Shown in pieces: positions 1 to 64,000 of a stretch of DNA of 64,000 nucleotides (positions are counted from its first letter, which is position 1; each line of letters opens with the position of its first letter). The notes beneath the pieces are model-generated. The model ran no database searches. It worked only from the letters and a program-made list of their open reading frames with translations, and was not told the DNA's origin. Both the position numbers and the translations under genes were made by a program. The DNA lies in the IMG/VR virus record IMGVR_UViG_3300047157_000197, positions 186,001 through 250,000 of that record. One strand, written 5' to 3'.

Positions 1-50
1 ATCAGAATTGGCTTATATAAATGCTTTAAATGAAAATTTATCATAAATAA

Positions 51-82
51 TTTGGAAATACCAAATAAATTTCGTATATTTG
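51..82 (+). promoter_or_regulatory. Bacteroidota sigma70-type (early/middle) promoter
   Basis: TTTG (51-54), 20-nt spacer, TATATTTG (75-82), matching the -33 TTTG / -7 TAnnTTTG consensus; 54-95 is an exact 42-bp copy of 13358-13399. Confidence 0.8.
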
Positions 83-103
83 TATAACAAATAAATAAAC
101 TAT

Positions 104-346
104 ATGGCAAACATTAAATTTGTACATCAAGAAGAAAAACAAATTAAAATAAAGGGAACTCCTAAAGTTCCATTTACTAAGAGCAAAAAATTAACTAGTA
201 TGACTGGTGGTAACCCGTTATATTATATTGATATTGAAGAAGCATTTAAATTAAAATTAGATTCTGTCTGTAATTTCACTCAAAAACATCCTCAAGACGA
301 GAATTATGCTCTTATCACTATTCCAATAAATCGAGAAGAAAATTAA
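104..346 (+). CDS. hypothetical protein
   Basis: 80-aa ORF directly after the promoter, A-rich leader. Confidence 0.6.
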   Translation: MANIKFVHQEEKQIKIKGTPKVPFTKSKKLTSMTGGNPLYYIDIEEAFKLKLDSVCNFTQKHPQDENYALITIPINREEN

Positions 347-357
347 AATATAAATTT

Positions 358-558
358 ATGTCAAAAACCGCATGGTTTTTTAGTAATAGGTTACGAGGGG
401 AATCTCATCCCAGGTCAAAATTAACATCTGAACAAGTAATCCAAATAAGAGAACTTTATTCTAAAGGATTTTCTACTAATGTAATTGCCCGAAACTTCAA
501 AGTATCGGCTTGGAATGTAGAAGAAATTTGTAAAAGAAGAACCTGGACTCATTTATAA
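358..558 (+). CDS. small HTH DNA-binding protein (resembles the C-terminal HTH of phage HNH endonucleases)
   Basis: RGESHPRSKLTSEQVIQIR...IARNFKVSAWNVEEICKRRTW pattern. Confidence 0.6.
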   Translation: MSKTAWFFSNRLRGESHPRSKLTSEQVIQIRELYSKGFSTNVIARNFKVSAWNVEEICKRRTWTHL

Positions 559-571
559 ACAAAATTAAAAT

Positions 572-1270
572 ATGACAGTTATAGAAGCAACTTCACCTGG
601 TGATGCTTGGGTAAAAGTATCAAAACATTTATTAGAACATGGTGTAAGAGTAGGTAATCTTACAGAAGAACTTAATGTGATTACCGAAATCACAGAATTT
701 AAATCAGATGATTGGTTTGATGGACACTTCAGAGAAATTATGGGAGATGATAGAATTGATTTCGCTAAAACAGTAACCTTTCTTAAACCAGAACAAAAGA
801 AATCAGATAACCCATTCTTTGATGAGGGAGAGGGATTAGATTATAAATTTATTAAAGACCATTACCATCAATCCTATTGGGGTAGAATGGTATCTTGGAG
901 AGGTGAATTTAATCAAATAGAAAATGTAATCAAAATTCTATCAACTGGTAAAGCAGTAAAACGATGTGAACTTATTATTTTTGACCCTAAGAAAGATGCA
1001 AGGAATCCATATTCACAACCTTGTATGGTTATGATTGATTTAAAACCAAGAAATGGTAAATTATATCTAACATCAGTACTTCGTTCAAATAGAGTATCTA
1101 AAAGTGGTTATGCAGATTACACAGCATTAACCGAAATGGGACATTTCCTTGCTGAACAAAGTGGATTAGAATTAGGAAAAGTAACTACCCTCGCTTGTTC
1201 GTGTCATATTGGTGATATGGATAATGAAAAAAAGAAAACAAACAAGTTATTAGAAGTATTAAATAGATAG
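572..1270 (+). CDS. thymidylate-synthase-fold protein, dCMP hydroxymethylase-like (atypical active site)
   Basis: YWGR; catalytic PC; RSNRVSKSGYADY aligns with T4 gp42 RSNDVVFGFRNDY; SCH motif near the C-terminus. Confidence 0.75.
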   Translation: MTVIEATSPGDAWVKVSKHLLEHGVRVGNLTEELNVITEITEFKSDDWFDGHFREIMGDDRIDFAKTVTFLKPEQKKSDNPFFDEGEGLDYKFIKDHYHQSYWGRMVSWRGEFNQIENVIKILSTGKAVKRCELIIFDPKKDARNPYSQPCMVMIDLKPRNGKLYLTSVLRSNRVSKSGYADYTALTEMGHFLAEQSGLELGKVTTLACSCHIGDMDNEKKKTNKLLEVLNR

Positions 1271-1271
1271 T

Positions 1272-2777
1272 ATGTGTGGAATCGTGGCAACAATTGGATA
1301 TTCTCGTAATGAGGTAGACGATATGTTAGAAGTTATTTCTCATCGAGGTAAAGATAATAGAGGAATAGAAGAATTTGATTATAATGGTAAAAAAGTATGC
1401 TTAGGACATAATCGTTTATCTATTAATGATATATCTCCTTTAGGCAACCAACCAATGAGTTTTGAAAATACTCACTTAATTGTAAATGGTGAGATTTGGA
1501 ACTACCCACAACTTAGAAAAGAATATGAAGAACGAGGATATATTTTTAAATCATCATCAGATTCGGAAATTATATTATACCTTTATAAAGAAAATGAATT
1601 ACAGAGATTAGATGGAATGTTTTCCTTTGTTATATATGATGATAACAAATTAATATTATCTCGTGATTGGGTTGGTAAAATACCTCTTTACATCTATAAT
1701 ACAAACAAATATATTGTTGCTAGTGAATTAAAATCTATACTTGGATATAATGAAACATCAGATATTAGATTCGTTCCAAAAAACTCATTAGTAGAGATTG
1801 ATTTAGATACTGATGAATTTAAAGTAACTAGCGATTTTTATTTTAAATGGTCATCGGATGTAACAAAACCAAAATCAAGTAAAGAAGTTGGTGAAACCAC
1901 ATTTAAATTATTAGAAAGAGCAGTAGATAAACGATTATTATCAGATGTTCCAATTGCAACATCATTAAGTGGAGGTATTGATTCTGCTATTATAACTTAC
2001 TTACTTAAACAAAGAATACCAAGTATCAAAGCATATACAATTGCATTTGACCAAGATTCAAAAGATTTACAAAAAGCAAGAGTTTGTGCAAAAAGTATTG
2101 ATGTAGAACTTGTTGAGGTATTTGTACCAAAAGATGAAAAAATTATTAAACAGAGATTTTTTGATTCAATTAATGTTATTGAATACCCATCAACTGTACA
2201 AATGGAAGTTGGTATATTACAATCATTTATTGCAGAGGAAATGGTTAAAGATGGAATCAAAGTTGCTTTTAGTGGAGAGGGTTCTGATGAATCATACGGT
2301 TCATATGGAACGTTTAGAATGTTCAGTAAGAAACCAGATTGGAGTGATGTTAGAAAAAACTTATTTGAAAAACAACACTATGGTAATTTATTAAGAGGTA
2401 ATACAATCTTTATGAATTATGGAACAATTGAATTAAGGTGTCCATTCTTTGATACAGAGTTTCTACAATATACAACAAATCTACAAGATGAATTTTTATC
2501 AGATAAAGTACAATGGAAAAAACCACTTGCTGATGCATTTAGAGGAAAGTTACCAGATGAAATATTAGACCAAGAGAAAAGGGCTTTTCAAAAAGGTACA
2601 AACTTTAAAGAATATATCGAAGATATTATTTTGAATGATTCTGAAATAAATTTTAAAAATAGAAAAAAAATGTTTCACGTCATTTGTGATAACTTTGAAA
2701 AAATAAATGGGTTTTCTCACAAAAAACTTAGACAACCAATTACAAATAATAATATAGGAATCTACAAATGGGTATAA
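1272..2777 (+). CDS. asparagine synthetase B-like glutamine amidotransferase
   Basis: N-terminal MCGI Ntn nucleophile, HRG, HNRLSI, NGEIWN, SGGIDS PP-loop, GEGSDE, ELRCPFFD. Confidence 0.9.
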   Translation: MCGIVATIGYSRNEVDDMLEVISHRGKDNRGIEEFDYNGKKVCLGHNRLSINDISPLGNQPMSFENTHLIVNGEIWNYPQLRKEYEERGYIFKSSSDSEIILYLYKENELQRLDGMFSFVIYDDNKLILSRDWVGKIPLYIYNTNKYIVASELKSILGYNETSDIRFVPKNSLVEIDLDTDEFKVTSDFYFKWSSDVTKPKSSKEVGETTFKLLERAVDKRLLSDVPIATSLSGGIDSAIITYLLKQRIPSIKAYTIAFDQDSKDLQKARVCAKSIDVELVEVFVPKDEKIIKQRFFDSINVIEYPSTVQMEVGILQSFIAEEMVKDGIKVAFSGEGSDESYGSYGTFRMFSKKPDWSDVRKNLFEKQHYGNLLRGNTIFMNYGTIELRCPFFDTEFLQYTTNLQDEFLSDKVQWKKPLADAFRGKLPDEILDQEKRAFQKGTNFKEYIEDIILNDSEINFKNRKKMFHVICDNFEKINGFSHKKLRQPITNNNIGIYKWV

Positions 2778-3613
2778 TACAAACACCAATAGAAGAATAT
2801 CAACTTAAAGGTAAAACTGTTTATGTCAAACGAGATGATTTGGTTGGTGATGGTGTAAACTATCCACGATGGGCAAAGGTTGAAGGTATAAGAAAGATTA
2901 TAGAATCAGATTATATTGATAAATCAAAACCACTCACACACCTTTCAGTATATGGAAGTTGGACAGGTTGGACATTATCTAAAATGTGTAAAGAATATGG
3001 TATTGAGTTTATTTCATCATACCCAGATTCTAAAACATATCCACCAGAACTATTAGAAATTATTAAAAGTAATGGGGCAACATTGAATCCAATGAAACCA
3101 AATATGATGAAACTGCTTGAGAATAAATTAGGTGGTATCGCAAAAAAGAATGGTTGGCAACAACTACCATATGCTTTTAATCATCCTACTTACATAAATT
3201 ATATGCAAAATAGAATGAAAGATGTATTAGCAGAACAAGATTTTGACCACCTTGTTGTATCAATTGGTAGTGGTGTAACTGCATCTGGTTTAATTCGAGA
3301 ATTTTTACAATATAAAGATTGGAAAGATATTCTTAATAACAAAAGAAAAGTTCATACAATTACAATGTCTGCAATACATTCTACTCAAAAGATTCTCAAT
3401 GAAAATAAAGCAGGAGATTTAAACAATATTAATATTTACAAATCCCCATTTGAGTTTAATGATTTAATGGAAGATTATTCTGTTCCATTTGATTGTAATG
3501 AATTTTGGGATAAGAAAATGTGGTTTTGGTTAGAAGAAAATATTGAATCACTAGATGGTAAAATACTATTTTGGAACATTGGTGGTTCTTATCAAACATC
3601 ATTAGGATTATGA
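2768..3613 (+). CDS. fold-type II PLP-dependent enzyme (ACC deaminase/D-cysteine desulfhydrase-like)
   Basis: TPIEE...VYVKRDDL...WAK (likely PLP lysine), VVSIGSGVTASGL phosphate loop, C-terminal FWNIGG. Confidence 0.75.
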   Translation: MGIIQTPIEEYQLKGKTVYVKRDDLVGDGVNYPRWAKVEGIRKIIESDYIDKSKPLTHLSVYGSWTGWTLSKMCKEYGIEFISSYPDSKTYPPELLEIIKSNGATLNPMKPNMMKLLENKLGGIAKKNGWQQLPYAFNHPTYINYMQNRMKDVLAEQDFDHLVVSIGSGVTASGLIREFLQYKDWKDILNNKRKVHTITMSAIHSTQKILNENKAGDLNNINIYKSPFEFNDLMEDYSVPFDCNEFWDKKMWFWLEENIESLDGKILFWNIGGSYQTSLGL

Positions 3614-4842
3614 CAAACGGCGAAGATATATTAGCAAAATATAGGAAGGATATATTTGAAGGAGATTTTCCAACAATTTCAGAAAATGATTGGGAAACTT
3701 TAAAAGAATCATATCCAAAAGACCAAGTAAAAGAAATGTTGGCTGAACTTTTTATGGAATATCCAATACCCTATGCAGAAATTAGTGAAGAAAATGCTTA
3801 CAATGATTACCTTAAACTAAAAGCTTTTCGCTGGATAGAATATCTAAAGGAAGGTGAGTGGTTCCCAAGAAAAGCAGCTGAATCAAAATATCCATTAACA
3901 TATAATGGAAAACAACAATTCTTTTCTCGTATTAATACAGGTAATAGGGCATCTAATTACTTTCAACAGCACAACAGATGGTCAGTAGATGGTTCAGTTT
4001 CTCCAGGTCCAAAAAGGACATGGGAAACCAAAGCATTTATGAAATCACTAATGGGTTCAGCTTATTCTTTAAAATTACCACAAGTTGGTAAAAAAGAATT
4101 AAGAACAATGATTGGGTTACGCAAGTACATATGTGCTCAGTTCAAGCCAAATGTAGCCAAGATGTTTTATGATATGAATAATGCCAAGACCGTACTTGAT
4201 TTTTCAATGGGCTGGGGAGATAGGTTAGCAGGGGCTTTCTCAAGCGAAACTGTTGAACATTATGTAGGACTAGACCCTCGTAAAGAGAATCACCCTATCT
4301 ATGAACAACAAAGAGATTTCTATACCAAACATACATCTTTCTTCGAGAACCCAACTAAAACAACGTTCTATGAATCACCAGCAGAAGATTTTGATTACTC
4401 TGAATATAATGAGTACTTTGATATAGTATTTACATCACCTCCATATTTCTCAGTAGAAAGATATTCACATGATGATACTCAAAGTTGGGTAAGATATAAA
4501 AACATTGATGTGTGGAATGAACATTTCTTACATAAGGCACTTGGAAAGATTATACCAACGGTAAAAAAAGGTGGGATAATTGCAGTAAACATAGCTGATG
4601 TATATGCAAGTTCTAAAGGAGGAAAAGATTGGTTAGAAATATGTAATCCAATGATTGATTTCCTAACATCACAAGGATTAACTTACAAAGGTTGTATTGG
4701 TATGGAAATGGCAAAGAGACCTAATAGTGGTGGAGCAGGAACTGCTAAAGATGATGGACAGTATTCAGAGGAAAGTTTAAAATTAGCAGAAGAAACACAA
4801 AATCAAACTTTTTGTGAACCAATTTGGATAATTCAGAAATAA
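3610..4842 (+). CDS. SAM-dependent amino-methyltransferase-like DNA modification enzyme (SPPY type)
   Basis: VLDFSMGWGDR motif I, YVGLDP, FTSPPYF motif IV; ATG at 3610 overlaps the upstream TGA, so it is preferred over the 3571 start. Confidence 0.8.
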   Translation: MTNGEDILAKYRKDIFEGDFPTISENDWETLKESYPKDQVKEMLAELFMEYPIPYAEISEENAYNDYLKLKAFRWIEYLKEGEWFPRKAAESKYPLTYNGKQQFFSRINTGNRASNYFQQHNRWSVDGSVSPGPKRTWETKAFMKSLMGSAYSLKLPQVGKKELRTMIGLRKYICAQFKPNVAKMFYDMNNAKTVLDFSMGWGDRLAGAFSSETVEHYVGLDPRKENHPIYEQQRDFYTKHTSFFENPTKTTFYESPAEDFDYSEYNEYFDIVFTSPPYFSVERYSHDDTQSWVRYKNIDVWNEHFLHKALGKIIPTVKKGGIIAVNIADVYASSKGGKDWLEICNPMIDFLTSQGLTYKGCIGMEMAKRPNSGGAGTAKDDGQYSEESLKLAEETQNQTFCEPIWIIQK

Positions 4843-4854
4843 TTCGTATATTTG
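4823..4854 (+). promoter_or_regulatory. Bacteroidota-type promoter for DNA polymerase
   Basis: TTTG 4823-4826, N20, TATATTTG 4847-4854. Confidence 0.75.
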
Positions 4855-4878
4855 TATAAATAAATAAAACAGAACAGA

Positions 4879-7395
4879 TTGTATCAAAACATTTATTACC
4901 AGAGAGAAAGAAATTTAATCCATTTATGGGATGACCAGAGAGGATATTCTGCATTTCCATATACAAGATATGCGTATGAGAAATCTTTAAGAGGTGAGTA
5001 TAAATCTATTTATGGAGATACACTAACCAAAATTTATAAATTCAAAGGAGATAATCCTGATTTATTTGAATCTGATGTACCCGAAACTACAAGGGCTTTA
5101 GTAGATTTATATTCTGAATCTGATGAACCATCAGAAGGTCATGTTATTCTTACTTATGATATTGAGTGTGAAATGTTAAGTGGATTGCCAGACCCACAAG
5201 AAGCTAAAAACGAATTAACTTCAATTGCACTTCATGATTCAGCAACAAACCAATATTGGGTATTAGTTGTTGATAAGGAAGGTGGTATGAAAGAAAAAAC
5301 TACCGATAAATGTATCGTATTTCCATTTCAAGATGAACGAGATATGTTAATGAAGTATTTGGAATTATATGAAATGATTAATCCATCAATCGTTACAGGT
5401 TGGAATATTGATTATTTCGATACACCAATGTTATACAACAGAATCAAAAGATTATTAGGAGAAAAACATGCTAATAGATTATCACCAATCGGTAAATGTT
5501 TCTGGTCACCATATCGTAAGAGATATTTTATGGCAGGTGTATCTTATTTAGATTATATTGAACTTTATAAGAAATACAACTATGGTGAACTTCCAAACTA
5601 TCGATTAGATACAGTTGCACAAATAGAATTAGGTAGAGGTAAGATTGAATATCAAGGAAACTTAGACCAATTATTCAGAGATGATATTGAAAAGTTCATT
5701 GAGTATAACTTAGTGGATGTTGAATTGGTTGTAGGATTTGAAGAAAAACTTGAATTTATAGATTTATGTAGAGGTATTGCACATGCAGGTCATGTACCTT
5801 ATGAAGATTTTGTATATTCATCAAAGTATCTTGAAGGAGCAATGTTAACATATCTACGAAGAAAAGGATTAGTTGCACCAAACAAACCAGCAGATAGACG
5901 TGAAAGAATGGAAGCTCTTAAAGAATCTGGTTCTGAAAAGTTTATAGGAGCTTATGTAAAAGCACCAATCGTTGGTAAGTATGATTGGATATATGATTTA
6001 GATTTAACATCTCTATATCCATCTATTATTATGACTCTAAATATATCACCAGAAGCAAAAGTTGGAAAAGTTCAAGATTGGGATGCAAATAAGTTTGTTA
6101 AAGGTGAAGTTGATACTTATCGTATTGGTGAAGATACTATCACAAAAGAAAATTTAAAGAAATATTTAGAACAATCTAAATTTTCAATAGCATCAAATGG
6201 TGTACTTTACCGAACAGATAAAGTAGGTTGTATTCCAGGTATTCTAAACTTATGGTTTGATAAAAGGGTAGAATATAAAAACGAAATGAAAAAATATGGA
6301 AAAGCAGGAAACAAAGCAAAATATGCCTTCTTTCACAAACGTCAGTTGGTTCAGAAAATTTTACTTAACTCTTTATATGGTGTGCTTGGGCTTCCTGCCT
6401 TTAGGTTCTATGATGTTGATAATGCTACCGCTGTTACCACGACAGGACAGACAGTTATTAAATCAACTGCGGATATGGCTAATATCAAGTACAACAAGGA
6501 GCTTAATACTCCTGATGCTGACTCTAATATATACATTGATACTGATTCAGTATTTTTCTCAGCAGTTCCTTTAATGGATAAAAGATTTCCTAATTGGAAA
6601 GATGAAGAACAAGATACAATTGCTGGTTATGTAAATGATATTGCAGAAGAAATGCAAGATTATTTAAATGATTTCTATGATATACTTTCAAAAAAAGTTT
6701 TAAATGTAGATAAAGATAAACATAGATTAGAGATTAAAAAAGAATATGTTGCAAAAGCAGGATTGTGGATTGCAAAGAAAAGATATGCACAATGGATTAT
6801 ATCAGATAATGGTGTACCAGTTGATAAGTTAGATGTAAAAGGTTTAGATGTTAAACGAAGTTCGTTTCCAAAAGCATTCCAAGAATGTATGGGTACAGTT
6901 TTGATTGATATTCTAAAAGGTAAATCAGAAGAAGAAATTTCAGATTATGTTTTAGATTTTAAAAAGAAAATGGTAAACAGACCTACATCTGAGATTGCAA
7001 AGAACTCAGCGGTAAAGAATCTTAAAAAATATATGCCGAAAGGTAAGAGAGAACCGTTTACAATGATGAAAGGAACACCTGCCCATGTTAAAGCAGCAAT
7101 CTTATATAATGATTGTTTGAAACATTTCAATGCACCTTTCAAATATGAACCAATGAAAAATGGTGATAAGGTAAAATGGGTATATCTTAAAGATAATCCA
7201 CTAGGAATCGATGGATTAGCATTTAGTGGATATAACGACCCAAAAGAGATAGAAGAATTTATTGCAACATATATTGACTATAATAAAATCTTTGAAAGAG
7301 AATTAAAAGGTAAACTACAAGATTTCTTCGATGCTATTGGTTGGGGAGATGTTGTAAGTGAACAACGAACTGCAGAAAAGTTCTTCAGTTTTTAA
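4879..7395 (+). CDS. family B DNA polymerase (T4 gp43-like)
   Basis: exonuclease YDIE and GWNIDYFD; polymerase DLDLTSLYPS, KILLNSLYG, YIDTDS, KKRY; TTG start. Confidence 0.97.
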   Translation: MYQNIYYQRERNLIHLWDDQRGYSAFPYTRYAYEKSLRGEYKSIYGDTLTKIYKFKGDNPDLFESDVPETTRALVDLYSESDEPSEGHVILTYDIECEMLSGLPDPQEAKNELTSIALHDSATNQYWVLVVDKEGGMKEKTTDKCIVFPFQDERDMLMKYLELYEMINPSIVTGWNIDYFDTPMLYNRIKRLLGEKHANRLSPIGKCFWSPYRKRYFMAGVSYLDYIELYKKYNYGELPNYRLDTVAQIELGRGKIEYQGNLDQLFRDDIEKFIEYNLVDVELVVGFEEKLEFIDLCRGIAHAGHVPYEDFVYSSKYLEGAMLTYLRRKGLVAPNKPADRRERMEALKESGSEKFIGAYVKAPIVGKYDWIYDLDLTSLYPSIIMTLNISPEAKVGKVQDWDANKFVKGEVDTYRIGEDTITKENLKKYLEQSKFSIASNGVLYRTDKVGCIPGILNLWFDKRVEYKNEMKKYGKAGNKAKYAFFHKRQLVQKILLNSLYGVLGLPAFRFYDVDNATAVTTTGQTVIKSTADMANIKYNKELNTPDADSNIYIDTDSVFFSAVPLMDKRFPNWKDEEQDTIAGYVNDIAEEMQDYLNDFYDILSKKVLNVDKDKHRLEIKKEYVAKAGLWIAKKRYAQWIISDNGVPVDKLDVKGLDVKRSSFPKAFQECMGTVLIDILKGKSEEEISDYVLDFKKKMVNRPTSEIAKNSAVKNLKKYMPKGKREPFTMMKGTPAHVKAAILYNDCLKHFNAPFKYEPMKNGDKVKWVYLKDNPLGIDGLAFSGYNDPKEIEEFIATYIDYNKIFERELKGKLQDFFDAIGWGDVVSEQRTAEKFFSF

Positions 7396-7412
7396 AAATA
7401 TATACGAAAAAA

Positions 7413-7444
7413 TTTGTTAATCACAAATAATTTTCGTATATTTG
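7413..7444 (+). promoter_or_regulatory. Bacteroidota-type promoter, embedded in an inverted repeat
   Basis: TTTG 7413-7416, N20, TATATTTG 7437-7444. Confidence 0.75.
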
Positions 7445-7477
7445 TACAAATATAAATTATAATTAAGTAAATAAACA

Positions 7478-8191
7478 ATGGAAAAACAATCATTAAACAG
7501 GTTTGTATCAAAATACAACCTCGCAGGTTTAGTAGAATCTGTAAAGTGGGAATCAAAAGATGGTTCTCTAACTACTTCTTTTATTTCTGATGATAAATCA
7601 GTATTAGGAAGTGTAAGTATGAAAGAGTTTGATACTTCAGATGCATCTTTTGGTGTATATGATACTTCAAAACTTACAAAAATGTTATCAGTTCTTGGTA
7701 ACGATGTAGATTTCTCAATCAATGATATTGATGGGAAACCAGTTTCTTTGAAATTCAAAGATGGTTCAACAAATGTAAATTATATGTTAGCTGATTTATC
7801 AGTTATCCCTAATGTACCAGATTTGAAACAATTACCACCATTCAATGTGGAAATTAAATTAGATGCAAACTTTATCTCAAAGTTTATTAAAGCAAAAGGT
7901 GCTTTAGCTGATGAGAATAACTTTACATTTACTTGTAAAGATGGTGCTGGTCAAATTATTTTAGGTTATTCAAATATTAACACAAACAGAATTAACATAG
8001 ATGTTGACTGTACTTGTGAAAAAGATGTTGACCCAATTTCTTTTTCGGCAACATACTTAAAAGAGATACTAGTTGCAAACAAAGAGGCTACTGATGCAAT
8101 TTTAAAGATTTCATCTCAAGGATTATCACATATCTCTTTTTCAATCGATAACTACGAATCAAATTATTATTTAGTAGAAATACAAGCTTAA
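7478..8191 (+). CDS. sliding clamp (gp45/PCNA-like)
   Basis: 237 aa, FGVYDTSKL and YMLAD resemble T4-like gp45; adjacent to the polymerase. Confidence 0.8.
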   Translation: MEKQSLNRFVSKYNLAGLVESVKWESKDGSLTTSFISDDKSVLGSVSMKEFDTSDASFGVYDTSKLTKMLSVLGNDVDFSINDIDGKPVSLKFKDGSTNVNYMLADLSVIPNVPDLKQLPPFNVEIKLDANFISKFIKAKGALADENNFTFTCKDGAGQIILGYSNINTNRINIDVDCTCEKDVDPISFSATYLKEILVANKEATDAILKISSQGLSHISFSIDNYESNYYLVEIQA

Positions 8192-9828
8192 TGAGTGATA
8201 AACACTTTTACGAAAGAAGTAAGTTTTCCGAGTTTAAATCCAATACTACTTATCATCAGTTGTTAGAAATGACTGATGATGAGTTTGTGGTATGGGCTCG
8301 TTTACTCCGTAAAGAGGTTACTACACAATGGGATGAAAGAGGAACTCCACCAGTAATTGGTAGAGATGAAGATGGTATTATTGAAAAGTTTAAGAAACTT
8401 AAATCTAATCCATCTAATTATTGGATTAAAGATGTAACTGATGATACAGAATCATTGGGTATCATTAAAAACTTTAATAAAGATGCATCAGTTGTAAATC
8501 AGTTTTTTCCTACAATGTTAAAAACTAAGATATCAACAGGTAAATCTGCAGATGGTGGTTTATCTATTTATGACCATTTTTCAGACCCTACGTTAGAAGA
8601 TAAGTTTGTTAAAATAATGAAACGAGCAGTTAAAAGAGATTCAATGTACTCTTGGTCTCGTTCAATTGTTGATAAGAAAGATGAAAATCCTTTTTGGACT
8701 GGACAAAATATAGTTCAATTTGTAAAAGATGTTCATAATGATAAAGTTTTTAAAGGAAAATATAAAAATTTAAGTATTGTTCTTGCAAAGGCTAAATCAT
8801 CTACATTAGAAAATTATGGTACATTCAATGAAGAGTTTGTTGGATATGGTAATTTGTATATGTCTGCAGATGAAGTGAATAAATTAGTTGATGAGGGGTA
8901 TTTAAATACAACTCAAACTTCTAATTTAGGTGAGATAGTTGATTCAACAACATCTGATGCAGGAACTGTTACTACTTATAAATATTTAATTCGTTGGTAT
9001 GATAAAACAGATGGTATCTTTCCAAAAATATTACAAGTATTTAGATTAAGTTGTGGACAACCAGCAGTAAACTTCCCAGCATTAACTGCTAAATGGATTT
9101 ATGAAAACTATACTAAACATATAGATGATGATGAACCATTACATATTTATGATTCATCAAGTGGTTGGGGTGGTAGAATCTTAGGAGCAATGAGTTCTCG
9201 TAAGAAAATTCACTATGTTGGTACAGACCCTAATCCTGATAACTTCTTAAATGAAGAAGGTATTTCTCGTTATGAGTACATGGCTAAGTTTTATAATGAT
9301 AATTGTGTAGATGATTATTCAGATAAACTTACATCATTCTTTGATGTAACACCACAAGGTAACACCTATGAGTTATTTCAAAATGGTTCAGAATTAATCT
9401 CAAACAATCCTAAGTTTCAAAAGTATAAAGGTAAATTAGATATTTCATTTACTTCACCTCCTTACTTTAATAGAGAACAATATTCACAAGATGAGAATCA
9501 ATCGTTCAAAGCTTATGGTGAATATGAAGATTGGAGAGATAACTTTTTAAGACCTACTCTAACAACAATCTATGAATATCTTAAAAACGATAGATATATA
9601 CTATGGAATATTGCAGATATTAAAATCGGTAAATCAATTTACTATCCATTAGAACAAGATTCAATTGATATCTTAAATGAATTAGGTTGTGAATATAAAG
9701 GTAAACTTAAAATGTTAATGACACGAATGGTTGGATTAGACCCATCTAAGAGTGGAATAAAAAATTCAGTTCAATACGAAGGAAAGGCATATAAATTTGA
9801 ACCAATCTTCGTTTTTTATAAACCTTAA
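8191..9828 (+). CDS. second SPPY-type methyltransferase-like DNA modification enzyme
   Basis: NFPALTAK, YDSSSGWGGR, YVGTDP, FTSPPYFNREQYS; paralogue of 3610-4842 including the C-terminal EPIF/EPIW. Confidence 0.8.
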   Translation: MSDKHFYERSKFSEFKSNTTYHQLLEMTDDEFVVWARLLRKEVTTQWDERGTPPVIGRDEDGIIEKFKKLKSNPSNYWIKDVTDDTESLGIIKNFNKDASVVNQFFPTMLKTKISTGKSADGGLSIYDHFSDPTLEDKFVKIMKRAVKRDSMYSWSRSIVDKKDENPFWTGQNIVQFVKDVHNDKVFKGKYKNLSIVLAKAKSSTLENYGTFNEEFVGYGNLYMSADEVNKLVDEGYLNTTQTSNLGEIVDSTTSDAGTVTTYKYLIRWYDKTDGIFPKILQVFRLSCGQPAVNFPALTAKWIYENYTKHIDDDEPLHIYDSSSGWGGRILGAMSSRKKIHYVGTDPNPDNFLNEEGISRYEYMAKFYNDNCVDDYSDKLTSFFDVTPQGNTYELFQNGSELISNNPKFQKYKGKLDISFTSPPYFNREQYSQDENQSFKAYGEYEDWRDNFLRPTLTTIYEYLKNDRYILWNIADIKIGKSIYYPLEQDSIDILNELGCEYKGKLKMLMTRMVGLDPSKSGIKNSVQYEGKAYKFEPIFVFYKP

Positions 9829-9842
9829 ATACTTATACAAAG

Positions 9843-9980
9843 ATGAGTGAAACTTATATTATAAATTTTACAAATTACAAAGATAACAACTATTTTACAA
9901 ACTCTACAGCAACCGCTGATAGAGTAACTTTCTATAAAACAGATACTATTAATTTTAATAAAAACGAATGTCCTTCTTAG
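9843..9980 (+). CDS. possible 45-aa leader ORF upstream of the TonB receptor
   Basis: MSETYIINFTNYKDNNYF...NECPS*, follows a TACTTATA motif at 9830. Confidence 0.3.
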   Translation: MSETYIINFTNYKDNNYFTNSTATADRVTFYKTDTINFNKNECPS

Positions 9981-10019
9981 TAACAGGACATAAAATACCT
10001 AATAGGTATAGGTTACTAA
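9968..10019 (+). promoter_or_regulatory. candidate structured RNA leader (two hairpins plus pseudoknot)
   Basis: ATGTCCT/AGGACAT stem; ATACCT/AGGTAT stem; loop TTAGTAAC complementary to GTTACTAA at 10012-10019. Confidence 0.45.
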
Positions 10020-10050
10020 AATTTAACTTAATTAATTAAAAACAATTATT

Positions 10051-12759
10051 ATGAGAAAACTATTATTAGTTGGATTGATGCTCTTAATGAGTATCACTAC
10101 TTTTGCACAAATTAGTGGAAAAGTAATTGACAGCGAAACTAATGACCCTCTACCAGGAGCAACCATTATCGTTCAAGGAACGGCGGATGGAACTGTAACT
10201 GGTTTTGATGGAACATTTAGTATCGATGTTGAAGAAGGAACAATTCTTATTGTTTCTTACTTGGGTTATGAAACTGCTGAAATTTCAGCTGGTATTGATT
10301 CGGATATTATAGGATTATATCCTGATTTGAATCAACTAGGTGAAGTAGTAGTAACTTCTGGTGTAATTGATATTGCAAAGGTAAGAACAACTCCGGTTGC
10401 TGTATCTACAATTTCACCTGCAGAAATTGCTTTAAAAGTAGGTAACCAAGAGTTTCCTGAAATCATGAACAAAACTCCAGGAGTTTACGCTACCAAACAA
10501 GGTGGTGGTTATGGTGATTCAAGAATCTCTTTAAGAGGATTCGACCAAAGAAACACATCATTCCTTATCAATGGGCAACCAGTAAATGATATGGAAAATG
10601 GATGGGTATATTGGTCTAACTGGCAAGGTTTAACAGATGTTGCGAGTGGAATCCAATTACAAAGAGGCCTTGGTGCTTCAAGATTAGCAGTACCATCAGT
10701 AGGTGGTACTGTTTCTATTTTTACAAAGGCTGCAGAAGCTAAAAAGGGCTCATCTATACAACAATCAGTTGGTAACGATGGATACTTTAAAACTACTGCA
10801 GCAGTATCAACAGGATTAAATGATAATGGGTGGGCTACATCTGTGTTACTTTCTAAGTGGCAAGGTGATGGTTATATCTATAACACAAAAGGAGAGGGTT
10901 ACACTTACTTCTTTGCGTTAGGATATGCACCTGAAGATTCAGACCATTCTGTTAACTTTTCTTTCTTAGGTGCTGGACAATGGCATCATCAAAGAGATGT
11001 ATGGGTTTCTATTAGAGATTACCAAAACTTTGGTAGTGAAGGAATCGATAGAAGATGGAATTCCAATGGTGGTGTTTTAAATGGTGAAGAATTCTCAATG
11101 AGAAGAAACTTCTATAACAAACCATTAGCAACATTAAATTGGGATTGGGAAATCAACGATAACCTTAAACTAGCTACATCATTATATGGTTCAGCTGGTA
11201 GAGGTGGTGGAACAGGACCAAGAGGTAGAAATTACTACAACTCGGAAACTGATATCTTACCTTTCAGAAAAGACCTTACAGAACACTACTTAGAAAATGG
11301 TAGAGGTTCAAGAACTCCTGAAGGATTTATTGATTTTGATGCAGTTGTTGCATTTAACCAATCAAACACAGACCCATATAGTGGTGATTTACCATTTGCT
11401 GGTCAGTTAATTGGTTCTAATGGATTCCAAGATGATGGTGTTAATAGAAGTGCACTTGTAAGAAGAGCATCTATGAACTCTCATGACTGGGTTGGAGCAA
11501 TTTCTAACTTAGAATATGAAAGTGGTGATTGGAAATACTCAATAGGAGTAGATTTAAGAAACTACACAGGTTATCATTATAGAACTATAAATAACCTAAT
11601 GGGATTAGATGGATATTACTCAACGGGTAATAAGAATTCTGCTGGTCAGATTATCAACACTACAATCGAAGCTTCTCCGTTCAATGATACAGGTATCAGA
11701 GGACCGAAGATAGATTATTATAATGTTGGTAAAGTTGGATGGCAAGGATTAAATGGTTTAGTTGAATATAACAACGAAACTATTTCAGCTGTATTACAAG
11801 TAGGTGGTTCTAATCAATCTTTCCAAAGAATTGATTACTTTGACCAACCAGGTAATCCAGAATCAGATACTAAGAATGTAGATGGTGGATACATCAAAGG
11901 TGGTGCAAACTACAATATTGATGAGAAACAAAACGTATTCTTTAATGCTGGTGTGATTTCAAGACAACCACAATTCGGTGCTGTATTCCCTAACTATGGA
12001 AATGCAATCAACGAAGATTTACAAAACGAAGAAATTAAATCATTCGAATTAGGATATGGTTTCATTGGTAGTAACTTTAAAGTTAATGTTAATGCATATT
12101 CAACAGTATGGGGTAATAGATTCGTTCAAAGAAGTTTATCTAACCAACAAGGTGTAGATGGTTCAGCTCAATTTAAAGATATCGATGTATCACACAAAGG
12201 TATTGAAATTGAAACTTCTTATAACCCAACAGATAAGTTGAGATTAAAAGGTATGTTATCAATCGGTGATTGGAAATATACTAAAGATTTCGATGCAGAA
12301 TTATTTGATGATAATCAACAATCAATCGGTACAGGTACATTATACCTAAAAGATGCTAAGGTAGGAGATGCTGCTCAGTTCACATCTTACTTCGAGGCGG
12401 ATTACCAAGTATTCGATAAACTAAGAGTTGATTTAGGATATAGATTTGTTGATGGATTATATGCTGATTATTCAATTACAGATTCAGAATTTACTCAACC
12501 TGGTAACAAGGGAGCTTTAAAATTACCATCTTATGGATTGGCTGATTTAGGAGCAACTTACAGATTTGATTTATTCGGAAATAGTAGTTCGTTTAGAGTT
12601 AATGTAAATAACTTGTTTGATACTTACTACATAGCAGAATCTAATACTAATATTCATGCTGGAGATGCTTCAGAAACATGGAATGGTGTAGATACAAGAA
12701 ACTCAGTATGGTTCGGATTCGGACGTACTTTCAATGCTTCTCTAAAAGTAAGATTCTAA
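10051..12759 (+). CDS. TonB-dependent outer-membrane receptor
   Basis: signal peptide ending TFA-Q; CarboxypepD_reg-like N-domain (ISGKVIDSETNDPLPGATI); plug (EVVVT, SLRGF, LINGQP); barrel with NNLFD..Y and terminal Phe. Confidence 0.93.
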   Translation: MRKLLLVGLMLLMSITTFAQISGKVIDSETNDPLPGATIIVQGTADGTVTGFDGTFSIDVEEGTILIVSYLGYETAEISAGIDSDIIGLYPDLNQLGEVVVTSGVIDIAKVRTTPVAVSTISPAEIALKVGNQEFPEIMNKTPGVYATKQGGGYGDSRISLRGFDQRNTSFLINGQPVNDMENGWVYWSNWQGLTDVASGIQLQRGLGASRLAVPSVGGTVSIFTKAAEAKKGSSIQQSVGNDGYFKTTAAVSTGLNDNGWATSVLLSKWQGDGYIYNTKGEGYTYFFALGYAPEDSDHSVNFSFLGAGQWHHQRDVWVSIRDYQNFGSEGIDRRWNSNGGVLNGEEFSMRRNFYNKPLATLNWDWEINDNLKLATSLYGSAGRGGGTGPRGRNYYNSETDILPFRKDLTEHYLENGRGSRTPEGFIDFDAVVAFNQSNTDPYSGDLPFAGQLIGSNGFQDDGVNRSALVRRASMNSHDWVGAISNLEYESGDWKYSIGVDLRNYTGYHYRTINNLMGLDGYYSTGNKNSAGQIINTTIEASPFNDTGIRGPKIDYYNVGKVGWQGLNGLVEYNNETISAVLQVGGSNQSFQRIDYFDQPGNPESDTKNVDGGYIKGGANYNIDEKQNVFFNAGVISRQPQFGAVFPNYGNAINEDLQNEEIKSFELGYGFIGSNFKVNVNAYSTVWGNRFVQRSLSNQQGVDGSAQFKDIDVSHKGIEIETSYNPTDKLRLKGMLSIGDWKYTKDFDAELFDDNQQSIGTGTLYLKDAKVGDAAQFTSYFEADYQVFDKLRVDLGYRFVDGLYADYSITDSEFTQPGNKGALKLPSYGLADLGATYRFDLFGNSSSFRVNVNNLFDTYYIAESNTNIHAGDASETWNGVDTRNSVWFGFGRTFNASLKVRF

Positions 12760-12771
12760 AACTTATAAAAT

Positions 12772-12800
12772 AAGGGGGATTAATTTCCCCCTTTTTTATT
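12772..12800 (+). terminator. rho-independent terminator
   Basis: AAGGGGGA-ttaatt-TCCCCCTT followed by a T run. Confidence 0.85.
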
Positions 12801-12826
12801 ATCACAAGTTTCATAAAAATTAAAAA

Positions 12827-13372
12827 ATGAGTAAATTAATAAACCTCTTCGGTGGACCTGGTATTGGGAAATCCTCAATAGCAAATGGTATCACTTACAA
12901 ACTCAAAAAGAAACATATAAGTTGTAACAATCCTTATGAATTCCCAAAGAAATTAGCTTGGGACCAAAACATACCAGCAATATCAGACCAACTTTATGTA
13001 TTTGCAAACCAACATAGAGGAATAGCAGAATGTTATGGTAAAGTAGATTATATAGTGATTGATTCACCAATTATGTTTTCTACAATTTATCATAGATATT
13101 ATACAAAAGGATATCCTGCTGAATTTTATGGAGAACCTTTCCATAATTTAGTTATTGATTTACATAGAAAATATGATAGTATCAATATCTTATTAGAACG
13201 AGGTGAAACAATACACAATGATGATGAACGATTCCAAGATTATCAGCAATCACTAGAAATTGATAAATTGTGTAAAAAAATATTAGAAGAAAACAAAATT
13301 CCTTACCATACAATTAAGGTTGATGGTAAAACAGTAAAAAAAGTTATGAAATTATTAGGAAATACCAAATAA
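12827..13372 (+). CDS. P-loop kinase/ATPase (NadR/AAA_28-like), possible nucleotide kinase
   Basis: INLFGGPGIGKS Walker A, YIVIDSP, ERFQ. Confidence 0.7.
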   Translation: MSKLINLFGGPGIGKSSIANGITYKLKKKHISCNNPYEFPKKLAWDQNIPAISDQLYVFANQHRGIAECYGKVDYIVIDSPIMFSTIYHRYYTKGYPAEFYGEPFHNLVIDLHRKYDSINILLERGETIHNDDERFQDYQQSLEIDKLCKKILEENKIPYHTIKVDGKTVKKVMKLLGNTK

Positions 13373-13386
13373 ATTTCGTATATTTG
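13355..13386 (+). promoter_or_regulatory. Bacteroidota-type promoter
   Basis: TTAG-N20-TATATTTG; 42-bp identity with the promoter at 54-95. Confidence 0.8.
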
Positions 13387-13409
13387 TATAACAAATAAAA
13401 ATAGATAAA

Positions 13410-13625
13410 ATGGCAAACTTACAAGAAATCGCAAAAAAGTTTAGAATCTCAGATAATTTTCTAAATTCAAAAGAAGATGGGTTACTAATAGTAGCATCAT
13501 CATTACAAGACATTATAGGAGAAATGAACTCTGGTCAAATAGACAGAAACAAGAAAGAATCTCTAATAGAAAAATTAGAAAGATTAACATCATTTTGTAA
13601 AGAAGTAAAAAACTCTACATTCTAA
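13410..13625 (+). CDS. hypothetical protein
   Basis: 71-aa ORF after promoter. Confidence 0.6.
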   Translation: MANLQEIAKKFRISDNFLNSKEDGLLIVASSLQDIIGEMNSGQIDRNKKESLIEKLERLTSFCKEVKNSTF

Positions 13626-13626
13626 A

Positions 13627-14577
13627 ATGGCATTTTTCGAGGATAATAACACAACTAAGAAGGTAAACAACTCTCTATGGGTAGAGAAGTATAGACCGTC
13701 TAAACTAACAGAATACGTTGGTAATGAACATTTAAAGGATAAGGTAAAGGATTATCTTGAAAGTGGAGAAATCCCTCATCTTTTATTCTTCGGTAAAGCT
13801 GGAACAGGTAAAACAACTCTAGCTAAGTTAATTGTAAATTCAATTGATTGTGACCATATCATTATAAATGCATCTGATGAAAACAATGTAGATACAGTTC
13901 GTAATAAAGTAAAGGGATTTGCTTCAACTGTTGGTTTCAAAGATATGAAAATAATCATACTTGATGAGTTTGATTATATGACACCAAACGCACAGGCAAT
14001 CCTAAGAAACTTAATGGAAACGTTTTCAAGACATTGTAGATTTATCCTAACTTGTAATTATGTTGAGAAAGTAATCTCACCAATTAGAAGTAGAACACAA
14101 GAGTTTCAGATTGTACCTCCAACTAAAAAAGATGTTGCAATCCAAATCTCACAGATTTTAGGTAAAGAAGTTGTAAGTTTTCAACCAAAAGACCTTGTAC
14201 CTATCATTGATAGTTCATATCCTGATATTAGAAAGATTATTAATACTTGTCAGTTAAATTCATCTAAAGGACAGCTAAAACTTGATACAACCTCTGTAAT
14301 TGATTCTGATTTAAAATCAAAGGTAGTTGAGATTATTAAGGGAAATGATTCCAAACCTAACAAGTGGAAAAATATTAGACAAGCAGTTGCTGATTCTCGT
14401 ACACAAGATTTCACAGAACTTTATACATTCTTATATGAAAAGGTAGATGAGTATGGTGGTTCAAATACATCTAATATAATATTAATCTTATCAGAATCAC
14501 AACACAAAGATGCATTAGTAGTAGATAAAGAAATTACTTTTATGTCTTGTATAATTCAAATAATAGGAATACTGTAA
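13627..14577 (+). CDS. clamp loader AAA+ subunit (gp44/RFC-like)
   Basis: LWVEKYRP, GKAGTGKT, INASD, IILDEFD, SR sensor. Confidence 0.95.
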   Translation: MAFFEDNNTTKKVNNSLWVEKYRPSKLTEYVGNEHLKDKVKDYLESGEIPHLLFFGKAGTGKTTLAKLIVNSIDCDHIIINASDENNVDTVRNKVKGFASTVGFKDMKIIILDEFDYMTPNAQAILRNLMETFSRHCRFILTCNYVEKVISPIRSRTQEFQIVPPTKKDVAIQISQILGKEVVSFQPKDLVPIIDSSYPDIRKIINTCQLNSSKGQLKLDTTSVIDSDLKSKVVEIIKGNDSKPNKWKNIRQAVADSRTQDFTELYTFLYEKVDEYGGSNTSNIILILSESQHKDALVVDKEITFMSCIIQIIGIL

Positions 14578-14588
14578 CTATATAAATT

Positions 14589-14807
14589 ATGAAGTACGAC
14601 CATGATAATCCACTTACTGAAGAAGCATTAGAAATATTAGGAAAAGAAGATTTCGATTCTTTTCTTGAATATCTTGATGGAATGTCAGAGTATAAGAAAA
14701 GAAAAAAAAATCCAAGAGTACAAGAACATAAAGAAAAAAAACGAGAAGTTCTTAGAAAAACTGGTATAACAAAAATTAAAACAAATCGTGACCAATGGTT
14801 CGATTAA
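14589..14807 (+). CDS. hypothetical protein
   Basis: 72-aa ORF within the operon. Confidence 0.55.
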   Translation: MKYDHDNPLTEEALEILGKEDFDSFLEYLDGMSEYKKRKKNPRVQEHKEKKREVLRKTGITKIKTNRDQWFD

Positions 14808-14818
14808 ATAAATAAATT

Positions 14819-15085
14819 ATGGCAAAAATAGTAGGAATGAATGGTGGTAATCAACCACATCAACAACCAAAAGTAGACTTAAAACAAGCTAAAGAAATGG
14901 TTTGTACAAGTGGTGAATGTGATGGAAGTGTATTCATACAAGGAACTAAATTTCTGAAGTTATCAAAGATAGCAACAGGACAACCTAAAGATGCAATCAT
15001 ACCAGTAGAATTATATCTATGTGGGGATTGTGGTGAAATAAACTCAGATTTATTACCTGATGAGTTAAAACCAATTATATCATAA
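14819..15085 (+). CDS. small zinc-ribbon protein
   Basis: CTSGEC...CGDC. Confidence 0.55.
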   Translation: MAKIVGMNGGNQPHQQPKVDLKQAKEMVCTSGECDGSVFIQGTKFLKLSKIATGQPKDAIIPVELYLCGDCGEINSDLLPDELKPIIS

Positions 15086-15086
15086 A

Positions 15087-15536
15087 ATGGCTAAATCTTT
15101 ATTTGACCACATAAAGGCAGTAACACAATTTCAAGACCCAAAGTATTGGGATAAACTTGAAGATAGTGATAAGAAAACTTGGAGTAACTATATGGTACAT
15201 CGTTTTCTTTCTATGAATTCCGATTGGATACAAGTTCTTTCTGAGATACAACCATATACTCAAACATTAGAACCTAAGCAGTTATATCTTGCCTTAATTG
15301 GATTAATTCCAAAAGGTAGGTATTATTTAAAATATACTAAAGGAAAGCGAGAAACTAAATATGAAAGTTTTTTATTAGAACTGATTATTCAAGATTTTCA
15401 ATGTTCTTCATTAGAAGCGTTTGATTATTGTGAAATCCTTTATTCAACAAAAGAAGGTAGAGAAAATATCAAATATATGTGTGAGAAATATGGTATTGAT
15501 AAAAAACAAATTACAAAATTAAAATTAAAGGTATGA
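15087..15536 (+). CDS. clamp loader small subunit (gp62-like)
   Basis: LFDHIKAV...NYMVHRFLSM...IPKGRYYLKY pattern; near the gp44-like gene. Confidence 0.7.
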   Translation: MAKSLFDHIKAVTQFQDPKYWDKLEDSDKKTWSNYMVHRFLSMNSDWIQVLSEIQPYTQTLEPKQLYLALIGLIPKGRYYLKYTKGKRETKYESFLLELIIQDFQCSSLEAFDYCEILYSTKEGRENIKYMCEKYGIDKKQITKLKLKV

Positions 15537-16780
15537 GTTCAACCTATTGTAAGTTACCTTTTTTACATTTATACTCTCAACCAGATGGTGAATTAAAACC
15601 TTGTTGTATTGCAGGAGGTTTTGAAGAATCAGTTAATCTGAAAAAAATGAGTATAGAATCTGCTTTTAACTCATCTCAAATGAAAGAGTTAAGAAAAGAT
15701 ATGATAAATGGTAAACGAAACAAAGTTTGTGATGTATGTTATAAAAGAGAAGATAGTACAGGTCATTCCCCAAGAATAGATTTTAATAATAATCCACTTT
15801 GGATACAACCAAAATTAGAAGAAGATTATTCAGTTCCTTCCGATTTTCAACACATTGATATTAGATTTTCTAATTTATGTAATTTTAAATGTAGAATGTG
15901 TAATCATGATTTTTCATCTAATTGGTATGATGATTTTAAAAAATTAAAACCAAATGATGGTATTGAAAAAAAATCAAGAGTACTAAAAGTTACCGAAACC
16001 ATTGTTGAAGATTTAATCCCTCATTTAAGTAACATTAAAAGTTTCTACTTTGCAGGTGGAGAACCTCTAATAATGCCAGAACATTATAAGATTTTAAGAC
16101 ATCTATATGATACAATGAAACCGTATCAGATGTTAATTAATGGGAAACAAAAGAAAGTAAGAAATTTATCAATACATTATAATACTAATTTATCAGTAAT
16201 AAAATACGATGAACAAAGTTTAATTGATTTGTGGCAAGGATTTAGTAGAGTTTATTTATCTATATCATGTGATGGTGTTAATGAGGTAGGAGAATATCAG
16301 AGAACGGGTTTTAATACTAAAAGGTTTGATGATAATTTAGAAATAATAAAAAAGTATGCAGAACCAAAAGCTGTTTACAAAGGTGGAGTGGGTTTAATGT
16401 ATGGGTTTCAATATACAACTACTATAATGAATGTATATCATATATTTGATTTTATAGATTATATGTTAGAAAAAAACCACATAACTTCACCAGAACAAAT
16501 TGATTTCTATTACGCATGGTCTCCACTAGAATTTTCATTATCTCAAATATCAGATGAGGAAAAAGAAAAAATCACAACTTTTATAAATAAAAATAAAGAA
16601 AAATATACTGAAAAAACTCAAAATGAACTAAATGGAATCATAGAATTTATGAGTTCAAATATGGTAGTAAATGATGCAGAGGTATCTGAGTTAATGAGGT
16701 ATGATTATATAAAAGGAATTGAAGAATTACAAGGTGGTAACTTTGAAGATATATCTCCTGTAAAAATAACCTCACAATAA
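15533..16780 (+). CDS. radical SAM protein with N-terminal SPASM/twitch-like domain
   Basis: CKLPF...PCC; CNFKCRMC; FAGGEP; YNTN. Confidence 0.88.
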   Translation: MSSTYCKLPFLHLYSQPDGELKPCCIAGGFEESVNLKKMSIESAFNSSQMKELRKDMINGKRNKVCDVCYKREDSTGHSPRIDFNNNPLWIQPKLEEDYSVPSDFQHIDIRFSNLCNFKCRMCNHDFSSNWYDDFKKLKPNDGIEKKSRVLKVTETIVEDLIPHLSNIKSFYFAGGEPLIMPEHYKILRHLYDTMKPYQMLINGKQKKVRNLSIHYNTNLSVIKYDEQSLIDLWQGFSRVYLSISCDGVNEVGEYQRTGFNTKRFDDNLEIIKKYAEPKAVYKGGVGLMYGFQYTTTIMNVYHIFDFIDYMLEKNHITSPEQIDFYYAWSPLEFSLSQISDEEKEKITTFINKNKEKYTEKTQNELNGIIEFMSSNMVVNDAEVSELMRYDYIKGIEELQGGNFEDISPVKITSQ

Positions 16781-16812
16781 TTAGGATTTCTCATTTATTT
16801 TTCGTATATTTA
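16781..16812 (+). promoter_or_regulatory. Bacteroidota-type promoter variant
   Basis: TTAG-N20-TATATTTA. Confidence 0.65.
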
Positions 16813-16835
16813 CATAGTAAATAAAACATAAAAGT

Positions 16836-17693
16836 ATGGCAAGAGTAAGTTATTCACAGTATGGTATGTATAGTTCATGCCAACAACAATACAAATTAAA
16901 TTATATAGATAAGTTGGGTATTAGTAATGCTAATATTCATCTTATTTTTGGTTCTGCAATGCACGAAGTAGTACAACATTTCTTAGATGTAATGTATAAT
17001 GTTACTAAAAAACAGGCATTACAACTAAACCTAGAAGAGATGTTACATTCTAAACTTGTAGAACATTTCATGAAGTACAAAGATAAGATGGGTGAAGATG
17101 ACCCATGTACCCAAGCAGAACTTGGTGAGTTCTTTGAAGATGGTAAGAAAATCTTAAAATACTTCACAAGTAAATTAGATAAGTTATACACTAAAAGTGG
17201 ATTTGAACTCATAGCAATAGAACAGAGATTGAATGCTGAGATTAAACCTGGTGTTAACTTCATTGGTTTTATTGATGTACTTTTAAAAGATAAAGTTAAA
17301 GATGAATACATTATCATTGATTTAAAAACTGCTACAAGAGGTTGGAGTAAGTATCAAAAGAATGATAAGGTTAAAACATCACAGATGTTACTATATAAGA
17401 AGTTCTATTCTGAAAAGTATAACATACCTTTAAACAAAATTAAAGTAGAATATCAGATACTTAAACGAAAGATTGCAGAAGGATTGGATTATCCAATACC
17501 AAGAATATCTAAGTTCGTTCCTGCAAATGGTACTCCATCTATGAATATGGCTTGGAAAAACTTTATGGGATTTGTTGATTCTGTATTTGGTGAGAATGGT
17601 GAGATAATACAAACCGAGTTTCCTACTAATAAAGGTAAACCTTGTGATTGGTGTGAGTTCAAACAACGAGGATTGTGTTCTGCATGGACTTAA
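16836..17693 (+). CDS. PD-(D/E)XK exonuclease (AddB/Cas4-like, Fe-S)
   Basis: SYSQ..C, FGSAMH, GFIDV, IIDLKT, QMLLY, C-terminal CDWC...C. Confidence 0.88.
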   Translation: MARVSYSQYGMYSSCQQQYKLNYIDKLGISNANIHLIFGSAMHEVVQHFLDVMYNVTKKQALQLNLEEMLHSKLVEHFMKYKDKMGEDDPCTQAELGEFFEDGKKILKYFTSKLDKLYTKSGFELIAIEQRLNAEIKPGVNFIGFIDVLLKDKVKDEYIIIDLKTATRGWSKYQKNDKVKTSQMLLYKKFYSEKYNIPLNKIKVEYQILKRKIAEGLDYPIPRISKFVPANGTPSMNMAWKNFMGFVDSVFGENGEIIQTEFPTNKGKPCDWCEFKQRGLCSAWT

Positions 17694-17703
17694 AATAAAA
17701 TAG

Positions 17704-18267
17704 ATGTTACATCAAAAGGTTTTATTTACTAAAGAAGAGATTCACAAAATTCGTGGATATGTTACTAAACTAGAAGATAGAGTTATTGGTACATATCATC
17801 CTGATATAAATGATGGAAAACATAATCCAAATGGAGGTCATAATTTAGCAGAACATCTATCTTGGAATTCTTCAAACAACTATGATTGGATAAATAAAAG
17901 AATATTAAATTGGGTTACTGAGTTAAATTTACCGATTGTAAATTTAGGTTGGGAGTTTATTGTTCAAAAATATCCAAAAGGATTTGAATTTAAACCACAT
18001 ATAGATGATGTTACAAAAGGAGATGGTACTGAATTTGCTAGAAAGCGATATTATACAATTTTAATACAATTTGGCTCACTTGATGAATATAGTGGTGGTG
18101 AATTATGGGTTAATGATGAAAAGGATATATTTATTAATCAAGAAATTGGTAATGTATCTATTTTCGGAAATGCTCAAGTACATTGGGTTACTCCAATAGA
18201 ATCAGGTGAAAGGTGGAGTTGTACTATATTTTTAGAAAAAGATGCATTGAAAAAAAGTATCATCTAA
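17704..18267 (+). CDS. 2OG-Fe(II) oxygenase
   Basis: HID, GGEL, HWVTPIESGERWS. Confidence 0.85.
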   Translation: MLHQKVLFTKEEIHKIRGYVTKLEDRVIGTYHPDINDGKHNPNGGHNLAEHLSWNSSNNYDWINKRILNWVTELNLPIVNLGWEFIVQKYPKGFEFKPHIDDVTKGDGTEFARKRYYTILIQFGSLDEYSGGELWVNDEKDIFINQEIGNVSIFGNAQVHWVTPIESGERWSCTIFLEKDALKKSII

Positions 18268-18324
18268 CTCCTGTTTTATATATATTCATATATTTATATG
18301 TAATAACAATTAAAAAGGAGAGTT

Positions 18325-18519
18325 ATGGCAAATACAAAATTAACAACAGTAAAAATTATTAAAGATATTTATTCAAAGTTTAAAAGAATTTCATTCGATT
18401 CGAACATTACATTACAAAAATTAGTAAATCGTTCAGTAGATAAATACATTGAAGATGATTCATTTAGAGCAGAGATTAATGATTATCAAAATTTAAAAGA
18501 AAGCGGTTCCGCTTTCTAA
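18325..18519 (+). CDS. ribbon-helix-helix-like DNA-binding protein
   Basis: KLTTVKI strand followed by two predicted helices (TLQKLVNRSV). Confidence 0.5.
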   Translation: MANTKLTTVKIIKDIYSKFKRISFDSNITLQKLVNRSVDKYIEDDSFRAEINDYQNLKESGSAF

Positions 18520-18536
18520 AAAAAGAAAAAAACAAA

Positions 18537-18671
18537 ATGAGTTCAAATGCAAGTGGTCCACAATTAAATTCACTGAGAAACAATTTCAATGAGTTAGTTT
18601 CTAAAAAGAAAATGGTGGGTAGTACAAAAAGAGTTATCTGGCAATCTAAGAGAAGATTCGGAAACATCTAA
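18537..18671 (+). CDS. small basic hypothetical protein (44 aa, not in ORF track)
   Basis: MSSNASGPQLNSLRNNFNELVSKKKMVGSTKRVIWQSKRRFGNI* fills the intergenic gap. Confidence 0.45.
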   Translation: MSSNASGPQLNSLRNNFNELVSKKKMVGSTKRVIWQSKRRFGNI

Positions 18672-18691
18672 AATTTTTAAAATAAAGGTTA

Positions 18692-20074
18692 ATGACAAAA
18701 AAGAAAACAATTCTACTATTATCTGATGATTTAAGAATGTCATCAGGTATTGCAACAGTTTCTAAAGAAATAGTATTAGGAACATTAGATAAGTTTCATT
18801 GGGTTCAATTAGGAGCCGCAGTAAACCACCCTGAAAAAGGTAAAGAAATAGATTTAGGAAACGATGTTCGTAAAACAACAGGCATCAAAGATGCTTCTCT
18901 TAAAATCATTCCTTGGACTGGGTATGGAGATGCTAATATTCTAAGAGAGTTGATAATGAGACACCAACCTGATGCAATATTACACTTCACAGACCCAAGA
19001 TATTGGAGATGGTTGTATGATATGGAGGCAGAAGTTAGACAAAATATTCCAATCTTATTTTATCATATATGGGATGATTTACCAGACCCTGATTACAACA
19101 GAAATTACTACGAAAGTTGTGATTGGTTAGGTTGTATCTCAAGACAAACTTATGGTATCGTAAGTAGAGTTGGTAATATAGAATCAGAAACAATAAAAAC
19201 TCTTGAAGATTGGCAAGTTGATTATGTACCACATGGAATCAATTCTAATACATACAAACCAACAGAAGTTCCAAGTGATTTTAGAAAACAAGTTACAGGT
19301 GGTAAAGATTATAAGTTTGTTCTATTTTGGATGAATAGAAATATCAAACGAAAACAACCATCAGATGTTATTTGGGCATTCAAGAAATTTGTTGATGGAT
19401 TACCAGAAGAAGATAAAAATGAAGTTTGTTTAATAATGCATACTGCACCTAAAGATAAAAATGGAACAGATTTGTTTGCAGTAGCTGATAAAATAGCACC
19501 TGGTTTAGATATTAAATTTTCAACAGAAAGAATAAATCAAAAAGAACTTAATTACATTTATAATATTGCAGATTGTACAATAAATATTGCAGGTAACGAA
19601 GGATTTGGATTAGTAACTGCTGAATCAGTAATGGCAGGAACCCCAAGTATCGTAAACGTTACAGGTGGATTACAAGACCAATGTGGATTCAAGGTAGATG
19701 GTAAATATCTAACTGCAGAAGATTATAAGGAAATTGGTTCACTTCACAATTATAGAGATTGGGAAGATAAAGTAACTCATGGTGAGTGGGTAAAACCAGT
19801 TTGGCCAAGAGTTCAAACTATGGTTGGTTCTATTCCAACTCCATATATCATAGATGATAAAGTAGATGTGTATGATGTTGCAGATGCAATTAAATATTGG
19901 TATGATAAAACACCTAAAGAAAGAACTAAAGCTGGATTAAAAGGTAGAAAAGAATTTTTAGGTGAAATGGGATTAAATGCTAAAAACCAAAATAAACAAA
20001 TGGCAGATGGTATTTTAAAAACAATCAAAAATTTCAAACCAAAGAAAAAGTTTAACGTTTATAAACTTAGGTAA
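18692..20074 (+). CDS. GT-B (GT4-like) glycosyltransferase
   Basis: SGIATV, VPHGI, NRNIKRK, NEGFGLVTAES. Confidence 0.88.
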   Translation: MTKKKTILLLSDDLRMSSGIATVSKEIVLGTLDKFHWVQLGAAVNHPEKGKEIDLGNDVRKTTGIKDASLKIIPWTGYGDANILRELIMRHQPDAILHFTDPRYWRWLYDMEAEVRQNIPILFYHIWDDLPDPDYNRNYYESCDWLGCISRQTYGIVSRVGNIESETIKTLEDWQVDYVPHGINSNTYKPTEVPSDFRKQVTGGKDYKFVLFWMNRNIKRKQPSDVIWAFKKFVDGLPEEDKNEVCLIMHTAPKDKNGTDLFAVADKIAPGLDIKFSTERINQKELNYIYNIADCTINIAGNEGFGLVTAESVMAGTPSIVNVTGGLQDQCGFKVDGKYLTAEDYKEIGSLHNYRDWEDKVTHGEWVKPVWPRVQTMVGSIPTPYIIDDKVDVYDVADAIKYWYDKTPKERTKAGLKGRKEFLGEMGLNAKNQNKQMADGILKTIKNFKPKKKFNVYKLR

Positions 20075-20352
20075 TGAGTAAACCAATCTTTATAGTTAGA
20101 TTACCAGGTTATTGGAATCCTAAACAATTTGATATATCAAGAAAAGCAATTTACGATAGAAAAGAACTATCAACGGATTATCATGTATTGGTATTATCTG
20201 ATAACGAAATTGAAACTATAAGATTTGAATGCTATAACTCACCCCATGAATCAGAAAAGTTAGAAGAAATAACAAAACTAACTCAAATATCAATCGAAAG
20301 ATGTTTGAGAAACGAAGAAGAAAACCGATTAAGAGAATTAGACAATGAATAA
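20074..20352 (+). CDS. hypothetical protein
   Basis: translationally coupled ORF. Confidence 0.55.
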   Translation: MSKPIFIVRLPGYWNPKQFDISRKAIYDRKELSTDYHVLVLSDNEIETIRFECYNSPHESEKLEEITKLTQISIERCLRNEEENRLRELDNE

Positions 20353-21616
20353 ACCAATATTAGTATTTCAGGCACCAATAGCAACTAGAAGTGGTTATGG
20401 TGACCATTCAAGAGATATCTTGAAATCATTATTTGAATTAGATAAGTACGATGTTAAAGTTGTACCAACACGATGGGGAAATACCCCACAAGACCAAATC
20501 AATCCACAAACTGAGTTTGGACAAAAGATATTACAAAATATCGTAACTCAATTAAATACACAACCAGATATTTTTATACAAGTATCAGTTGCTAATGAAT
20601 TTAAAAAAGTTGGTAAATATAATATTGGAATTACTGCAGGAGTAGAAACAACATTAGCTCCTCAAGAATTTTTACAAGGTTCAAATCAAATGGATTTGAT
20701 AATTACTCCATCTGAATTTACAAAAGAGGTATTGATTAGAACTTCTTATACACAAATGGATAAAAATACTAACCAAAAAGTAGGAGAATTAAAAGTACAA
20801 AAGCCAGTTGAAGTTTTATTCGAAGGAGTAAATATCGAAATTTTTAATAGTGATACTAAAGGTACGGATATTCTTGAATCTGTTGATACAGATTTTAATT
20901 TCTTATATGTTGGTCATTGGTTACAAGGAGATTTAGGTCATGATAGAAAAGATACAGGTATGATGATTAAAACATTTTGTACAGTTTTTAAATCATTACC
21001 AAAAAATCAACAACCTGGTCTTATACTAAAAACCTCATCAGCAGGATTTTCCGTAATGGATAGAGAAGAAATTTCTAAAAAGATTAAAGATATAACAAAA
21101 GAGTTTGGTGATAAATGCCCTCCTATTCATTTAGTATTTGGAGATTTATCCGAATCAGAACTAAACTCACTATACCATAGTAAAAAAGTAAATGCAATGA
21201 TAATGTTTACCAAGGGAGAAGGATATGGTAGACCACTTGCAGAATTTGCTACAACAGGTAAACCAATAGTAGTTTCTAATTGGAGTGGATTTAAGGATTT
21301 CTTACCTAAAGAACATACAGTTTACTTAGAGGGTGAACTAAAAGAGGTTCATCAATCAGCACAAAATAAATTTTTACTAAAAGATTCGAAATGGTTTTAT
21401 GTAGATTATTCAAAAGCTGCAAGTAAGATTTTTGATGTATATAAAAATTATAAAAAATATCTAAAACAATCAGAAGGATTGAAAACAAATATTAATAAGA
21501 ATTTCACATTAAATAAAATGACAAGTAAATTAGGTGAAATACTTGATAAATATGTTAAGATTCAACCACAACCAAAGCATGTTGAATTAAAATTACCAAC
21601 TATTAAAAAACTATAA
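20345..21616 (+). CDS. GT-B (GT4-like) glycosyltransferase
   Basis: SGYG, DRK, GEGYGRPLAEF. Confidence 0.88.
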   Translation: MNKPILVFQAPIATRSGYGDHSRDILKSLFELDKYDVKVVPTRWGNTPQDQINPQTEFGQKILQNIVTQLNTQPDIFIQVSVANEFKKVGKYNIGITAGVETTLAPQEFLQGSNQMDLIITPSEFTKEVLIRTSYTQMDKNTNQKVGELKVQKPVEVLFEGVNIEIFNSDTKGTDILESVDTDFNFLYVGHWLQGDLGHDRKDTGMMIKTFCTVFKSLPKNQQPGLILKTSSAGFSVMDREEISKKIKDITKEFGDKCPPIHLVFGDLSESELNSLYHSKKVNAMIMFTKGEGYGRPLAEFATTGKPIVVSNWSGFKDFLPKEHTVYLEGELKEVHQSAQNKFLLKDSKWFYVDYSKAASKIFDVYKNYKKYLKQSEGLKTNINKNFTLNKMTSKLGEILDKYVKIQPQPKHVELKLPTIKKL

Positions 21617-22149
21617 TGGCAAATTTTACAAGACAATATACTAAATTTTTAAAACCTGAGAGAAGAATACCTCGTAGTGAGATTAGACCAAGGAATATCT
21701 ATCGTATAACTACATATAAAGGTGGTAATCCTCCAACTAAATCAGCTGAGGAATCACGATATGTTTTTGTAATAGGAATTCTTGATAAAAAAATACATTG
21801 TATAAAAATAAATCCAATCAATCCACTACACTTTACACAATTGATTGGTAAATTAAGAGATAAAAGATTACCACTAAGTTCAGATTTACGATTAGAATTA
21901 ATGTTAAAGAAATTTGATAGAACTGGTAATTCACTTTTTGATGGATATATTAAAAATAATAAGAATGTGTATCGTAAAGACTTTAATAATTACAGAACTT
22001 ATTTTTTAGATAAAATACAGAATGTATATGAAATTAGATTTGAACAAGATATATTAGAAAATCTTTTTGGAGAAAAAACAACTACATCTGAAAAAAGAGA
22101 AATATTAAAAGAAGAACAATCAGAAATAGATTCACCGAATGACAATTAG
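21616..22149 (+). CDS. hypothetical protein, weakly reminiscent of T4 gp2 DNA end protector
   Basis: basic protein with VFVIG...CIKIN...YRTY pattern; similarity by eye only. Confidence 0.3.
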   Translation: MANFTRQYTKFLKPERRIPRSEIRPRNIYRITTYKGGNPPTKSAEESRYVFVIGILDKKIHCIKINPINPLHFTQLIGKLRDKRLPLSSDLRLELMLKKFDRTGNSLFDGYIKNNKNVYRKDFNNYRTYFLDKIQNVYEIRFEQDILENLFGEKTTTSEKREILKEEQSEIDSPNDN

Positions 22150-22762
22150 TTACGCAATTACAGTTTGTAATGAATTAGAAGAAATAACAAAGTTATTAAA
22201 CTTTTTACAAACTAATATTAGAAAGGAAGATGAGATAGTAATTCAATATGATGAATCATCTGTTACAGATGGAGTTATGGATTACTTAAAGTTAATGAAT
22301 TCAATGCATGAAAATCATAAAGTAATTGGATTCCCACTTAATAAAGATTTTGCAACATTTAAAAATAATCTTAAATCTCATTGTAGTAAAGATTATATCT
22401 TTCAAATAGATGCCGATGAAATTCCACATGAATTTTTAGTAGAATATGTAGGACAAGTACTTGATGAAAACCCAGTCGATATTGTATTCGTACCAAGAGT
22501 AAATACGGTAAAAGGGTTAACACAACCACATATTGATAAATGGAAATGGAATGTAAATGAAAAGGGTTGGGTAAATTTTCCTGATTATCAAACAAGAATT
22601 TACAAAAACACACCAGATGTAACTTGGATGAACAAAGTACATGAAACAATTACAGGATATAATACATTTTCTAATTTTCCTGCAGAGGAACAATGGAGTT
22701 TGTATCATCACAAACAAATAAATAAACAAGAAAAACAAAACGAATTTTATGAAACAATTTAA
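22139..22762 (+). CDS. GT2-family glycosyltransferase
   Basis: ISYAITVCNE, YIFQIDADE (DxD), FPDYQTR. Confidence 0.85.
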   Translation: MTISYAITVCNELEEITKLLNFLQTNIRKEDEIVIQYDESSVTDGVMDYLKLMNSMHENHKVIGFPLNKDFATFKNNLKSHCSKDYIFQIDADEIPHEFLVEYVGQVLDENPVDIVFVPRVNTVKGLTQPHIDKWKWNVNEKGWVNFPDYQTRIYKNTPDVTWMNKVHETITGYNTFSNFPAEEQWSLYHHKQINKQEKQNEFYETI

Positions 22763-23048
22763 ACCATTAGGGGATAGAGTTTTAATTAAACCTATCAAAC
22801 AAGAAGAAACTAAAACAAAAAGTGGTATCATTATTTCCGAATCAATGACACAATCACAAAAAGTGAATGGTGAAGTTATAGAAATTGGTACAGGTATATT
22901 TTCTCAAAGTGGAGAGCGAATCCCTATGACAGTAAAAAAAGGTGATATTGTATTGTATGAAAAAGGACAAGGTACAAATGAAATTAAAATAGATGATGAA
23001 AAATATCTTCTATTTAATGAACATCAACTAATAGGAATAGTAAAATGA
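22749..23048 (+). CDS. groES: co-chaperonin GroES
   Basis: KPLGDRVLIK, TKSGII, VKKGDIVL. Confidence 0.92.
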   Translation: MKQFKPLGDRVLIKPIKQEETKTKSGIIISESMTQSQKVNGEVIEIGTGIFSQSGERIPMTVKKGDIVLYEKGQGTNEIKIDDEKYLLFNEHQLIGIVK

Positions 23049-23899
23049 AAAAGATATTAGTAACTGGAGGAGCTGGTTTTATAGGAACCAACCTTATAAA
23101 AAGATTATTATCAGAGGGACATCGTGTTGTCTCTTTAGATAATTATGAAACAGGTACAAAAGATAATCATGTTGAAGGGTTTGTTAAATATATAAATGCA
23201 GATATTGAAACTATTGAATACATTTCAGGAGATTTTGATTTAGTGTATCATTTAGCTGCATTAAGTAGAATACAACCTTCATTTGAAAATCCAACAGAAA
23301 CATTCAGAGTTAATGCAAAGGGAACTGAGGCAGTATGTGAATGGGCAAGAGCAAAAGGAATTAAAGTAGTATATGCGGGTTCATCTTCAAAATGGCATGA
23401 CCCATCTATCTCACCTTATGCTATGTACAAATATTTAGGTGAAGAAGTTTGTAAATTATATAGAAAAACTTATAAGTTAGATGTAGAGATATGTAGATTT
23501 TATAATGTATATGGACCAAATGAAGTAATAGAAGGAGATTGGGCTGCAGTAATTGGTATATGGAGAAGACAAGTAAGAGATAGTGAAAAGATTACAATTG
23601 TAGGTGATGGTGAACAGAGAAGAGATTTTACTCATGTTACGGATATTGTTGATGGATTATATAAGGTAGGTTTTGGAAATGAAAAACATGAAGATGCATG
23701 GGAACTTGGTTGTGGTGTAAACTATTCAATCAATGAAATGTTCGAGATGTTCCAAACAAAATTTACAGAAATAGAATCAACTTATTTACCAGACCAATTG
23801 GGTAATTATCGAAAAACTCTTAGAGAAAATAATGATACATTGTCAAGATTAAATTGGAAACCAGAAGATAGATTAAATGATTATATTCAATCTTTATGA
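23045..23899 (+). CDS. NAD-dependent nucleotide-sugar epimerase/dehydratase
   Basis: GGAGFIG, YAMYK (YxxxK), RFYNVYGP, RDFTHV. Confidence 0.92.
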   Translation: MKKILVTGGAGFIGTNLIKRLLSEGHRVVSLDNYETGTKDNHVEGFVKYINADIETIEYISGDFDLVYHLAALSRIQPSFENPTETFRVNAKGTEAVCEWARAKGIKVVYAGSSSKWHDPSISPYAMYKYLGEEVCKLYRKTYKLDVEICRFYNVYGPNEVIEGDWAAVIGIWRRQVRDSEKITIVGDGEQRRDFTHVTDIVDGLYKVGFGNEKHEDAWELGCGVNYSINEMFEMFQTKFTEIESTYLPDQLGNYRKTLRENNDTLSRLNWKPEDRLNDYIQSL

Positions 23900-24729
23900 T
23901 AGGAATAATAGGACAGGGTTTTGTTGGTAATGCAGTTTATCAAAAGTTTAAAAAGTATTATGATGTTGTAACAAATGATTTAGATGAAACTAAATCTACT
24001 GCAACCTTAAGTAATTTGGTAATGATTTGTGATACTATATTTTTATGTTTACCAACTCCTATGAAAAAGAGTGGTGAGTGTGATTTATCTATATGTGAAA
24101 ATGTATTGAGTGAAATAGATTTACTTGTAGATAATTTAGAACAATTAAGAACGATAGTAATCAAATCAACGATTCCACCAGGTACAACTGATAATTGGAA
24201 TCAAAAATACGATTCACTTAATATTGTATTTAATCCAGAGTTCTTAACTGAGAGAAATGCAGTAGAAGATTTTGAAAATCAAGATAGAATTATTTTAGGT
24301 GGTCCAAGACCAACAACAACTGAATTAAAACAATTATTTTCAAAAGTATTCCCATCGGCACATATAATCAAAACAGATTCAACTCATGCAGAGATGGTAA
24401 AGTATTTAACTAACGCATTTTTATCTACCAAAGTATCGTTTGCTAATGAAATTTATCAGATATGTAAAGTAGTAGGTGCTGATTACGATAAAGTAATTGA
24501 ATATGCAACTCAAGATGAAAGATTGGGAACATCTCATTGGAATGTACCAGGTCATGATGGAGATTTTGGATTTGGTGGACATTGTTTTCCAAAAGATTTA
24601 TCTGCACTTTTACATTTATCTGAAAAGTTTGGAACAACTAATAATGTATTATGTGCAACACAAGAAACTAACAACAATGTTAGAAAAAATAGAGATTGGG
24701 AACAAATGAAAGGAAGAGCAGTATCATGA
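23896..24729 (+). CDS. UDP-glucose/GDP-mannose dehydrogenase family protein (short, lacks C-terminal domain)
   Basis: GQGFVG, IKSTIPPG, FNPEFL, AEMVKY..N, FGGHCFPKD. Confidence 0.88.
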   Translation: MIGIIGQGFVGNAVYQKFKKYYDVVTNDLDETKSTATLSNLVMICDTIFLCLPTPMKKSGECDLSICENVLSEIDLLVDNLEQLRTIVIKSTIPPGTTDNWNQKYDSLNIVFNPEFLTERNAVEDFENQDRIILGGPRPTTTELKQLFSKVFPSAHIIKTDSTHAEMVKYLTNAFLSTKVSFANEIYQICKVVGADYDKVIEYATQDERLGTSHWNVPGHDGDFGFGGHCFPKDLSALLHLSEKFGTTNNVLCATQETNNNVRKNRDWEQMKGRAVS

Positions 24730-25616
24730 AAGTAACATTTATATATGCATACGAAAACGAAGAATGGTCAACACCACTTGCACTTGCAACTGAATTTGGT
24801 TCATTGGGTTGGGAAGTAGAAATAGTTTCCATTGGTTCTAATAGATTAAGAAATTGGAATGATACTCAAATAAAGAAATGGTTATCAGAACAACCTGATA
24901 CTGATATAGTTTTATTTATGGATTGGGGAAGATTTGATTCACCTCTATTAGATAAGGTGCATCTACCAAATACATTTTGGGTACAAGAAAGTGGAGATGA
25001 CCCACAAAACTTTGATAGAAACTTTCCTAAATCAGAAAGATTTCATATAACTCTTTCACCTGATTTTGAATCAACAACAGAATATAGAAAAAGAAATCAA
25101 GATGCAGATTGGTGGACACATTTTGCAGATACACGAGTTCAATTTCCTATGGATATACCAGCTGAATATGTTGCAGTAACCACACGAGGAATGGGTAGTT
25201 CGGAATTTTTAGATACATTAACGAATCATAGTGATGGTCAAGTTGGAAATCAAAATGGATTTGATTCCAAACAACATACTGAGTTTCTTAACAAAGGATT
25301 GATGGTTATTCAGAATTCAAGATGGGGTGAAGTAACTCGTAGAATTTTTGAATCAATGGCTTGTGGTAAAATGGTTCTATGTGATAGATTACATGAAAAC
25401 AAAAAACTACACGAATTATTTATTGAGGGAGAAGATATAGTTTATTATGATGATATAGTAGATTGTATTAACAAAATGAATAAGTACCATGAAGATGGAG
25501 TTGAAAGAGAACGTATTGCAAAAAATGGATATAATAAGGTTTTAGAAAATCACACTCAAAAACAAAGAGTAGAATTTTTAATAGAAAAATATAACGAATG
25601 GAAAAACTCCCATTAA
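24726..25616 (+). CDS. glycosyltransferase (CgeB/Glyco_trans_1_2-like)
   Basis: TRRIFESMACG, RIAKNGY.KV..HT; start at ATG 24726 overlapping the upstream stop. Confidence 0.75.
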   Translation: MKVTFIYAYENEEWSTPLALATEFGSLGWEVEIVSIGSNRLRNWNDTQIKKWLSEQPDTDIVLFMDWGRFDSPLLDKVHLPNTFWVQESGDDPQNFDRNFPKSERFHITLSPDFESTTEYRKRNQDADWWTHFADTRVQFPMDIPAEYVAVTTRGMGSSEFLDTLTNHSDGQVGNQNGFDSKQHTEFLNKGLMVIQNSRWGEVTRRIFESMACGKMVLCDRLHENKKLHELFIEGEDIVYYDDIVDCINKMNKYHEDGVERERIAKNGYNKVLENHTQKQRVEFLIEKYNEWKNSH

Positions 25617-26338
25617 GTATTGGTATATTATCTTGGAAAAGTGGACAAACTTTAGTTAACACTTTACAAACTTACTTTGATAGAAAATTTCTTCATCAAG
25701 TAAATGATGTATGTATTTTATTTCAAGAAGTTTCAGAACAAGATAAACAAATAGCAGAACATTTTAATATTCCTTACATTGGATTAAATGATAATATAGG
25801 AATAGGACAGGGATTTATACAATTAACTGAACAAGCTAAAACTGATAATGTAATGGTTTTAGAACACGATTGGAAATTAATTGAAGATGCTCAAATAACA
25901 ATAGATAGAATAAAGAGTGGAATTGAGTTATTGGATAATGGATATTCTTGTATCAGATATAGACACAGAGCTAATCCTGGTCATCCACATTTTTCATTTC
26001 AATATCAAGGTAGAGAGTTAGATTATTACGATAGAGAAATAGAATGTACATCACCACATCTTTTAGATTCAGTTCATTGGTGTGATTCATTTGAAAAGTT
26101 TCCCCAACATATTGGAAAAGAAGGTGAGTACTTTACTACAACATCTCGTTATGGTAATTGGACAAACAATCCTTGTTTATATAAAAAAGATTTTTATTTA
26201 GAAACAGTAAAACAATTCGCAGGTGAGGGGATTGCATTAGAAGGTAACATCTCAAAGTGGTGGGCTAAACAAACTTACAAAGTTGCACATGGTGAGGGAT
26301 TATTCAAACATATAGATGAGGGTAAACATGGCAGATAA
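25598..26338 (+). CDS. GT-A-fold glycosyltransferase-like protein
   Basis: NIGIGQG, VMVLEHDW, WTNNP. Confidence 0.6.
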   Translation: MEKLPLSIGILSWKSGQTLVNTLQTYFDRKFLHQVNDVCILFQEVSEQDKQIAEHFNIPYIGLNDNIGIGQGFIQLTEQAKTDNVMVLEHDWKLIEDAQITIDRIKSGIELLDNGYSCIRYRHRANPGHPHFSFQYQGRELDYYDREIECTSPHLLDSVHWCDSFEKFPQHIGKEGEYFTTTSRYGNWTNNPCLYKKDFYLETVKQFAGEGIALEGNISKWWAKQTYKVAHGEGLFKHIDEGKHGR

Positions 26339-27698
26339 AATTAAATTAGTTATATTCGATTTAGATGGGGTTCTTGTAGAAGCAAAGAACATTCATTATG
26401 ATGCACTTAATGATGCATTGGGTAAGGAATATGCAATTAGTTGGAACGAACACTTATCTACTTACGATGGATTAAAAACCAATCAGAAGTTAGATATGTT
26501 AACCGAAAGAAAAGGATTACCTACATCATCTCATACAGATATTTGGATTCATAAACAAAAACTAACTTTAGAAAAACTAAAACAATTAGAACCAAGTGAT
26601 GTTCTTATTGAATTAATGGATAGTTTAGTTGAACGAGGATATAAAATAGCAGTATGTTCAAACTCAATTAGAAAAACAGTTCTAACTGTACTTTCAAAGT
26701 TGGGTATTATGGAATTTATGGATTACATTATTTCAAACGAAGATGTTGAAAATAGTAAACCACATCCTGAAATGTATTGGAATGCAATATCAAAGATGAA
26801 ATGTTTACCAGAGGAAACTTTGATAGTAGAAGATTCACCTTATGGATTACTTGCAGCAGCTCGTTCTAAATCACACATACTTAGAGTTAAGAATACAAAA
26901 CAAACTAATTTAAAAAACATAAATAACAAATTAAAACAAATAGAAATGGGAGAACAACAATCAACACCAGCATGGAGAGATGAAACTTTAAATGTTTTAA
27001 TTCCAATGGCAGGAGCAGGAAGTAGATTCCAACAAGCAGGATATACTTTTCCAAAACCACTTATTGAAGTAAAAGGAAAACCTATGATTCAAGTAGTGGT
27101 AGAAAATCTAAATATCAAAGCAAACTTTATCTATGTAGTACAGAAAGAACATAGAGAAAAATATAACTTAGATACTTTGTTAAATTTAATCACACCAAAT
27201 TGTAAAATTGTTGAAGTAGATGGTATTACAGAGGGTGCAGCTTGTACTGCATTACTTGCTAAAGAATATATAGATTCGGAAAATCCTTTATTCTTCGCTA
27301 ACTCAGACCAGTTCGTAGAATGGGATTCAAATGAGTTCTTATATAAAATGAACGAAACAAATGCAGATGGTGGGATTGTATCATTTAGAGCAACACACCC
27401 AAAGTGGAGTTTTGCTAAGATAGATGAACAAGGATTAGTAACTGAAGTTGCTGAAAAGAATCCTATATCAGATATTGCAACAGTTGGATATTACTATTGG
27501 AAGAATGGTTCTGATTTTGTAAAGTATGCAGAAGAAATGATTGAAAAGATGTTCAGAGTAAATGGAGAATTCTATGTTTGTCCTGTTTTCAATCAAGCAA
27601 TTGAAGATGGAAAAGAGATTCGTACATTTGATATTCCTAAGATGTGGGGATTGGGAACACCAGAAGATTTGAAAGAATATTTGGAAAATTATAAATAA
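26328..27698 (+). CDS. HAD phosphatase fused to sugar-phosphate nucleotidyltransferase
   Basis: N-half FDLDGVL, KPHP, VEDS; C-half IPMAGAGSRF, PKPLI, NSDQ, LGTPEDL. Confidence 0.88.
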   Translation: MADKIKLVIFDLDGVLVEAKNIHYDALNDALGKEYAISWNEHLSTYDGLKTNQKLDMLTERKGLPTSSHTDIWIHKQKLTLEKLKQLEPSDVLIELMDSLVERGYKIAVCSNSIRKTVLTVLSKLGIMEFMDYIISNEDVENSKPHPEMYWNAISKMKCLPEETLIVEDSPYGLLAAARSKSHILRVKNTKQTNLKNINNKLKQIEMGEQQSTPAWRDETLNVLIPMAGAGSRFQQAGYTFPKPLIEVKGKPMIQVVVENLNIKANFIYVVQKEHREKYNLDTLLNLITPNCKIVEVDGITEGAACTALLAKEYIDSENPLFFANSDQFVEWDSNEFLYKMNETNADGGIVSFRATHPKWSFAKIDEQGLVTEVAEKNPISDIATVGYYYWKNGSDFVKYAEEMIEKMFRVNGEFYVCPVFNQAIEDGKEIRTFDIPKMWGLGTPEDLKEYLENYK

Positions 27699-27711
27699 TT
27701 TCGTATATTTG
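27680..27711 (+). promoter_or_regulatory. Bacteroidota-type promoter
   Basis: TTTG-N20-TATATTTG. Confidence 0.7.
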
Positions 27712-27720
27712 TAAGTAGAT

Positions 27721-28173
27721 ATGATATTAATAGCACATAGAGGAAATATAAATGGTAAGGTTGAGAAGTTTGAAAACACTCCAAGTTACATAGATTCTGC
27801 TATTGAACAAGGTTACGATGTTGAAGTAGATTTACGATATCATCAACATGAATTTTGGTTAGGACATGATTATGCAAAATATGAAATTAATTTAAAATGG
27901 TTAACTGATAGAAAAGATTCTTTATGGATACATTGTAAAGATTTAATAACAATTGATATGTTAAGAGAATTACAGATTCATAACAAAGTTGATTTACATT
28001 ATTTTTTCCATAATGATGATGATTGTACGATAACTTCAAAAGGAGATTTGTGGGTTTATCCAGGAAAACAACCAGTAAAAAATAGTATAGCAGTAATTCC
28101 AGAATGGCATCGAGATGATGTTAGTTTATGTAAAGGAATCTGTTCAGATAATATAATAAATTTTAAAGAATGA
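27721..28173 (+). CDS. glycerophosphodiester phosphodiesterase-like (PLC-like) protein
   Basis: IAHRGN, ENT, VEVD, LGHD, WIHCK, GICSD. Confidence 0.75.
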   Translation: MILIAHRGNINGKVEKFENTPSYIDSAIEQGYDVEVDLRYHQHEFWLGHDYAKYEINLKWLTDRKDSLWIHCKDLITIDMLRELQIHNKVDLHYFFHNDDDCTITSKGDLWVYPGKQPVKNSIAVIPEWHRDDVSLCKGICSDNIINFKE

Positions 28174-28604
28174 GTAAAATAGGATTTACAGCAGGTAACT
28201 TTGATTTACTACATCCTGGTTACATTTATACTTTTGAAGAAGCAAAGAAACATTGTGATAAGTTTTTTGTATTTCTACACGCAGACCCATCTGAATATAG
28301 AAATAATAAATACAAACCAGTAGTTCCTTTATATGAAAGGTATAAAACTCTAATGGCTATTAAATACATTGATGCAGTTTATACTTACAAAACAGAGGAA
28401 GAATTATTAGATTTAATTATACATTGGAAACCTGATATAAGAATATTAGGTGAAGATTATATTGGGAAATCATTTACAGGAGATGAATTACCTATTGAAG
28501 TTATTTACACTACTCGTTCACACGAATGGTCAACAACTAAAATTAAAAATCTAATTACAAAACAAACAATTAAACAAAATCCTGATATACTAAAAGATGA
28601 ATAA
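28170..28604 (+). CDS. cytidylyltransferase (TagD/RfaE-like)
   Basis: GNFDLLHPGY (HxGH-like), GEDY, STTKIK. Confidence 0.85.
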   Translation: MSKIGFTAGNFDLLHPGYIYTFEEAKKHCDKFFVFLHADPSEYRNNKYKPVVPLYERYKTLMAIKYIDAVYTYKTEEELLDLIIHWKPDIRILGEDYIGKSFTGDELPIEVIYTTRSHEWSTTKIKNLITKQTIKQNPDILKDE

Positions 28605-29799
28605 ACCAGAACAATCAATTCCATTATTTAAAGTTTACATGAACCCATCAGCAAAAGATGCGGCATGTGAAGTATTAGATAGTGGATATATAGGACAAGG
28701 ACCAAAAGTAGATGAATTTGAAAAACAAATTGGAAATTACTTTGGTAATAAAAAAGTAGTAACTACAAATGCAGGAACATCAGCATTACATTTAGCATTA
28801 CATCTTTTGAAGAAACCTAAAGAAGATTGGAATGAAGATGTATTTCAAGGAATTGCATTTGTATCTCACAACTGGCCAGGTATTCAAGATGGTGATGAAG
28901 TTTTAGCAACTGCTCTAACTTGTACTGCTTCAAATTGGCCAATCGTAGCGAATAACCTTAAAATCAAATGGGTAGATATAGACCCAAAAACTCTTAATAT
29001 GGATTTGGAAGATTTAGAAAGAAAATTAACTCCAAAAACAAAAGTTATTATGGGAGTTCATTGGGGTGGGTATCCATTAGATTTGGAAAAAATAAGAGAC
29101 ATCAGAGTTAGATTTAGAAAAGAACATGGGTGGGCTCCTGCTTTGATAGAAGATGGTGCACATTCAATTGGTACAAAATACAAAGGAGAGTATTTAGGTA
29201 ATCATGGAAACTTCGTAATGAACTCATTACAAGCAATTAAACACATCACATCAGTAGATGGTGGTATATTATATTGTCCACATGAAGAATTATACGAAAG
29301 AGCTAAATTACTTAGATGGTATGGTATTGATAGAAGTCCAAAAGGAAGAACTGATTTCAGATGTGAGGCAGATATAGAAGAATGGGGATTCAAGTTCCAC
29401 ATGAATGATTTGTGTGCAGCAATTGGTATGGAAAACTTTAAATCAGTAGATACCATAATTTCTAAACACAAAGATAATGCACAATATTATGATGATAATC
29501 TAAAAGATGTAAATGGAGTTACCTTATTGGAAAGAGAAGAAGGATTTGAATCTGCATTTTGGATTTATACAATGTTGGTAGATGATAGACCATCTTTCTA
29601 TGAGTATATGAAAGAGTGTAACATTACAGTATCTCAAGTACACGAAAGAAATGATAAACATAGTTGTATGGCTGAATTTAAATCAGAACTACCTAACTTG
29701 GATAAAACAATTGGTAAGATAGTATCTATACCTGTTGGTTGGTGGGTTACCAATGAAGAAAGAGAATATATTGTAGATTGTATTAAAAAATGGAAGTAA
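28597..29799 (+). CDS. DegT/DnrJ/EryC1/StrS sugar aminotransferase
   Basis: GTSALHLAL, VHWGG, IEDGAH, SLQAIKH..DGG. Confidence 0.92.
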   Translation: MNKPEQSIPLFKVYMNPSAKDAACEVLDSGYIGQGPKVDEFEKQIGNYFGNKKVVTTNAGTSALHLALHLLKKPKEDWNEDVFQGIAFVSHNWPGIQDGDEVLATALTCTASNWPIVANNLKIKWVDIDPKTLNMDLEDLERKLTPKTKVIMGVHWGGYPLDLEKIRDIRVRFRKEHGWAPALIEDGAHSIGTKYKGEYLGNHGNFVMNSLQAIKHITSVDGGILYCPHEELYERAKLLRWYGIDRSPKGRTDFRCEADIEEWGFKFHMNDLCAAIGMENFKSVDTIISKHKDNAQYYDDNLKDVNGVTLLEREEGFESAFWIYTMLVDDRPSFYEYMKECNITVSQVHERNDKHSCMAEFKSELPNLDKTIGKIVSIPVGWWVTNEEREYIVDCIKKWK

Positions 29800-30212
29800 C
29801 CTTATTATCATTATTGGAAAGTGATTTGCCATTTTTAATTGAAGTTAGAAATGATGAATCAACTCGTTCTCAATTAGGAAATGATTCTTTATTTACATTA
29901 GAAGATTCTACACAATGGTTTAAAAAAGAACAACCAGAGTGGTTACTTATTATAAACCATAATTTAACTAGAATCGGATACATGAGAATAGATGGTGATA
30001 CAATTGGTATTGATATTCATCCTAATTTTCGTAGAAAAGGATATGCAAGATTGGCATATCAAAAATATTTAGAAGATACTGATTATGCAGACCTTTGGGT
30101 TTTTGAAGATAATCATGCTAAGAAACTATATGAAGAATTAGGATTTGTAGAAACAGGTGAATACGAAACGTTAAGAGATAGAAAGTATTTGAAAATGATA
30201 TACGAAAAATGA
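29790..30212 (+). CDS. GNAT N-acetyltransferase (PseH-like)
   Basis: IHPNFRRKGYA, N.AKKLYEELGF. Confidence 0.8.
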   Translation: MEVTLLSLLESDLPFLIEVRNDESTRSQLGNDSLFTLEDSTQWFKKEQPEWLLIINHNLTRIGYMRIDGDTIGIDIHPNFRRKGYARLAYQKYLEDTDYADLWVFEDNHAKKLYEELGFVETGEYETLRDRKYLKMIYEK

Positions 30213-30919
30213 AAGTAGCATTAATGTTGACAGGACTTGCTAGAAAAGTTCAAGAAGGATATGATGGTTTTTGGAAATATATTATTGATAATAATGATGT
30301 GGATTTATATCTTCATGCTTGGGAATCTAAACCAGATGAAGTAACTAATAATGAAGATAGTGATATTGTACATCAAGTTTATCCAAATGCAACTTATGTT
30401 AATATTGAGAAACCTTTTAAGTTCACAAAATACAGAGAAGGTATAAAAACACCAAGAGATGATAAATCAAGACCTCTTACAGATTTTGATGTATTCAGTA
30501 ATTTTAGAAGTTTTCCTATGTATTATTCTTGGCAATCTACTTATGAAAATATCAAATCTTCAAACATTGATTATGATTGTATTATAAGAAGTAGATACGA
30601 TATTGGTGGAGATAATTTAAATATATCTGAGTTTGATTTAAATAAAATATTCACATCAAATCATCATTGGAAAAACAGTCATGTTCACGATGATAATTTT
30701 TACATATCAAATCAAAGTAATTCTGATAAAGTATTTCCTACTATATTTGAAAACATAGTTGAATTTAATAGAAGTAAAGGTATGATGGATAGTGCAGAAG
30801 AAAATCTAACTAAGTACTTAGAAAGAATAGGATTAATAAATATCTCAGAAAAATCAGATAAAATAAAATTTGATTTATTAAGAGATAATAAAGTTTGGTG
30901 GCCAAAAGATATAAAATGA
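30209..30919 (+). CDS. putative glycosyltransferase-like protein
   Basis: KVALMLTGLAR, DLYLHAW, YDCIIRSRYD. Confidence 0.55.
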   Translation: MKVALMLTGLARKVQEGYDGFWKYIIDNNDVDLYLHAWESKPDEVTNNEDSDIVHQVYPNATYVNIEKPFKFTKYREGIKTPRDDKSRPLTDFDVFSNFRSFPMYYSWQSTYENIKSSNIDYDCIIRSRYDIGGDNLNISEFDLNKIFTSNHHWKNSHVHDDNFYISNQSNSDKVFPTIFENIVEFNRSKGMMDSAEENLTKYLERIGLINISEKSDKIKFDLLRDNKVWWPKDIK

Positions 30920-31590
30920 AAATAGGAATTAACTTAGTAGGAGTATCTTATAACAATGCAATAACTGGTGGACGTTTACGAAACTATGAAGATGCAATAG
31001 AAAACTTTCATACTTACATTGTAGAACCATTTAGAGAAAAGGGATATAATGTCCAATTTTATTTATATAGTTACGAAAATGAAAAACAAGATAAGATAAT
31101 AAACGATTACAGACCTTGTATGAAATCGCAATTCGTAAAACCAGATTATAATAAATTAGGTGGTGGGACAAAAGTTTCTGAAGGATACAAAGTTATGTCA
31201 GTTAGTTATCTAAATAGTTTAGAACAATTAAAGAATCAAGATTTAGATTTAATTATATCAACTAGATACGATATTAAGTTTCTTAAAAATCCATTTGAAG
31301 AATATAATTTTGATTTTGATAAAATGAATTTCTTATGGAGAGAACCAGAACTTAAAGATTTACCATTAGTTAATGATACTTTTTTGGTATTTCCATATAA
31401 AATGTTAGATAATGTTGTTGATTCTATAATTGAAATGGAAGAAAATCCACCACAAGGTAAAAATATAGCAATGCATAATTGGTATTTACCCATGGTAAAT
31501 CAAGTTGGAGAAGATAAAGTACAATGGGTTGACGATGAATTCAGAACCGCAATACAGAATGAGTTATACATATTAACAAGAAAGACATAA
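30916..31590 (+). CDS. putative glycosyltransferase-like protein (paralogue-like of upstream gene)
   Basis: MKIGINLVG, DLIISTRYD, VNDTF; likely start at MKIG. Confidence 0.5.
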   Translation: MKIGINLVGVSYNNAITGGRLRNYEDAIENFHTYIVEPFREKGYNVQFYLYSYENEKQDKIINDYRPCMKSQFVKPDYNKLGGGTKVSEGYKVMSVSYLNSLEQLKNQDLDLIISTRYDIKFLKNPFEEYNFDFDKMNFLWREPELKDLPLVNDTFLVFPYKMLDNVVDSIIEMEENPPQGKNIAMHNWYLPMVNQVGEDKVQWVDDEFRTAIQNELYILTRKT

Positions 31591-31593
31591 TAT

Positions 31594-32352
31594 ATGAATA
31601 AATTAATAAGTGGATATTGGTGGGCATGGAAAGAGATAGAAGCAGGAAAGAAATCTATGCAAACTCTAAGAAAGTATTATCCTGATGCTGATTTGTTTAT
31701 TAATGTAGATTATGAAGGTGATGTAGATGGTTATACCAAAGTAGGTAAAGAACTAAATGCAACAGTTACTCGTAATAATTTTCAGTTAGGATATTGTGGA
31801 AACTTTGGTGATAGAGATATAGGATATGATTATTGGTCAAAAGAAAAAGCAGTAGAATGGTTAAGAGGAGTATATGATGCTTGTACTAAAACTGATTCAA
31901 AGTATATGATGTTGTTTGAAGAAGATGATTTTGTATTAAAGAACATCTCAATCTTAGATACAGATTTTTCAATAGCAATTCATCCAACTGCACCATCACC
32001 AGTTAGAATGAGACCAAATCTAATACCAAAACAGTTTTTAGATTATTCTAAAGAGATTGGTGGTATTGGAGATTGTCCTGGTTATGCAAGTGGTGGGGGA
32101 ACTATTTTTAATAGAGAACATTATATGGATAGTTACGAAAGAATATTAGATAAGTTTACAGATGTATATGATGATTTCTGTAAAATAAATAAAATATTTG
32201 GTTGGGAAGATTTTTTATTCCAATACATTTTTATGTTAGGTGGATATGAAGTTACACAAAATCATGATTTATGTGAACTATGGGAAGTACCAAACTTTGA
32301 GGGATTTGAAATATTAACTGGTTGTAAAGACCCAAACTTAATTACACTATAA
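31594..32352 (+). CDS. putative GT-A glycosyltransferase
   Basis: YMMLFEEDD, GGGTIFN, GWED. Confidence 0.55.
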   Translation: MNKLISGYWWAWKEIEAGKKSMQTLRKYYPDADLFINVDYEGDVDGYTKVGKELNATVTRNNFQLGYCGNFGDRDIGYDYWSKEKAVEWLRGVYDACTKTDSKYMMLFEEDDFVLKNISILDTDFSIAIHPTAPSPVRMRPNLIPKQFLDYSKEIGGIGDCPGYASGGGTIFNREHYMDSYERILDKFTDVYDDFCKINKIFGWEDFLFQYIFMLGGYEVTQNHDLCELWEVPNFEGFEILTGCKDPNLITL

Positions 32353-33161
32353 TGGATGATGATACTTACACAATACTAGGTTGTATTACAAAATATAAGG
32401 CAGATGATATAAGACCTTATGTAGAATCAATTGAACAGACAGGTTTTAAAGGTAGAAAAGTAATGTTGGTATATGATGTACCACAAGAAACTATTGATTA
32501 TCTTAAATCAAAAGGATGGGATTTGTTTGGAGGAGAACTTCAACAACATATAATCTTACAGAGGTTTAGAGATTTATATAAACTATTAGGTTCAGAAATA
32601 AAAGGTACAGTTATTTGGACTGATGTTAAGGATGTGATATTTCAAAAAGACCCAACTGATTGGATTGAGCATAATATGGAAGATGATATATTATCATTCT
32701 CAGAATGTATCACATTTAAAAATGACCCTTGGGCGTGTGTAAATGCAGGAACTTCTTTTCCTATGGAGTGGGAATGGTTACAAAATAAAACATCTTATTG
32801 TGCAGGAACTATCGTTGGTGATGCTTGTTATCTTAGAGATTTATTCATCGATATTTACAGATGGAGTATGACAAGTTCAAACCCAGGCCAGTTATCAGAC
32901 CAAGCAGCTTATAATGTGTTAATTAACTTACATCATATTAGTGATTGTGTTCAAACAGTAAAACAGGAAGAGGGATTTGTTACCCAATTAGGAACTGTGT
33001 TGGTAAAGAAAGATGAGTTTAAAGATGTTCTATTAGAACCAACACCAATCGTAGATGAAAACTATATAGTAAAGAATCAAAATGGAGAACCTTTCTGTTT
33101 AGTACATCAGTACGATAGAATACCAGCATTTAAAGAATTTATTTATAACAAATACAAATAA
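32352..33161 (+). CDS. putative GT-A glycosyltransferase
   Basis: WTDVKDVIFQ, CAGTIVG, DQAAYN, VHQYDR. Confidence 0.6.
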   Translation: MDDDTYTILGCITKYKADDIRPYVESIEQTGFKGRKVMLVYDVPQETIDYLKSKGWDLFGGELQQHIILQRFRDLYKLLGSEIKGTVIWTDVKDVIFQKDPTDWIEHNMEDDILSFSECITFKNDPWACVNAGTSFPMEWEWLQNKTSYCAGTIVGDACYLRDLFIDIYRWSMTSSNPGQLSDQAAYNVLINLHHISDCVQTVKQEEGFVTQLGTVLVKKDEFKDVLLEPTPIVDENYIVKNQNGEPFCLVHQYDRIPAFKEFIYNKYK

Positions 33162-34054
33162 TGAAAGTAGTAATATCAATTTTCTGTTTACCATATGAGA
33201 TAGATGATTTGGAAAATACACTAAATCAACTAAAGAAGGCATCTTATTATATAGATAAAAAAATAGATTGGTGTTTAGATGTAACGATGTGTTTGGCAGA
33301 TGATATGGTAAATTGGAATAAATCATCTTTACCAAAGAAGTTTTTTGAAGATAAATTATTAAAATTATTATCAATAACAGATTGGTGTACGAAGAATATT
33401 CAAACTTCAACAGAAATAAAAGGATGTGTATCTCAGAGAAGATATTCTTTAGAAAAACATAGAGAAGCAGATTACTTTATTTGGTTAGATACAGATATTA
33501 TATTTGATGAAAGAACGTTGTTCTATATCGAACAAAGTATAAAAGGTACAAATAAAGATTATTTACAAACAATCATTACACCAGAAATTGTTAGAGTTTG
33601 GGATAATACTTGGGATTGTATTGTAAATGAACAATTCTTAGATAAACCACTTGAATATCAAAAAACAAATGACCCTTATAAAGATAGTGGTATCAAAGGA
33701 GATATTAGTATTGTACCTGTAAATAATTCAAACTCCCCTCAATCAAGATTTAAATTTGCAGGAGGATGGTTCACTTGTATAAGTGGAAAACTTCTAAATA
33801 GAATTGGAATACCAGATTCATTTGCTCACTATGGTTATGAAGATACCTTTTTAATGGTGGGTAGTGAAAAACTCGTTAGAGAACAAAATGAAGAAATTCA
33901 TCAATTCAAAATAAAAAACCTAGTAGTTTGTGAAAACTACAAATATAGAGGACATTATCATTACCTAAATTCTCTCTCAGTTTACGATAGAAGAGAGGAA
34001 TTTAAAAAAATATCCCATGATAATTTCATATCAGAAGTAAAAATAATACAATAA
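33161..34054 (+). CDS. GT2/GT7-like glycosyltransferase
   Basis: FIWLDTD (DxD), GGWF, YGYED. Confidence 0.6.
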   Translation: MKVVISIFCLPYEIDDLENTLNQLKKASYYIDKKIDWCLDVTMCLADDMVNWNKSSLPKKFFEDKLLKLLSITDWCTKNIQTSTEIKGCVSQRRYSLEKHREADYFIWLDTDIIFDERTLFYIEQSIKGTNKDYLQTIITPEIVRVWDNTWDCIVNEQFLDKPLEYQKTNDPYKDSGIKGDISIVPVNNSNSPQSRFKFAGGWFTCISGKLLNRIGIPDSFAHYGYEDTFLMVGSEKLVREQNEEIHQFKIKNLVVCENYKYRGHYHYLNSLSVYDRREEFKKISHDNFISEVKIIQ

Positions 34055-34125
34055 ACCTACCCTTTAGAATCTAATACCTATATTTATTGTTGTAAGAAAT
34101 TACTTACATAAAACAAGTTATACCC

Positions 34126-34182
34126 AACATTCCCCCAAAAAGGGCAGTTCTACTTAACAATCCCCATAGAGGGCAGTTCTAC
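34126..34182 (+). repeat. tandem imperfect ~28-bp direct repeat in the leader of the exported-protein cluster
   Basis: AACATTCCCCCAAAAAGGGCAGTTCTAC / AACAATCCCCATAGAGGGCAGTTCTAC. Confidence 0.8.
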
Positions 34183-34254
34183 AAATAAGAGTAGTTTTAG
34201 TAAATCGTTTTTTAAATTAGTTACAGTAATCTATTAATAATATAGGAGATTACT

Positions 34255-34764
34255 TTGAAGTACGCTACATTAAATGTATTTAAAATATTCATTTTATGTA
34301 TCTTTGTTTTATTACCGACAGGTTCTAATGAGATACATACAAGTGATGACAACCTCATTAAAGTCGGTGAAGTGACCAACGAAATCCGAATGGGACAGTT
34401 TGCAGGTAACCGAAACCTAGCAGTTGGTGTCAAGAATATCCTCGAAGAATTATTAATGGATTTAGATTATGATTTATCAGACCAAGCATCTACGCAAATA
34501 AATGTAAGATTGGTCTTTTTTGATATAAAAAATATTGGAACATCGGTTGCGGTGTTTCATAAAGATGTTTCATTAACGCAAATTATTGCGATTGGTGAAT
34601 TAGAAGTCAAGGGAAAAGTTAAAAAACGTACTACTCAAAAAGGAACGAGTAAAACAATTTCTACTAGTACTCTTGTAGTTGCACAAGACGGAACATTTAA
34701 CCAACAAACAGCCTCAATTGCTTTAAAGAAAGTATGTGAGGCAATTATTAAGGATTTATTATGA
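34255..34764 (+). CDS. exported CsgG-like protein (short paralogue of 37825)
   Basis: hydrophobic N-terminus; NLAVGVKNILEELL vs RVGLGVTNMVIEYL; FNQQTASIALKKVCE vs FRQSAIGVTTRKALE; TTG start after AGGAG. Confidence 0.5.
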   Translation: MKYATLNVFKIFILCIFVLLPTGSNEIHTSDDNLIKVGEVTNEIRMGQFAGNRNLAVGVKNILEELLMDLDYDLSDQASTQINVRLVFFDIKNIGTSVAVFHKDVSLTQIIAIGELEVKGKVKKRTTQKGTSKTISTSTLVVAQDGTFNQQTASIALKKVCEAIIKDLL

Positions 34765-36410
34765 AAAAAATTTTATTATTATTAATTAGTGTATTTTTTA
34801 CACTATCTGTATCTGGTCAGAATGACCCCGCTGAGATAAATTATAGTCCAGTAAATACAGTAACAAAAGTAGGGGATACTTTAGTTATGAAGTTCCAATA
34901 CAACAAACAAGATGGAGGAGATTTGACATTAGCTCAATTCGATTTCGAATATAACAACAAATTGTTATCTTACATCTCAAGTACCTCACAAGCACCAACA
35001 GGTGCATCATTTGCTAGAAACAATTGGACAGGGTATAAGTTTGTACCTAAAGCAAATACATCAGAAGATGATATGGATGTACAATACACTTGGTGGAAAG
35101 ATGAAGCAGGAAATGCTTCCTATTCTACTTCTGCTGATTGGAGTGTAGAGAGAACTACAATCCAAACCTCAGCTGCATACGAAGATGGTGGAGAATTTGT
35201 AAAGTATAGCTTCAAAATAAAGGATAAGTTTGGTAGTGGGTATGATAACTACAACAATATCATTAAAGTGAATTGGGCAAACTACCAAAAAGCAGATGGA
35301 ACAAAAATTCAAACTATTAAATCACCATCTACACAATCACTAAGTGGTATCGAGGGTGGTAATGCTGGTGCATTTACTATTAACCTTAAAACTGCAAATT
35401 CAACTAAAACAGATTATTCTTATACTATTAAGAATGGTGCAGGTGAATCAGTTGCAACTGGTACTTTTGATGAAAGTGGACAAGCATCTGTAAGTGGTTT
35501 AGAAAACAACGTAACTTATACTGCTGAAGCAAACTTAGCCGAAGATGCAACTTACTTAGATGAAGTAGTTACTGTATCTGATTTGGCATTAGTATTCGCT
35601 GAAGCAATTGGAGCAGGTTCTGGTCCAAGTGGTGGTTCAACTACATTTGATTATTTCATACAAGATATAATGGGTGATGTTGTTGGTAGTGATAATGGAG
35701 TAGATTTCCAAGATTCATATGAGATACTTGCTTACCTACAAGGTGTAACAAGTGGTAATACAAACTTAATCACACAAGATGGACAAACGGAAGATTATAG
35801 TGGTATTGAATCTACATATGGTGCAGTTACTAATAATACAGTAACCTTCGCTAAATCATTCACACCAATTGATTCAGATGCTACTTCTAAAACAATTGAT
35901 TTAGCTCATGGTTTAAGAGGTGATGTAAATTTCTCTCACTCATGGGAGCCGAGTGTATCAAGTGGTGAAAAAGCAACATCAGCTCAAACATCATCATTTA
36001 GAATATCATCGGCAGCTGGTTCTAAATATAGTCAAACAGAAACAGCAAATATCGATTTAATATCTGAAATAAATGATGATGGAAGAGTAGTATTTTCAAT
36101 TAATTCTGAGATTGAAGATATGGTTGGTTCTCAGTTTAATATCGTATATGACCCTAACATATTATCTTTAGAAAATGTAATATTTGATACTGGTAATGAA
36201 ATGACTAACTTTTCAAACGTAATCGAAGCAGGGTATGTAAGAGTTGGTTCATTTGACCAAAATGTTAGTTCAACAGTTAAAGCAGGAACACCATATCAAT
36301 TAATATTTGTTCCAGTTGAAGATATATCAAATGCATCAGGTTTAATTTCGTTTAGAGTTAAAGAAGGTGTAAAAGCAGATGGAACACAAATTAATTTTAT
36401 AATACAATAA
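34761..36410 (+). CDS. secreted cohesin / dockerin-like / cohesin protein
   Basis: signal ending VSG-Q; QFDFEYNNKLL and QFNIVYDPNIL cohesin-like strands; VTVSD...GDV..NGVDFQD...GDVNFSHS dockerin-like module. Confidence 0.6.
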   Translation: MKKILLLLISVFFTLSVSGQNDPAEINYSPVNTVTKVGDTLVMKFQYNKQDGGDLTLAQFDFEYNNKLLSYISSTSQAPTGASFARNNWTGYKFVPKANTSEDDMDVQYTWWKDEAGNASYSTSADWSVERTTIQTSAAYEDGGEFVKYSFKIKDKFGSGYDNYNNIIKVNWANYQKADGTKIQTIKSPSTQSLSGIEGGNAGAFTINLKTANSTKTDYSYTIKNGAGESVATGTFDESGQASVSGLENNVTYTAEANLAEDATYLDEVVTVSDLALVFAEAIGAGSGPSGGSTTFDYFIQDIMGDVVGSDNGVDFQDSYEILAYLQGVTSGNTNLITQDGQTEDYSGIESTYGAVTNNTVTFAKSFTPIDSDATSKTIDLAHGLRGDVNFSHSWEPSVSSGEKATSAQTSSFRISSAAGSKYSQTETANIDLISEINDDGRVVFSINSEIEDMVGSQFNIVYDPNILSLENVIFDTGNEMTNFSNVIEAGYVRVGSFDQNVSSTVKAGTPYQLIFVPVEDISNASGLISFRVKEGVKADGTQINFIIQ

Positions 36411-36428
36411 TAAAAAGGAAACAGAAAA

Positions 36429-36806
36429 ATGAAAAAAATATTAACATTACTTAGTTTGGTTTTAATAATGGGTTGTTACCAAGATGATGATTTAGTAACA
36501 CTTTATCCAGACCAAGAAGTACCACAATCTTTACAGATTAAAGATTTGATTGGTATTAAATTAGAAAACACTATCGTAACTGATAGAGTTGCGATGAATG
36601 TAAAATTACCACTTGATGGTAAATATAGAATAAAGATTAGACATGGTATGACCAATGAACTAATCTCACAAGAGATGATAACTGCTGGTGAGGGTGATAA
36701 CCTTCTTAAAGTGTATGTTGCATCTTTAGAGAAAAGTGGTTATGTGATTCAATTAACAGATGAATTTCATAATATATTAGGAAATCAGTCTTTCGTAGTA
36801 AATTAA
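36429..36806 (+). CDS. small lipoprotein with T9SS-CTD-like Ig fold
   Basis: lipobox LIMG-C; G.N...Y..SLEKSGYVIQL pattern. Confidence 0.55.
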   Translation: MKKILTLLSLVLIMGCYQDDDLVTLYPDQEVPQSLQIKDLIGIKLENTIVTDRVAMNVKLPLDGKYRIKIRHGMTNELISQEMITAGEGDNLLKVYVASLEKSGYVIQLTDEFHNILGNQSFVVN

Positions 36807-36807
36807 A

Positions 36808-36945
36808 ATGTTAAATAGTATATTTTTAGTGTCAGTTGGATTTATTACAATGTGGTTAGTATGTAAGTACGAAATAACAAAATGTAAAATTGGTAAATCA
36901 TGTGATTGTAAAGAATGTAGAGAAAAAAGGAGAGCAAAATTATGA
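36808..36945 (+). CDS. small membrane protein with Cys-rich tail (45 aa, not in track)
   Basis: MLNSIFLVSVGFITMWLVCKYEITKCKIGKSCDCKECREKRRAKL*. Confidence 0.4.
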   Translation: MLNSIFLVSVGFITMWLVCKYEITKCKIGKSCDCKECREKRRAKL

Positions 36946-37244
36946 GTGAAAAAAAAGAAGGATTCTTTGCACAAATAAAGAATCAAGTAATAGCTGGGGT
37001 TGGTATAGTACTAACTACATTGGGTGGTGTTTTTATAGATGAGGTTAAATCATTTGTAGGAATAGAAGATGATTCAGAACCACAAACTGAGGTTGTACAA
37101 GAAAACAATCAATCAGTAAATGTAGAAGGACCTACTATCGTAGTAAACATACCAGAACAACAGGTAAAAGAAAAAGTAATTATCAAGGAAGTTAAAGTTC
37201 CTGTTAAGAAGAAAAAAGAAAAAGAACAAGAAATTGATTGGTAA
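36942..37244 (+). CDS. single-TM membrane protein
   Basis: VIAGVGIVLTTLGGVF helix; AGGAG upstream. Confidence 0.6.
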   Translation: MSEKKEGFFAQIKNQVIAGVGIVLTTLGGVFIDEVKSFVGIEDDSEPQTEVVQENNQSVNVEGPTIVVNIPEQQVKEKVIIKEVKVPVKKKKEKEQEIDW

Positions 37245-37262
37245 TTTAAATAAAGGAGAAAA

Positions 37263-37490
37263 ATGAGTAGTTTCAAAAAATGGTGGAAAGTAAATGGACA
37301 AGGTATCGGATTTATAGCTGGTATAGTGTTTCTAAATGCTTACTTTTTAATATTAGGTGATTTAATGAACAAACACGAATGGTTAGCTGGTGTTTGGTTA
37401 TTATGTTTCTTTGGATTTGCAGGATGGTATTCTTGGCAAATGAAGATTCATGGTTGGAGATTGCCTAAGGATATAAAAGATACCCACTAA
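37263..37490 (+). CDS. small two-TM membrane protein
   Basis: two hydrophobic segments; AAGGAG upstream. Confidence 0.55.
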   Translation: MSSFKKWWKVNGQGIGFIAGIVFLNAYFLILGDLMNKHEWLAGVWLLCFFGFAGWYSWQMKIHGWRLPKDIKDTH

Positions 37491-37526
37491 CGTTTAATAT
37501 TAATACATGGAGAACAATGATAAACA

Positions 37527-37721
37527 ATGGAAGTAATAAAACAAATTTTCGGAGATAAAATGTCAGACTATAAAATAGTTGATATTATGTTGAAAATATG
37601 GGTTGCTGGTTTATTATCTATGGTTGTACTTGGTTTAGTTGCTGTGATTAGTCACATCATCATGAACCCATCATCAGTAGATAACGCAACATTTGGTGTA
37701 TTTGATACACTAGGGAGTTAA
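37527..37721 (+). CDS. small membrane protein
   Basis: IWVAGLLSMVVLGLVAVISHII helix. Confidence 0.55.
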   Translation: MEVIKQIFGDKMSDYKIVDIMLKIWVAGLLSMVVLGLVAVISHIIMNPSSVDNATFGVFDTLGS

Positions 37722-37824
37722 ATATGAAAAGAATTATAGAATTAATAATCAAGATAGATGATTGGGTAATGAAATCATTATATGATATATATCCAGAATT
37801 AACCAAACATCAGAAAGATAAAAA

Positions 37825-38544
37825 ATGAGAAATATATTTATTTTAATTTTATGTGTATTATTCACACAAAATACTATTGCACAAACTGTTGGTAAAATCA
37901 AGGCAGAAACATATCAAGCTGAATTTGAAAAAAAGAAATCAATTGATGATGTATCTGATTACGATGGTCCATATATTCCTATAGCTTTACTTAATATATC
38001 TGCTAGTGATGGGGTTTACGAAATGTGGCCTGAGTTAAAGGATGCTAGAGTAGGTTTAGGTGTAACAAACATGGTAATAGAGTACTTGGATTGGACAAAC
38101 AGATTCGAGTTCGTAGAGGAGAAGTCAGAGATTAAGGATAGAATGAAAAATCAATGGGTTGCATCAAGAAAGGGTGTTTCTCAAAATGAAGTTTATGGAA
38201 TGGGTAAAGTAATGTTGGCGAATTATTTCGTTACAATAGAGATTTACGATTTCTCAGTTTCAGAAGATGAGGTTTTATCTTTAAAAGATGGTTCTAAACA
38301 AACACAAACAACTCGTTTAGGGTTGCAAGTTCGTTTTACTAATGCCGAGAATGGTACTTACTTTGTAGGTTCTGGTCTAGGTGAAGCAAATACAGTTAAG
38401 ACTCAAGAGGGTTTGCTGGGATTAGATTTGGAGGAAATAAACTTCAGACAATCAGCAATTGGGGTAACTACCAGAAAAGCATTAGAAACGGCTTCAGCAA
38501 GAATAGTAGCAAGAATGATTAGAAAAAAAATATTTCCAAACTAA
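37825..38544 (+). CDS. CsgG/HfaB-family (curli secretion pore-like) exported protein
   Basis: signal ending TIA-Q; LGVTNMVIEYL..TNRFEFVE, ANYFVTIEIYDF, QVRFTNAENG match the CsgG-like fold pattern. Confidence 0.7.
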   Translation: MRNIFILILCVLFTQNTIAQTVGKIKAETYQAEFEKKKSIDDVSDYDGPYIPIALLNISASDGVYEMWPELKDARVGLGVTNMVIEYLDWTNRFEFVEEKSEIKDRMKNQWVASRKGVSQNEVYGMGKVMLANYFVTIEIYDFSVSEDEVLSLKDGSKQTQTTRLGLQVRFTNAENGTYFVGSGLGEANTVKTQEGLLGLDLEEINFRQSAIGVTTRKALETASARIVARMIRKKIFPN

Positions 38545-38547
38545 TGA

Positions 38548-40323
38548 ATGAGAAAACTACTATCGATACTTGCATTTTGGTTCATAACTAATCTTAGTTA
38601 TGGACAAACATTCACACAGACATTTGTAGATAGATGTACTGGTGAAGTACAAGTTGTTACCGCTAATTTTACAAGTGGTTCTGCTATCGTATCCTTTTAC
38701 AACGAAGCTAAATTATTCACATACACACAATATACTAATGGTGAACTCCAACAATGGTTAGTTCAGAAATATGCATGGTGGGCTGCACTATCCCCATGTT
38801 CATCTGCGAGTAACGCAACCAACAACGCTAATAATACTGCAAACAACGCAACCAATAATACCAATTCAGGTTCAAGTGGTTCTAGTGGTGGTGGAGATAG
38901 TGGTTCAAGTGGTTCATCAGGTGGTAGTGGAGATAGTGGTGGTGGAAGTGGAGATTCAGGCGGTGGAGGTTCTGATGGTGGAAGTGGAGATTCTGGTGGC
39001 GGTGGTTCTGATGGCTCTGATGGTGGTGGTGGAGATTCTGATGGAGGAGGAGGCGATTCCGATGGCGGGGGTGGTGATTCCGATGGTGGCGGTGATTCCG
39101 ATGGTGGAGATAGTGATGGTGGGTCTGGTGATTCCGATTCTGATGGTGGAGATAGTGATGGTGGAGATAGTGATTCTGATTCTGATGGTGGAGATAGTGA
39201 TTCCGATTCCGATAGTGATTCTGATTCCGATAGTGATTCTGATTCCGATAGTGATTCTGATTCTGACTCTGATGGCGATAGTGATGATGATTCTGATTCT
39301 GACTCTGATGGCGATAGTGATGATGATTCTGATGGGGATTCTGATGATGATTCCGATGGAGATAGTGATGATGAATCTGATGATGATTCCGATAGTGATG
39401 AAGATTCTGATGAATCTGATGAAGATAGTGAAGAAAGTGATGAGGAAGATAGTGAAGAAGAATCCGATGAAGAAGAAAAGGAAGAGGAAGAAGAAAGTGA
39501 TGAAGAAGAGGAAGAAGAAGAAAAAGAGGAAGAAGAGGAAGAAGACGATGAAGAAGAAGATGAGGAAGAAGAAGATGAGGAAGATGAGGAAGATGAGGAA
39601 GACGAAAAAGATGAAGAAGATGAGGAAGAAGAAGAAGAAAAGAAAAAGAAATTTATGCCAATAGTATTGAAGGCAGATGTAATGTCAATGCAAGCTCTAA
39701 CAAGAGAATACAACCAAGTTCTTGCAATTGGAGCATCACAAGCATCAATCTATGGTGATATAACAAATACAGCAACTTTACAAGTATATGATAACTTAAA
39801 ACAAGTTGGGTTATCATTGGGTAGAAGTAAAGTAAGTTTGAATGAAAATTATCAAGTAACTTGGGTAGATGGAGCAAACGTATCTTATATGAGAAATTAT
39901 CAGATGAACTCAACTACATTATCTCTCAGTAGAATGAAACCAATGGGTAAGTATGGAACTGTTGGATTGGGTGTTAGTTATTCATTTATGTTTGGTAAAG
40001 ATGCTCTTGGAAATACAATGCCAAAAATGGGTACTATGGGATATAATGTTCTTTATACAAATATGGTAAAAATAAATGATAGAATAATGTACACACCAGC
40101 ATTGATTGGTGCACAAAACCCATTATCTTATACAGAAAAAGTTGAGGGGTTCGATGCCTTTTCATCAACATCAAAAGATTTTATAGGAATCCTTGCAAAT
40201 TCCTTTACAATACAATTAACAAAAAGTTTTTCGTTTAATGCAGGTTGGACGATAATTTATAGTAGTAATGAGTTTGTTCCAATTATGAATTCGTTTATGA
40301 TAGGAGCAAAGTTACCCTTTTAA
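38548..40323 (+). CDS. secreted protein: small N-domain, Gly/Ser/Asp/Glu low-complexity stalk, C-terminal outer-membrane beta-barrel
   Basis: signal ending SYG-Q; ~280-aa GS/SD/DE tract; amphipathic strands ending in ...GAKLPF. Confidence 0.7.
   Translation: MRKLLSILAFWFITNLSYGQTFTQTFVDRCTGEVQVVTANFTSGSAIVSFYNEAKLFTYTQYTNGELQQWLVQKYAWWAALSPCSSASNATNNANNTANNATNNTNSGSSGSSGGGDSGSSGSSGGSGDSGGGSGDSGGGGSDGGSGDSGGGGSDGSDGGGGDSDGGGGDSDGGGGDSDGGGDSDGGDSDGGSGDSDSDGGDSDGGDSDSDSDGGDSDSDSDSDSDSDSDSDSDSDSDSDSDGDSDDDSDSDSDGDSDDDSDGDSDDDSDGDSDDESDDDSDSDEDSDESDEDSEESDEEDSEEESDEEEKEEEEESDEEEEEEEKEEEEEEDDEEEDEEEEDEEDEEDEEDEKDEEDEEEEEEKKKKFMPIVLKADVMSMQALTREYNQVLAIGASQASIYGDITNTATLQVYDNLKQVGLSLGRSKVSLNENYQVTWVDGANVSYMRNYQMNSTTLSLSRMKPMGKYGTVGLGVSYSFMFGKDALGNTMPKMGTMGYNVLYTNMVKINDRIMYTPALIGAQNPLSYTEKVEGFDAFSSTSKDFIGILANSFTIQLTKSFSFNAGWTIIYSSNEFVPIMNSFMIGAKLPF
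38810..39650 (+). repeat. coding low-complexity tandem repeat (GGDSD, DS, DDSD, EEED)
   Basis: degenerate GATTCY/GATAGT/GAAGAA codon repeats. Confidence 0.9.
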
Positions 40324-40332
40324 GGAGATAAT

Positions 40333-40863
40333 ATGAGAAAAATAGATTTTAAATTAGTAGTAATAGGTATATTGATAGGAGTATCAGTATGGCAATTTTT
40401 AAACCCAACAATACAAGAAGTAGAAAAGATTAAAGAAATCGAAGTACTTCAGACTGTAATTGATAGTATCTATGTTGAAAAACTGATAGAGAAGAAAGTT
40501 TTTGTACCAAAGTATATTACAAAAATAAAAAGAGATACTATAATCAAAGAAGTAATTGTAGAAAAAATTAAAACTAAAATCAAAAAGGTTTATATAGATA
40601 AACCATATGAAGTAATCGTACCGAAGTATGAATTACCAGAATCAAAGTGGTATGCTGGATTTGCATATCAATGGGATATGGAAAATTACTTTAGTGGAGC
40701 AAATGTACAAGTTTTACATAAATTCAAAAATGATAAAATGTTTAGTATAGATGTTGGATTTAGAAACGATTTAATAGATTTAGAAAATAATCTTGGAAAA
40801 TTAAGACCTTATGTTGGAGGAACAATATATTTCAGATTAGATAAACCAAAAGATAATTTTTAA
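40333..40863 (+). CDS. membrane-anchored protein with C-terminal beta strands (possible spanin-like)
   Basis: N-terminal TM; IDSIYVEK/RDTIIKEV extended segment; aromatic beta strands. Confidence 0.4.
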   Translation: MRKIDFKLVVIGILIGVSVWQFLNPTIQEVEKIKEIEVLQTVIDSIYVEKLIEKKVFVPKYITKIKRDTIIKEVIVEKIKTKIKKVYIDKPYEVIVPKYELPESKWYAGFAYQWDMENYFSGANVQVLHKFKNDKMFSIDVGFRNDLIDLENNLGKLRPYVGGTIYFRLDKPKDNF

Positions 40864-42956
40864 TGAAGAAACTTCTTTTCATATTATTACTGTTACCAAC
40901 TTTAGTATTTGGTCAGACCGGTGCTGGTTATACTCCAAGTGGTGAAGGAAAAATAAATTATAAATCCTACAAAACTCACTCTGGTAATGGTGCAGCATCA
41001 TCTTATAATAGTGTATCATATAGTGGTGGAGCAGGTTCAACTGCTGAGTTTGATGCAATGGTTGATACAAACCAACCAGGTACAACATTAACTCATGTTG
41101 GTGAAGCAACACCATGGAGTTCAGGTGGTTTAAATGGAGGACACCCACCGAGATGGGGTAATTCGTATTTTGCAATAGTTTATTCAGGTTGGTTCAAACC
41201 AAATAAAAATGGAACTTATAATTTCAAAACTTATGCAGATGATTCATCAGAAACTAGATATAGAGAAGTAGGAACTACTACTTGGCAAACAATTACATTT
41301 CAATGGGGTTGTTGTTCTAATCGATATGGTACTGCAAATTTAGATAATACTAAATGGTATGAATTTGAATTTAGATACCAAGAATATGGTGGAGGGGATT
41401 ATTACTATTTTGGTTATTCAATACCAGCAAATTCAAGTTCACCAAATTACAATTGGATAAGTTCCAATCATCAATTTGGAACTTGGACAAATGTAGACCC
41501 AAGTGGTGGAACAACTACTACAACAGAACCCGAAGTTGATTTAGATTTAGAATTCCATTCTCAATTAGCACCAGAACAATATAGATTTGGTGTGTATTAT
41601 GATGCATCAAATGAACAAGATGGTTCAACATATTTCAATACTTCTACAATGAATTCAAAATATTATTTAGATGATGATGGAAGTAAAGATATAACTGATT
41701 ATCTAAATTTGGTTAAGATGACTGATGGTTTGAAAGCAACCACAGAAAGTGGAAGTGTAGAGTGGGTAGTTTTATATCCATATGATTCTACAAACGATAG
41801 ACATCGAATACTGATTGATGGTAGAGAATTTACTGCTACTAATCCTGATACAGACCCAAATGATTTAAAATCATTACAATTACTTGATTTATATGATGGA
41901 ACAATTACTGTTCATAGTGTAAGTGAGGGTTCGGGTGGTTGGCAACAATATTACATACCAGGTAATCTAACAACTGCTATATCTAATAGTTCATATGGAA
42001 GTGGTGTGATTAGAAATGCTGGTAGTTATTTTGGTATTAGAGCAGAGTTCTCATTTGAAGATGTTGAAATATATAAAGGACATAAAATAGTTGTTAATAA
42101 TCCATCTGATAATATAGAAGGGTGGACAGCTGAAGAATTTATGGATGATTACATTACAGTTGCAGATGTAGTTGCAGGATTTAATGAATTAGCAGGTGGT
42201 GGAATATTCGGTGGATATAAAGGAGATTTGAATGGAGTTCAATTACAAAACTCAGATGTTAATCAAGATGGTGAGTTTGATTTTCAAGATAGTCAAATAG
42301 GATTGGCTTTCTTAAATGGTGATGATACTCCTTTTAATGGTTACCTACAAGAGATAATGAGAATAGTTCCTAAATCAGAATACGATAATACTACAACTAC
42401 TAATTGGAAAACACAAACAAATAAATCACCATCAACAAATTTTACCTTTAGTATTATAGATACGATACAAACCTTAGAATATAAAGTTTCATTTATAGGT
42501 GATGTAAATCTTTCACATTCTGCACCACAATCAACAAGTTCACCTGGTACTCAATCAACATCAGTCAGAAATTCATCTTCTCAAAAATCAAGTGAATTAG
42601 AAGTGTTGTTAGATATTGGTATGGAAGAAGATAAACTTGTGGTAACATTAGATGTACCACAAAACAATCATAACATTGTAGGTTCTGAATTTAGAATAGG
42701 ATATGATAACACTAGAGTGGAGTTTGATAGAATAGAAACTACTTCTAACTTACAATCATTTTCAGCTGAAAGAACAAACTACATAAAGTTAGGTTCTATA
42801 TCTACTGATGGTTCTCAAAATTTAAATGGTGGTGTACAATATAAGATTTACTTTTCACCACAACAAACTTTTGAATCTATATTAGGATTACTATCAGTTA
42901 CAAAATCAGAATTAGTAAAACAAAATGGGGGTGGAATAGACCATAAAATAAAATGA
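40863..42956 (+). CDS. secreted PA14 / dockerin-like / cohesin protein
   Basis: signal ending VFG-Q; PA14 pattern (FAIVYSGWF..GTYNFKTYADDS..YQEYGGG); DVNQDGEFDFQD EF-like loop; GDVNLSHS; EFRIGYDNTRV cohesin-like. Confidence 0.65.
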   Translation: MKKLLFILLLLPTLVFGQTGAGYTPSGEGKINYKSYKTHSGNGAASSYNSVSYSGGAGSTAEFDAMVDTNQPGTTLTHVGEATPWSSGGLNGGHPPRWGNSYFAIVYSGWFKPNKNGTYNFKTYADDSSETRYREVGTTTWQTITFQWGCCSNRYGTANLDNTKWYEFEFRYQEYGGGDYYYFGYSIPANSSSPNYNWISSNHQFGTWTNVDPSGGTTTTTEPEVDLDLEFHSQLAPEQYRFGVYYDASNEQDGSTYFNTSTMNSKYYLDDDGSKDITDYLNLVKMTDGLKATTESGSVEWVVLYPYDSTNDRHRILIDGREFTATNPDTDPNDLKSLQLLDLYDGTITVHSVSEGSGGWQQYYIPGNLTTAISNSSYGSGVIRNAGSYFGIRAEFSFEDVEIYKGHKIVVNNPSDNIEGWTAEEFMDDYITVADVVAGFNELAGGGIFGGYKGDLNGVQLQNSDVNQDGEFDFQDSQIGLAFLNGDDTPFNGYLQEIMRIVPKSEYDNTTTTNWKTQTNKSPSTNFTFSIIDTIQTLEYKVSFIGDVNLSHSAPQSTSSPGTQSTSVRNSSSQKSSELEVLLDIGMEEDKLVVTLDVPQNNHNIVGSEFRIGYDNTRVEFDRIETTSNLQSFSAERTNYIKLGSISTDGSQNLNGGVQYKIYFSPQQTFESILGLLSVTKSELVKQNGGGIDHKIK

Positions 42957-43291
42957 GAAAGTATATAGTATTAATATTGTTCGTTATACTATCTTGTCAA
43001 CCAGAAGAGTTGATGATTGTAGAACCACTACCACAATACGAAATGATATTTGAAGAATCTGAATCATCAGTAACAGATGGACAAGAATTTTCTTTTGAAA
43101 TAATATCAGAAGAAGAACATCATTTAGTTATATCAAAAGATGGTTCTGTTATTACAAAAGAATCATTTTTACCTACACTTGAATTGAATACAAGAAAGAT
43201 TTATACTAAATCACTTCCTACTGATTTGTTACAATTGGAACTAATTAACTCTAATGGTGTTATAAAATCAACTTTTATACAAATATATTAA
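42953..43291 (+). CDS. small lipoprotein, paralogue of 36429
   Basis: lipobox VILS-C; ITKESF...NTRKIYTKSLP..LQLEL. Confidence 0.55.
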   Translation: MRKYIVLILFVILSCQPEELMIVEPLPQYEMIFEESESSVTDGQEFSFEIISEEEHHLVISKDGSVITKESFLPTLELNTRKIYTKSLPTDLLQLELINSNGVIKSTFIQIY

Positions 43292-43425
43292 TATTTATAC
43301 AAAATGACTAACCTCATAACTCTACTTAAAATAATTGGAATATTGGTTATATTCTACATTATGGCAAATCGGTTTTTCAATTGGTTAGATAAGTAACATA
43401 AATTAAAGGAATATTATATAATACA

Positions 43426-43638
43426 ATGTCAACAAAATTAAAACCAAGTTCTAAAGAATATCTTAGAGTTAACAACAAACTAACAAACAAATTTGTAATT
43501 AAACATTATACACCATCAGGTACATCAACTGAAGAATTGAAAAAACTTTACAATTCAGATTCATATAAAAGAAAAAAAGAATTAATTAGAAAAGAATTAG
43601 TGAAACGAGGAGCATGGGAAAACTTAAAGAAAAAATAA
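43426..43638 (+). CDS. basic hypothetical protein
   Basis: 70-aa Lys-rich ORF. Confidence 0.55.
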   Translation: MSTKLKPSSKEYLRVNNKLTNKFVIKHYTPSGTSTEELKKLYNSDSYKRKKELIRKELVKRGAWENLKKK

Positions 43639-43799
43639 TTGAAAAAGGAAGTGGTTTAGTTGCTAAATCAAAAACTAAAAAACAATTAGAAAAAGTATTA
43701 CCAAAACCTTTGGCCAAACAAATATCAAAAAAAGTTGGTAAAGGGGTAGAATCAATTACATCTAAGGCAATTGATTTGTGGAATAAATTTAGTAAATAA
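43614..43799 (+). CDS. basic hypothetical protein
   Basis: 61-aa Lys-rich ORF. Confidence 0.45.
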   Translation: MGKLKEKIIEKGSGLVAKSKTKKQLEKVLPKPLAKQISKKVGKGVESITSKAIDLWNKFSK

Positions 43800-43823
43800 A
43801 CATAACTATATATTTATAGTAGT

Positions 43824-44471
43824 ATGTTCATATTCACAGAAGAAAATATAAAAGATATTAAGAATGCCGTTTACACAACAGATGGTATAAAGGATAAGCA
43901 TGTGAAAAAGATTGAAGGAATCAAAGATGGTTTGTTCAAAGATTTTAATTACTCTAAATACAAAGTAAAAAATCCCCCTAAAAATAATTCAATGGTAGTT
44001 TATAATGAACTACAATTCTTAAAAGATTTACCAGAAGATGATGCATATGTTGAAGAACATGATGATATTGAAAAAGTATTTGAGCAAGTTTGTAAAGAAA
44101 ACAACGTAGAATATCCAAAGGAACTCGTAGAGAGTTTAATCAAATCAGCCGCTGGTATTATATTAGATTTAAAATATCACTATAATAGACCAAGACCATT
44201 TCAACTTTCTAGCCATTATAATATTAAATTAGGTGAAAAAGTATTGGAATCAATGAAAACACCATCATACCCATCAGGACATTCAGCACAAGGTATTTTA
44301 GTAGGGAAGGTACTACAAACTAAATTACCAATCAATACAGATGCCTTTTTGGAAGCAGGAAAACGAATATCATATAGTAGAAATATAGGAAGAGCACACT
44401 ATCCATCTGATTCAAGAATGGGTGAGATTATTGGTGATGTTATGTTTAACCATATAAAGCACAAGATTTAA
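43824..44471 (+). CDS. PAP2/vanadium-haloperoxidase-superfamily phosphatase
   Basis: KYHYNRPRP, SYPSGH, SRNIGRAHYPSD. Confidence 0.88.
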   Translation: MFIFTEENIKDIKNAVYTTDGIKDKHVKKIEGIKDGLFKDFNYSKYKVKNPPKNNSMVVYNELQFLKDLPEDDAYVEEHDDIEKVFEQVCKENNVEYPKELVESLIKSAAGIILDLKYHYNRPRPFQLSSHYNIKLGEKVLESMKTPSYPSGHSAQGILVGKVLQTKLPINTDAFLEAGKRISYSRNIGRAHYPSDSRMGEIIGDVMFNHIKHKI

Positions 44472-44527
44472 ATAATTATTTACAAATACTTTTATACTTA
44501 TATAGTATAGAACATTAAGGAATTAAT

Positions 44528-45133
44528 ATGAAATTATCAGAATTTAAAGAAGCAGTTAAAAATGTACTTAGAGAAAGAAGTATAAATGCTATCTCAAAAC
44601 TACAACAAAGAAATATTGAGAATATTGCATCTGCATTAGAGTTCTACAAAAAGAACAAACATACCGATAAAAAAGAACCATTTATCAAATTACTTAAAAA
44701 ACTAGGTAAAGAGAAAGCAGCTCTAGCAAAAGAACTTGATATGAAAGTTAGTGGTATGTACAAAAACGCAGAGTATAAAGGAGAATCAGTAAACGAAGGA
44801 AGTGATATATACATTAACAACAGAATTCAAATTACTAAATTTTCTGGTGGTAAAGACGGTAAACTGATTCAAATTAACGCACCAAAAATACAAGGTTCTG
44901 GTGACCATATTATTATGAAGATAGATGATTTTAAAAAAATGTTAAAAAAATCATCTAACTTATTAAAACAAGTACAAGAATCAGTAAACGAAGGACCATC
45001 TTCTGAAGAAAAAAGAATTGCAATGTTAGCAGTTAAGAAACAAGCTAAATACAGAAATGTAAGTTTATCTCAAGCAATTCAAGACCAAATAAATGCATTA
45101 GAAGAATTAAAAAGACAATATAAAGGAAAGTAG
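44528..45133 (+). CDS. putative virion internal (head) protein
   Basis: MKLSEFKEAVKNVLRE leader; two internal ESVNEG motifs. Confidence 0.5.
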   Translation: MKLSEFKEAVKNVLRERSINAISKLQQRNIENIASALEFYKKNKHTDKKEPFIKLLKKLGKEKAALAKELDMKVSGMYKNAEYKGESVNEGSDIYINNRIQITKFSGGKDGKLIQINAPKIQGSGDHIIMKIDDFKKMLKKSSNLLKQVQESVNEGPSSEEKRIAMLAVKKQAKYRNVSLSQAIQDQINALEELKRQYKGK

Positions 45134-45465
45134 TGATTAAACTAAAAAACATATTATCTGAAAGTAAAGTAGAATTAGGTAAAGTTTATTCTAATCCTTA
45201 TGCAACTGCATTCAAACCACAAAATACGATTAAAGAAGAAGAGATAAAAGAAGATGACCATGAAGTAGGTATGGGATTATCATCCTTAAAATCATCTGTT
45301 CGTTCCGCTAAAATCATATATACTAATATCAAAAAACGTAACATTGAAGATTTAGATGGTTGGGTTCAAGAGAAAATGACCTTAGCATCCGATTATCTTA
45401 AGAGTGTTGCTGATTACATGGAAGATTTAGACGAATACGATAAAGATGGAACAAATACTAACTAA
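45133..45465 (+). CDS. putative virion internal protein
   Basis: MIKLKNILSE leader; DHEVGM...WVQEKMTLASDYL. Confidence 0.5.
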   Translation: MIKLKNILSESKVELGKVYSNPYATAFKPQNTIKEEEIKEDDHEVGMGLSSLKSSVRSAKIIYTNIKKRNIEDLDGWVQEKMTLASDYLKSVADYMEDLDEYDKDGTNTN

Positions 45466-46083
45466 TCATAATCACATAATGGAATTATTAGGAGCATTTT
45501 TAACCGGTGTAGTGGGACCAGTATTATATTTACTAATTAGTAGATATTTACAGAAACAAAAAGAAAAGACTAGAGATATCGTAAAAGAAAATATTCAAGT
45601 GTTTCCTTAATTTCAAATGAACTTGAAGAAATCAGAGAAGAATTCAAAGGAGATAGAGTTTGGATTGCTCAGTTTCATAATGGTGGTAACTTCTACCCCA
45701 CAGGTAAATCAATCCAAAAATTCTCAATATTCTATGAAGTAACCAAAATTGGTATATCTTCGGTATCTCATACCTTTAATAATATACCTTGTTCACTTTA
45801 CCCTAAAACATTTGAACATACAATGGATGGAAATAATATTTATATTCCAGATTTCAAAGACCCTAAAATTGCAACCTATGGATTAAAAGGAGCAGCAGAA
45901 TCTGTTGGTACAAAATCTACATACTTAGTACCACTATTTACCTTAGATGATAAGTACATCGGAAACATAGGAATTGATTATGTTAGTAAGAAAAAGAAAA
46001 TGACCAAAGATGATTGGGAACATTTCCAAATCAAAGCTGGTAGAATAGCAGGATATATTTCAAACCACTTATCTGCTAACTAA
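45446..46083 (+). CDS. holin-like protein (one TM plus GAF-like domain, T4 gpT architecture), frameshifted near 45595
   Basis: MELLGAFLTGVVGPVLYLLI TM, then frame switch into ...DRVWIAQFHNGGNFYPTGKSIQKFS...LVPLF...IGNIGIDY; adding one base restores a single ORF. Confidence 0.55.
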
Positions 46084-46133
46084 AATACCCTTATTTATAC
46101 TCATTATAAACTACAAAAATAATCCACTTTTTA

Positions 46134-46165
46134 TTAGGTTTTCTCGTTTATTTTCACTATATTTA
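46134..46165 (+). promoter_or_regulatory. Bacteroidota-type promoter variant
   Basis: TTAG-N20-TATATTTA; 46146-46177 identical to 61575-61606. Confidence 0.7.
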
Positions 46166-46185
46166 CTATGTAAATAATCTAAAGT

Positions 46186-46575
46186 ATGACTGAGAAAGAA
46201 GTCCAAAAAATAATCAACGAAGTTTATCCAAAGATAGAGAAACATTATGGTTACTCTAAATTTATATCAGAGTGTACTCCTTATGTAGAAACTCATTATA
46301 ATATCTATGCTAGATATAGTGGTGAACCTGAAGCTAGAGGTGAACAAGATGATTGTCATGCTGAATTTGATAGAACTGATAATAGTATTGTTATCTATTG
46401 GCCTAATATGAAAAATAGAAAACATATAATTCAAACTTTAGTTCACGAATACCAACATTACCTACAATCACCATCTTGGTTCAAAAGATATTATGATATG
46501 GGATATGATTATGGTAATCATCCTTACGAAGTTCAAGCGTATGGTGAAGAAAAGAATTGGGTTCTTTTTAAATAA
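46186..46575 (+). CDS. zincin-like metallopeptidase
   Basis: TLVHEYQHYLQ (HExxH), HPYEVQA third-ligand motif. Confidence 0.7.
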   Translation: MTEKEVQKIINEVYPKIEKHYGYSKFISECTPYVETHYNIYARYSGEPEARGEQDDCHAEFDRTDNSIVIYWPNMKNRKHIIQTLVHEYQHYLQSPSWFKRYYDMGYDYGNHPYEVQAYGEEKNWVLFK

Positions 46576-46603
46576 TATATTTATACACAAATAGGAGAAC
46601 ATT

Positions 46604-46930
46604 ATGATAACATTAAAATCAATATTAGAAGATGCTAAAATCAATACAAAGATTGATGAAGCAAACGATACATACTTTAAATCTTTTACAGATGCAGTAG
46701 AATTCGCTAGAAAAGCTACTGAAAAAAGAGGATTCACAATCGATGAAGATGATTGGCAATCTCAAATTGCTTTTGGTGGTAAGTATTCTCGTTCAAGGCC
46801 TTCTAAAGGTAAAACGAATTCATTTACAGTAGGGTTACTTAAAAAAGGTAAACCACAAAGAAAATCATTACAAATCTCTGTATTTGGTATGGATAGTGGT
46901 TCTTATGAATTAACCCACTACATTAACTAA
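46604..46930 (+). CDS. putative virion internal protein
   Basis: MITLKSILED leader, IDE motif; TATTTATA and AGGAG upstream. Confidence 0.5.
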   Translation: MITLKSILEDAKINTKIDEANDTYFKSFTDAVEFARKATEKRGFTIDEDDWQSQIAFGGKYSRSRPSKGKTNSFTVGLLKKGKPQRKSLQISVFGMDSGSYELTHYIN

Positions 46931-47476
46931 TGATTAAATTAAAAGATATGATAAGTAGAAGTTTATTTGTTGAATCAAAGAAACTCAGAGTTTTTGACTT
47001 TGATGATACTTTGGTTAAAACAACTTCGTTTATTTATATTACTAATGGTGATAAGAAAAAGAAACTTACACCAGGTCAATATGCAGTTTACAATGAGAAG
47101 CCTGGTGATGAATTTGATTTCTCAGATTTCCAAAAAGTACAAGACCCAAAAGAAATTAAAAAGATAACTAAACGTTTTTCGTAGAATCGTAAAAAGTAGT
47201 GGTGGTGATGGAGTTCACATCCTAACTGCCAGAGCAGCATACAAACCGATAAGACAATATCTAAAAGATATCGGTATTAACATGAGTAAAATATATGTAA
47301 CCGCATTAGCATCTAACAATCCAAAAGATAAAGCAGATTGGATTGAAGATAAGATTGATAATGAAGGATATGATGATGTATATTTTGCTGATGATTCCAA
47401 AAAGAACGTTGAAGCAACTAAAAAAATGTTAAGAAAAAAAAATATTAAGTTTAGAGTTCAACTGATAAAACATTAA
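46930..47476 (+). CDS. HAD-family phosphatase (polynucleotide-phosphatase-like), frameshifted near 47178
   Basis: FDFDDTL in the first frame; ILTAR, K and FADDS..N in the second; removing one T from CGTTTTTCG joins them. Confidence 0.7.
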
Positions 47477-47526
47477 GTTCGGTATGATTATTGAACTATA
47501 TACTAAATAAATCTATATTTATAAAT

Positions 47527-48465
47527 ATGAGACACCTAATATACATACTGTGGGTGTTGTTACTTACATCTTGTGGTACAACATACCAACTATCAACAAT
47601 CAATCACGACCCAATCTATACATCTGATGGAACAGAAATCCAATTTGATGTAGTAGATAACGAATTTCAATTAGCAAGAAAGTTCAGAACAGATGATAAA
47701 TTCCGATGGGATTTTGCACAATTTGCAATGAAACAAGACCTAAGATGGAACTATGATTTCTATTTCAATAATAGAATGTACAGAAGTCCATATGCATCAC
47801 CATTTGATTTCTATTGGAACTCACATAACTATTGGTGGAATTGGGCAACTAATTCACATTTCAATATGGGATTCAATCATTGGGATAGATTTGGATTCTA
47901 TGGATATGGTAGTTCTTTTGGATATTATGGATTCAATAGATATGGTTGGAACAATGGTTACTATGGTAATGGTTGGGGATACAGACAGAGAATGAATGAT
48001 TATGCATGGAGAAATAGAAATAGAACAAATACAGCTTATGTAGTTGGTAGAAGAAGTTCAAACAATGTTGTAGTTGGTAATAGAACTAACGTAATAAAAG
48101 ATAGAGTTATTATTAATAGAAACAAACCTAGACTGGTTGTTGATAAGGATGTAGTTATTGATAGAGCAATTATCAAACTTAAACGAAATAACAACAACAT
48201 CAGAGTTTACGAAAACCCTAATAACGTTCCTAATAAAATTATAATAAGAAATAATAACAACAGTAAACCTGTTAGAAATTATAATAGACCAGAGAACAAT
48301 AGAAATAACTTTAACAGAAATAATAATACAAGACCAAGTAGAACTTACACACCTCCATCAAGAAGTTCTTCACCACCTGTGATTAGTAGACCTCCAACAA
48401 GAAGTTCTAATCCACCTGTGATTAGTAGAGGTAGTGGTGGTAGTAGAGGTTCTGTAAAGAATTAG
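47527..48465 (+). CDS. lipoprotein with aromatic/Gly-rich core and Asn/Arg/Pro/Ser-rich disordered tail
   Basis: lipobox LLTS-C after ATG 47527; repeated SS.PPVISR at the C-terminus. Confidence 0.65.
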   Translation: MRHLIYILWVLLLTSCGTTYQLSTINHDPIYTSDGTEIQFDVVDNEFQLARKFRTDDKFRWDFAQFAMKQDLRWNYDFYFNNRMYRSPYASPFDFYWNSHNYWWNWATNSHFNMGFNHWDRFGFYGYGSSFGYYGFNRYGWNNGYYGNGWGYRQRMNDYAWRNRNRTNTAYVVGRRSSNNVVVGNRTNVIKDRVIINRNKPRLVVDKDVVIDRAIIKLKRNNNNIRVYENPNNVPNKIIIRNNNNSKPVRNYNRPENNRNNFNRNNNTRPSRTYTPPSRSSSPPVISRPPTRSSNPPVISRGSGGSRGSVKN

Positions 48466-48510
48466 TTAATATTAATTTCTTTATATTTATATAGGTAAAG
48501 GAAATACCAT

Positions 48511-49977
48511 ATGTCAAGATTAAAAAAAGAAATCCTAAATAAACTTAAAGAGTATGCCGGTAAGATGGGTAAAGACCATCTAGGTGGTGATGATATTGAA
48601 TCCCCAAAAAAAGGTGGGTTAAGAGATTTTGATGGATACGATAACGTAGACTACAATCAAGATATGCCAATGGATGAAATGCAGGTTGTAAACAAAGCAA
48701 CAGGTAAAGATATTACCAAGCACGTTTTAGCTTTATTATCGGGTAAAATTGATAAGAAAAAGTTTGAAAAACTTACTGGTCTAAAAAAAGAATCAGTAAA
48801 CGAAGTTGGAGTAAATGTTTGGTATTTTTACAAAAAAGCTAACAAAAATAAGAATAAGTTTTTTAAGATGTTATCTGATTTTCGTAAAAAACATAGTGAT
48901 ACTGCATGGATAAAGATGTTAAATTATGCTCTTGAGGATTTTAATGAAAATCCAAAGAAGTATAAAACAATTGATGATAAACAAAATATATTATTTAAAA
49001 ACCTTCAAAACAATAAAAAAGTATATGAGGGTATGATGTCTACAATAGACCAAATCAGACAAGATTCAAAAGATGTTAGAGATTTCGTAAAGAACGTATT
49101 TAAGGATAGAGAATTTAAAAAGATGAGTAATGATAAAGATTTCATTAAGTATCTTAAATCTATCTATGAAGGTACTACAAATGAAGATGGTCATCCACAA
49201 AATTGGATGAGTGGTAGAACTTCTGATTACCATACTGCACTAAGAGGTAAGAATAAAGATTATAGTGGTGGTACTAACTTTAAAAAAAAGAATCATGGTC
49301 AACCAGATGTTGAAGAAGATGATGAGGACCAAGAAACTAACCATCTGAGTAATAAACAAACTCATATAAAATCTCCATTAAAAATGGCAGAGAGTGGAAA
49401 AAAAAAATCCGATAAGAACTACAAAGATTGGAAAAGTAGTAGATTAAGAAAAGAAATATCTAAAAAACTTAAAGAATACGGTCAAAGATTAGATTTATCA
49501 TTTATAGAAGATGAAGAAGCTAAGTTAGATGGAACATATCCATCAACTGATGCAATTGATAGAGATATTGATGAAACTGCTAAAAGAGATTACAAAGATG
49601 AGTACAAGAAATTTCAATCATCAAAGAAATCAAAGAAATACAGAGCGGAATTAAATAAGTACAATAGACAAAAGGGTACTTATGGTAATGGTGATGGTAA
49701 AGATGCTTCACATAAAGGTGGGAAGATAGTAGGTTTTGAATCTGCATCTAAAAATCGTGGCAGAAAAGAAAAGAGTAGGTTAAAGAAAGAATCAATTACA
49801 CTAGATGAAATCGGTATATTTCCTGTAAACAATTACCTTAAAGGTATGATTCCACGAAACATGATGGATACTACAACAAGACAGAAAAAAGAAAGATTAA
49901 AATCAACTATAAATGATTTGAAAAGTACGTTAAATCATTTTTGGAAATCACATGATATACCATATAGGATAAAATAA
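48511..49977 (+). CDS. modular putative virion internal protein with a C-terminal HNH-like module
   Basis: segments separated by ESVNE/VYEG/IYEG/IDE/ESITLDE; RDYKDEY...GDGKDASH...NR. Confidence 0.5.
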   Translation: MSRLKKEILNKLKEYAGKMGKDHLGGDDIESPKKGGLRDFDGYDNVDYNQDMPMDEMQVVNKATGKDITKHVLALLSGKIDKKKFEKLTGLKKESVNEVGVNVWYFYKKANKNKNKFFKMLSDFRKKHSDTAWIKMLNYALEDFNENPKKYKTIDDKQNILFKNLQNNKKVYEGMMSTIDQIRQDSKDVRDFVKNVFKDREFKKMSNDKDFIKYLKSIYEGTTNEDGHPQNWMSGRTSDYHTALRGKNKDYSGGTNFKKKNHGQPDVEEDDEDQETNHLSNKQTHIKSPLKMAESGKKKSDKNYKDWKSSRLRKEISKKLKEYGQRLDLSFIEDEEAKLDGTYPSTDAIDRDIDETAKRDYKDEYKKFQSSKKSKKYRAELNKYNRQKGTYGNGDGKDASHKGGKIVGFESASKNRGRKEKSRLKKESITLDEIGIFPVNNYLKGMIPRNMMDTTTRQKKERLKSTINDLKSTLNHFWKSHDIPYRIK

Positions 49978-49979
49978 TA

Positions 49980-50300
49980 ATGATAAAACTTACATCTATA
50001 CTTAACGAAGGAAAGATATTATTACAATCTAAAGATAAGAATGCTGAATTACCATCAGTATTTCCTGATTTTTTAGTACACGCTAAAGAACATAATGTAA
50101 TACAATTTATTCCAAGAAAATCAGTTGATTTAGATAAAATAGACCAATTGGGTAATATATCAAAAGATGATATCACTAAACAATTAGCTAGTTGGGCTGA
50201 AAAGAAAACAAAAATCAAATATAAACCATTTAACGATTTCCAAGGAGCAGGATATGGAATTCGTATAGATATGGATTACATTGGAAAAAAACTTAAATAA
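49980..50300 (+). CDS. putative virion internal protein
   Basis: MIKLTSILNE leader. Confidence 0.5.
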   Translation: MIKLTSILNEGKILLQSKDKNAELPSVFPDFLVHAKEHNVIQFIPRKSVDLDKIDQLGNISKDDITKQLASWAEKKTKIKYKPFNDFQGAGYGIRIDMDYIGKKLK

Positions 50301-50310
50301 GGAGAATCAA

Positions 50311-50799
50311 ATGGCAATAGTACCAAAAGGAATCGTAGTACATAGTATGGGTGAGTATCTTCAATGGGAAGGTGAATGGATAACAGCTCATGAATTTTTA
50401 AAAGAATTGAAACTCTCAGTTCATGGATTTATACATCCTGATGGTAAATATGAAAAGATGATTTCATCACCTGGTAAAGCATCTCATGCTGGTAAATCAG
50501 AATGGAATGGATTACAACATTTAAACTCACATTATTTAGGATTTGAATTGTTAGTACCTGGTAAACAAACGTATGGTTCGTTTTTAAAGGCAATAGAACA
50601 AGAAGGTACTTATACTGAAGAACAATTTAAATCATCAGTAGATACAGTAAAATGGTGGATGAAAGAATATAATATCCCTGCAGAAAATGTAGTAAGACAT
50701 TCTGATTGTAGTGGAGACCATGTAAGAGGAAGTGGAAAAGGAAAAGTAGACCCTGGCTCTGCATTTGATTGGGAACGATTTAAGAAAGAAATTTCATAA
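50311..50799 (+). CDS. N-acetylmuramoyl-L-alanine amidase (Amidase_2), likely endolysin
   Basis: IVVH, SVHGFI, ASHAG, N...LGFE, VVRHSD, KVDPG..FDW; start at ATG 50311 after AAGGAG. Confidence 0.88.
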   Translation: MAIVPKGIVVHSMGEYLQWEGEWITAHEFLKELKLSVHGFIHPDGKYEKMISSPGKASHAGKSEWNGLQHLNSHYLGFELLVPGKQTYGSFLKAIEQEGTYTEEQFKSSVDTVKWWMKEYNIPAENVVRHSDCSGDHVRGSGKGKVDPGSAFDWERFKKEIS

Positions 50800-50856
50800 A
50801 TTTTTATATATATAAGTAATAAAGGTTACAACTCACATTTAAGGAGGAGTAATACA

Positions 50857-51187
50857 ATGATTGATAAAGAATTAGAGAAAGCAAATACCAGTCATCCAGC
50901 AGATACAAACGGTGATGGTAAAGTATCTAAAGAAGAACACGATATGTATCTTGAATTCAAGAGAAAAGAACTTGAAGATAAAGATGCTATGAGAGATGCA
51001 CAACGTAGAATGGCATGGTTTGCCTTAATTGGTATGTTACTATATCCATTCGCAGTTGTAATCGCTTCAGTAAGTGGTGTGGAACAAGCATCAACTATAC
51101 TTGGTGATATGGCAAGCTACATATTTTGTTTCAGTTGCAGCAATAGTTGCAGCATTCTTTGGTACACAAGCGTACTCAAGTAAATAA
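50857..51187 (+). CDS. EF-hand-loop membrane protein, frameshifted near 51114
   Basis: DTNGDGKVSKEE loop plus a TM helix; removing one A gives a second TM (ATYFVSVAAIVAAFFGTQAYSSK*). Confidence 0.6.
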
Positions 51188-51206
51188 AGTTATAAAATTA
51201 TAAAAA

Positions 51207-51977
51207 TTGGATAGATTTAAAAAAATACCACCTCTTGATATGAGTGAGTGGTTTGTTACAGAAAAAGAAAAGGACACCTTTCATCCTAATGATTGGAATA
51301 TGCCAGTGCCTTGGATATCCTCATTTATTTTTACACATATAAAATCTGAATTTTGGGGTTATGGAAACGACCAAGAATGGGATTATAAGCATAGACCAAA
51401 AGTTTTACAAATTGGTTGTGCTCAAGGATGGGATGCCATTGAAAATGCCAAAATACTTAAATTGCCTTCAATAAATGGAGAGCTTCATATTATTGACTGG
51501 TTCAAAGGTAATTTAACTGTTGATACAGAAGAAGAATGGTATTATAATGAAAATAACCCACCAGAATGGAAATCCCACTTATGGAGTGAGGCAAAAAAAT
51601 TCAAAGTAGATGATATTATAACAGTATTTGAAGGCGATTCAAGAAAAATGATTCATAATGTTATGGATAATTGGTATGATATTATTTTTATTGACGGTGG
51701 TCATGAATATGATATCGTAAAATCAGATGTTGAAAATGGTTATAGAAAATTAAAAAAAGGTGGTATTATGGTTTTTGATGATTTTTCAGGAGATGAAACT
51801 ACCTATGATGAATTAAATATCAAAGATGCATCTGAAGAAATGTTAGAAAAAGATACTTGGGAATTTGAATCACATGGTTTGGTTCATGTTGGTGTTATAA
51901 AAGCAGTACATGAATTTTTAAAAGGAGATTATATTTCTGTTCCATGTCATCATAAATGCTATCACATTAAAAAATAA
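51207..51977 (+). CDS. class I SAM methyltransferase (Methyltransf_24-like)
   Basis: VLQIGCAQG, IIDWF, DIIFIDGGHEY, GGIMVFDD. Confidence 0.85.
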   Translation: MDRFKKIPPLDMSEWFVTEKEKDTFHPNDWNMPVPWISSFIFTHIKSEFWGYGNDQEWDYKHRPKVLQIGCAQGWDAIENAKILKLPSINGELHIIDWFKGNLTVDTEEEWYYNENNPPEWKSHLWSEAKKFKVDDIITVFEGDSRKMIHNVMDNWYDIIFIDGGHEYDIVKSDVENGYRKLKKGGIMVFDDFSGDETTYDELNIKDASEEMLEKDTWEFESHGLVHVGVIKAVHEFLKGDYISVPCHHKCYHIKK

Positions 51978-51986
51978 AATAAAGTT

Positions 51987-52460
51987 ATGATATATTGGTT
52001 CACAGGACAACCTGCAGCAGGAAAAACTATTTTAGGTAAAAAATTAATTGAGTTTCTTAAAACAGAAAAGAGAAATTGGAGAAGAACAGTCTTTCATTTA
52101 GATGGAGATGATTTAAGAGAACTAACTGTTAATAAAGATTATACCCCAAAGGGTAGAGAAATCAATATAAGAAATGCTCAGATGATTACAGAATTTCTTC
52201 ATAAGAATGGGTGTGATGTAGTTGTTTCACTTGTAGCACCTCCAAGATGGTTACGAGAAGAATTCAAAGAAAGAATAGGTTTAGAAAACTTTCAAGAATT
52301 TTATGTACATTGTTCAGACCCTCGTGAAAGAGACCACTTTCATAGTAAGAATTACGAAGCACCTCAAGATAACTTCATCGATGTTGATACAACAAAACAT
52401 TCACCCGAAAAATCATTTTCAAAGATTATAAATACGCTGAAAAAGTTAAATAGATTATAA
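51987..52460 (+). CDS. cysC: adenylylsulfate (APS) kinase-like protein
   Basis: IYWFTGQPAAGKT, LDGDDLR, YEAP; lid region appears shortened. Confidence 0.75.
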   Translation: MIYWFTGQPAAGKTILGKKLIEFLKTEKRNWRRTVFHLDGDDLRELTVNKDYTPKGREINIRNAQMITEFLHKNGCDVVVSLVAPPRWLREEFKERIGLENFQEFYVHCSDPRERDHFHSKNYEAPQDNFIDVDTTKHSPEKSFSKIINTLKKLNRL

Positions 52461-53503
52461 TGATTGATAAAAAAGAATATATCTGTTCAATGCCGTTTCA
52501 ATATACAGAGGTATTTGATGACAGACAATATCTTTGTTGTCCCTCTTGGTTAGATGTGGATGTGTGGGATGGAAAATCAATAAAATCTAGTTTTAATAGT
52601 GATAAGTCAAAAGAAGTTAGAGAATCTATTTTAGATGGTTCTTACAAATATTGCAATGAAACACAATGTCCATATTTATCAGGTCTAAAAAATAATAACT
52701 TATCAAAGAAATTTATAAAAAAAGATAAAAAAATTATAAACAACCTAAGAAGTAACGTTGAAATAAAAACAGTTAATTTTTGTTTTGATAGAAGTTGTAA
52801 TTTTCAATGTCCATCTTGTAGAAATGAATTAATAAACTACTATGGAAAAGATAGAGAACAAGTTGAAGTAAAACTTAAAGAAATTACAGATGAGATATCA
52901 TCAACTGTAAAAATATTATATCTCACAGGAACTGCAGACCCATTTTACTCTAAATCATTTAGAGAGTTTTTAGAAAAATTAGATTCTACCAAATTTAAAA
53001 AATTAGAATCAATTCATTTACATACTAATGGAAGTTTATGGAATGAAAAAATGTGGAATAGATTAAGTGCAATACATCCTTATGTAAAAACTTGTGAAAT
53101 ATCAATAGATGCTGGAACAAAAAAAACCTATGAAACTAAAACAAGAATCGGTGGTAAGTGGGATGTGTTGTTAGAAAATTTAAAGTTTATCACCACAATA
53201 GATACTATACAATTCTTTAGTTTTTCATTTGTAGTACAAGACAGTAATTTTAGAGAAATGAAACTATTCTATGATATAATAACTAATTGTATGAAAGGAA
53301 GTAAATCTAAATTTGATGTATTTTATAATTCAATAACAAATTGGGGTACTTATAGTGAAGAAGAATATAATGAAAAAAATGTTACAAATTCAAATCATAA
53401 AGACCATAGCGAGTTTTTGGAAGTATTAAAAACAATGAAAGATTTACCTTTCTTTACAAATAATTTTAATCACTTATATGAAAAAACAATAAGTTTAATA
53501 TAA
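52460..53503 (+). CDS. radical SAM protein with N-terminal SPASM/twitch-like domain
   Basis: CSMPF...CCP; CNFQCPSC; HTNG; ISIDAG. Confidence 0.88.
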   Translation: MIDKKEYICSMPFQYTEVFDDRQYLCCPSWLDVDVWDGKSIKSSFNSDKSKEVRESILDGSYKYCNETQCPYLSGLKNNNLSKKFIKKDKKIINNLRSNVEIKTVNFCFDRSCNFQCPSCRNELINYYGKDREQVEVKLKEITDEISSTVKILYLTGTADPFYSKSFREFLEKLDSTKFKKLESIHLHTNGSLWNEKMWNRLSAIHPYVKTCEISIDAGTKKTYETKTRIGGKWDVLLENLKFITTIDTIQFFSFSFVVQDSNFREMKLFYDIITNCMKGSKSKFDVFYNSITNWGTYSEEEYNEKNVTNSNHKDHSEFLEVLKTMKDLPFFTNNFNHLYEKTISLI

Positions 53504-53904
53504 TGGCAAATATAAAAACAAAAGCAGATAAAGAATCTTCCTCATCAGAAGTAAAGTATTCATTCTTTGCAGGTAGATGGCAACCACTTCACAAGGGGCA
53601 TCTATGGTTAATTAATGAAAGATTAAAAGAAGGATATAAAGTATGGTTAGGTATCAGAGATGTAGAACCAGATGAAAAGAATCCTTGGACTGCAGAAGAA
53701 ATTCTAAAAATGGTTCATGAAGGTGAGTTAAAAGAACTCATCTTAGAGGGTAAGGTAATTGCAACCATTATACCTGATATCGAATCTATCAACTATGGTA
53801 GAGGAGTAGGATATGATATCATAGAGCACGTACCACCAAAAGAGATTGGGGATATTTCAGCAACATCTATTCGTAATCAAATGAAAAAAGATGGTAAGCT
53901 ATGA
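53503..53904 (+). CDS. HIGH-family nucleotidyltransferase
   Basis: GRWQPLHKGH, NPW, ISATSIR. Confidence 0.8.
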   Translation: MANIKTKADKESSSSEVKYSFFAGRWQPLHKGHLWLINERLKEGYKVWLGIRDVEPDEKNPWTAEEILKMVHEGELKELILEGKVIATIIPDIESINYGRGVGYDIIEHVPPKEIGDISATSIRNQMKKDGKL

Positions 53905-54389
53905 TTTTGTTTCAAGAAAAACTTATAGATGATATAGAAATAAAATACCTTCTTAATCTTTGGGATACTAATTTAGTTCAAGATAATACTAAATTTTTAG
54001 ATGAATATAAAGCACTAGCAATGGAATGGGTTGATGTAATTAAAAATAAGTTAGATATAAGTAGCTTGCACAACGGAGGGTTTCATAATAAAAATTTTGA
54101 AAAAATAAGAATACAACATTATCACGAATCCATTGGTAATATAGAAACATACCATGGTCATGTCAATATTCATAATTATATTATATTTTTGAATGATGAT
54201 TTTAAAGGTGGCGAATTAGAATTTGAAAATGGAATAATCATTAAACCATCAAAGGGAAGTTTAGTATATTTCAATAATAATGAAAGACATAGAGTTCTAC
54301 CTTGTATCGGAAGTAGATATGTATTTACTGCATTAGGAAATACAGAAGCAAATATAGAATTTAAATCTAAAGAAAAAAGTATTATATAA
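53901..54389 (+). CDS. 2OG-Fe(II) oxygenase-like protein
   Basis: IFLNDDFKGGELEF, HRVLPC.GSRY. Confidence 0.75.
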   Translation: MILFQEKLIDDIEIKYLLNLWDTNLVQDNTKFLDEYKALAMEWVDVIKNKLDISSLHNGGFHNKNFEKIRIQHYHESIGNIETYHGHVNIHNYIIFLNDDFKGGELEFENGIIIKPSKGSLVYFNNNERHRVLPCIGSRYVFTALGNTEANIEFKSKEKSII

Positions 54390-54390
54390 T

Positions 54391-54585
54391 ATGGCATCAA
54401 TAAAAGAAACTTTTATCAAAACTATTATTTGGAGAGTAATTGCTACTTCAATAACATTTTTAGTTAGTTGGGTTATAAGCGGTAACTTAGAGTTTGGATT
54501 AATGATAGGTGGTATAGATACAATAATAAAAACAATCGGGTATTTTACATATGAAAGATTATGGAATACTAAAAAAACAAAATAA
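54391..54585 (+). CDS. DUF2061-like small membrane protein
   Basis: KTIIWRVIATSIT...K..YF.YERLW. Confidence 0.8.
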   Translation: MASIKETFIKTIIWRVIATSITFLVSWVISGNLEFGLMIGGIDTIIKTIGYFTYERLWNTKKTK

Positions 54586-54586
54586 A

Positions 54587-55615
54587 ATGATAAAACCAAA
54601 TGTAAAAAATGAATGGGGTGATTTAAAAGAAATCATTGTAGGAAGTGCAATAAATGCACAAGTACCAACTGTTGGGGATAAATGTTTACATAATATTGAT
54701 TATGCACACCTATCTGATGAAGAATTTAAAAACAGACCAAGTGGATTATATCCTCAAAAACTGATAGATGAAACTGAAGAAGATTTAGATGGAATTTCAG
54801 ACCAACTTAGAGAACTTGGAGTAAAGGTTCACAGACCATTAGAAAGAGATTTTTCACAACCTATAAAAACAGATAATTGGGAAGTTGATGGTTATTATAA
54901 CTATTGCCCAAGAGATTCTATGTTAGTTATCAACGATAAAGTTATTGCAACACCAATGACTCTTAGACATAGAAGTAATGAAGCAGAAACTTGTAAACCA
55001 TTATTTGACCCAACACATTGGGTAGATGCTCCAAAACCAAAATTATTAGATTCAATCTATCAAAGAGAAGATTTATCTATTCCAACGTTACTTGATGGTG
55101 AACCTGTTTTTGATGCAGCAAATGTTATTAAACATAATAATGATTTACTATATTTAGTTTCTAATACAGGTAATAAGACTGGTGCAGAGTGGTTAGAAAG
55201 ATATTGTAAAGAAAACTTTGGTGAAGAATATAATGTACATTTAGCACAAGGTGTTTATGCATACATTCATATTGATACAACTTTTGTATTTGTAGGAGAA
55301 GGTAAGGTACTTTTAAATCCAACAAGAGTTAATGAATTCAATATACCAGAATTTTTAAAACCTTTTGATAAGATATGGGCACCCGAACCATTTCCTACTC
55401 AAGTACTTGATAATTGGTGTCCTGCTTCACCATGGTTGGGAATGAATATTTTACCAATCAATGATAAGTTAATAATGGTTGAAGAACACCAAACTCTACT
55501 AATGAAAGAATTAAAAAGATTTGGAATAGATACAATACCTGTAAGAATGAGACATGCTAGAACTTTTAGTGGTGGACCTCATTGTGTAACCTTAGATGTA
55601 GTTAGAGGTGAGTAA
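54587..55615 (+). CDS. amidinotransferase (glycine/inosamine-phosphate amidinotransferase family)
   Basis: NEWGDLKEIIVG, CPRD, FDAAN, HIDTT, GGPHCVTLD; likely start ATG 54587. Confidence 0.9.
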   Translation: MIKPNVKNEWGDLKEIIVGSAINAQVPTVGDKCLHNIDYAHLSDEEFKNRPSGLYPQKLIDETEEDLDGISDQLRELGVKVHRPLERDFSQPIKTDNWEVDGYYNYCPRDSMLVINDKVIATPMTLRHRSNEAETCKPLFDPTHWVDAPKPKLLDSIYQREDLSIPTLLDGEPVFDAANVIKHNNDLLYLVSNTGNKTGAEWLERYCKENFGEEYNVHLAQGVYAYIHIDTTFVFVGEGKVLLNPTRVNEFNIPEFLKPFDKIWAPEPFPTQVLDNWCPASPWLGMNILPINDKLIMVEEHQTLLMKELKRFGIDTIPVRMRHARTFSGGPHCVTLDVVRGE

Positions 55616-56693
55616 GCGTATATTAGATTTTCATCACCAAGCTAATAGATTATTTGGAAGATTTCTTGATATCAACGATTATAGAGATTCAGCCAATGGT
55701 GTTTATGATGCTATAATTGCACATAGACAAATTGAAGAAGATGGTGAAATTGAAGAACTTATTAAATATTGTAAAAAAACTACAAGAGTAATAGTAGATA
55801 TAACAACCGAATCTGGTCAAATAGAACTTTTTATTGATAGATTTAATAAAATTATAAATAAACATCCATATAAATTCATTTTAATTTCAGATGTACCTAT
55901 TAATAAAGTAGTAAATTGTAAAGTGATAGATGATTATTCACTTGCATTTACATCTCATTTAAATGATTCAATGGTTGGTAGAGTATATCATCATCCAACA
56001 GGTGCAAAATTGCAACATGGACTTGATAGTTATAATGGTTCTTTAAGAATACAAAGATTATGGTTAAATTACTTTTTTATTACAAAATTCAGAAGAGATG
56101 TATTACCATTGAACGTTGAGTTTAATCATTATGTAAATTTAGGCGAAGGTCCACAATTTTATCAAGAACAATTTGAAAATTTACTTAAAGAATTACCCAC
56201 AACTGAAAGAAATGAAATACTTCATAATAAACAATATATAAACCCACCTGGAAAAGATATTGATATTGCACATTTCAATGATTTAAAACACCATTGTAAC
56301 ACCGTAAACGTTGTAAGTGAAAACACAATAGGTAATGATATGAATAAAAACGATGATTCCTTTCATATAACTTTCACAGAAAAAACAATTAAACCATTTG
56401 TAAGAGGACAGATACCGTTAATACATAGTTATGTAGGATTGCAATCTAAATTAAGAGAATTAGGATTTGATTTATACGATGAATTTGTAAACCATTCATA
56501 TGAAAATGAATCAGATTCAGTAAAAAGACTTGAAATGATTGTAGATGAGGGTAAACGATTAATGTACTTAGATACTGAAAATTATTTAAGAGAAAATCAA
56601 AGTAGAGTTTACAAGAATAAAAAATTATGTGAGTATTTGGTATGGCAAGGTAAAACCATGGTACATGATATAATAGATAATATTAATATTTAA
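55608..56693 (+). CDS. hypothetical protein, glycosyltransferase-like C-terminus
   Basis: VVSE...TEKTIKPF...LRELGFD...HSYE. Confidence 0.5.
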   Translation: MSKRILDFHHQANRLFGRFLDINDYRDSANGVYDAIIAHRQIEEDGEIEELIKYCKKTTRVIVDITTESGQIELFIDRFNKIINKHPYKFILISDVPINKVVNCKVIDDYSLAFTSHLNDSMVGRVYHHPTGAKLQHGLDSYNGSLRIQRLWLNYFFITKFRRDVLPLNVEFNHYVNLGEGPQFYQEQFENLLKELPTTERNEILHNKQYINPPGKDIDIAHFNDLKHHCNTVNVVSENTIGNDMNKNDDSFHITFTEKTIKPFVRGQIPLIHSYVGLQSKLRELGFDLYDEFVNHSYENESDSVKRLEMIVDEGKRLMYLDTENYLRENQSRVYKNKKLCEYLVWQGKTMVHDIIDNINI

Positions 56694-56753
56694 AAATTAG
56701 AAAAGCCTATCAAAAAATTTTAATATACTATACTTATATTAAAGAGGATTACT

Positions 56754-57317
56754 ATGGAAAATAAAAAAGAAAAAATATTCCCTAATTATGACCCAACTCA
56801 AGATTTATCTTTAGCTGGTAAAAATCGAAGAATGAAACGAGGATTAGGTGCAAAACCACTTCTCGAATCAGAGATAAAGGAAGTTCAAAAGAAAGCTCGT
56901 TCAGCAATGGAAGCAGCTAGATTATTGGGAGTATCTTACAACACTTATAAAAAATACGCAAGAAAATATGGTATCTTTGAAGATTTAAAGAACCCTGATG
57001 GAACTGGTATTCGTAAAGGATATAATATCAAACGAGGAAAATACTCTTTAGATGATATTTTAAAAGGGAAATATCCTGATTACCCTGTTTGGAAACTTAA
57101 ACAAAGATTACTCAATAATGGTTATATGTTAGAAAAATGTAACAAATGTGGATTTGAAGAAAGAAGAATCACAGACCATAAAGTTCCACTTGTTTTAGAT
57201 TTTCTTGATGGAGATAGAAAGAATCATAATTATGAAAATTTAAGAATGTTATGTTTTAATTGTTCCTTTCTAATTAATGGAAATTTATCAGGCCCTAAAA
57301 AAGAATACGAATATTAG
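56754..57317 (+). CDS. HTH plus HNH-like zinc-binding protein (catalytic His apparently absent)
   Basis: EAARLLGVSYNTY; CNKC...LDFLDGDRKNHNYENLRMLCFNC. Confidence 0.7.
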   Translation: MENKKEKIFPNYDPTQDLSLAGKNRRMKRGLGAKPLLESEIKEVQKKARSAMEAARLLGVSYNTYKKYARKYGIFEDLKNPDGTGIRKGYNIKRGKYSLDDILKGKYPDYPVWKLKQRLLNNGYMLEKCNKCGFEERRITDHKVPLVLDFLDGDRKNHNYENLRMLCFNCSFLINGNLSGPKKEYEY

Positions 57318-57345
57318 GATAATTAAATAATTTTTTGTATATTTG
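57314..57345 (+). promoter_or_regulatory. Bacteroidota-type promoter
   Basis: TTAG-N20-TATATTTG. Confidence 0.7.
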
Positions 57346-57360
57346 TAGAAATAAATAAAT

Positions 57361-57684
57361 ATGAGTTACATAATCGGTGATAAGTGTGTAAGTGTATGTG
57401 ATACTGCATGTGTTAAAGTATGTCCTGTTAATTGCATACATGGTCCTATTGATATTGAGGGAGCAGGAAATGAAGTTGATAATATGTCACCTGAGGAATT
57501 AAAAGGAAAACAACTATATATTAATCCAGAAGAATGTATTTTATGTGGTGCATGCGTACCTGAATGTCCTCCAGATGCTATTTACTATGATGAAGATGAT
57601 ACAATTAAAGCAGAAGGTAATGCTGAATCTGTGAAAAAAAACTATGAATTTTTTGGATTCGAATTTGGAAAAGATAAATTTTAA
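57361..57684 (+). CDS. dicluster ferredoxin
   Basis: CVSVCDTACVKVCP and CILCGACVPECP. Confidence 0.9.
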   Translation: MSYIIGDKCVSVCDTACVKVCPVNCIHGPIDIEGAGNEVDNMSPEELKGKQLYINPEECILCGACVPECPPDAIYYDEDDTIKAEGNAESVKKNYEFFGFEFGKDKF

Positions 57685-57690
57685 AAAAAA

Positions 57691-57722
57691 TTAGGAAATT
57701 AAACAAATTTTTCGTATCTTTA
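57691..57722 (+). promoter_or_regulatory. Bacteroidota-type promoter variant
   Basis: TTAG-N20-TATCTTTA. Confidence 0.6.
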
Positions 57723-57760
57723 TACGATAAATACATATATATAAATATAAAACAGAAATT

Positions 57761-57973
57761 ATGAGTAAATTTTTCGAAGTTACAGTAGAAGTGGTTGTTG
57801 CCACACTTAAAAATGGTAAAGACAAAAAAGTAAAAGAAATCTACTTAGTAGATGCACAATCAGTAACAGAAGCTGAAGCAAGAACCGTAAAGGATTTTGA
57901 ACAAAGTGGAGTTCAGATTGACTACAAAGTAAGTGGAGCAAAAGAAAGTAGAGTACTAAGAGTAATTGAGTAA
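57761..57973 (+). CDS. DUF4494-like protein (Bacteroidota family)
   Basis: FFEV.V...GKDKKVKEIYLVDAQSVTEAEAR. Confidence 0.7.
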   Translation: MSKFFEVTVEVVVATLKNGKDKKVKEIYLVDAQSVTEAEARTVKDFEQSGVQIDYKVSGAKESRVLRVIE

Positions 57974-58239
57974 TGAGTAAAGAACCTCAAATACAAAAAG
58001 AAGAAGTTAAAACAAAAGTTGCAAAGAGAGTACCACCTGGAGATAGGTGGACTCCTCTTTCCAACTCTACCGTAATGTTGGATTCTTTAACTGATGTACT
58101 TGAATTTATTTATCAAGATACAGGTAAAACACAATTTTATATGGATGCTAAAGAAGGATTTGTATATGTTGTTGATACTGAAGAAGTGGTGATAGAACCA
58201 GAACCAACAAAAAGATGGAGTTTATACGGTGAAGAATAG
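57973..58239 (+). CDS. hypothetical protein
   Basis: translationally coupled ORF. Confidence 0.6.
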   Translation: MSKEPQIQKEEVKTKVAKRVPPGDRWTPLSNSTVMLDSLTDVLEFIYQDTGKTQFYMDAKEGFVYVVDTEEVVIEPEPTKRWSLYGEE

Positions 58240-58439
58240 AACAAAAAAATTTATACTAAAGTTAGTGTTTTTATATGCTACATTATTTCCCTCATCAGGT
58301 CTTATAACAGAACTACATGATTATAGTTCTAAAAAAGCAGAAGATACCGATGAGCATATGTTTATTTAAAAGTACTATATTTATAGTAGTGATGTAATAT
58401 ATCACAAAATCAATTAATTAATTAAAAAATAAAAAAATC

Positions 58440-58751
58440 ATGCAAAACATTTTAATTATTTTAGCTATCCTTGCAATAGGAGCTGCAGTTTATTATTTCG
58501 GATTCTACAAACAAGGTAAAATCAACGATAGAGATGGGGATTTTATTCCTGATGAAATCGAAGATGCAGTAGAAGATGTAAAGAAAGTTGCTAAAACTGT
58601 AAAAAGAAGAGCTAAAAGAGTAAAAGAAGAACTTGGTGATGTTGCAGATGCAATTAAAGAGGTTGGTAAACAATCTAAAGATGTTGTAAAAGCAGCAAAA
58701 GGAAAACCAAGAGCAGGTAGAAAACCTAGAGCTTCTAAGAAAAAGAAATAA
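58440..58751 (+). CDS. membrane-anchored protein with DxDxD loop and basic tail
   Basis: N-terminal TM, DRDGDFIPD, Lys/Arg-rich C-terminus. Confidence 0.6.
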   Translation: MQNILIILAILAIGAAVYYFGFYKQGKINDRDGDFIPDEIEDAVEDVKKVAKTVKRRAKRVKEELGDVADAIKEVGKQSKDVVKAAKGKPRAGRKPRASKKKK

Positions 58752-58763
58752 GGAGTACTATTT

Positions 58764-59582
58764 ATGAGTTTAAAATCATTGATTACCGAAACAGTATTAA
58801 TTGATTCAATGTATGACATCGAATCTGAATTACTGAATATAAAAGAAGCTTTATTAGAACAAATGATTATCGAGGGCGTTGATGACCCTGGAATACTTAA
58901 ATGTGTTTTCATGGCAGGAGGACCTGGTTCAGGTAAATCCTATACTGCCATGGAGATTTTCGGTATTGATAAAAGATTAAAACAATCCTTTGCAATGACT
59001 GGTCTTAAATCAGTTAATTCAGATTCAGCATTTGAAAAAGGATTAAAGGATAATGGTATTGACCCAAAGAACTTAGCAAAAATTGAAAAAGAAGATGCTG
59101 AACTTTGGGATAAAATTTCTAATAATGATGACTCTATTAGAAATAATGCAAAACGATTAACTCAACTTCAAAAGAAATTTTATGAAGCTGGTAGATTGGG
59201 TATGATTATCGATGGTACTGGTCATGTATATAGTAAAATTCAAAAGAATAAGAAATATGCAGAATCACTTGGTTACGATACCTACATGATATTTGTAAAT
59301 ACTTCACTTGAAGTAGCACAAGAACGAAACTTAAATAGAGAAAGAGTTTTAGATGCTGACCGATTAGAAAAATCTTGGAAAGATGTTCAGAACAACTTGG
59401 GTAAGTTCCAAAACTTATTCGGTGGTAACTTTAGGATAGTAGATAATACAGTTTATAAACCTATCGGAAAACAAGTACAGAAAGCAGTAAATGCTTTTGT
59501 AAGAAAGAAAGTGTATAATCCAATCGGAAAGAAATGGATTCAAACTGCAAGAGCACTTAAAAACAAAAACTTCATTAAATAA
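58764..59582 (+). CDS. zeta-toxin/AAA_33-like P-loop kinase with N-terminal extension
   Basis: MAGGPGSGKS, VNSD, IIDGTG, FVNTSLEVAQERN..R. Confidence 0.8.
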   Translation: MSLKSLITETVLIDSMYDIESELLNIKEALLEQMIIEGVDDPGILKCVFMAGGPGSGKSYTAMEIFGIDKRLKQSFAMTGLKSVNSDSAFEKGLKDNGIDPKNLAKIEKEDAELWDKISNNDDSIRNNAKRLTQLQKKFYEAGRLGMIIDGTGHVYSKIQKNKKYAESLGYDTYMIFVNTSLEVAQERNLNRERVLDADRLEKSWKDVQNNLGKFQNLFGGNFRIVDNTVYKPIGKQVQKAVNAFVRKKVYNPIGKKWIQTARALKNKNFIK

Positions 59583-59587
59583 ATTAA

Positions 59588-59722
59588 ATGGCATTAACAT
59601 TAGGAAATCTCCTATCATCTCAAAAGAAAAAGAGACCAGGAGTACACGCTAAATCTAAAACTTCTAATAGTAAACAAGCAAAGAATTACAAGAAGAAGTA
59701 TAGAGGACAGGGTAAAATATAA
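59588..59722 (+). CDS. small basic protein (44 aa, not in track)
   Basis: MALTLGNLLSSQKKKRPGVHAKSKTSNSKQAKNYKKKYRGQGKI*. Confidence 0.6.
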   Translation: MALTLGNLLSSQKKKRPGVHAKSKTSNSKQAKNYKKKYRGQGKI

Positions 59723-59735
59723 ATCTAAGCTCGTT

Positions 59736-60737
59736 ATGGAAAATGCAATAATCTTTACAGGGTGTTCTTATACATTCGGAGAAGGGCTTGAATTGTATTC
59801 AGATACACCAAAGTGGATAAATCAAAGAAACTACCAAACCCATGATTTTGAATTAAAACAAATTCATGATTCGGACGGTACTAACTTTAGGTTAAATAAT
59901 AATTTTCCATCTATTGTTAGTAAACATTTTAATACCATACCAATACAATCAAATAAAAATGGTGGTAGTTTCGCATCAAGTCTACGATTTATACGAAAAA
60001 ACCAAGCCACTATTAAAAAAGAAAAGACTAAAAAAATAGTAAGTATTATATTTCAGTTAAGTTCTTTTAGTAGAGAACCTTTTCATTTTGATTATTCTTG
60101 TGAATGTGATTTATGTGAAGGAACTCTTTGGGCATATTGGGGTGAGTTTTATATGCATTTAGAATATCTTAGTGATTTAATTTCAAAAAAAACTAATACA
60201 GAACAAATAATCAGATTTCAAACATCAATAGATGATAAAAATAGAAATGTAATTATTAAATATTTTTCGGGTATAATGAAACTAATTTATAATGATTTTG
60301 ATTATGATTATTTTGTTCAAAAATCATTAGAAAATAAAGAATATTTTTCAACTATAATGGAAACTGTAATGGAAAATATTGATGATATTAAAAATAAACA
60401 AAACAAAGATGTATTAACTTCACTTCAAGCAACAATAGAAAAATTTGAAAGGGAAATTGCACCTGTATATTTTATAGATAGTTGGTGTGAGGATACTTCT
60501 AAATTAATTTTTAATAATGAGTTTTATTATAATAAATTAATACGCTTAAAGGGAGATGATGGTAAGTATTATAAAAAATGGACAGAATGGGAAAAAACTA
60601 TAAAGAATAGATTAGTAAAGGATGATTTTCCAAATACACATAATCATCATCCATCGCTACATTCACATCAACGTATAGGAGAATCTATAATAGATTTTTT
60701 AAATAAAAAACCGTTTTTGGAAATAAAGTATATTTAA
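59736..60737 (+). CDS. SGNH-hydrolase-like hypothetical protein
   Basis: FTGCSYTFG block I and C-terminal HHPS...H. Confidence 0.5.
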   Translation: MENAIIFTGCSYTFGEGLELYSDTPKWINQRNYQTHDFELKQIHDSDGTNFRLNNNFPSIVSKHFNTIPIQSNKNGGSFASSLRFIRKNQATIKKEKTKKIVSIIFQLSSFSREPFHFDYSCECDLCEGTLWAYWGEFYMHLEYLSDLISKKTNTEQIIRFQTSIDDKNRNVIIKYFSGIMKLIYNDFDYDYFVQKSLENKEYFSTIMETVMENIDDIKNKQNKDVLTSLQATIEKFEREIAPVYFIDSWCEDTSKLIFNNEFYYNKLIRLKGDDGKYYKKWTEWEKTIKNRLVKDDFPNTHNHHPSLHSHQRIGESIIDFLNKKPFLEIKYI

Positions 60738-60771
60738 TCAGGTATGCAAAACTTATATTAGATTATATTAT

Positions 60772-60933
60772 ATGATAAACTTATCTGAAGAAATACAAAG
60801 AATTTTAACAGTTCTTGAAGATGCAAGAGATGAAAAAGATTGGGAAATGGTAAATGATACTATTGCTGATTTAGAAAAGGTCTACGAAGAACTTGATAGA
60901 CAAGAAAATGGATTTACTTATGAATATGAATAA
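60772..60933 (+). CDS. small acidic protein (53 aa, not in track)
   Basis: MINLSEEIQRILTVLEDARDEKDWEMV...YEYE*. Confidence 0.5.
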   Translation: MINLSEEIQRILTVLEDARDEKDWEMVNDTIADLEKVYEELDRQENGFTYEYE

Positions 60934-60998
60934 AGTAAGAAAAATAATTTGGGAATATTGGATTAAACCATGGGGTGTATCCATTTAAATAATAAGTT

Positions 60999-61385
60999 AT
61001 GATTATACCAATAGATGTAAAACCACCTAAGAGAGTACAAAAGCTTTGGGGATATGAATTGTGGATTCACAATGATGAAGAATATTGTGGAAAATTATTA
61101 GTTTTCGTAAAAAAGATGGCAAACTTTTCAATGCATTATCATCTTAAGAAAAAAGAAACTTGGTATATTCAACAAGGAAGTTTTCAATTCAATTGGATAG
61201 ATGTTGAAAATGGATTACACGATAGTAGGATTCTAAATGAAGGGGATTCTGTTTTGATAGAAAGAGGTCAACCACATCAATTGGTATCGTTAGAAGAGAA
61301 CTCAATCGTTTTTGAGGTATCTACTGAACACTTTGATGAGGATTCATATAGAATATACAGAGGAACACCAAATGATTTATTATAA
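60999..61385 (+). CDS. cupin (mannose-6-phosphate/sugar isomerase-like)
   Basis: KLWGYE, YCGKLL, SMHYHLKKKETWY, PHQL, EVST.H. Confidence 0.82.
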   Translation: MIIPIDVKPPKRVQKLWGYELWIHNDEEYCGKLLVFVKKMANFSMHYHLKKKETWYIQQGSFQFNWIDVENGLHDSRILNEGDSVLIERGQPHQLVSLEENSIVFEVSTEHFDEDSYRIYRGTPNDLL

Positions 61386-61534
61386 TGTATAACGAAAAAC
61401 ACCCAATTAAAATTACCAAAGAATTTTCTGAAAAGTACAATTCCCCAGCAATGAAGTTAAATCTTCTTGAACAAGGTTGGAAGTATAAAGGAACAAATAA
61501 AGGTAATCCCATCTTTGAATATTATCATTCATAA
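61385..61534 (+). CDS. small hypothetical protein (49 aa, not in track)
   Basis: MYNEKHPIK...FEYYHS*, coupled to the upstream stop. Confidence 0.4.
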   Translation: MYNEKHPIKITKEFSEKYNSPAMKLNLLEQGWKYKGTNKGNPIFEYYHS

Positions 61535-61562
61535 AATTTTAACATAATTTTAACACTTTTTA

Positions 61563-61594
61563 TTAGGAATTGTGGTTTATTTTCACTATATTTA
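61563..61594 (+). promoter_or_regulatory. Bacteroidota-type promoter variant
   Basis: TTAG-N20-TATATTTA. Confidence 0.7.
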
Positions 61595-61613
61595 CTATGT
61601 AAATAAGTGATAT

Positions 61614-61838
61614 ATGATAAAGCAAAAACCACAAACAAACGGAATTGAAATCGATTTAACAGGTCCTCAAGGAAATGCATATTTCCTATTGGGTACTGCT
61701 AAGAAATTTGGTAAACAACTTGGTATGGGTGATTCCTATATTAAAGAAATGTTAGATAAAATGATGAGTGGAGACTATGAAAACTTAGTAAAAGTTTTTG
61801 ATGATGAGTTCGGTTCAGTTGTAACTTTGTACAGATAA
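61614..61838 (+). CDS. conserved-looking small phage protein
   Basis: IDLTGPQGNAYFLLG...MMSGDYENL..VF. Confidence 0.65.
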   Translation: MIKQKPQTNGIEIDLTGPQGNAYFLLGTAKKFGKQLGMGDSYIKEMLDKMMSGDYENLVKVFDDEFGSVVTLYR

Positions 61839-61856
61839 AAAATAAATCAAAAAAAA

Positions 61857-61888
61857 CTTGTGTATGTCAAATATATTTCGTATATTTA
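61857..61888 (+). promoter_or_regulatory. Bacteroidota-type promoter variant
   Basis: CTTG-N20-TATATTTA. Confidence 0.6.
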
Positions 61889-61922
61889 CAAAGTAAATGA
61901 GTGATAATTAAACCTTAAAACT

Positions 61923-64000
61923 ATGAGTAAATACAACAATTCTTCCTTTTGGTATGATGATTTTGAAACAGATGACATCATCGTTAACCAACTTTCCGAT
62001 ACGGAAAGAAAATCCCTAGATTTATATAAGTTGGCTTCTTCTAAAAGAGCAATATCTAACTTTGTTAATATTGTAACCAACGAATCTGTACCTGTTAAGT
62101 TTAAAGAAAGAGGTGATTCTTATACCGATGGTAAATCAGTTGTTATTGGTAGTAGAATTACAGAACCAAAAGATTTTGATGTGGCAGTTGGATTGGCACT
62201 TCACGAGGGTTCTCACATTAAACTTTCTGATTTCAAATTACTTAATGATATATACAATTTAGTTCCAACTCATGTAAAAGATGGGGGCTATTAAAAAAGG
62301 TATTAATAATTCAATTGAGATTATTAAGAATCTTTGGAACTATGTTGAAGATAGAAGAATTGATAACTTCGTATTCAAATCAGCACCTGGTTACAGAGAC
62401 TATTACAGAAAAATGTACGATAAGTACTTCAATGATAAGTTAATCGATAAGGCACTCTTATCTGATGAATATACCGATGAAACGATTGATTCTTATATGT
62501 TCAGAATTATTAACTTACACAACAAAAATACCCAACTTTCTTCTTTGAAGGGATTGAGAGCAATTTATAGATTAGTTGGATTGAATACAATTAGTAGATT
62601 AACCAACTCTAAAGAATCCTTTAATGTTGCACTTGCGATGTTCAATATAATTTTAAAAAACCTTAATCAACCAACTGATATTGATAACCAACAAACCCCA
62701 CAAAATGAAAATGGTGAGGGTTCTTCTTCTGATGAACAAGGTTCTGATGATGGACAAGGTGGTTCTTCTAATGAGGGAATGAGTGATGATGAGTTCAATG
62801 AATTATTAGAATCAATTGGTGAATCTCCAATGGGTGGTGATTCTGATGAATCTCCAACTGGTGGTAATGGAATGGATGTTGGTAACTTACCTGATAACAT
62901 GGAAGGTAAACCAAGTGAAGATAATTCTACTTCAACAAACTCAGTTCAACTTTCAGATAGACAAAAAGATTTACTTAAAAAGAAAATAGAGAAACAAAAG
63001 AAGTTCATGGAAGGTGATATTCAGAAAACTTCACTTAATAAAACAGATTCTAAGAACCTAAACGCTATTGAAGAGAGTGGTTCTGAAATGAAAGAAGTTG
63101 GTAAGGATGTTAAAAAAGGTTACTATGGTAATGAATCTGTTCAATGTATTGTAGTTAAGAAACTTACTAAGGGATTATTTGAATCAACAATGTTTCCAAT
63201 GACATCAACAAACTATTGGAATCAAGATACACCAATGAGAATGGATTATGTAGAAGAGGTTCAGAAAGGAATCAAACTTGGTACAATGTTAGGTAAGAAA
63301 CTTCAAGTGAGAGGTGAAGATAGAACAACAGTTTTCAACAGACAGAAAGTTGGTAGAATTGATAAGAGAATGATTTCATCTTTAGGATTTGGTAATGAAA
63401 ATGTATTCCAATTCTCAGAAATAGATTCTTACAAAAAGGCTAACTTACATATCTCAATAGATGCCAGTTCATCTATGAATGGTGATAAGTGGAGAAATAC
63501 GATGATTAATGTAGTTGCAATGTGTAAGGCAGTTGATATGATTCCTAACTTACAAGTTCAAGTAACTTTCAGATGTACTCAAAATGAGAAACCATATATC
63601 GTTATGGCTTACGATTCTAAAACAGAAAAGTTTTCTAAAGTAAAACAAATGTTCGGTGGTTTAAGACCAAATGGTACAACACCAGAAGGATTATGTTTTG
63701 AAGCAATTATGAAATCTTTTATTCCAATTAATAATGATATGGATTCTTACTTCTTAAATCTTTCAGATGGACAACCTTACTTCGGTGGAAGAGGGTTCTA
63801 CTACGCTGGTGATGCTGCTGAAAGACATACAGGTAAGATGATTAAAATGATTGAGAGTATGGGAATCAAAACCTTATCCTACTTCGTATCAGATTATGGT
63901 GTACAAAGTTACGAAAAAAGAAGTTTCCAAACAATGTATGGAAAAGGAGCTAAGTTTGTAGATGTTACAAATCTTAACCAAATCACGAAAACAATGAACC
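61923..64000 (+). CDS. HEXXH metallopeptidase-like plus vWA (CobT-like) protein; frameshift near 62285; runs off the window
   Basis: LALHEGSH; after removing one G from GGGGG the frame continues with NYVEDRRID, an acidic linker, MIDAS IDASSSM, GTTPEG and LSDGQP. Confidence 0.75.

What the first reader, a model, noticed from the sequence alone, without database searches (positions are those of the whole stretch)
38548..40323. Outer-membrane protein with a ~280-residue compositional-gradient stalk (Asn, Gly/Ser, Ser-Asp, Asp/Glu, Glu)
Seen: after a ~65-aa two-Cys N-domain, the sequence grades smoothly through NNA/T, GSSG, GGDSD, (DS)n, DDSD, EESDEE and poly-E, then KKKK and a beta-barrel ending in Phe. 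Synonymous codons vary, so this is protein-level selection rather than simple slippage. Established: staphylococcal Sdr/Clf Ser-Asp repeats are glycosylated stalks, and Asp/Ser-rich tracts bind Ca. Inference: a flexible-to-extended polyanionic spacer that displays the N-domain or tethers it to the adjacent CsgG-like pore, and a possible substrate of the upstream glycosyltransferases.
Basis: partly seen in the sequence, partly recalled or inferred. Interest (0 to 1): 0.62.

Follow-up and report, generated by a model that had tools for sequence, protein, structure and literature searches.

The report
Phage outer-membrane barrel on graded acidic leash
A large marine phage of Flavobacteria encodes an outer-membrane barrel protein that holds a small conserved head domain on a long disordered tether. 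The tether's chemistry changes stepwise from neutral to strongly acidic, the same order recurs across a whole phage-only protein family, and no database describes it.

Summary
ORF 38548-40323 (+) encodes 591 aa:
- a Bacteroidota-type signal peptide;
- a 65-aa head with two invariant Cys;
- a 285-aa disordered tether grading N/A/T > G/S > G/D/S > (DS)13 > D-rich > D/E/S > poly-E > KKKK (net charge -129);
- a C-terminal domain that AlphaFold2 folds (pLDDT 89) as a 12-stranded outer-membrane barrel. Its best structural matches are autotransporter translocators, KdgM and FapF (Z 18-20).

- The window lies in a 276-kb marine phage record whose nearest cultured relative infects Flavobacterium.
- The protein belongs to an unannotated family seen so far only in phage or metagenomic DNA (about 124 clusters at 50% identity). 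Head, tether and barrel are all conserved.
- The tether always runs in the same order (Q/A < T/N < S/G < D/E < K, in 70 of 78 proteins), although its sequence cannot be aligned and its length varies from 76 to 324 aa.

The gene always follows a highly conserved secreted protein that is CsgG-like by language-model features only. Both sit in an 8-10 gene envelope module.

Independent seawater metagenomes tile most of the tract exactly, so it is not an assembly artefact.

Whether the head faces the periplasm (FapF-like, slightly favoured) or the cell surface (autotransporter-like) is unresolved. A link to the upstream glycosyltransferases has no support.

The parts
38548..38604 (+). Sec signal peptide (aa 1-19). 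Cleavage would expose the invariant Gln20.
   Evidence: Sequence MRKLLSILAFWFITNLSYG|Q. Gln20 is invariant in 46 homologues. AF2 gives a helix at aa 2-16. An N-terminal Gln after type I signal peptidase cleavage is the Bacteroidetes Q-rule (PMC5837995).
38605..38802 (+). Head domain (aa 20-85): four-strand beta meander plus two helices, with an invariant Cys30/Cys84 pair
   Evidence: AF2 on the full-length protein gives strands 21-27, 34-40, 45-50 and 53-58 and helices 59-63 and 66-81, at pLDDT 63-82. Mean column identity is 69%, with 21 invariant columns including both Cys. No Pfam, NCBIfam or PDB sequence match.
38803..39639 (+). Graded disordered tether (aa 86-364): N/A/T 86-106, G/S to G/D/S 107-215, (DS)13 216-242, D-rich 243-283, D/E/S 284-310, E-rich 311-364
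   Evidence: Composition by windows. pLDDT is below 50 over aa 104-361. Imperfect tandem arrays. Net charge -129, rising toward the barrel. Exact-match contig pieces come from independent metagenomes, except 39464-39655, which the tool skipped.
39640..39657 (+). Lys cluster KKKK (aa 365-368) plus F-M, immediately before the barrel
   Evidence: At least 3 K/R occur in the 12 residues before the barrel in 81 of 91 family members where the junction could be located.
39658..40323 (+). 12-stranded outer-membrane beta-barrel (aa 371-591), ending K-L-P-F, plus the stop codon
   Evidence: AF2 on alignment A1: pLDDT 89.3, pTM 0.76, 12 long strands. Foldseek against the PDB: FapF E 6e-7, then NanC, KdgM, invasin and NalP. 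VIA-align: NalP Z 19.7, KdgM 19.7, EstA 19.3, FapF 18.7.
37825..38544 (+). Upstream partner gene: 239-aa secreted protein, CsgG/HfaB-like by features only. It ends 4 bp before the target.
   Evidence: It keeps 77-92% identity in every related locus, even where the barrel is only 40% identical. Atlas features score 0.94 to CsgG clusters. JGI names some homologues CsgG. No Pfam CsgG hit.
40333..40863 (+). Downstream gene: 176 aa, with an N-terminal transmembrane segment, a K/I/E/V-rich stretch and a beta-rich C-terminal domain
   Evidence: Sequence read directly. Found at 46-78% identity at the same position in most related loci. No family match.
34255..37721 (+). Upstream half of the conserved envelope module: a 169-aa conserved protein, a 549-aa secreted cohesin-like protein, a 125-aa lipoprotein, and three small transmembrane proteins (100, 75 and 64 aa)
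   Evidence: Synteny table over loci L002-L029. Two sub-threshold Cohesin matches lie inside 34761-36410. Signal, lipobox and transmembrane segments were read.
40863..43291 (+). Downstream module genes: a 697-aa secreted protein with weak GLEYA/PA14 and dockerin-like matches, and a 112-aa lipoprotein
   Evidence: Present in a subset of related loci.

Best explanation
This is a real gene of a roughly 276-kb marine phage of Flavobacteriia.

Proposed mechanism, step by step:
- The product is exported by Sec and cleaved before the invariant Gln20 (inferred from sequence).
- Its C-terminal 12-stranded barrel is inserted into the host outer membrane (the fold is shown; the location is inferred from the fold and the C-terminal Phe).
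- In standard barrels the first strand starts on the periplasmic side. The Lys cluster, the tether and the head therefore hang into the periplasm, as in FapF (inferred; this is the default topology).
- The Lys cluster sits at the anionic inner leaflet.
- The adjoining Glu/Asp-rich part is kept extended by self-repulsion. In many relatives this part is an E/K-rich stretch that I read as helix-prone. It pushes away from the membrane.
- The Gly/Ser part gives slack.
- The neutral Q/A/N/T neck carries the disulfide-bonded head.
- The head is thus held on a long leash, where it can engage a partner from the same conserved module. The leading candidate is the highly conserved CsgG-like protein. Other candidates are the inner-membrane-anchored proteins of the module.

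Selection keeps the order of compositions. Within each zone, length and sequence drift by in-frame slippage.
For: - Barrel fold.
- Disordered tether, and no confident pore-spanning helix before strand 1. AF2 gives only a 9-residue helix (aa 357-365) at pLDDT about 50.
[quoted passage not shown] Its N-terminus was shown experimentally to be periplasmic (PMC5557850, read).
- The head has an invariant Cys pair 54 residues apart. Disulfide-bonded passengers are often poorly exported by autotransporter barrels (PMC1533851).
- The family-wide order Q/A .12-.14 < T/N .30-.33 < S/G .49-.52 < D/E .70-.73 < K .85 holds in 70 of 78 proteins, and in remote members.
- A K/R cluster sits at the junction in 81 of 91 proteins.
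- Synteny with the CsgG-like gene and with membrane proteins is constant.
- The head and the CsgG-like protein are the two best-conserved parts.
- In-frame length variants occur in natural populations.
Against: - Orientation was not tested, and nothing here measures it.
- Tether length varies four-fold, from 76 to 324 aa. That is odd for something spanning a periplasm of fixed width and is typical of surface stalks.
- Five of the eight best structural matches are autotransporter translocators.
- The domain order is that of a type Va autotransporter.
- Other module proteins look like extracellular lectin, cohesin or dockerin types.
- The head/CsgG-like complex job gave no answer.
- The CsgG assignment itself is unconfirmed.
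Confidence: 0.42

Rival explanations
1. A minimal phage-encoded autotransporter for surface display. The barrel exports its own N-terminal part from C to N. The most acidic segment, next to the barrel, leaves first. Charge repulsion drives it outward and pulls the rest through. The Lys cluster stays at the periplasmic mouth as a stop. The head folds and oxidises outside. The result is a polyanionic stalk that shows the head beyond the LPS/glycan layer. There it could dock the module's cohesin/dockerin/PA14-like proteins, or it could mask receptors against superinfection.
For: - Domain order is signal peptide, passenger, then C-terminal 12-stranded barrel.
- The best Z-scores include NalP 19.7, EstA 19.3, BrkA 18.7, AIDA-I 18.3 and Hbp 17.7.
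- BFVD holds phage proteins named as autotransporter beta-domain, with TMq 0.69.
- Acidic residues are critical for autotransporter secretion of a disordered passenger, and natural passengers are mostly acidic (PMC4174580).
- The gradient puts the most acidic zone where export would start.
- The tether is length-variable and rich in T/S/D/E, as surface stalks are.
- Lectin, cohesin and dockerin-like neighbours, and a Cohesin plus T9SS-sorting-domain protein in the syntenic immuto module.
Against: - No match to the Pfam Autotransporter model, in the protein or in the genome.
- AF2 predicts no confident pore helix.
- The invariant 54-residue disulfide loop in the head is of a kind that often hampers this route.
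- The immuto homologue's tether is nearly neutral, so acidity is not universal in the wider family.
Confidence: 0.35
2. The barrel is the working part: a phage-made pore or porin that changes outer-membrane permeability or helps lysis, together with the CsgG-like protein and the small membrane proteins. The tether would then be a tolerated, slippage-driven spacer with no specific role.
For: - KdgM and NanC porins are among the best fold matches.
- Phage CsgG/CsgF pores in pelagimyophages and in the methylophage Melnitz have been proposed to aid uptake or lysis (PMC7029224, PMC9004378).
- Small holin-like transmembrane proteins and a TM-plus-beta protein flank the pair.
- Tandem-repeat structure and in-frame indels show active slippage.
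Against: - The head is more conserved than the barrel.
- Head, ordered tether and Lys cluster persist down to the most remote members found among 1.84 billion representatives.
- Neutral slippage would not keep the same order of zones in lineages whose tethers cannot be aligned.
- No endolysin is adjacent.
Confidence: 0.13
3. The tract is an assembly or gene-calling artefact, and the barrel is a separate gene.
For: No single laid contig spans the whole tether, and 39464-39655 was skipped by the read tool. Shadow ORFs exist in other frames.
Against: - One uninterrupted frame.
- The same three-part protein occurs in 77 metagenomic clusters, 22 IMG/VR loci and a cultured, completely sequenced Flavobacterium phage.
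- Exact-match pieces come from independent runs.
- The longest exact repeat is 46 bp.
Confidence: 0.02

Closest known systems
FapF (Pseudomonas functional-amyloid secretion channel; PDB 5O65/5O67/5O68)
   Same: Both have a signal peptide, an N-terminal domain, a disordered linker and a C-terminal 12-stranded barrel. FapF is the top Foldseek hit (E 6e-7, TMq 0.67-0.73) and scores Z 18.7 over 216 residues. Like this gene, it sits beside genes of a secretion-type module.
   Different: FapF's N-domain is a trimeric coiled coil, its linker is 42 residues, and a 13-residue helix plugs its barrel. Here the head is a beta-sheet/helix domain with a disulfide. The tether is 76-324 residues and compositionally ordered, and no plug is predicted. 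There is no sequence similarity and no fap operon.
Type Va autotransporter translocator domains (NalP, EstA, BrkA, AIDA-I, Hbp, EspP)
   Same: The domain order is the same, and so is the 12-stranded barrel with short loops. Z is 17.7-19.7. The N-terminal part is acidic.
   Different: There is no Pfam PF03797 match and no predicted pore helix. The passenger is a 65-aa head on a disordered chain, not a beta-helix. The gene is encoded by a phage of Bacteroidota.
Staphylococcal Sdr/Clf Ser-Asp repeat stalks
   Same: Both have an uninterrupted (DS)n run encoded by an 18-bp unit that mixes TCN and AGY serine codons. That shared unit explains the blastn hits to Staphylococcus phage records. The presumed role as an extended acidic spacer is also shared.
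   Different: The Ser-Asp run is only about 27 residues of a 285-residue graded tract. It is absent from most relatives. It recurs in a distantly related family member, L028, whose barrel is 40% identical. The anchor is an outer-membrane barrel, not LPXTG. No evidence of glycosylation was found.
Phage-encoded outer-membrane proteins and CsgG/CsgF of marine myophages
   Same: Large phages encode many beta-barrel outer-membrane proteins, including TonB-dependent receptors (preprint 10.64898/2026.10.24.761521). Pelagimyophages and Melnitz carry a curli-type CsgG/CsgF cluster of unknown role.
   Different: That survey's main text does not mention CsgG, disordered or low-complexity regions, or autotransporter-type barrels. 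The proteobacterial-phage CsgG is recognisable by sequence, whereas the neighbour here is not.

Membership tests
Type Va autotransporter | C-terminal 12-stranded outer-membrane beta-barrel | tested here: met
   AF2 pLDDT 89 with 12 long strands. NalP Z 19.7, 206 residues aligned, rmsd 2.9.
Type Va autotransporter | Sequence match to the Autotransporter beta-domain model (PF03797) | tested here: not met
   No Pfam family for aa 366-591 at E up to 10. No PF03797 match in the whole phage genome.
Type Va autotransporter | Alpha-helical linker filling the barrel pore | tested here: inconclusive
   AF2 on the full-length protein gives only a helix at aa 357-365, at pLDDT about 50. Coordinates could not be inspected.
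Type Va autotransporter | N-terminal passenger exposed on the cell surface | not testable with these tools
   Needs protease shaving or antibody accessibility on infected cells.
FapF family | 12-stranded barrel preceded by a disordered linker and an N-terminal domain | tested here: met
   FapF's layout is from PMC5557850.
FapF family | N-terminal trimeric coiled coil and helical plug | tested here: not met
   The head is four strands plus two helices with a disulfide, and no confident plug is predicted.
FapF family | fap operon context / sequence homology | tested here: not met
   A profile search of PDB sequences found nothing at E up to 10. The neighbours are unrelated to Fap proteins.
KdgM/NanC porins (PF06178) | Stand-alone 12-stranded porin with a family sequence match | tested here: not met
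   The fold is similar: KdgM Z 19.7, NanC Z 16.0. But there is no Pfam match, and this protein has a 350-aa N-terminal extension.
Sdr/Clf Ser-Asp repeat proteins | Long Ser-Asp dipeptide repeat | tested here: met
   (DS)13 at aa 216-242, in an 18-bp codon unit.
Sdr/Clf Ser-Asp repeat proteins | LPXTG sortase anchor and Gram-positive wall context | tested here: not met
   The C-terminus is an outer-membrane barrel ending in Phe.
CsgG family (for the neighbour 37825-38544) | Match to the CsgG model PF03783 | tested here: not met
   No hit for five family members at E up to 10. No hit in the whole genome. No PDB sequence hit.
CsgG family (for the neighbour 37825-38544) | Lipoprotein signal (lipobox Cys) | tested here: not met
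   The signal peptide ends ...TIAQ|T. The only Cys lies in the hydrophobic core and is not conserved in homologues.
CsgG family (for the neighbour 37825-38544) | CsgG-like fold forming an oligomeric channel | not tested
   There are only leads: Atlas features 0.94 with 181 shared and JGI automatic names.

The most novel reading that the evidence does not exclude
The family is a phage-built, self-exporting surface anchor. Its intrinsically disordered passenger carries a built-in charge gradient: most acidic next to the barrel, neutral at the far end, with a Lys stop at the junction. That gradient acts as an electrostatic ratchet for energy-free passage across the outer membrane. The exported head then serves as the docking point for the module's cohesin/dockerin/lectin-like proteins. 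The infected Flavobacterium would thus be re-coated with a phage-specified surface scaffold.
Probability: 0.2. Interest if true: 0.85.

Novelty: new variant of a known kind. Interest (0 to 1): 0.64.

Why it matters
Disordered linkers are usually treated as interchangeable spacers. Here the order of compositional zones along the chain is conserved over deep divergence, while the sequence is not. This gives a natural system for asking what a charge or composition gradient does.

The family recurs in seawater metagenomes. It always travels with a very abundant, highly conserved CsgG-like phage protein (more than 6,000 clusters).

A cultured phage-host pair carries a distant homologue: Flavobacterium phage immuto on Flavobacterium sp. 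LMO8. That makes the questions testable.

The family also extends the recent picture of large phages remodelling the host envelope. This genome carries a TonB-dependent receptor, a glycan cluster and a PAP2 phosphatase.

Tried and rejected
- Pfam, NCBIfam and PHROGs scans of the whole protein and of each domain gave no real family. The only PHROG hit, phrog_1028 head maturation protease at aa 252-444 (E 2e-4), lies wholly in the acidic tract and is compositional.
- Profile searches of PDB sequences with the barrel and the head gave nothing, or chance-level MS2 coat hits at E 0.018.
- tblastn of the barrel against 50,697 phage records found no match. The distant immuto homologue was found by synteny and confirmed pairwise (E 4e-5).
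- blastn hits to Staphylococcus phage records cover only the Ser-Asp codon repeat.
- The pattern-based scan of 185,579 bacterial and archaeal species genomes found no relative. Its sensitivity is limited.
- Complex prediction of the head (aa 21-90) with the mature CsgG-like neighbour gave no answer: score 0.00, and the partner's own fold was uncertain. This counts neither for nor against binding.
- The CsgG Pfam model on the genome found nothing. The T9SS sorting-domain model also found nothing.
- A crude reading of lumen-facing residues from strand alternation gave a T/G/S/Q/N/M-rich lining of net charge +3, and +2 to +6 across the family. Strand register is too uncertain for this to decide whether an acidic chain sits in the pore.
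- The Bacteroidota O-glycosylation sequon count was 5 observed against 46 in shuffles. Shuffling destroys the gradient, so only the absence of any sequon in this protein is used.
- RNA runs hold 9-18% of the sampled words. Only one (X15) was laid; its short pieces are mostly 90-95% identical. This does not show transcription.
Full report
**What is there.**

The frame 38548-40323 (+) is open for 591 codons.
- a hydrophobic signal peptide ending SYG|Q;
- a 65-aa region with Cys30 and Cys84;
- a tract that passes through N/A/T (86-106), G/S and G/D/S (107-215), an uninterrupted (DS)13 (216-242), D-rich DDSD-type repeats (243-283), D/E/S (284-310) and E-rich (311-364);
- KKKK (365-368);
- a beta-rich 221-aa domain ending LPF.

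The tether has net charge -129. The charge per residue rises from -0.14 to -0.74 from the first to the last third.

Serine is encoded by interleaved AGY (24) and TCN (41) codons. The Ser-Asp run uses an 18-bp unit, GAT AGT GAT TCT GAT TCC. Tandem Repeats Finder shows many imperfect arrays. The tract therefore bears the marks of both slippage and selection on the protein.

**Where it is.**

The window is bases 186001-250000 of a 275,970-bp IMG/VR virus record that CheckV rates as complete. It has about 30% G+C, and all long ORFs lie on one strand. The window encodes:
- a family B DNA polymerase;
- a SusC-like TonB-dependent receptor;
- radical-SAM enzymes and methyltransferases;
- a long sugar-nucleotide/glycosyltransferase cluster;
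- a PAP2 phosphatase.

Three things point to a Bacteroidota (Flavobacteriia) host. The signal peptides expose Gln, which is the Bacteroidetes Q-rule (PMC5837995). The TonB-dependent receptor is of the SusC type. The only cultured relative of the module is Flavobacterium phage immuto. Fourteen seawater, marine or viral DNA runs hold 70-79% of the sampled words of this gene.

**The barrel.**

AlphaFold2 on a 48-sequence alignment of the last 221 residues gives pLDDT 89.3, pTM 0.76 and twelve long strands.

Foldseek against the PDB puts FapF first (E 6e-7), followed by NanC, KdgM, invasin, NalP, BrkA and EspP.

An independent all-against-representatives alignment gives these Z-scores:

| Match | Z |
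|---|---|
| NalP | 19.7 |
| KdgM | 19.7 |
| EstA | 19.3 |
| COG4313 channel | 19.0 |
| FapF | 18.7 |
| BrkA | 18.7 |
| AIDA-I | 18.3 |
| Hbp | 17.7 |
| NanC | 16.0 |
| intimin | 15.6 |

All of these are 12-stranded outer-membrane barrels. There is no sequence-level membership in any of these families.

**The rest of the chain.**

A full-length model gives the following:
- The head is four beta strands (21-27, 34-40, 45-50, 53-58) followed by two helices (59-63, 66-81), at pLDDT 63-82.
- A low-confidence helix covers the N/A/T neck.
- pLDDT is below 50 from aa 104 to 361.
- Before the barrel there is only a 9-residue helix, at pLDDT about 50.

No confident plug or pore helix is therefore predicted. 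I could not inspect coordinates.

**A family, not a single gene.**

A word-seeded search with the barrel found 77 clusters of 381-585 aa, none with a Pfam domain. An exhaustive HMMER profile search of 1.84 billion representatives found only 124 clusters at E up to 1e-3. IMG/VR gave 22 loci. A pattern scan of 185,579 prokaryotic species genomes gave none.

Nearly every full-length member has the same build, down to the weakest hits. Two hits, P0106 and P0125, lack the head in the sequence recovered. The build is:
- a signal peptide;
- a head with the motif TQTxxDxC and a second Cys about 50 residues on;
- a polar low-complexity tether;
- a K/R cluster;
- the barrel.

The head is better conserved than the barrel, at 69% against 56% mean column identity. 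The tether cannot be aligned, and its length runs from 76 to 324 residues.

Even so, the mean relative positions of residue types are the same everywhere:

| Residue | Mean relative position |
|---|---|
| A | 0.12 |
| Q | 0.14 |
| T | 0.30 |
| N | 0.33 |
| S | 0.49 |
| G | 0.52 |
| D | 0.70 |
| E | 0.73 |
| K | 0.85 |

The order Q<T<S<E<K holds in 70 of 78 proteins. At least three K/R occupy the last 12 residues before the barrel in 81 of 91 members.

The G/S/D expansion and the Ser-Asp run are specific to this phage's near relatives (L008-L010, L013, L016). A Ser-Asp run also occurs in L028, a family member whose barrel is only 40% identical. The immuto homologue has the head, a nearly neutral S/G/T/N/Q tether, a KKK cluster and the barrel. 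What is conserved is the order of zones. The extreme acidity is a feature of the marine clade.

**Not an artefact.**

The longest exact repeat in the gene is 46 bp, and 771 of 825 tether 31-mers are unique. Contigs from three independent DNA runs tile 38300-39463 and 39656-40600, many with no differences. They also show 3-bp in-frame insertions and deletions, and a 174-bp skip (a multiple of three) whose intervening letters the tool reports as not known.

The tool skipped 39464-39655, the GAA-rich run, and no piece spans the whole tether. The total length therefore rests on the original assembly.

**Context.**

The gene starts 4 bp after a 239-aa secreted protein and ends 10 bp before a 176-aa protein. 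That downstream protein has an N-terminal membrane anchor and a beta-rich end.

Across about 25 related loci the order is kept: 169 aa / 549 aa / 125-aa lipoprotein / small membrane proteins / 239 aa / this gene / 176 aa. The 239-aa gene also sits immediately upstream of a remote family member (L031) and in immuto.

The 239-aa protein keeps 77-92% identity where the barrel has dropped to 40%. Its own family has more than 6,000 clusters. Language-model features and some JGI names liken it to CsgG/HfaB. The CsgG Pfam model does not match it, and it lacks a lipobox.

The 549-aa and 697-aa module proteins carry weak cohesin, dockerin and GLEYA/PA14 signals. In immuto the syntenic gene has a clear Cohesin domain plus a T9SS sorting domain.

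**How it probably works.**

Shown:
- the signal peptide;
- the conserved head;
- the disordered, ordered, polyanionic tether;
- the Lys junction;
- the 12-stranded barrel;
- the fixed partnership with the CsgG-like gene.

Inferred: the barrel anchors the chain in the host outer membrane, and the tether holds the head at a distance from it.

I slightly favour a periplasmic head, as shown for FapF, which has the same layout (PMC5557850). Three points support this:
- it is the default topology for an N-terminal extension of an even-stranded barrel;
- no pore helix is predicted;
- an invariant long-range disulfide is of a kind that often hinders autotransport (PMC1533851).

The rival is a minimal autotransporter. 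It is supported by four points:
- the domain order and the best Z-scores;
- the known dependence of disordered-passenger secretion on acidic residues (PMC4174580);
- the four-fold length variation;
- the extracellular look of other module proteins.

Under that rival, the gradient has a natural reading: the most acidic zone is exported first and the Lys cluster acts as a stop. I give 0.42 to the periplasmic reading and 0.35 to the autotransporter reading. The smaller alternatives are a pore with a tolerated spacer (0.13) and an artefact (0.02).

**Comparison and novelty.**

Phage-encoded outer-membrane barrels and TonB-dependent receptors have just been surveyed in huge phages (preprint 10.64898/2026.10.24.761521). 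CsgG/CsgF clusters are known in pelagimyophages and Melnitz, with unknown function.

Neither body of work describes this head-tether-barrel family or an ordered tether. Pfam, NCBIfam and PHROGs have no model for it.

It is therefore a new variant of a known kind: a phage outer-membrane protein with an autotransporter/FapF-class barrel. Its unusual feature is a conserved compositional order in a disordered region.

The glycosyltransferase idea is not supported.

Noticed in passing
window 10051-12759 (+): The phage encodes a 902-aa SusC-like TonB-dependent receptor (CarboxypepD_reg, Plug and barrel domains). A 71%-identical copy lies near the same module in related phage loci L004 and L023.
   Followed up: partly
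window 18692-34054 (+) and 43824-44471 (+): A long sugar-nucleotide/glycan cluster: two GT4 enzymes, an epimerase, a Glyco_trans_1_2 protein, a HAD plus nucleotidyl-transferase fusion and a DegT aminotransferase. There is also a PAP2 phosphatase, which travels with the envelope module in many relatives.
   Followed up: partly
window 34761-36410 and 40863-42956; L007:4361-5089: The 549-aa and 697-aa secreted module proteins give weak cohesin, dockerin and GLEYA/PA14 signals. In Flavobacterium phage immuto the syntenic gene 15 has a clear Cohesin domain plus a T9SS C-terminal sorting domain, which marks it as a phage-encoded T9SS cargo.
   Followed up: partly
window 37825-38544 (+): The 239-aa neighbour belongs to a very large and very conserved family: more than 6,000 clusters, with the top 120 at 77-97% identity, from many aquatic metagenomes. 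It has no Pfam domain, though JGI sometimes names it CsgG.
   Followed up: partly
window 36942-37721 and 40333-40863: Three small membrane proteins (100 aa with one TM, 75 aa with two TM, 64 aa with one TM) and a 176-aa protein (N-terminal TM, K/I/E/V-rich stretch, beta-rich end) flank the pair. They could be inner-membrane partners or a lysis-type cassette.
   Followed up: no
window 38763-39713 (-) and 38771-39664 (+): Long shadow ORFs in other frames lie inside the low-complexity tract. They are by-products of the repeat composition, not genes.
   Followed up: yes
window 39150-39315: blastn matches to two Staphylococcus phage records fall only on the GAT-TCN-GAT-AGT Ser-Asp codon repeat. The similarity is at codon level and is not homology.
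   Followed up: partly
window 38935-39411: Marine metagenome contigs carry length variants of the tether: 3-bp insertions at 38975 and 39084, 3-bp deletions at 38935/38940 and 39408/39411, and a 174-bp skip (a multiple of three) from 38999 to 39174. This points to length polymorphism in natural populations.
   Followed up: partly
L028 (IMGVR_UViG_3300025849_003104), upstream of 6001: A family member whose barrel is only 40% identical also has a long (DS)n run at the same relative position in its tether. That suggests the run arose independently.
   Followed up: no
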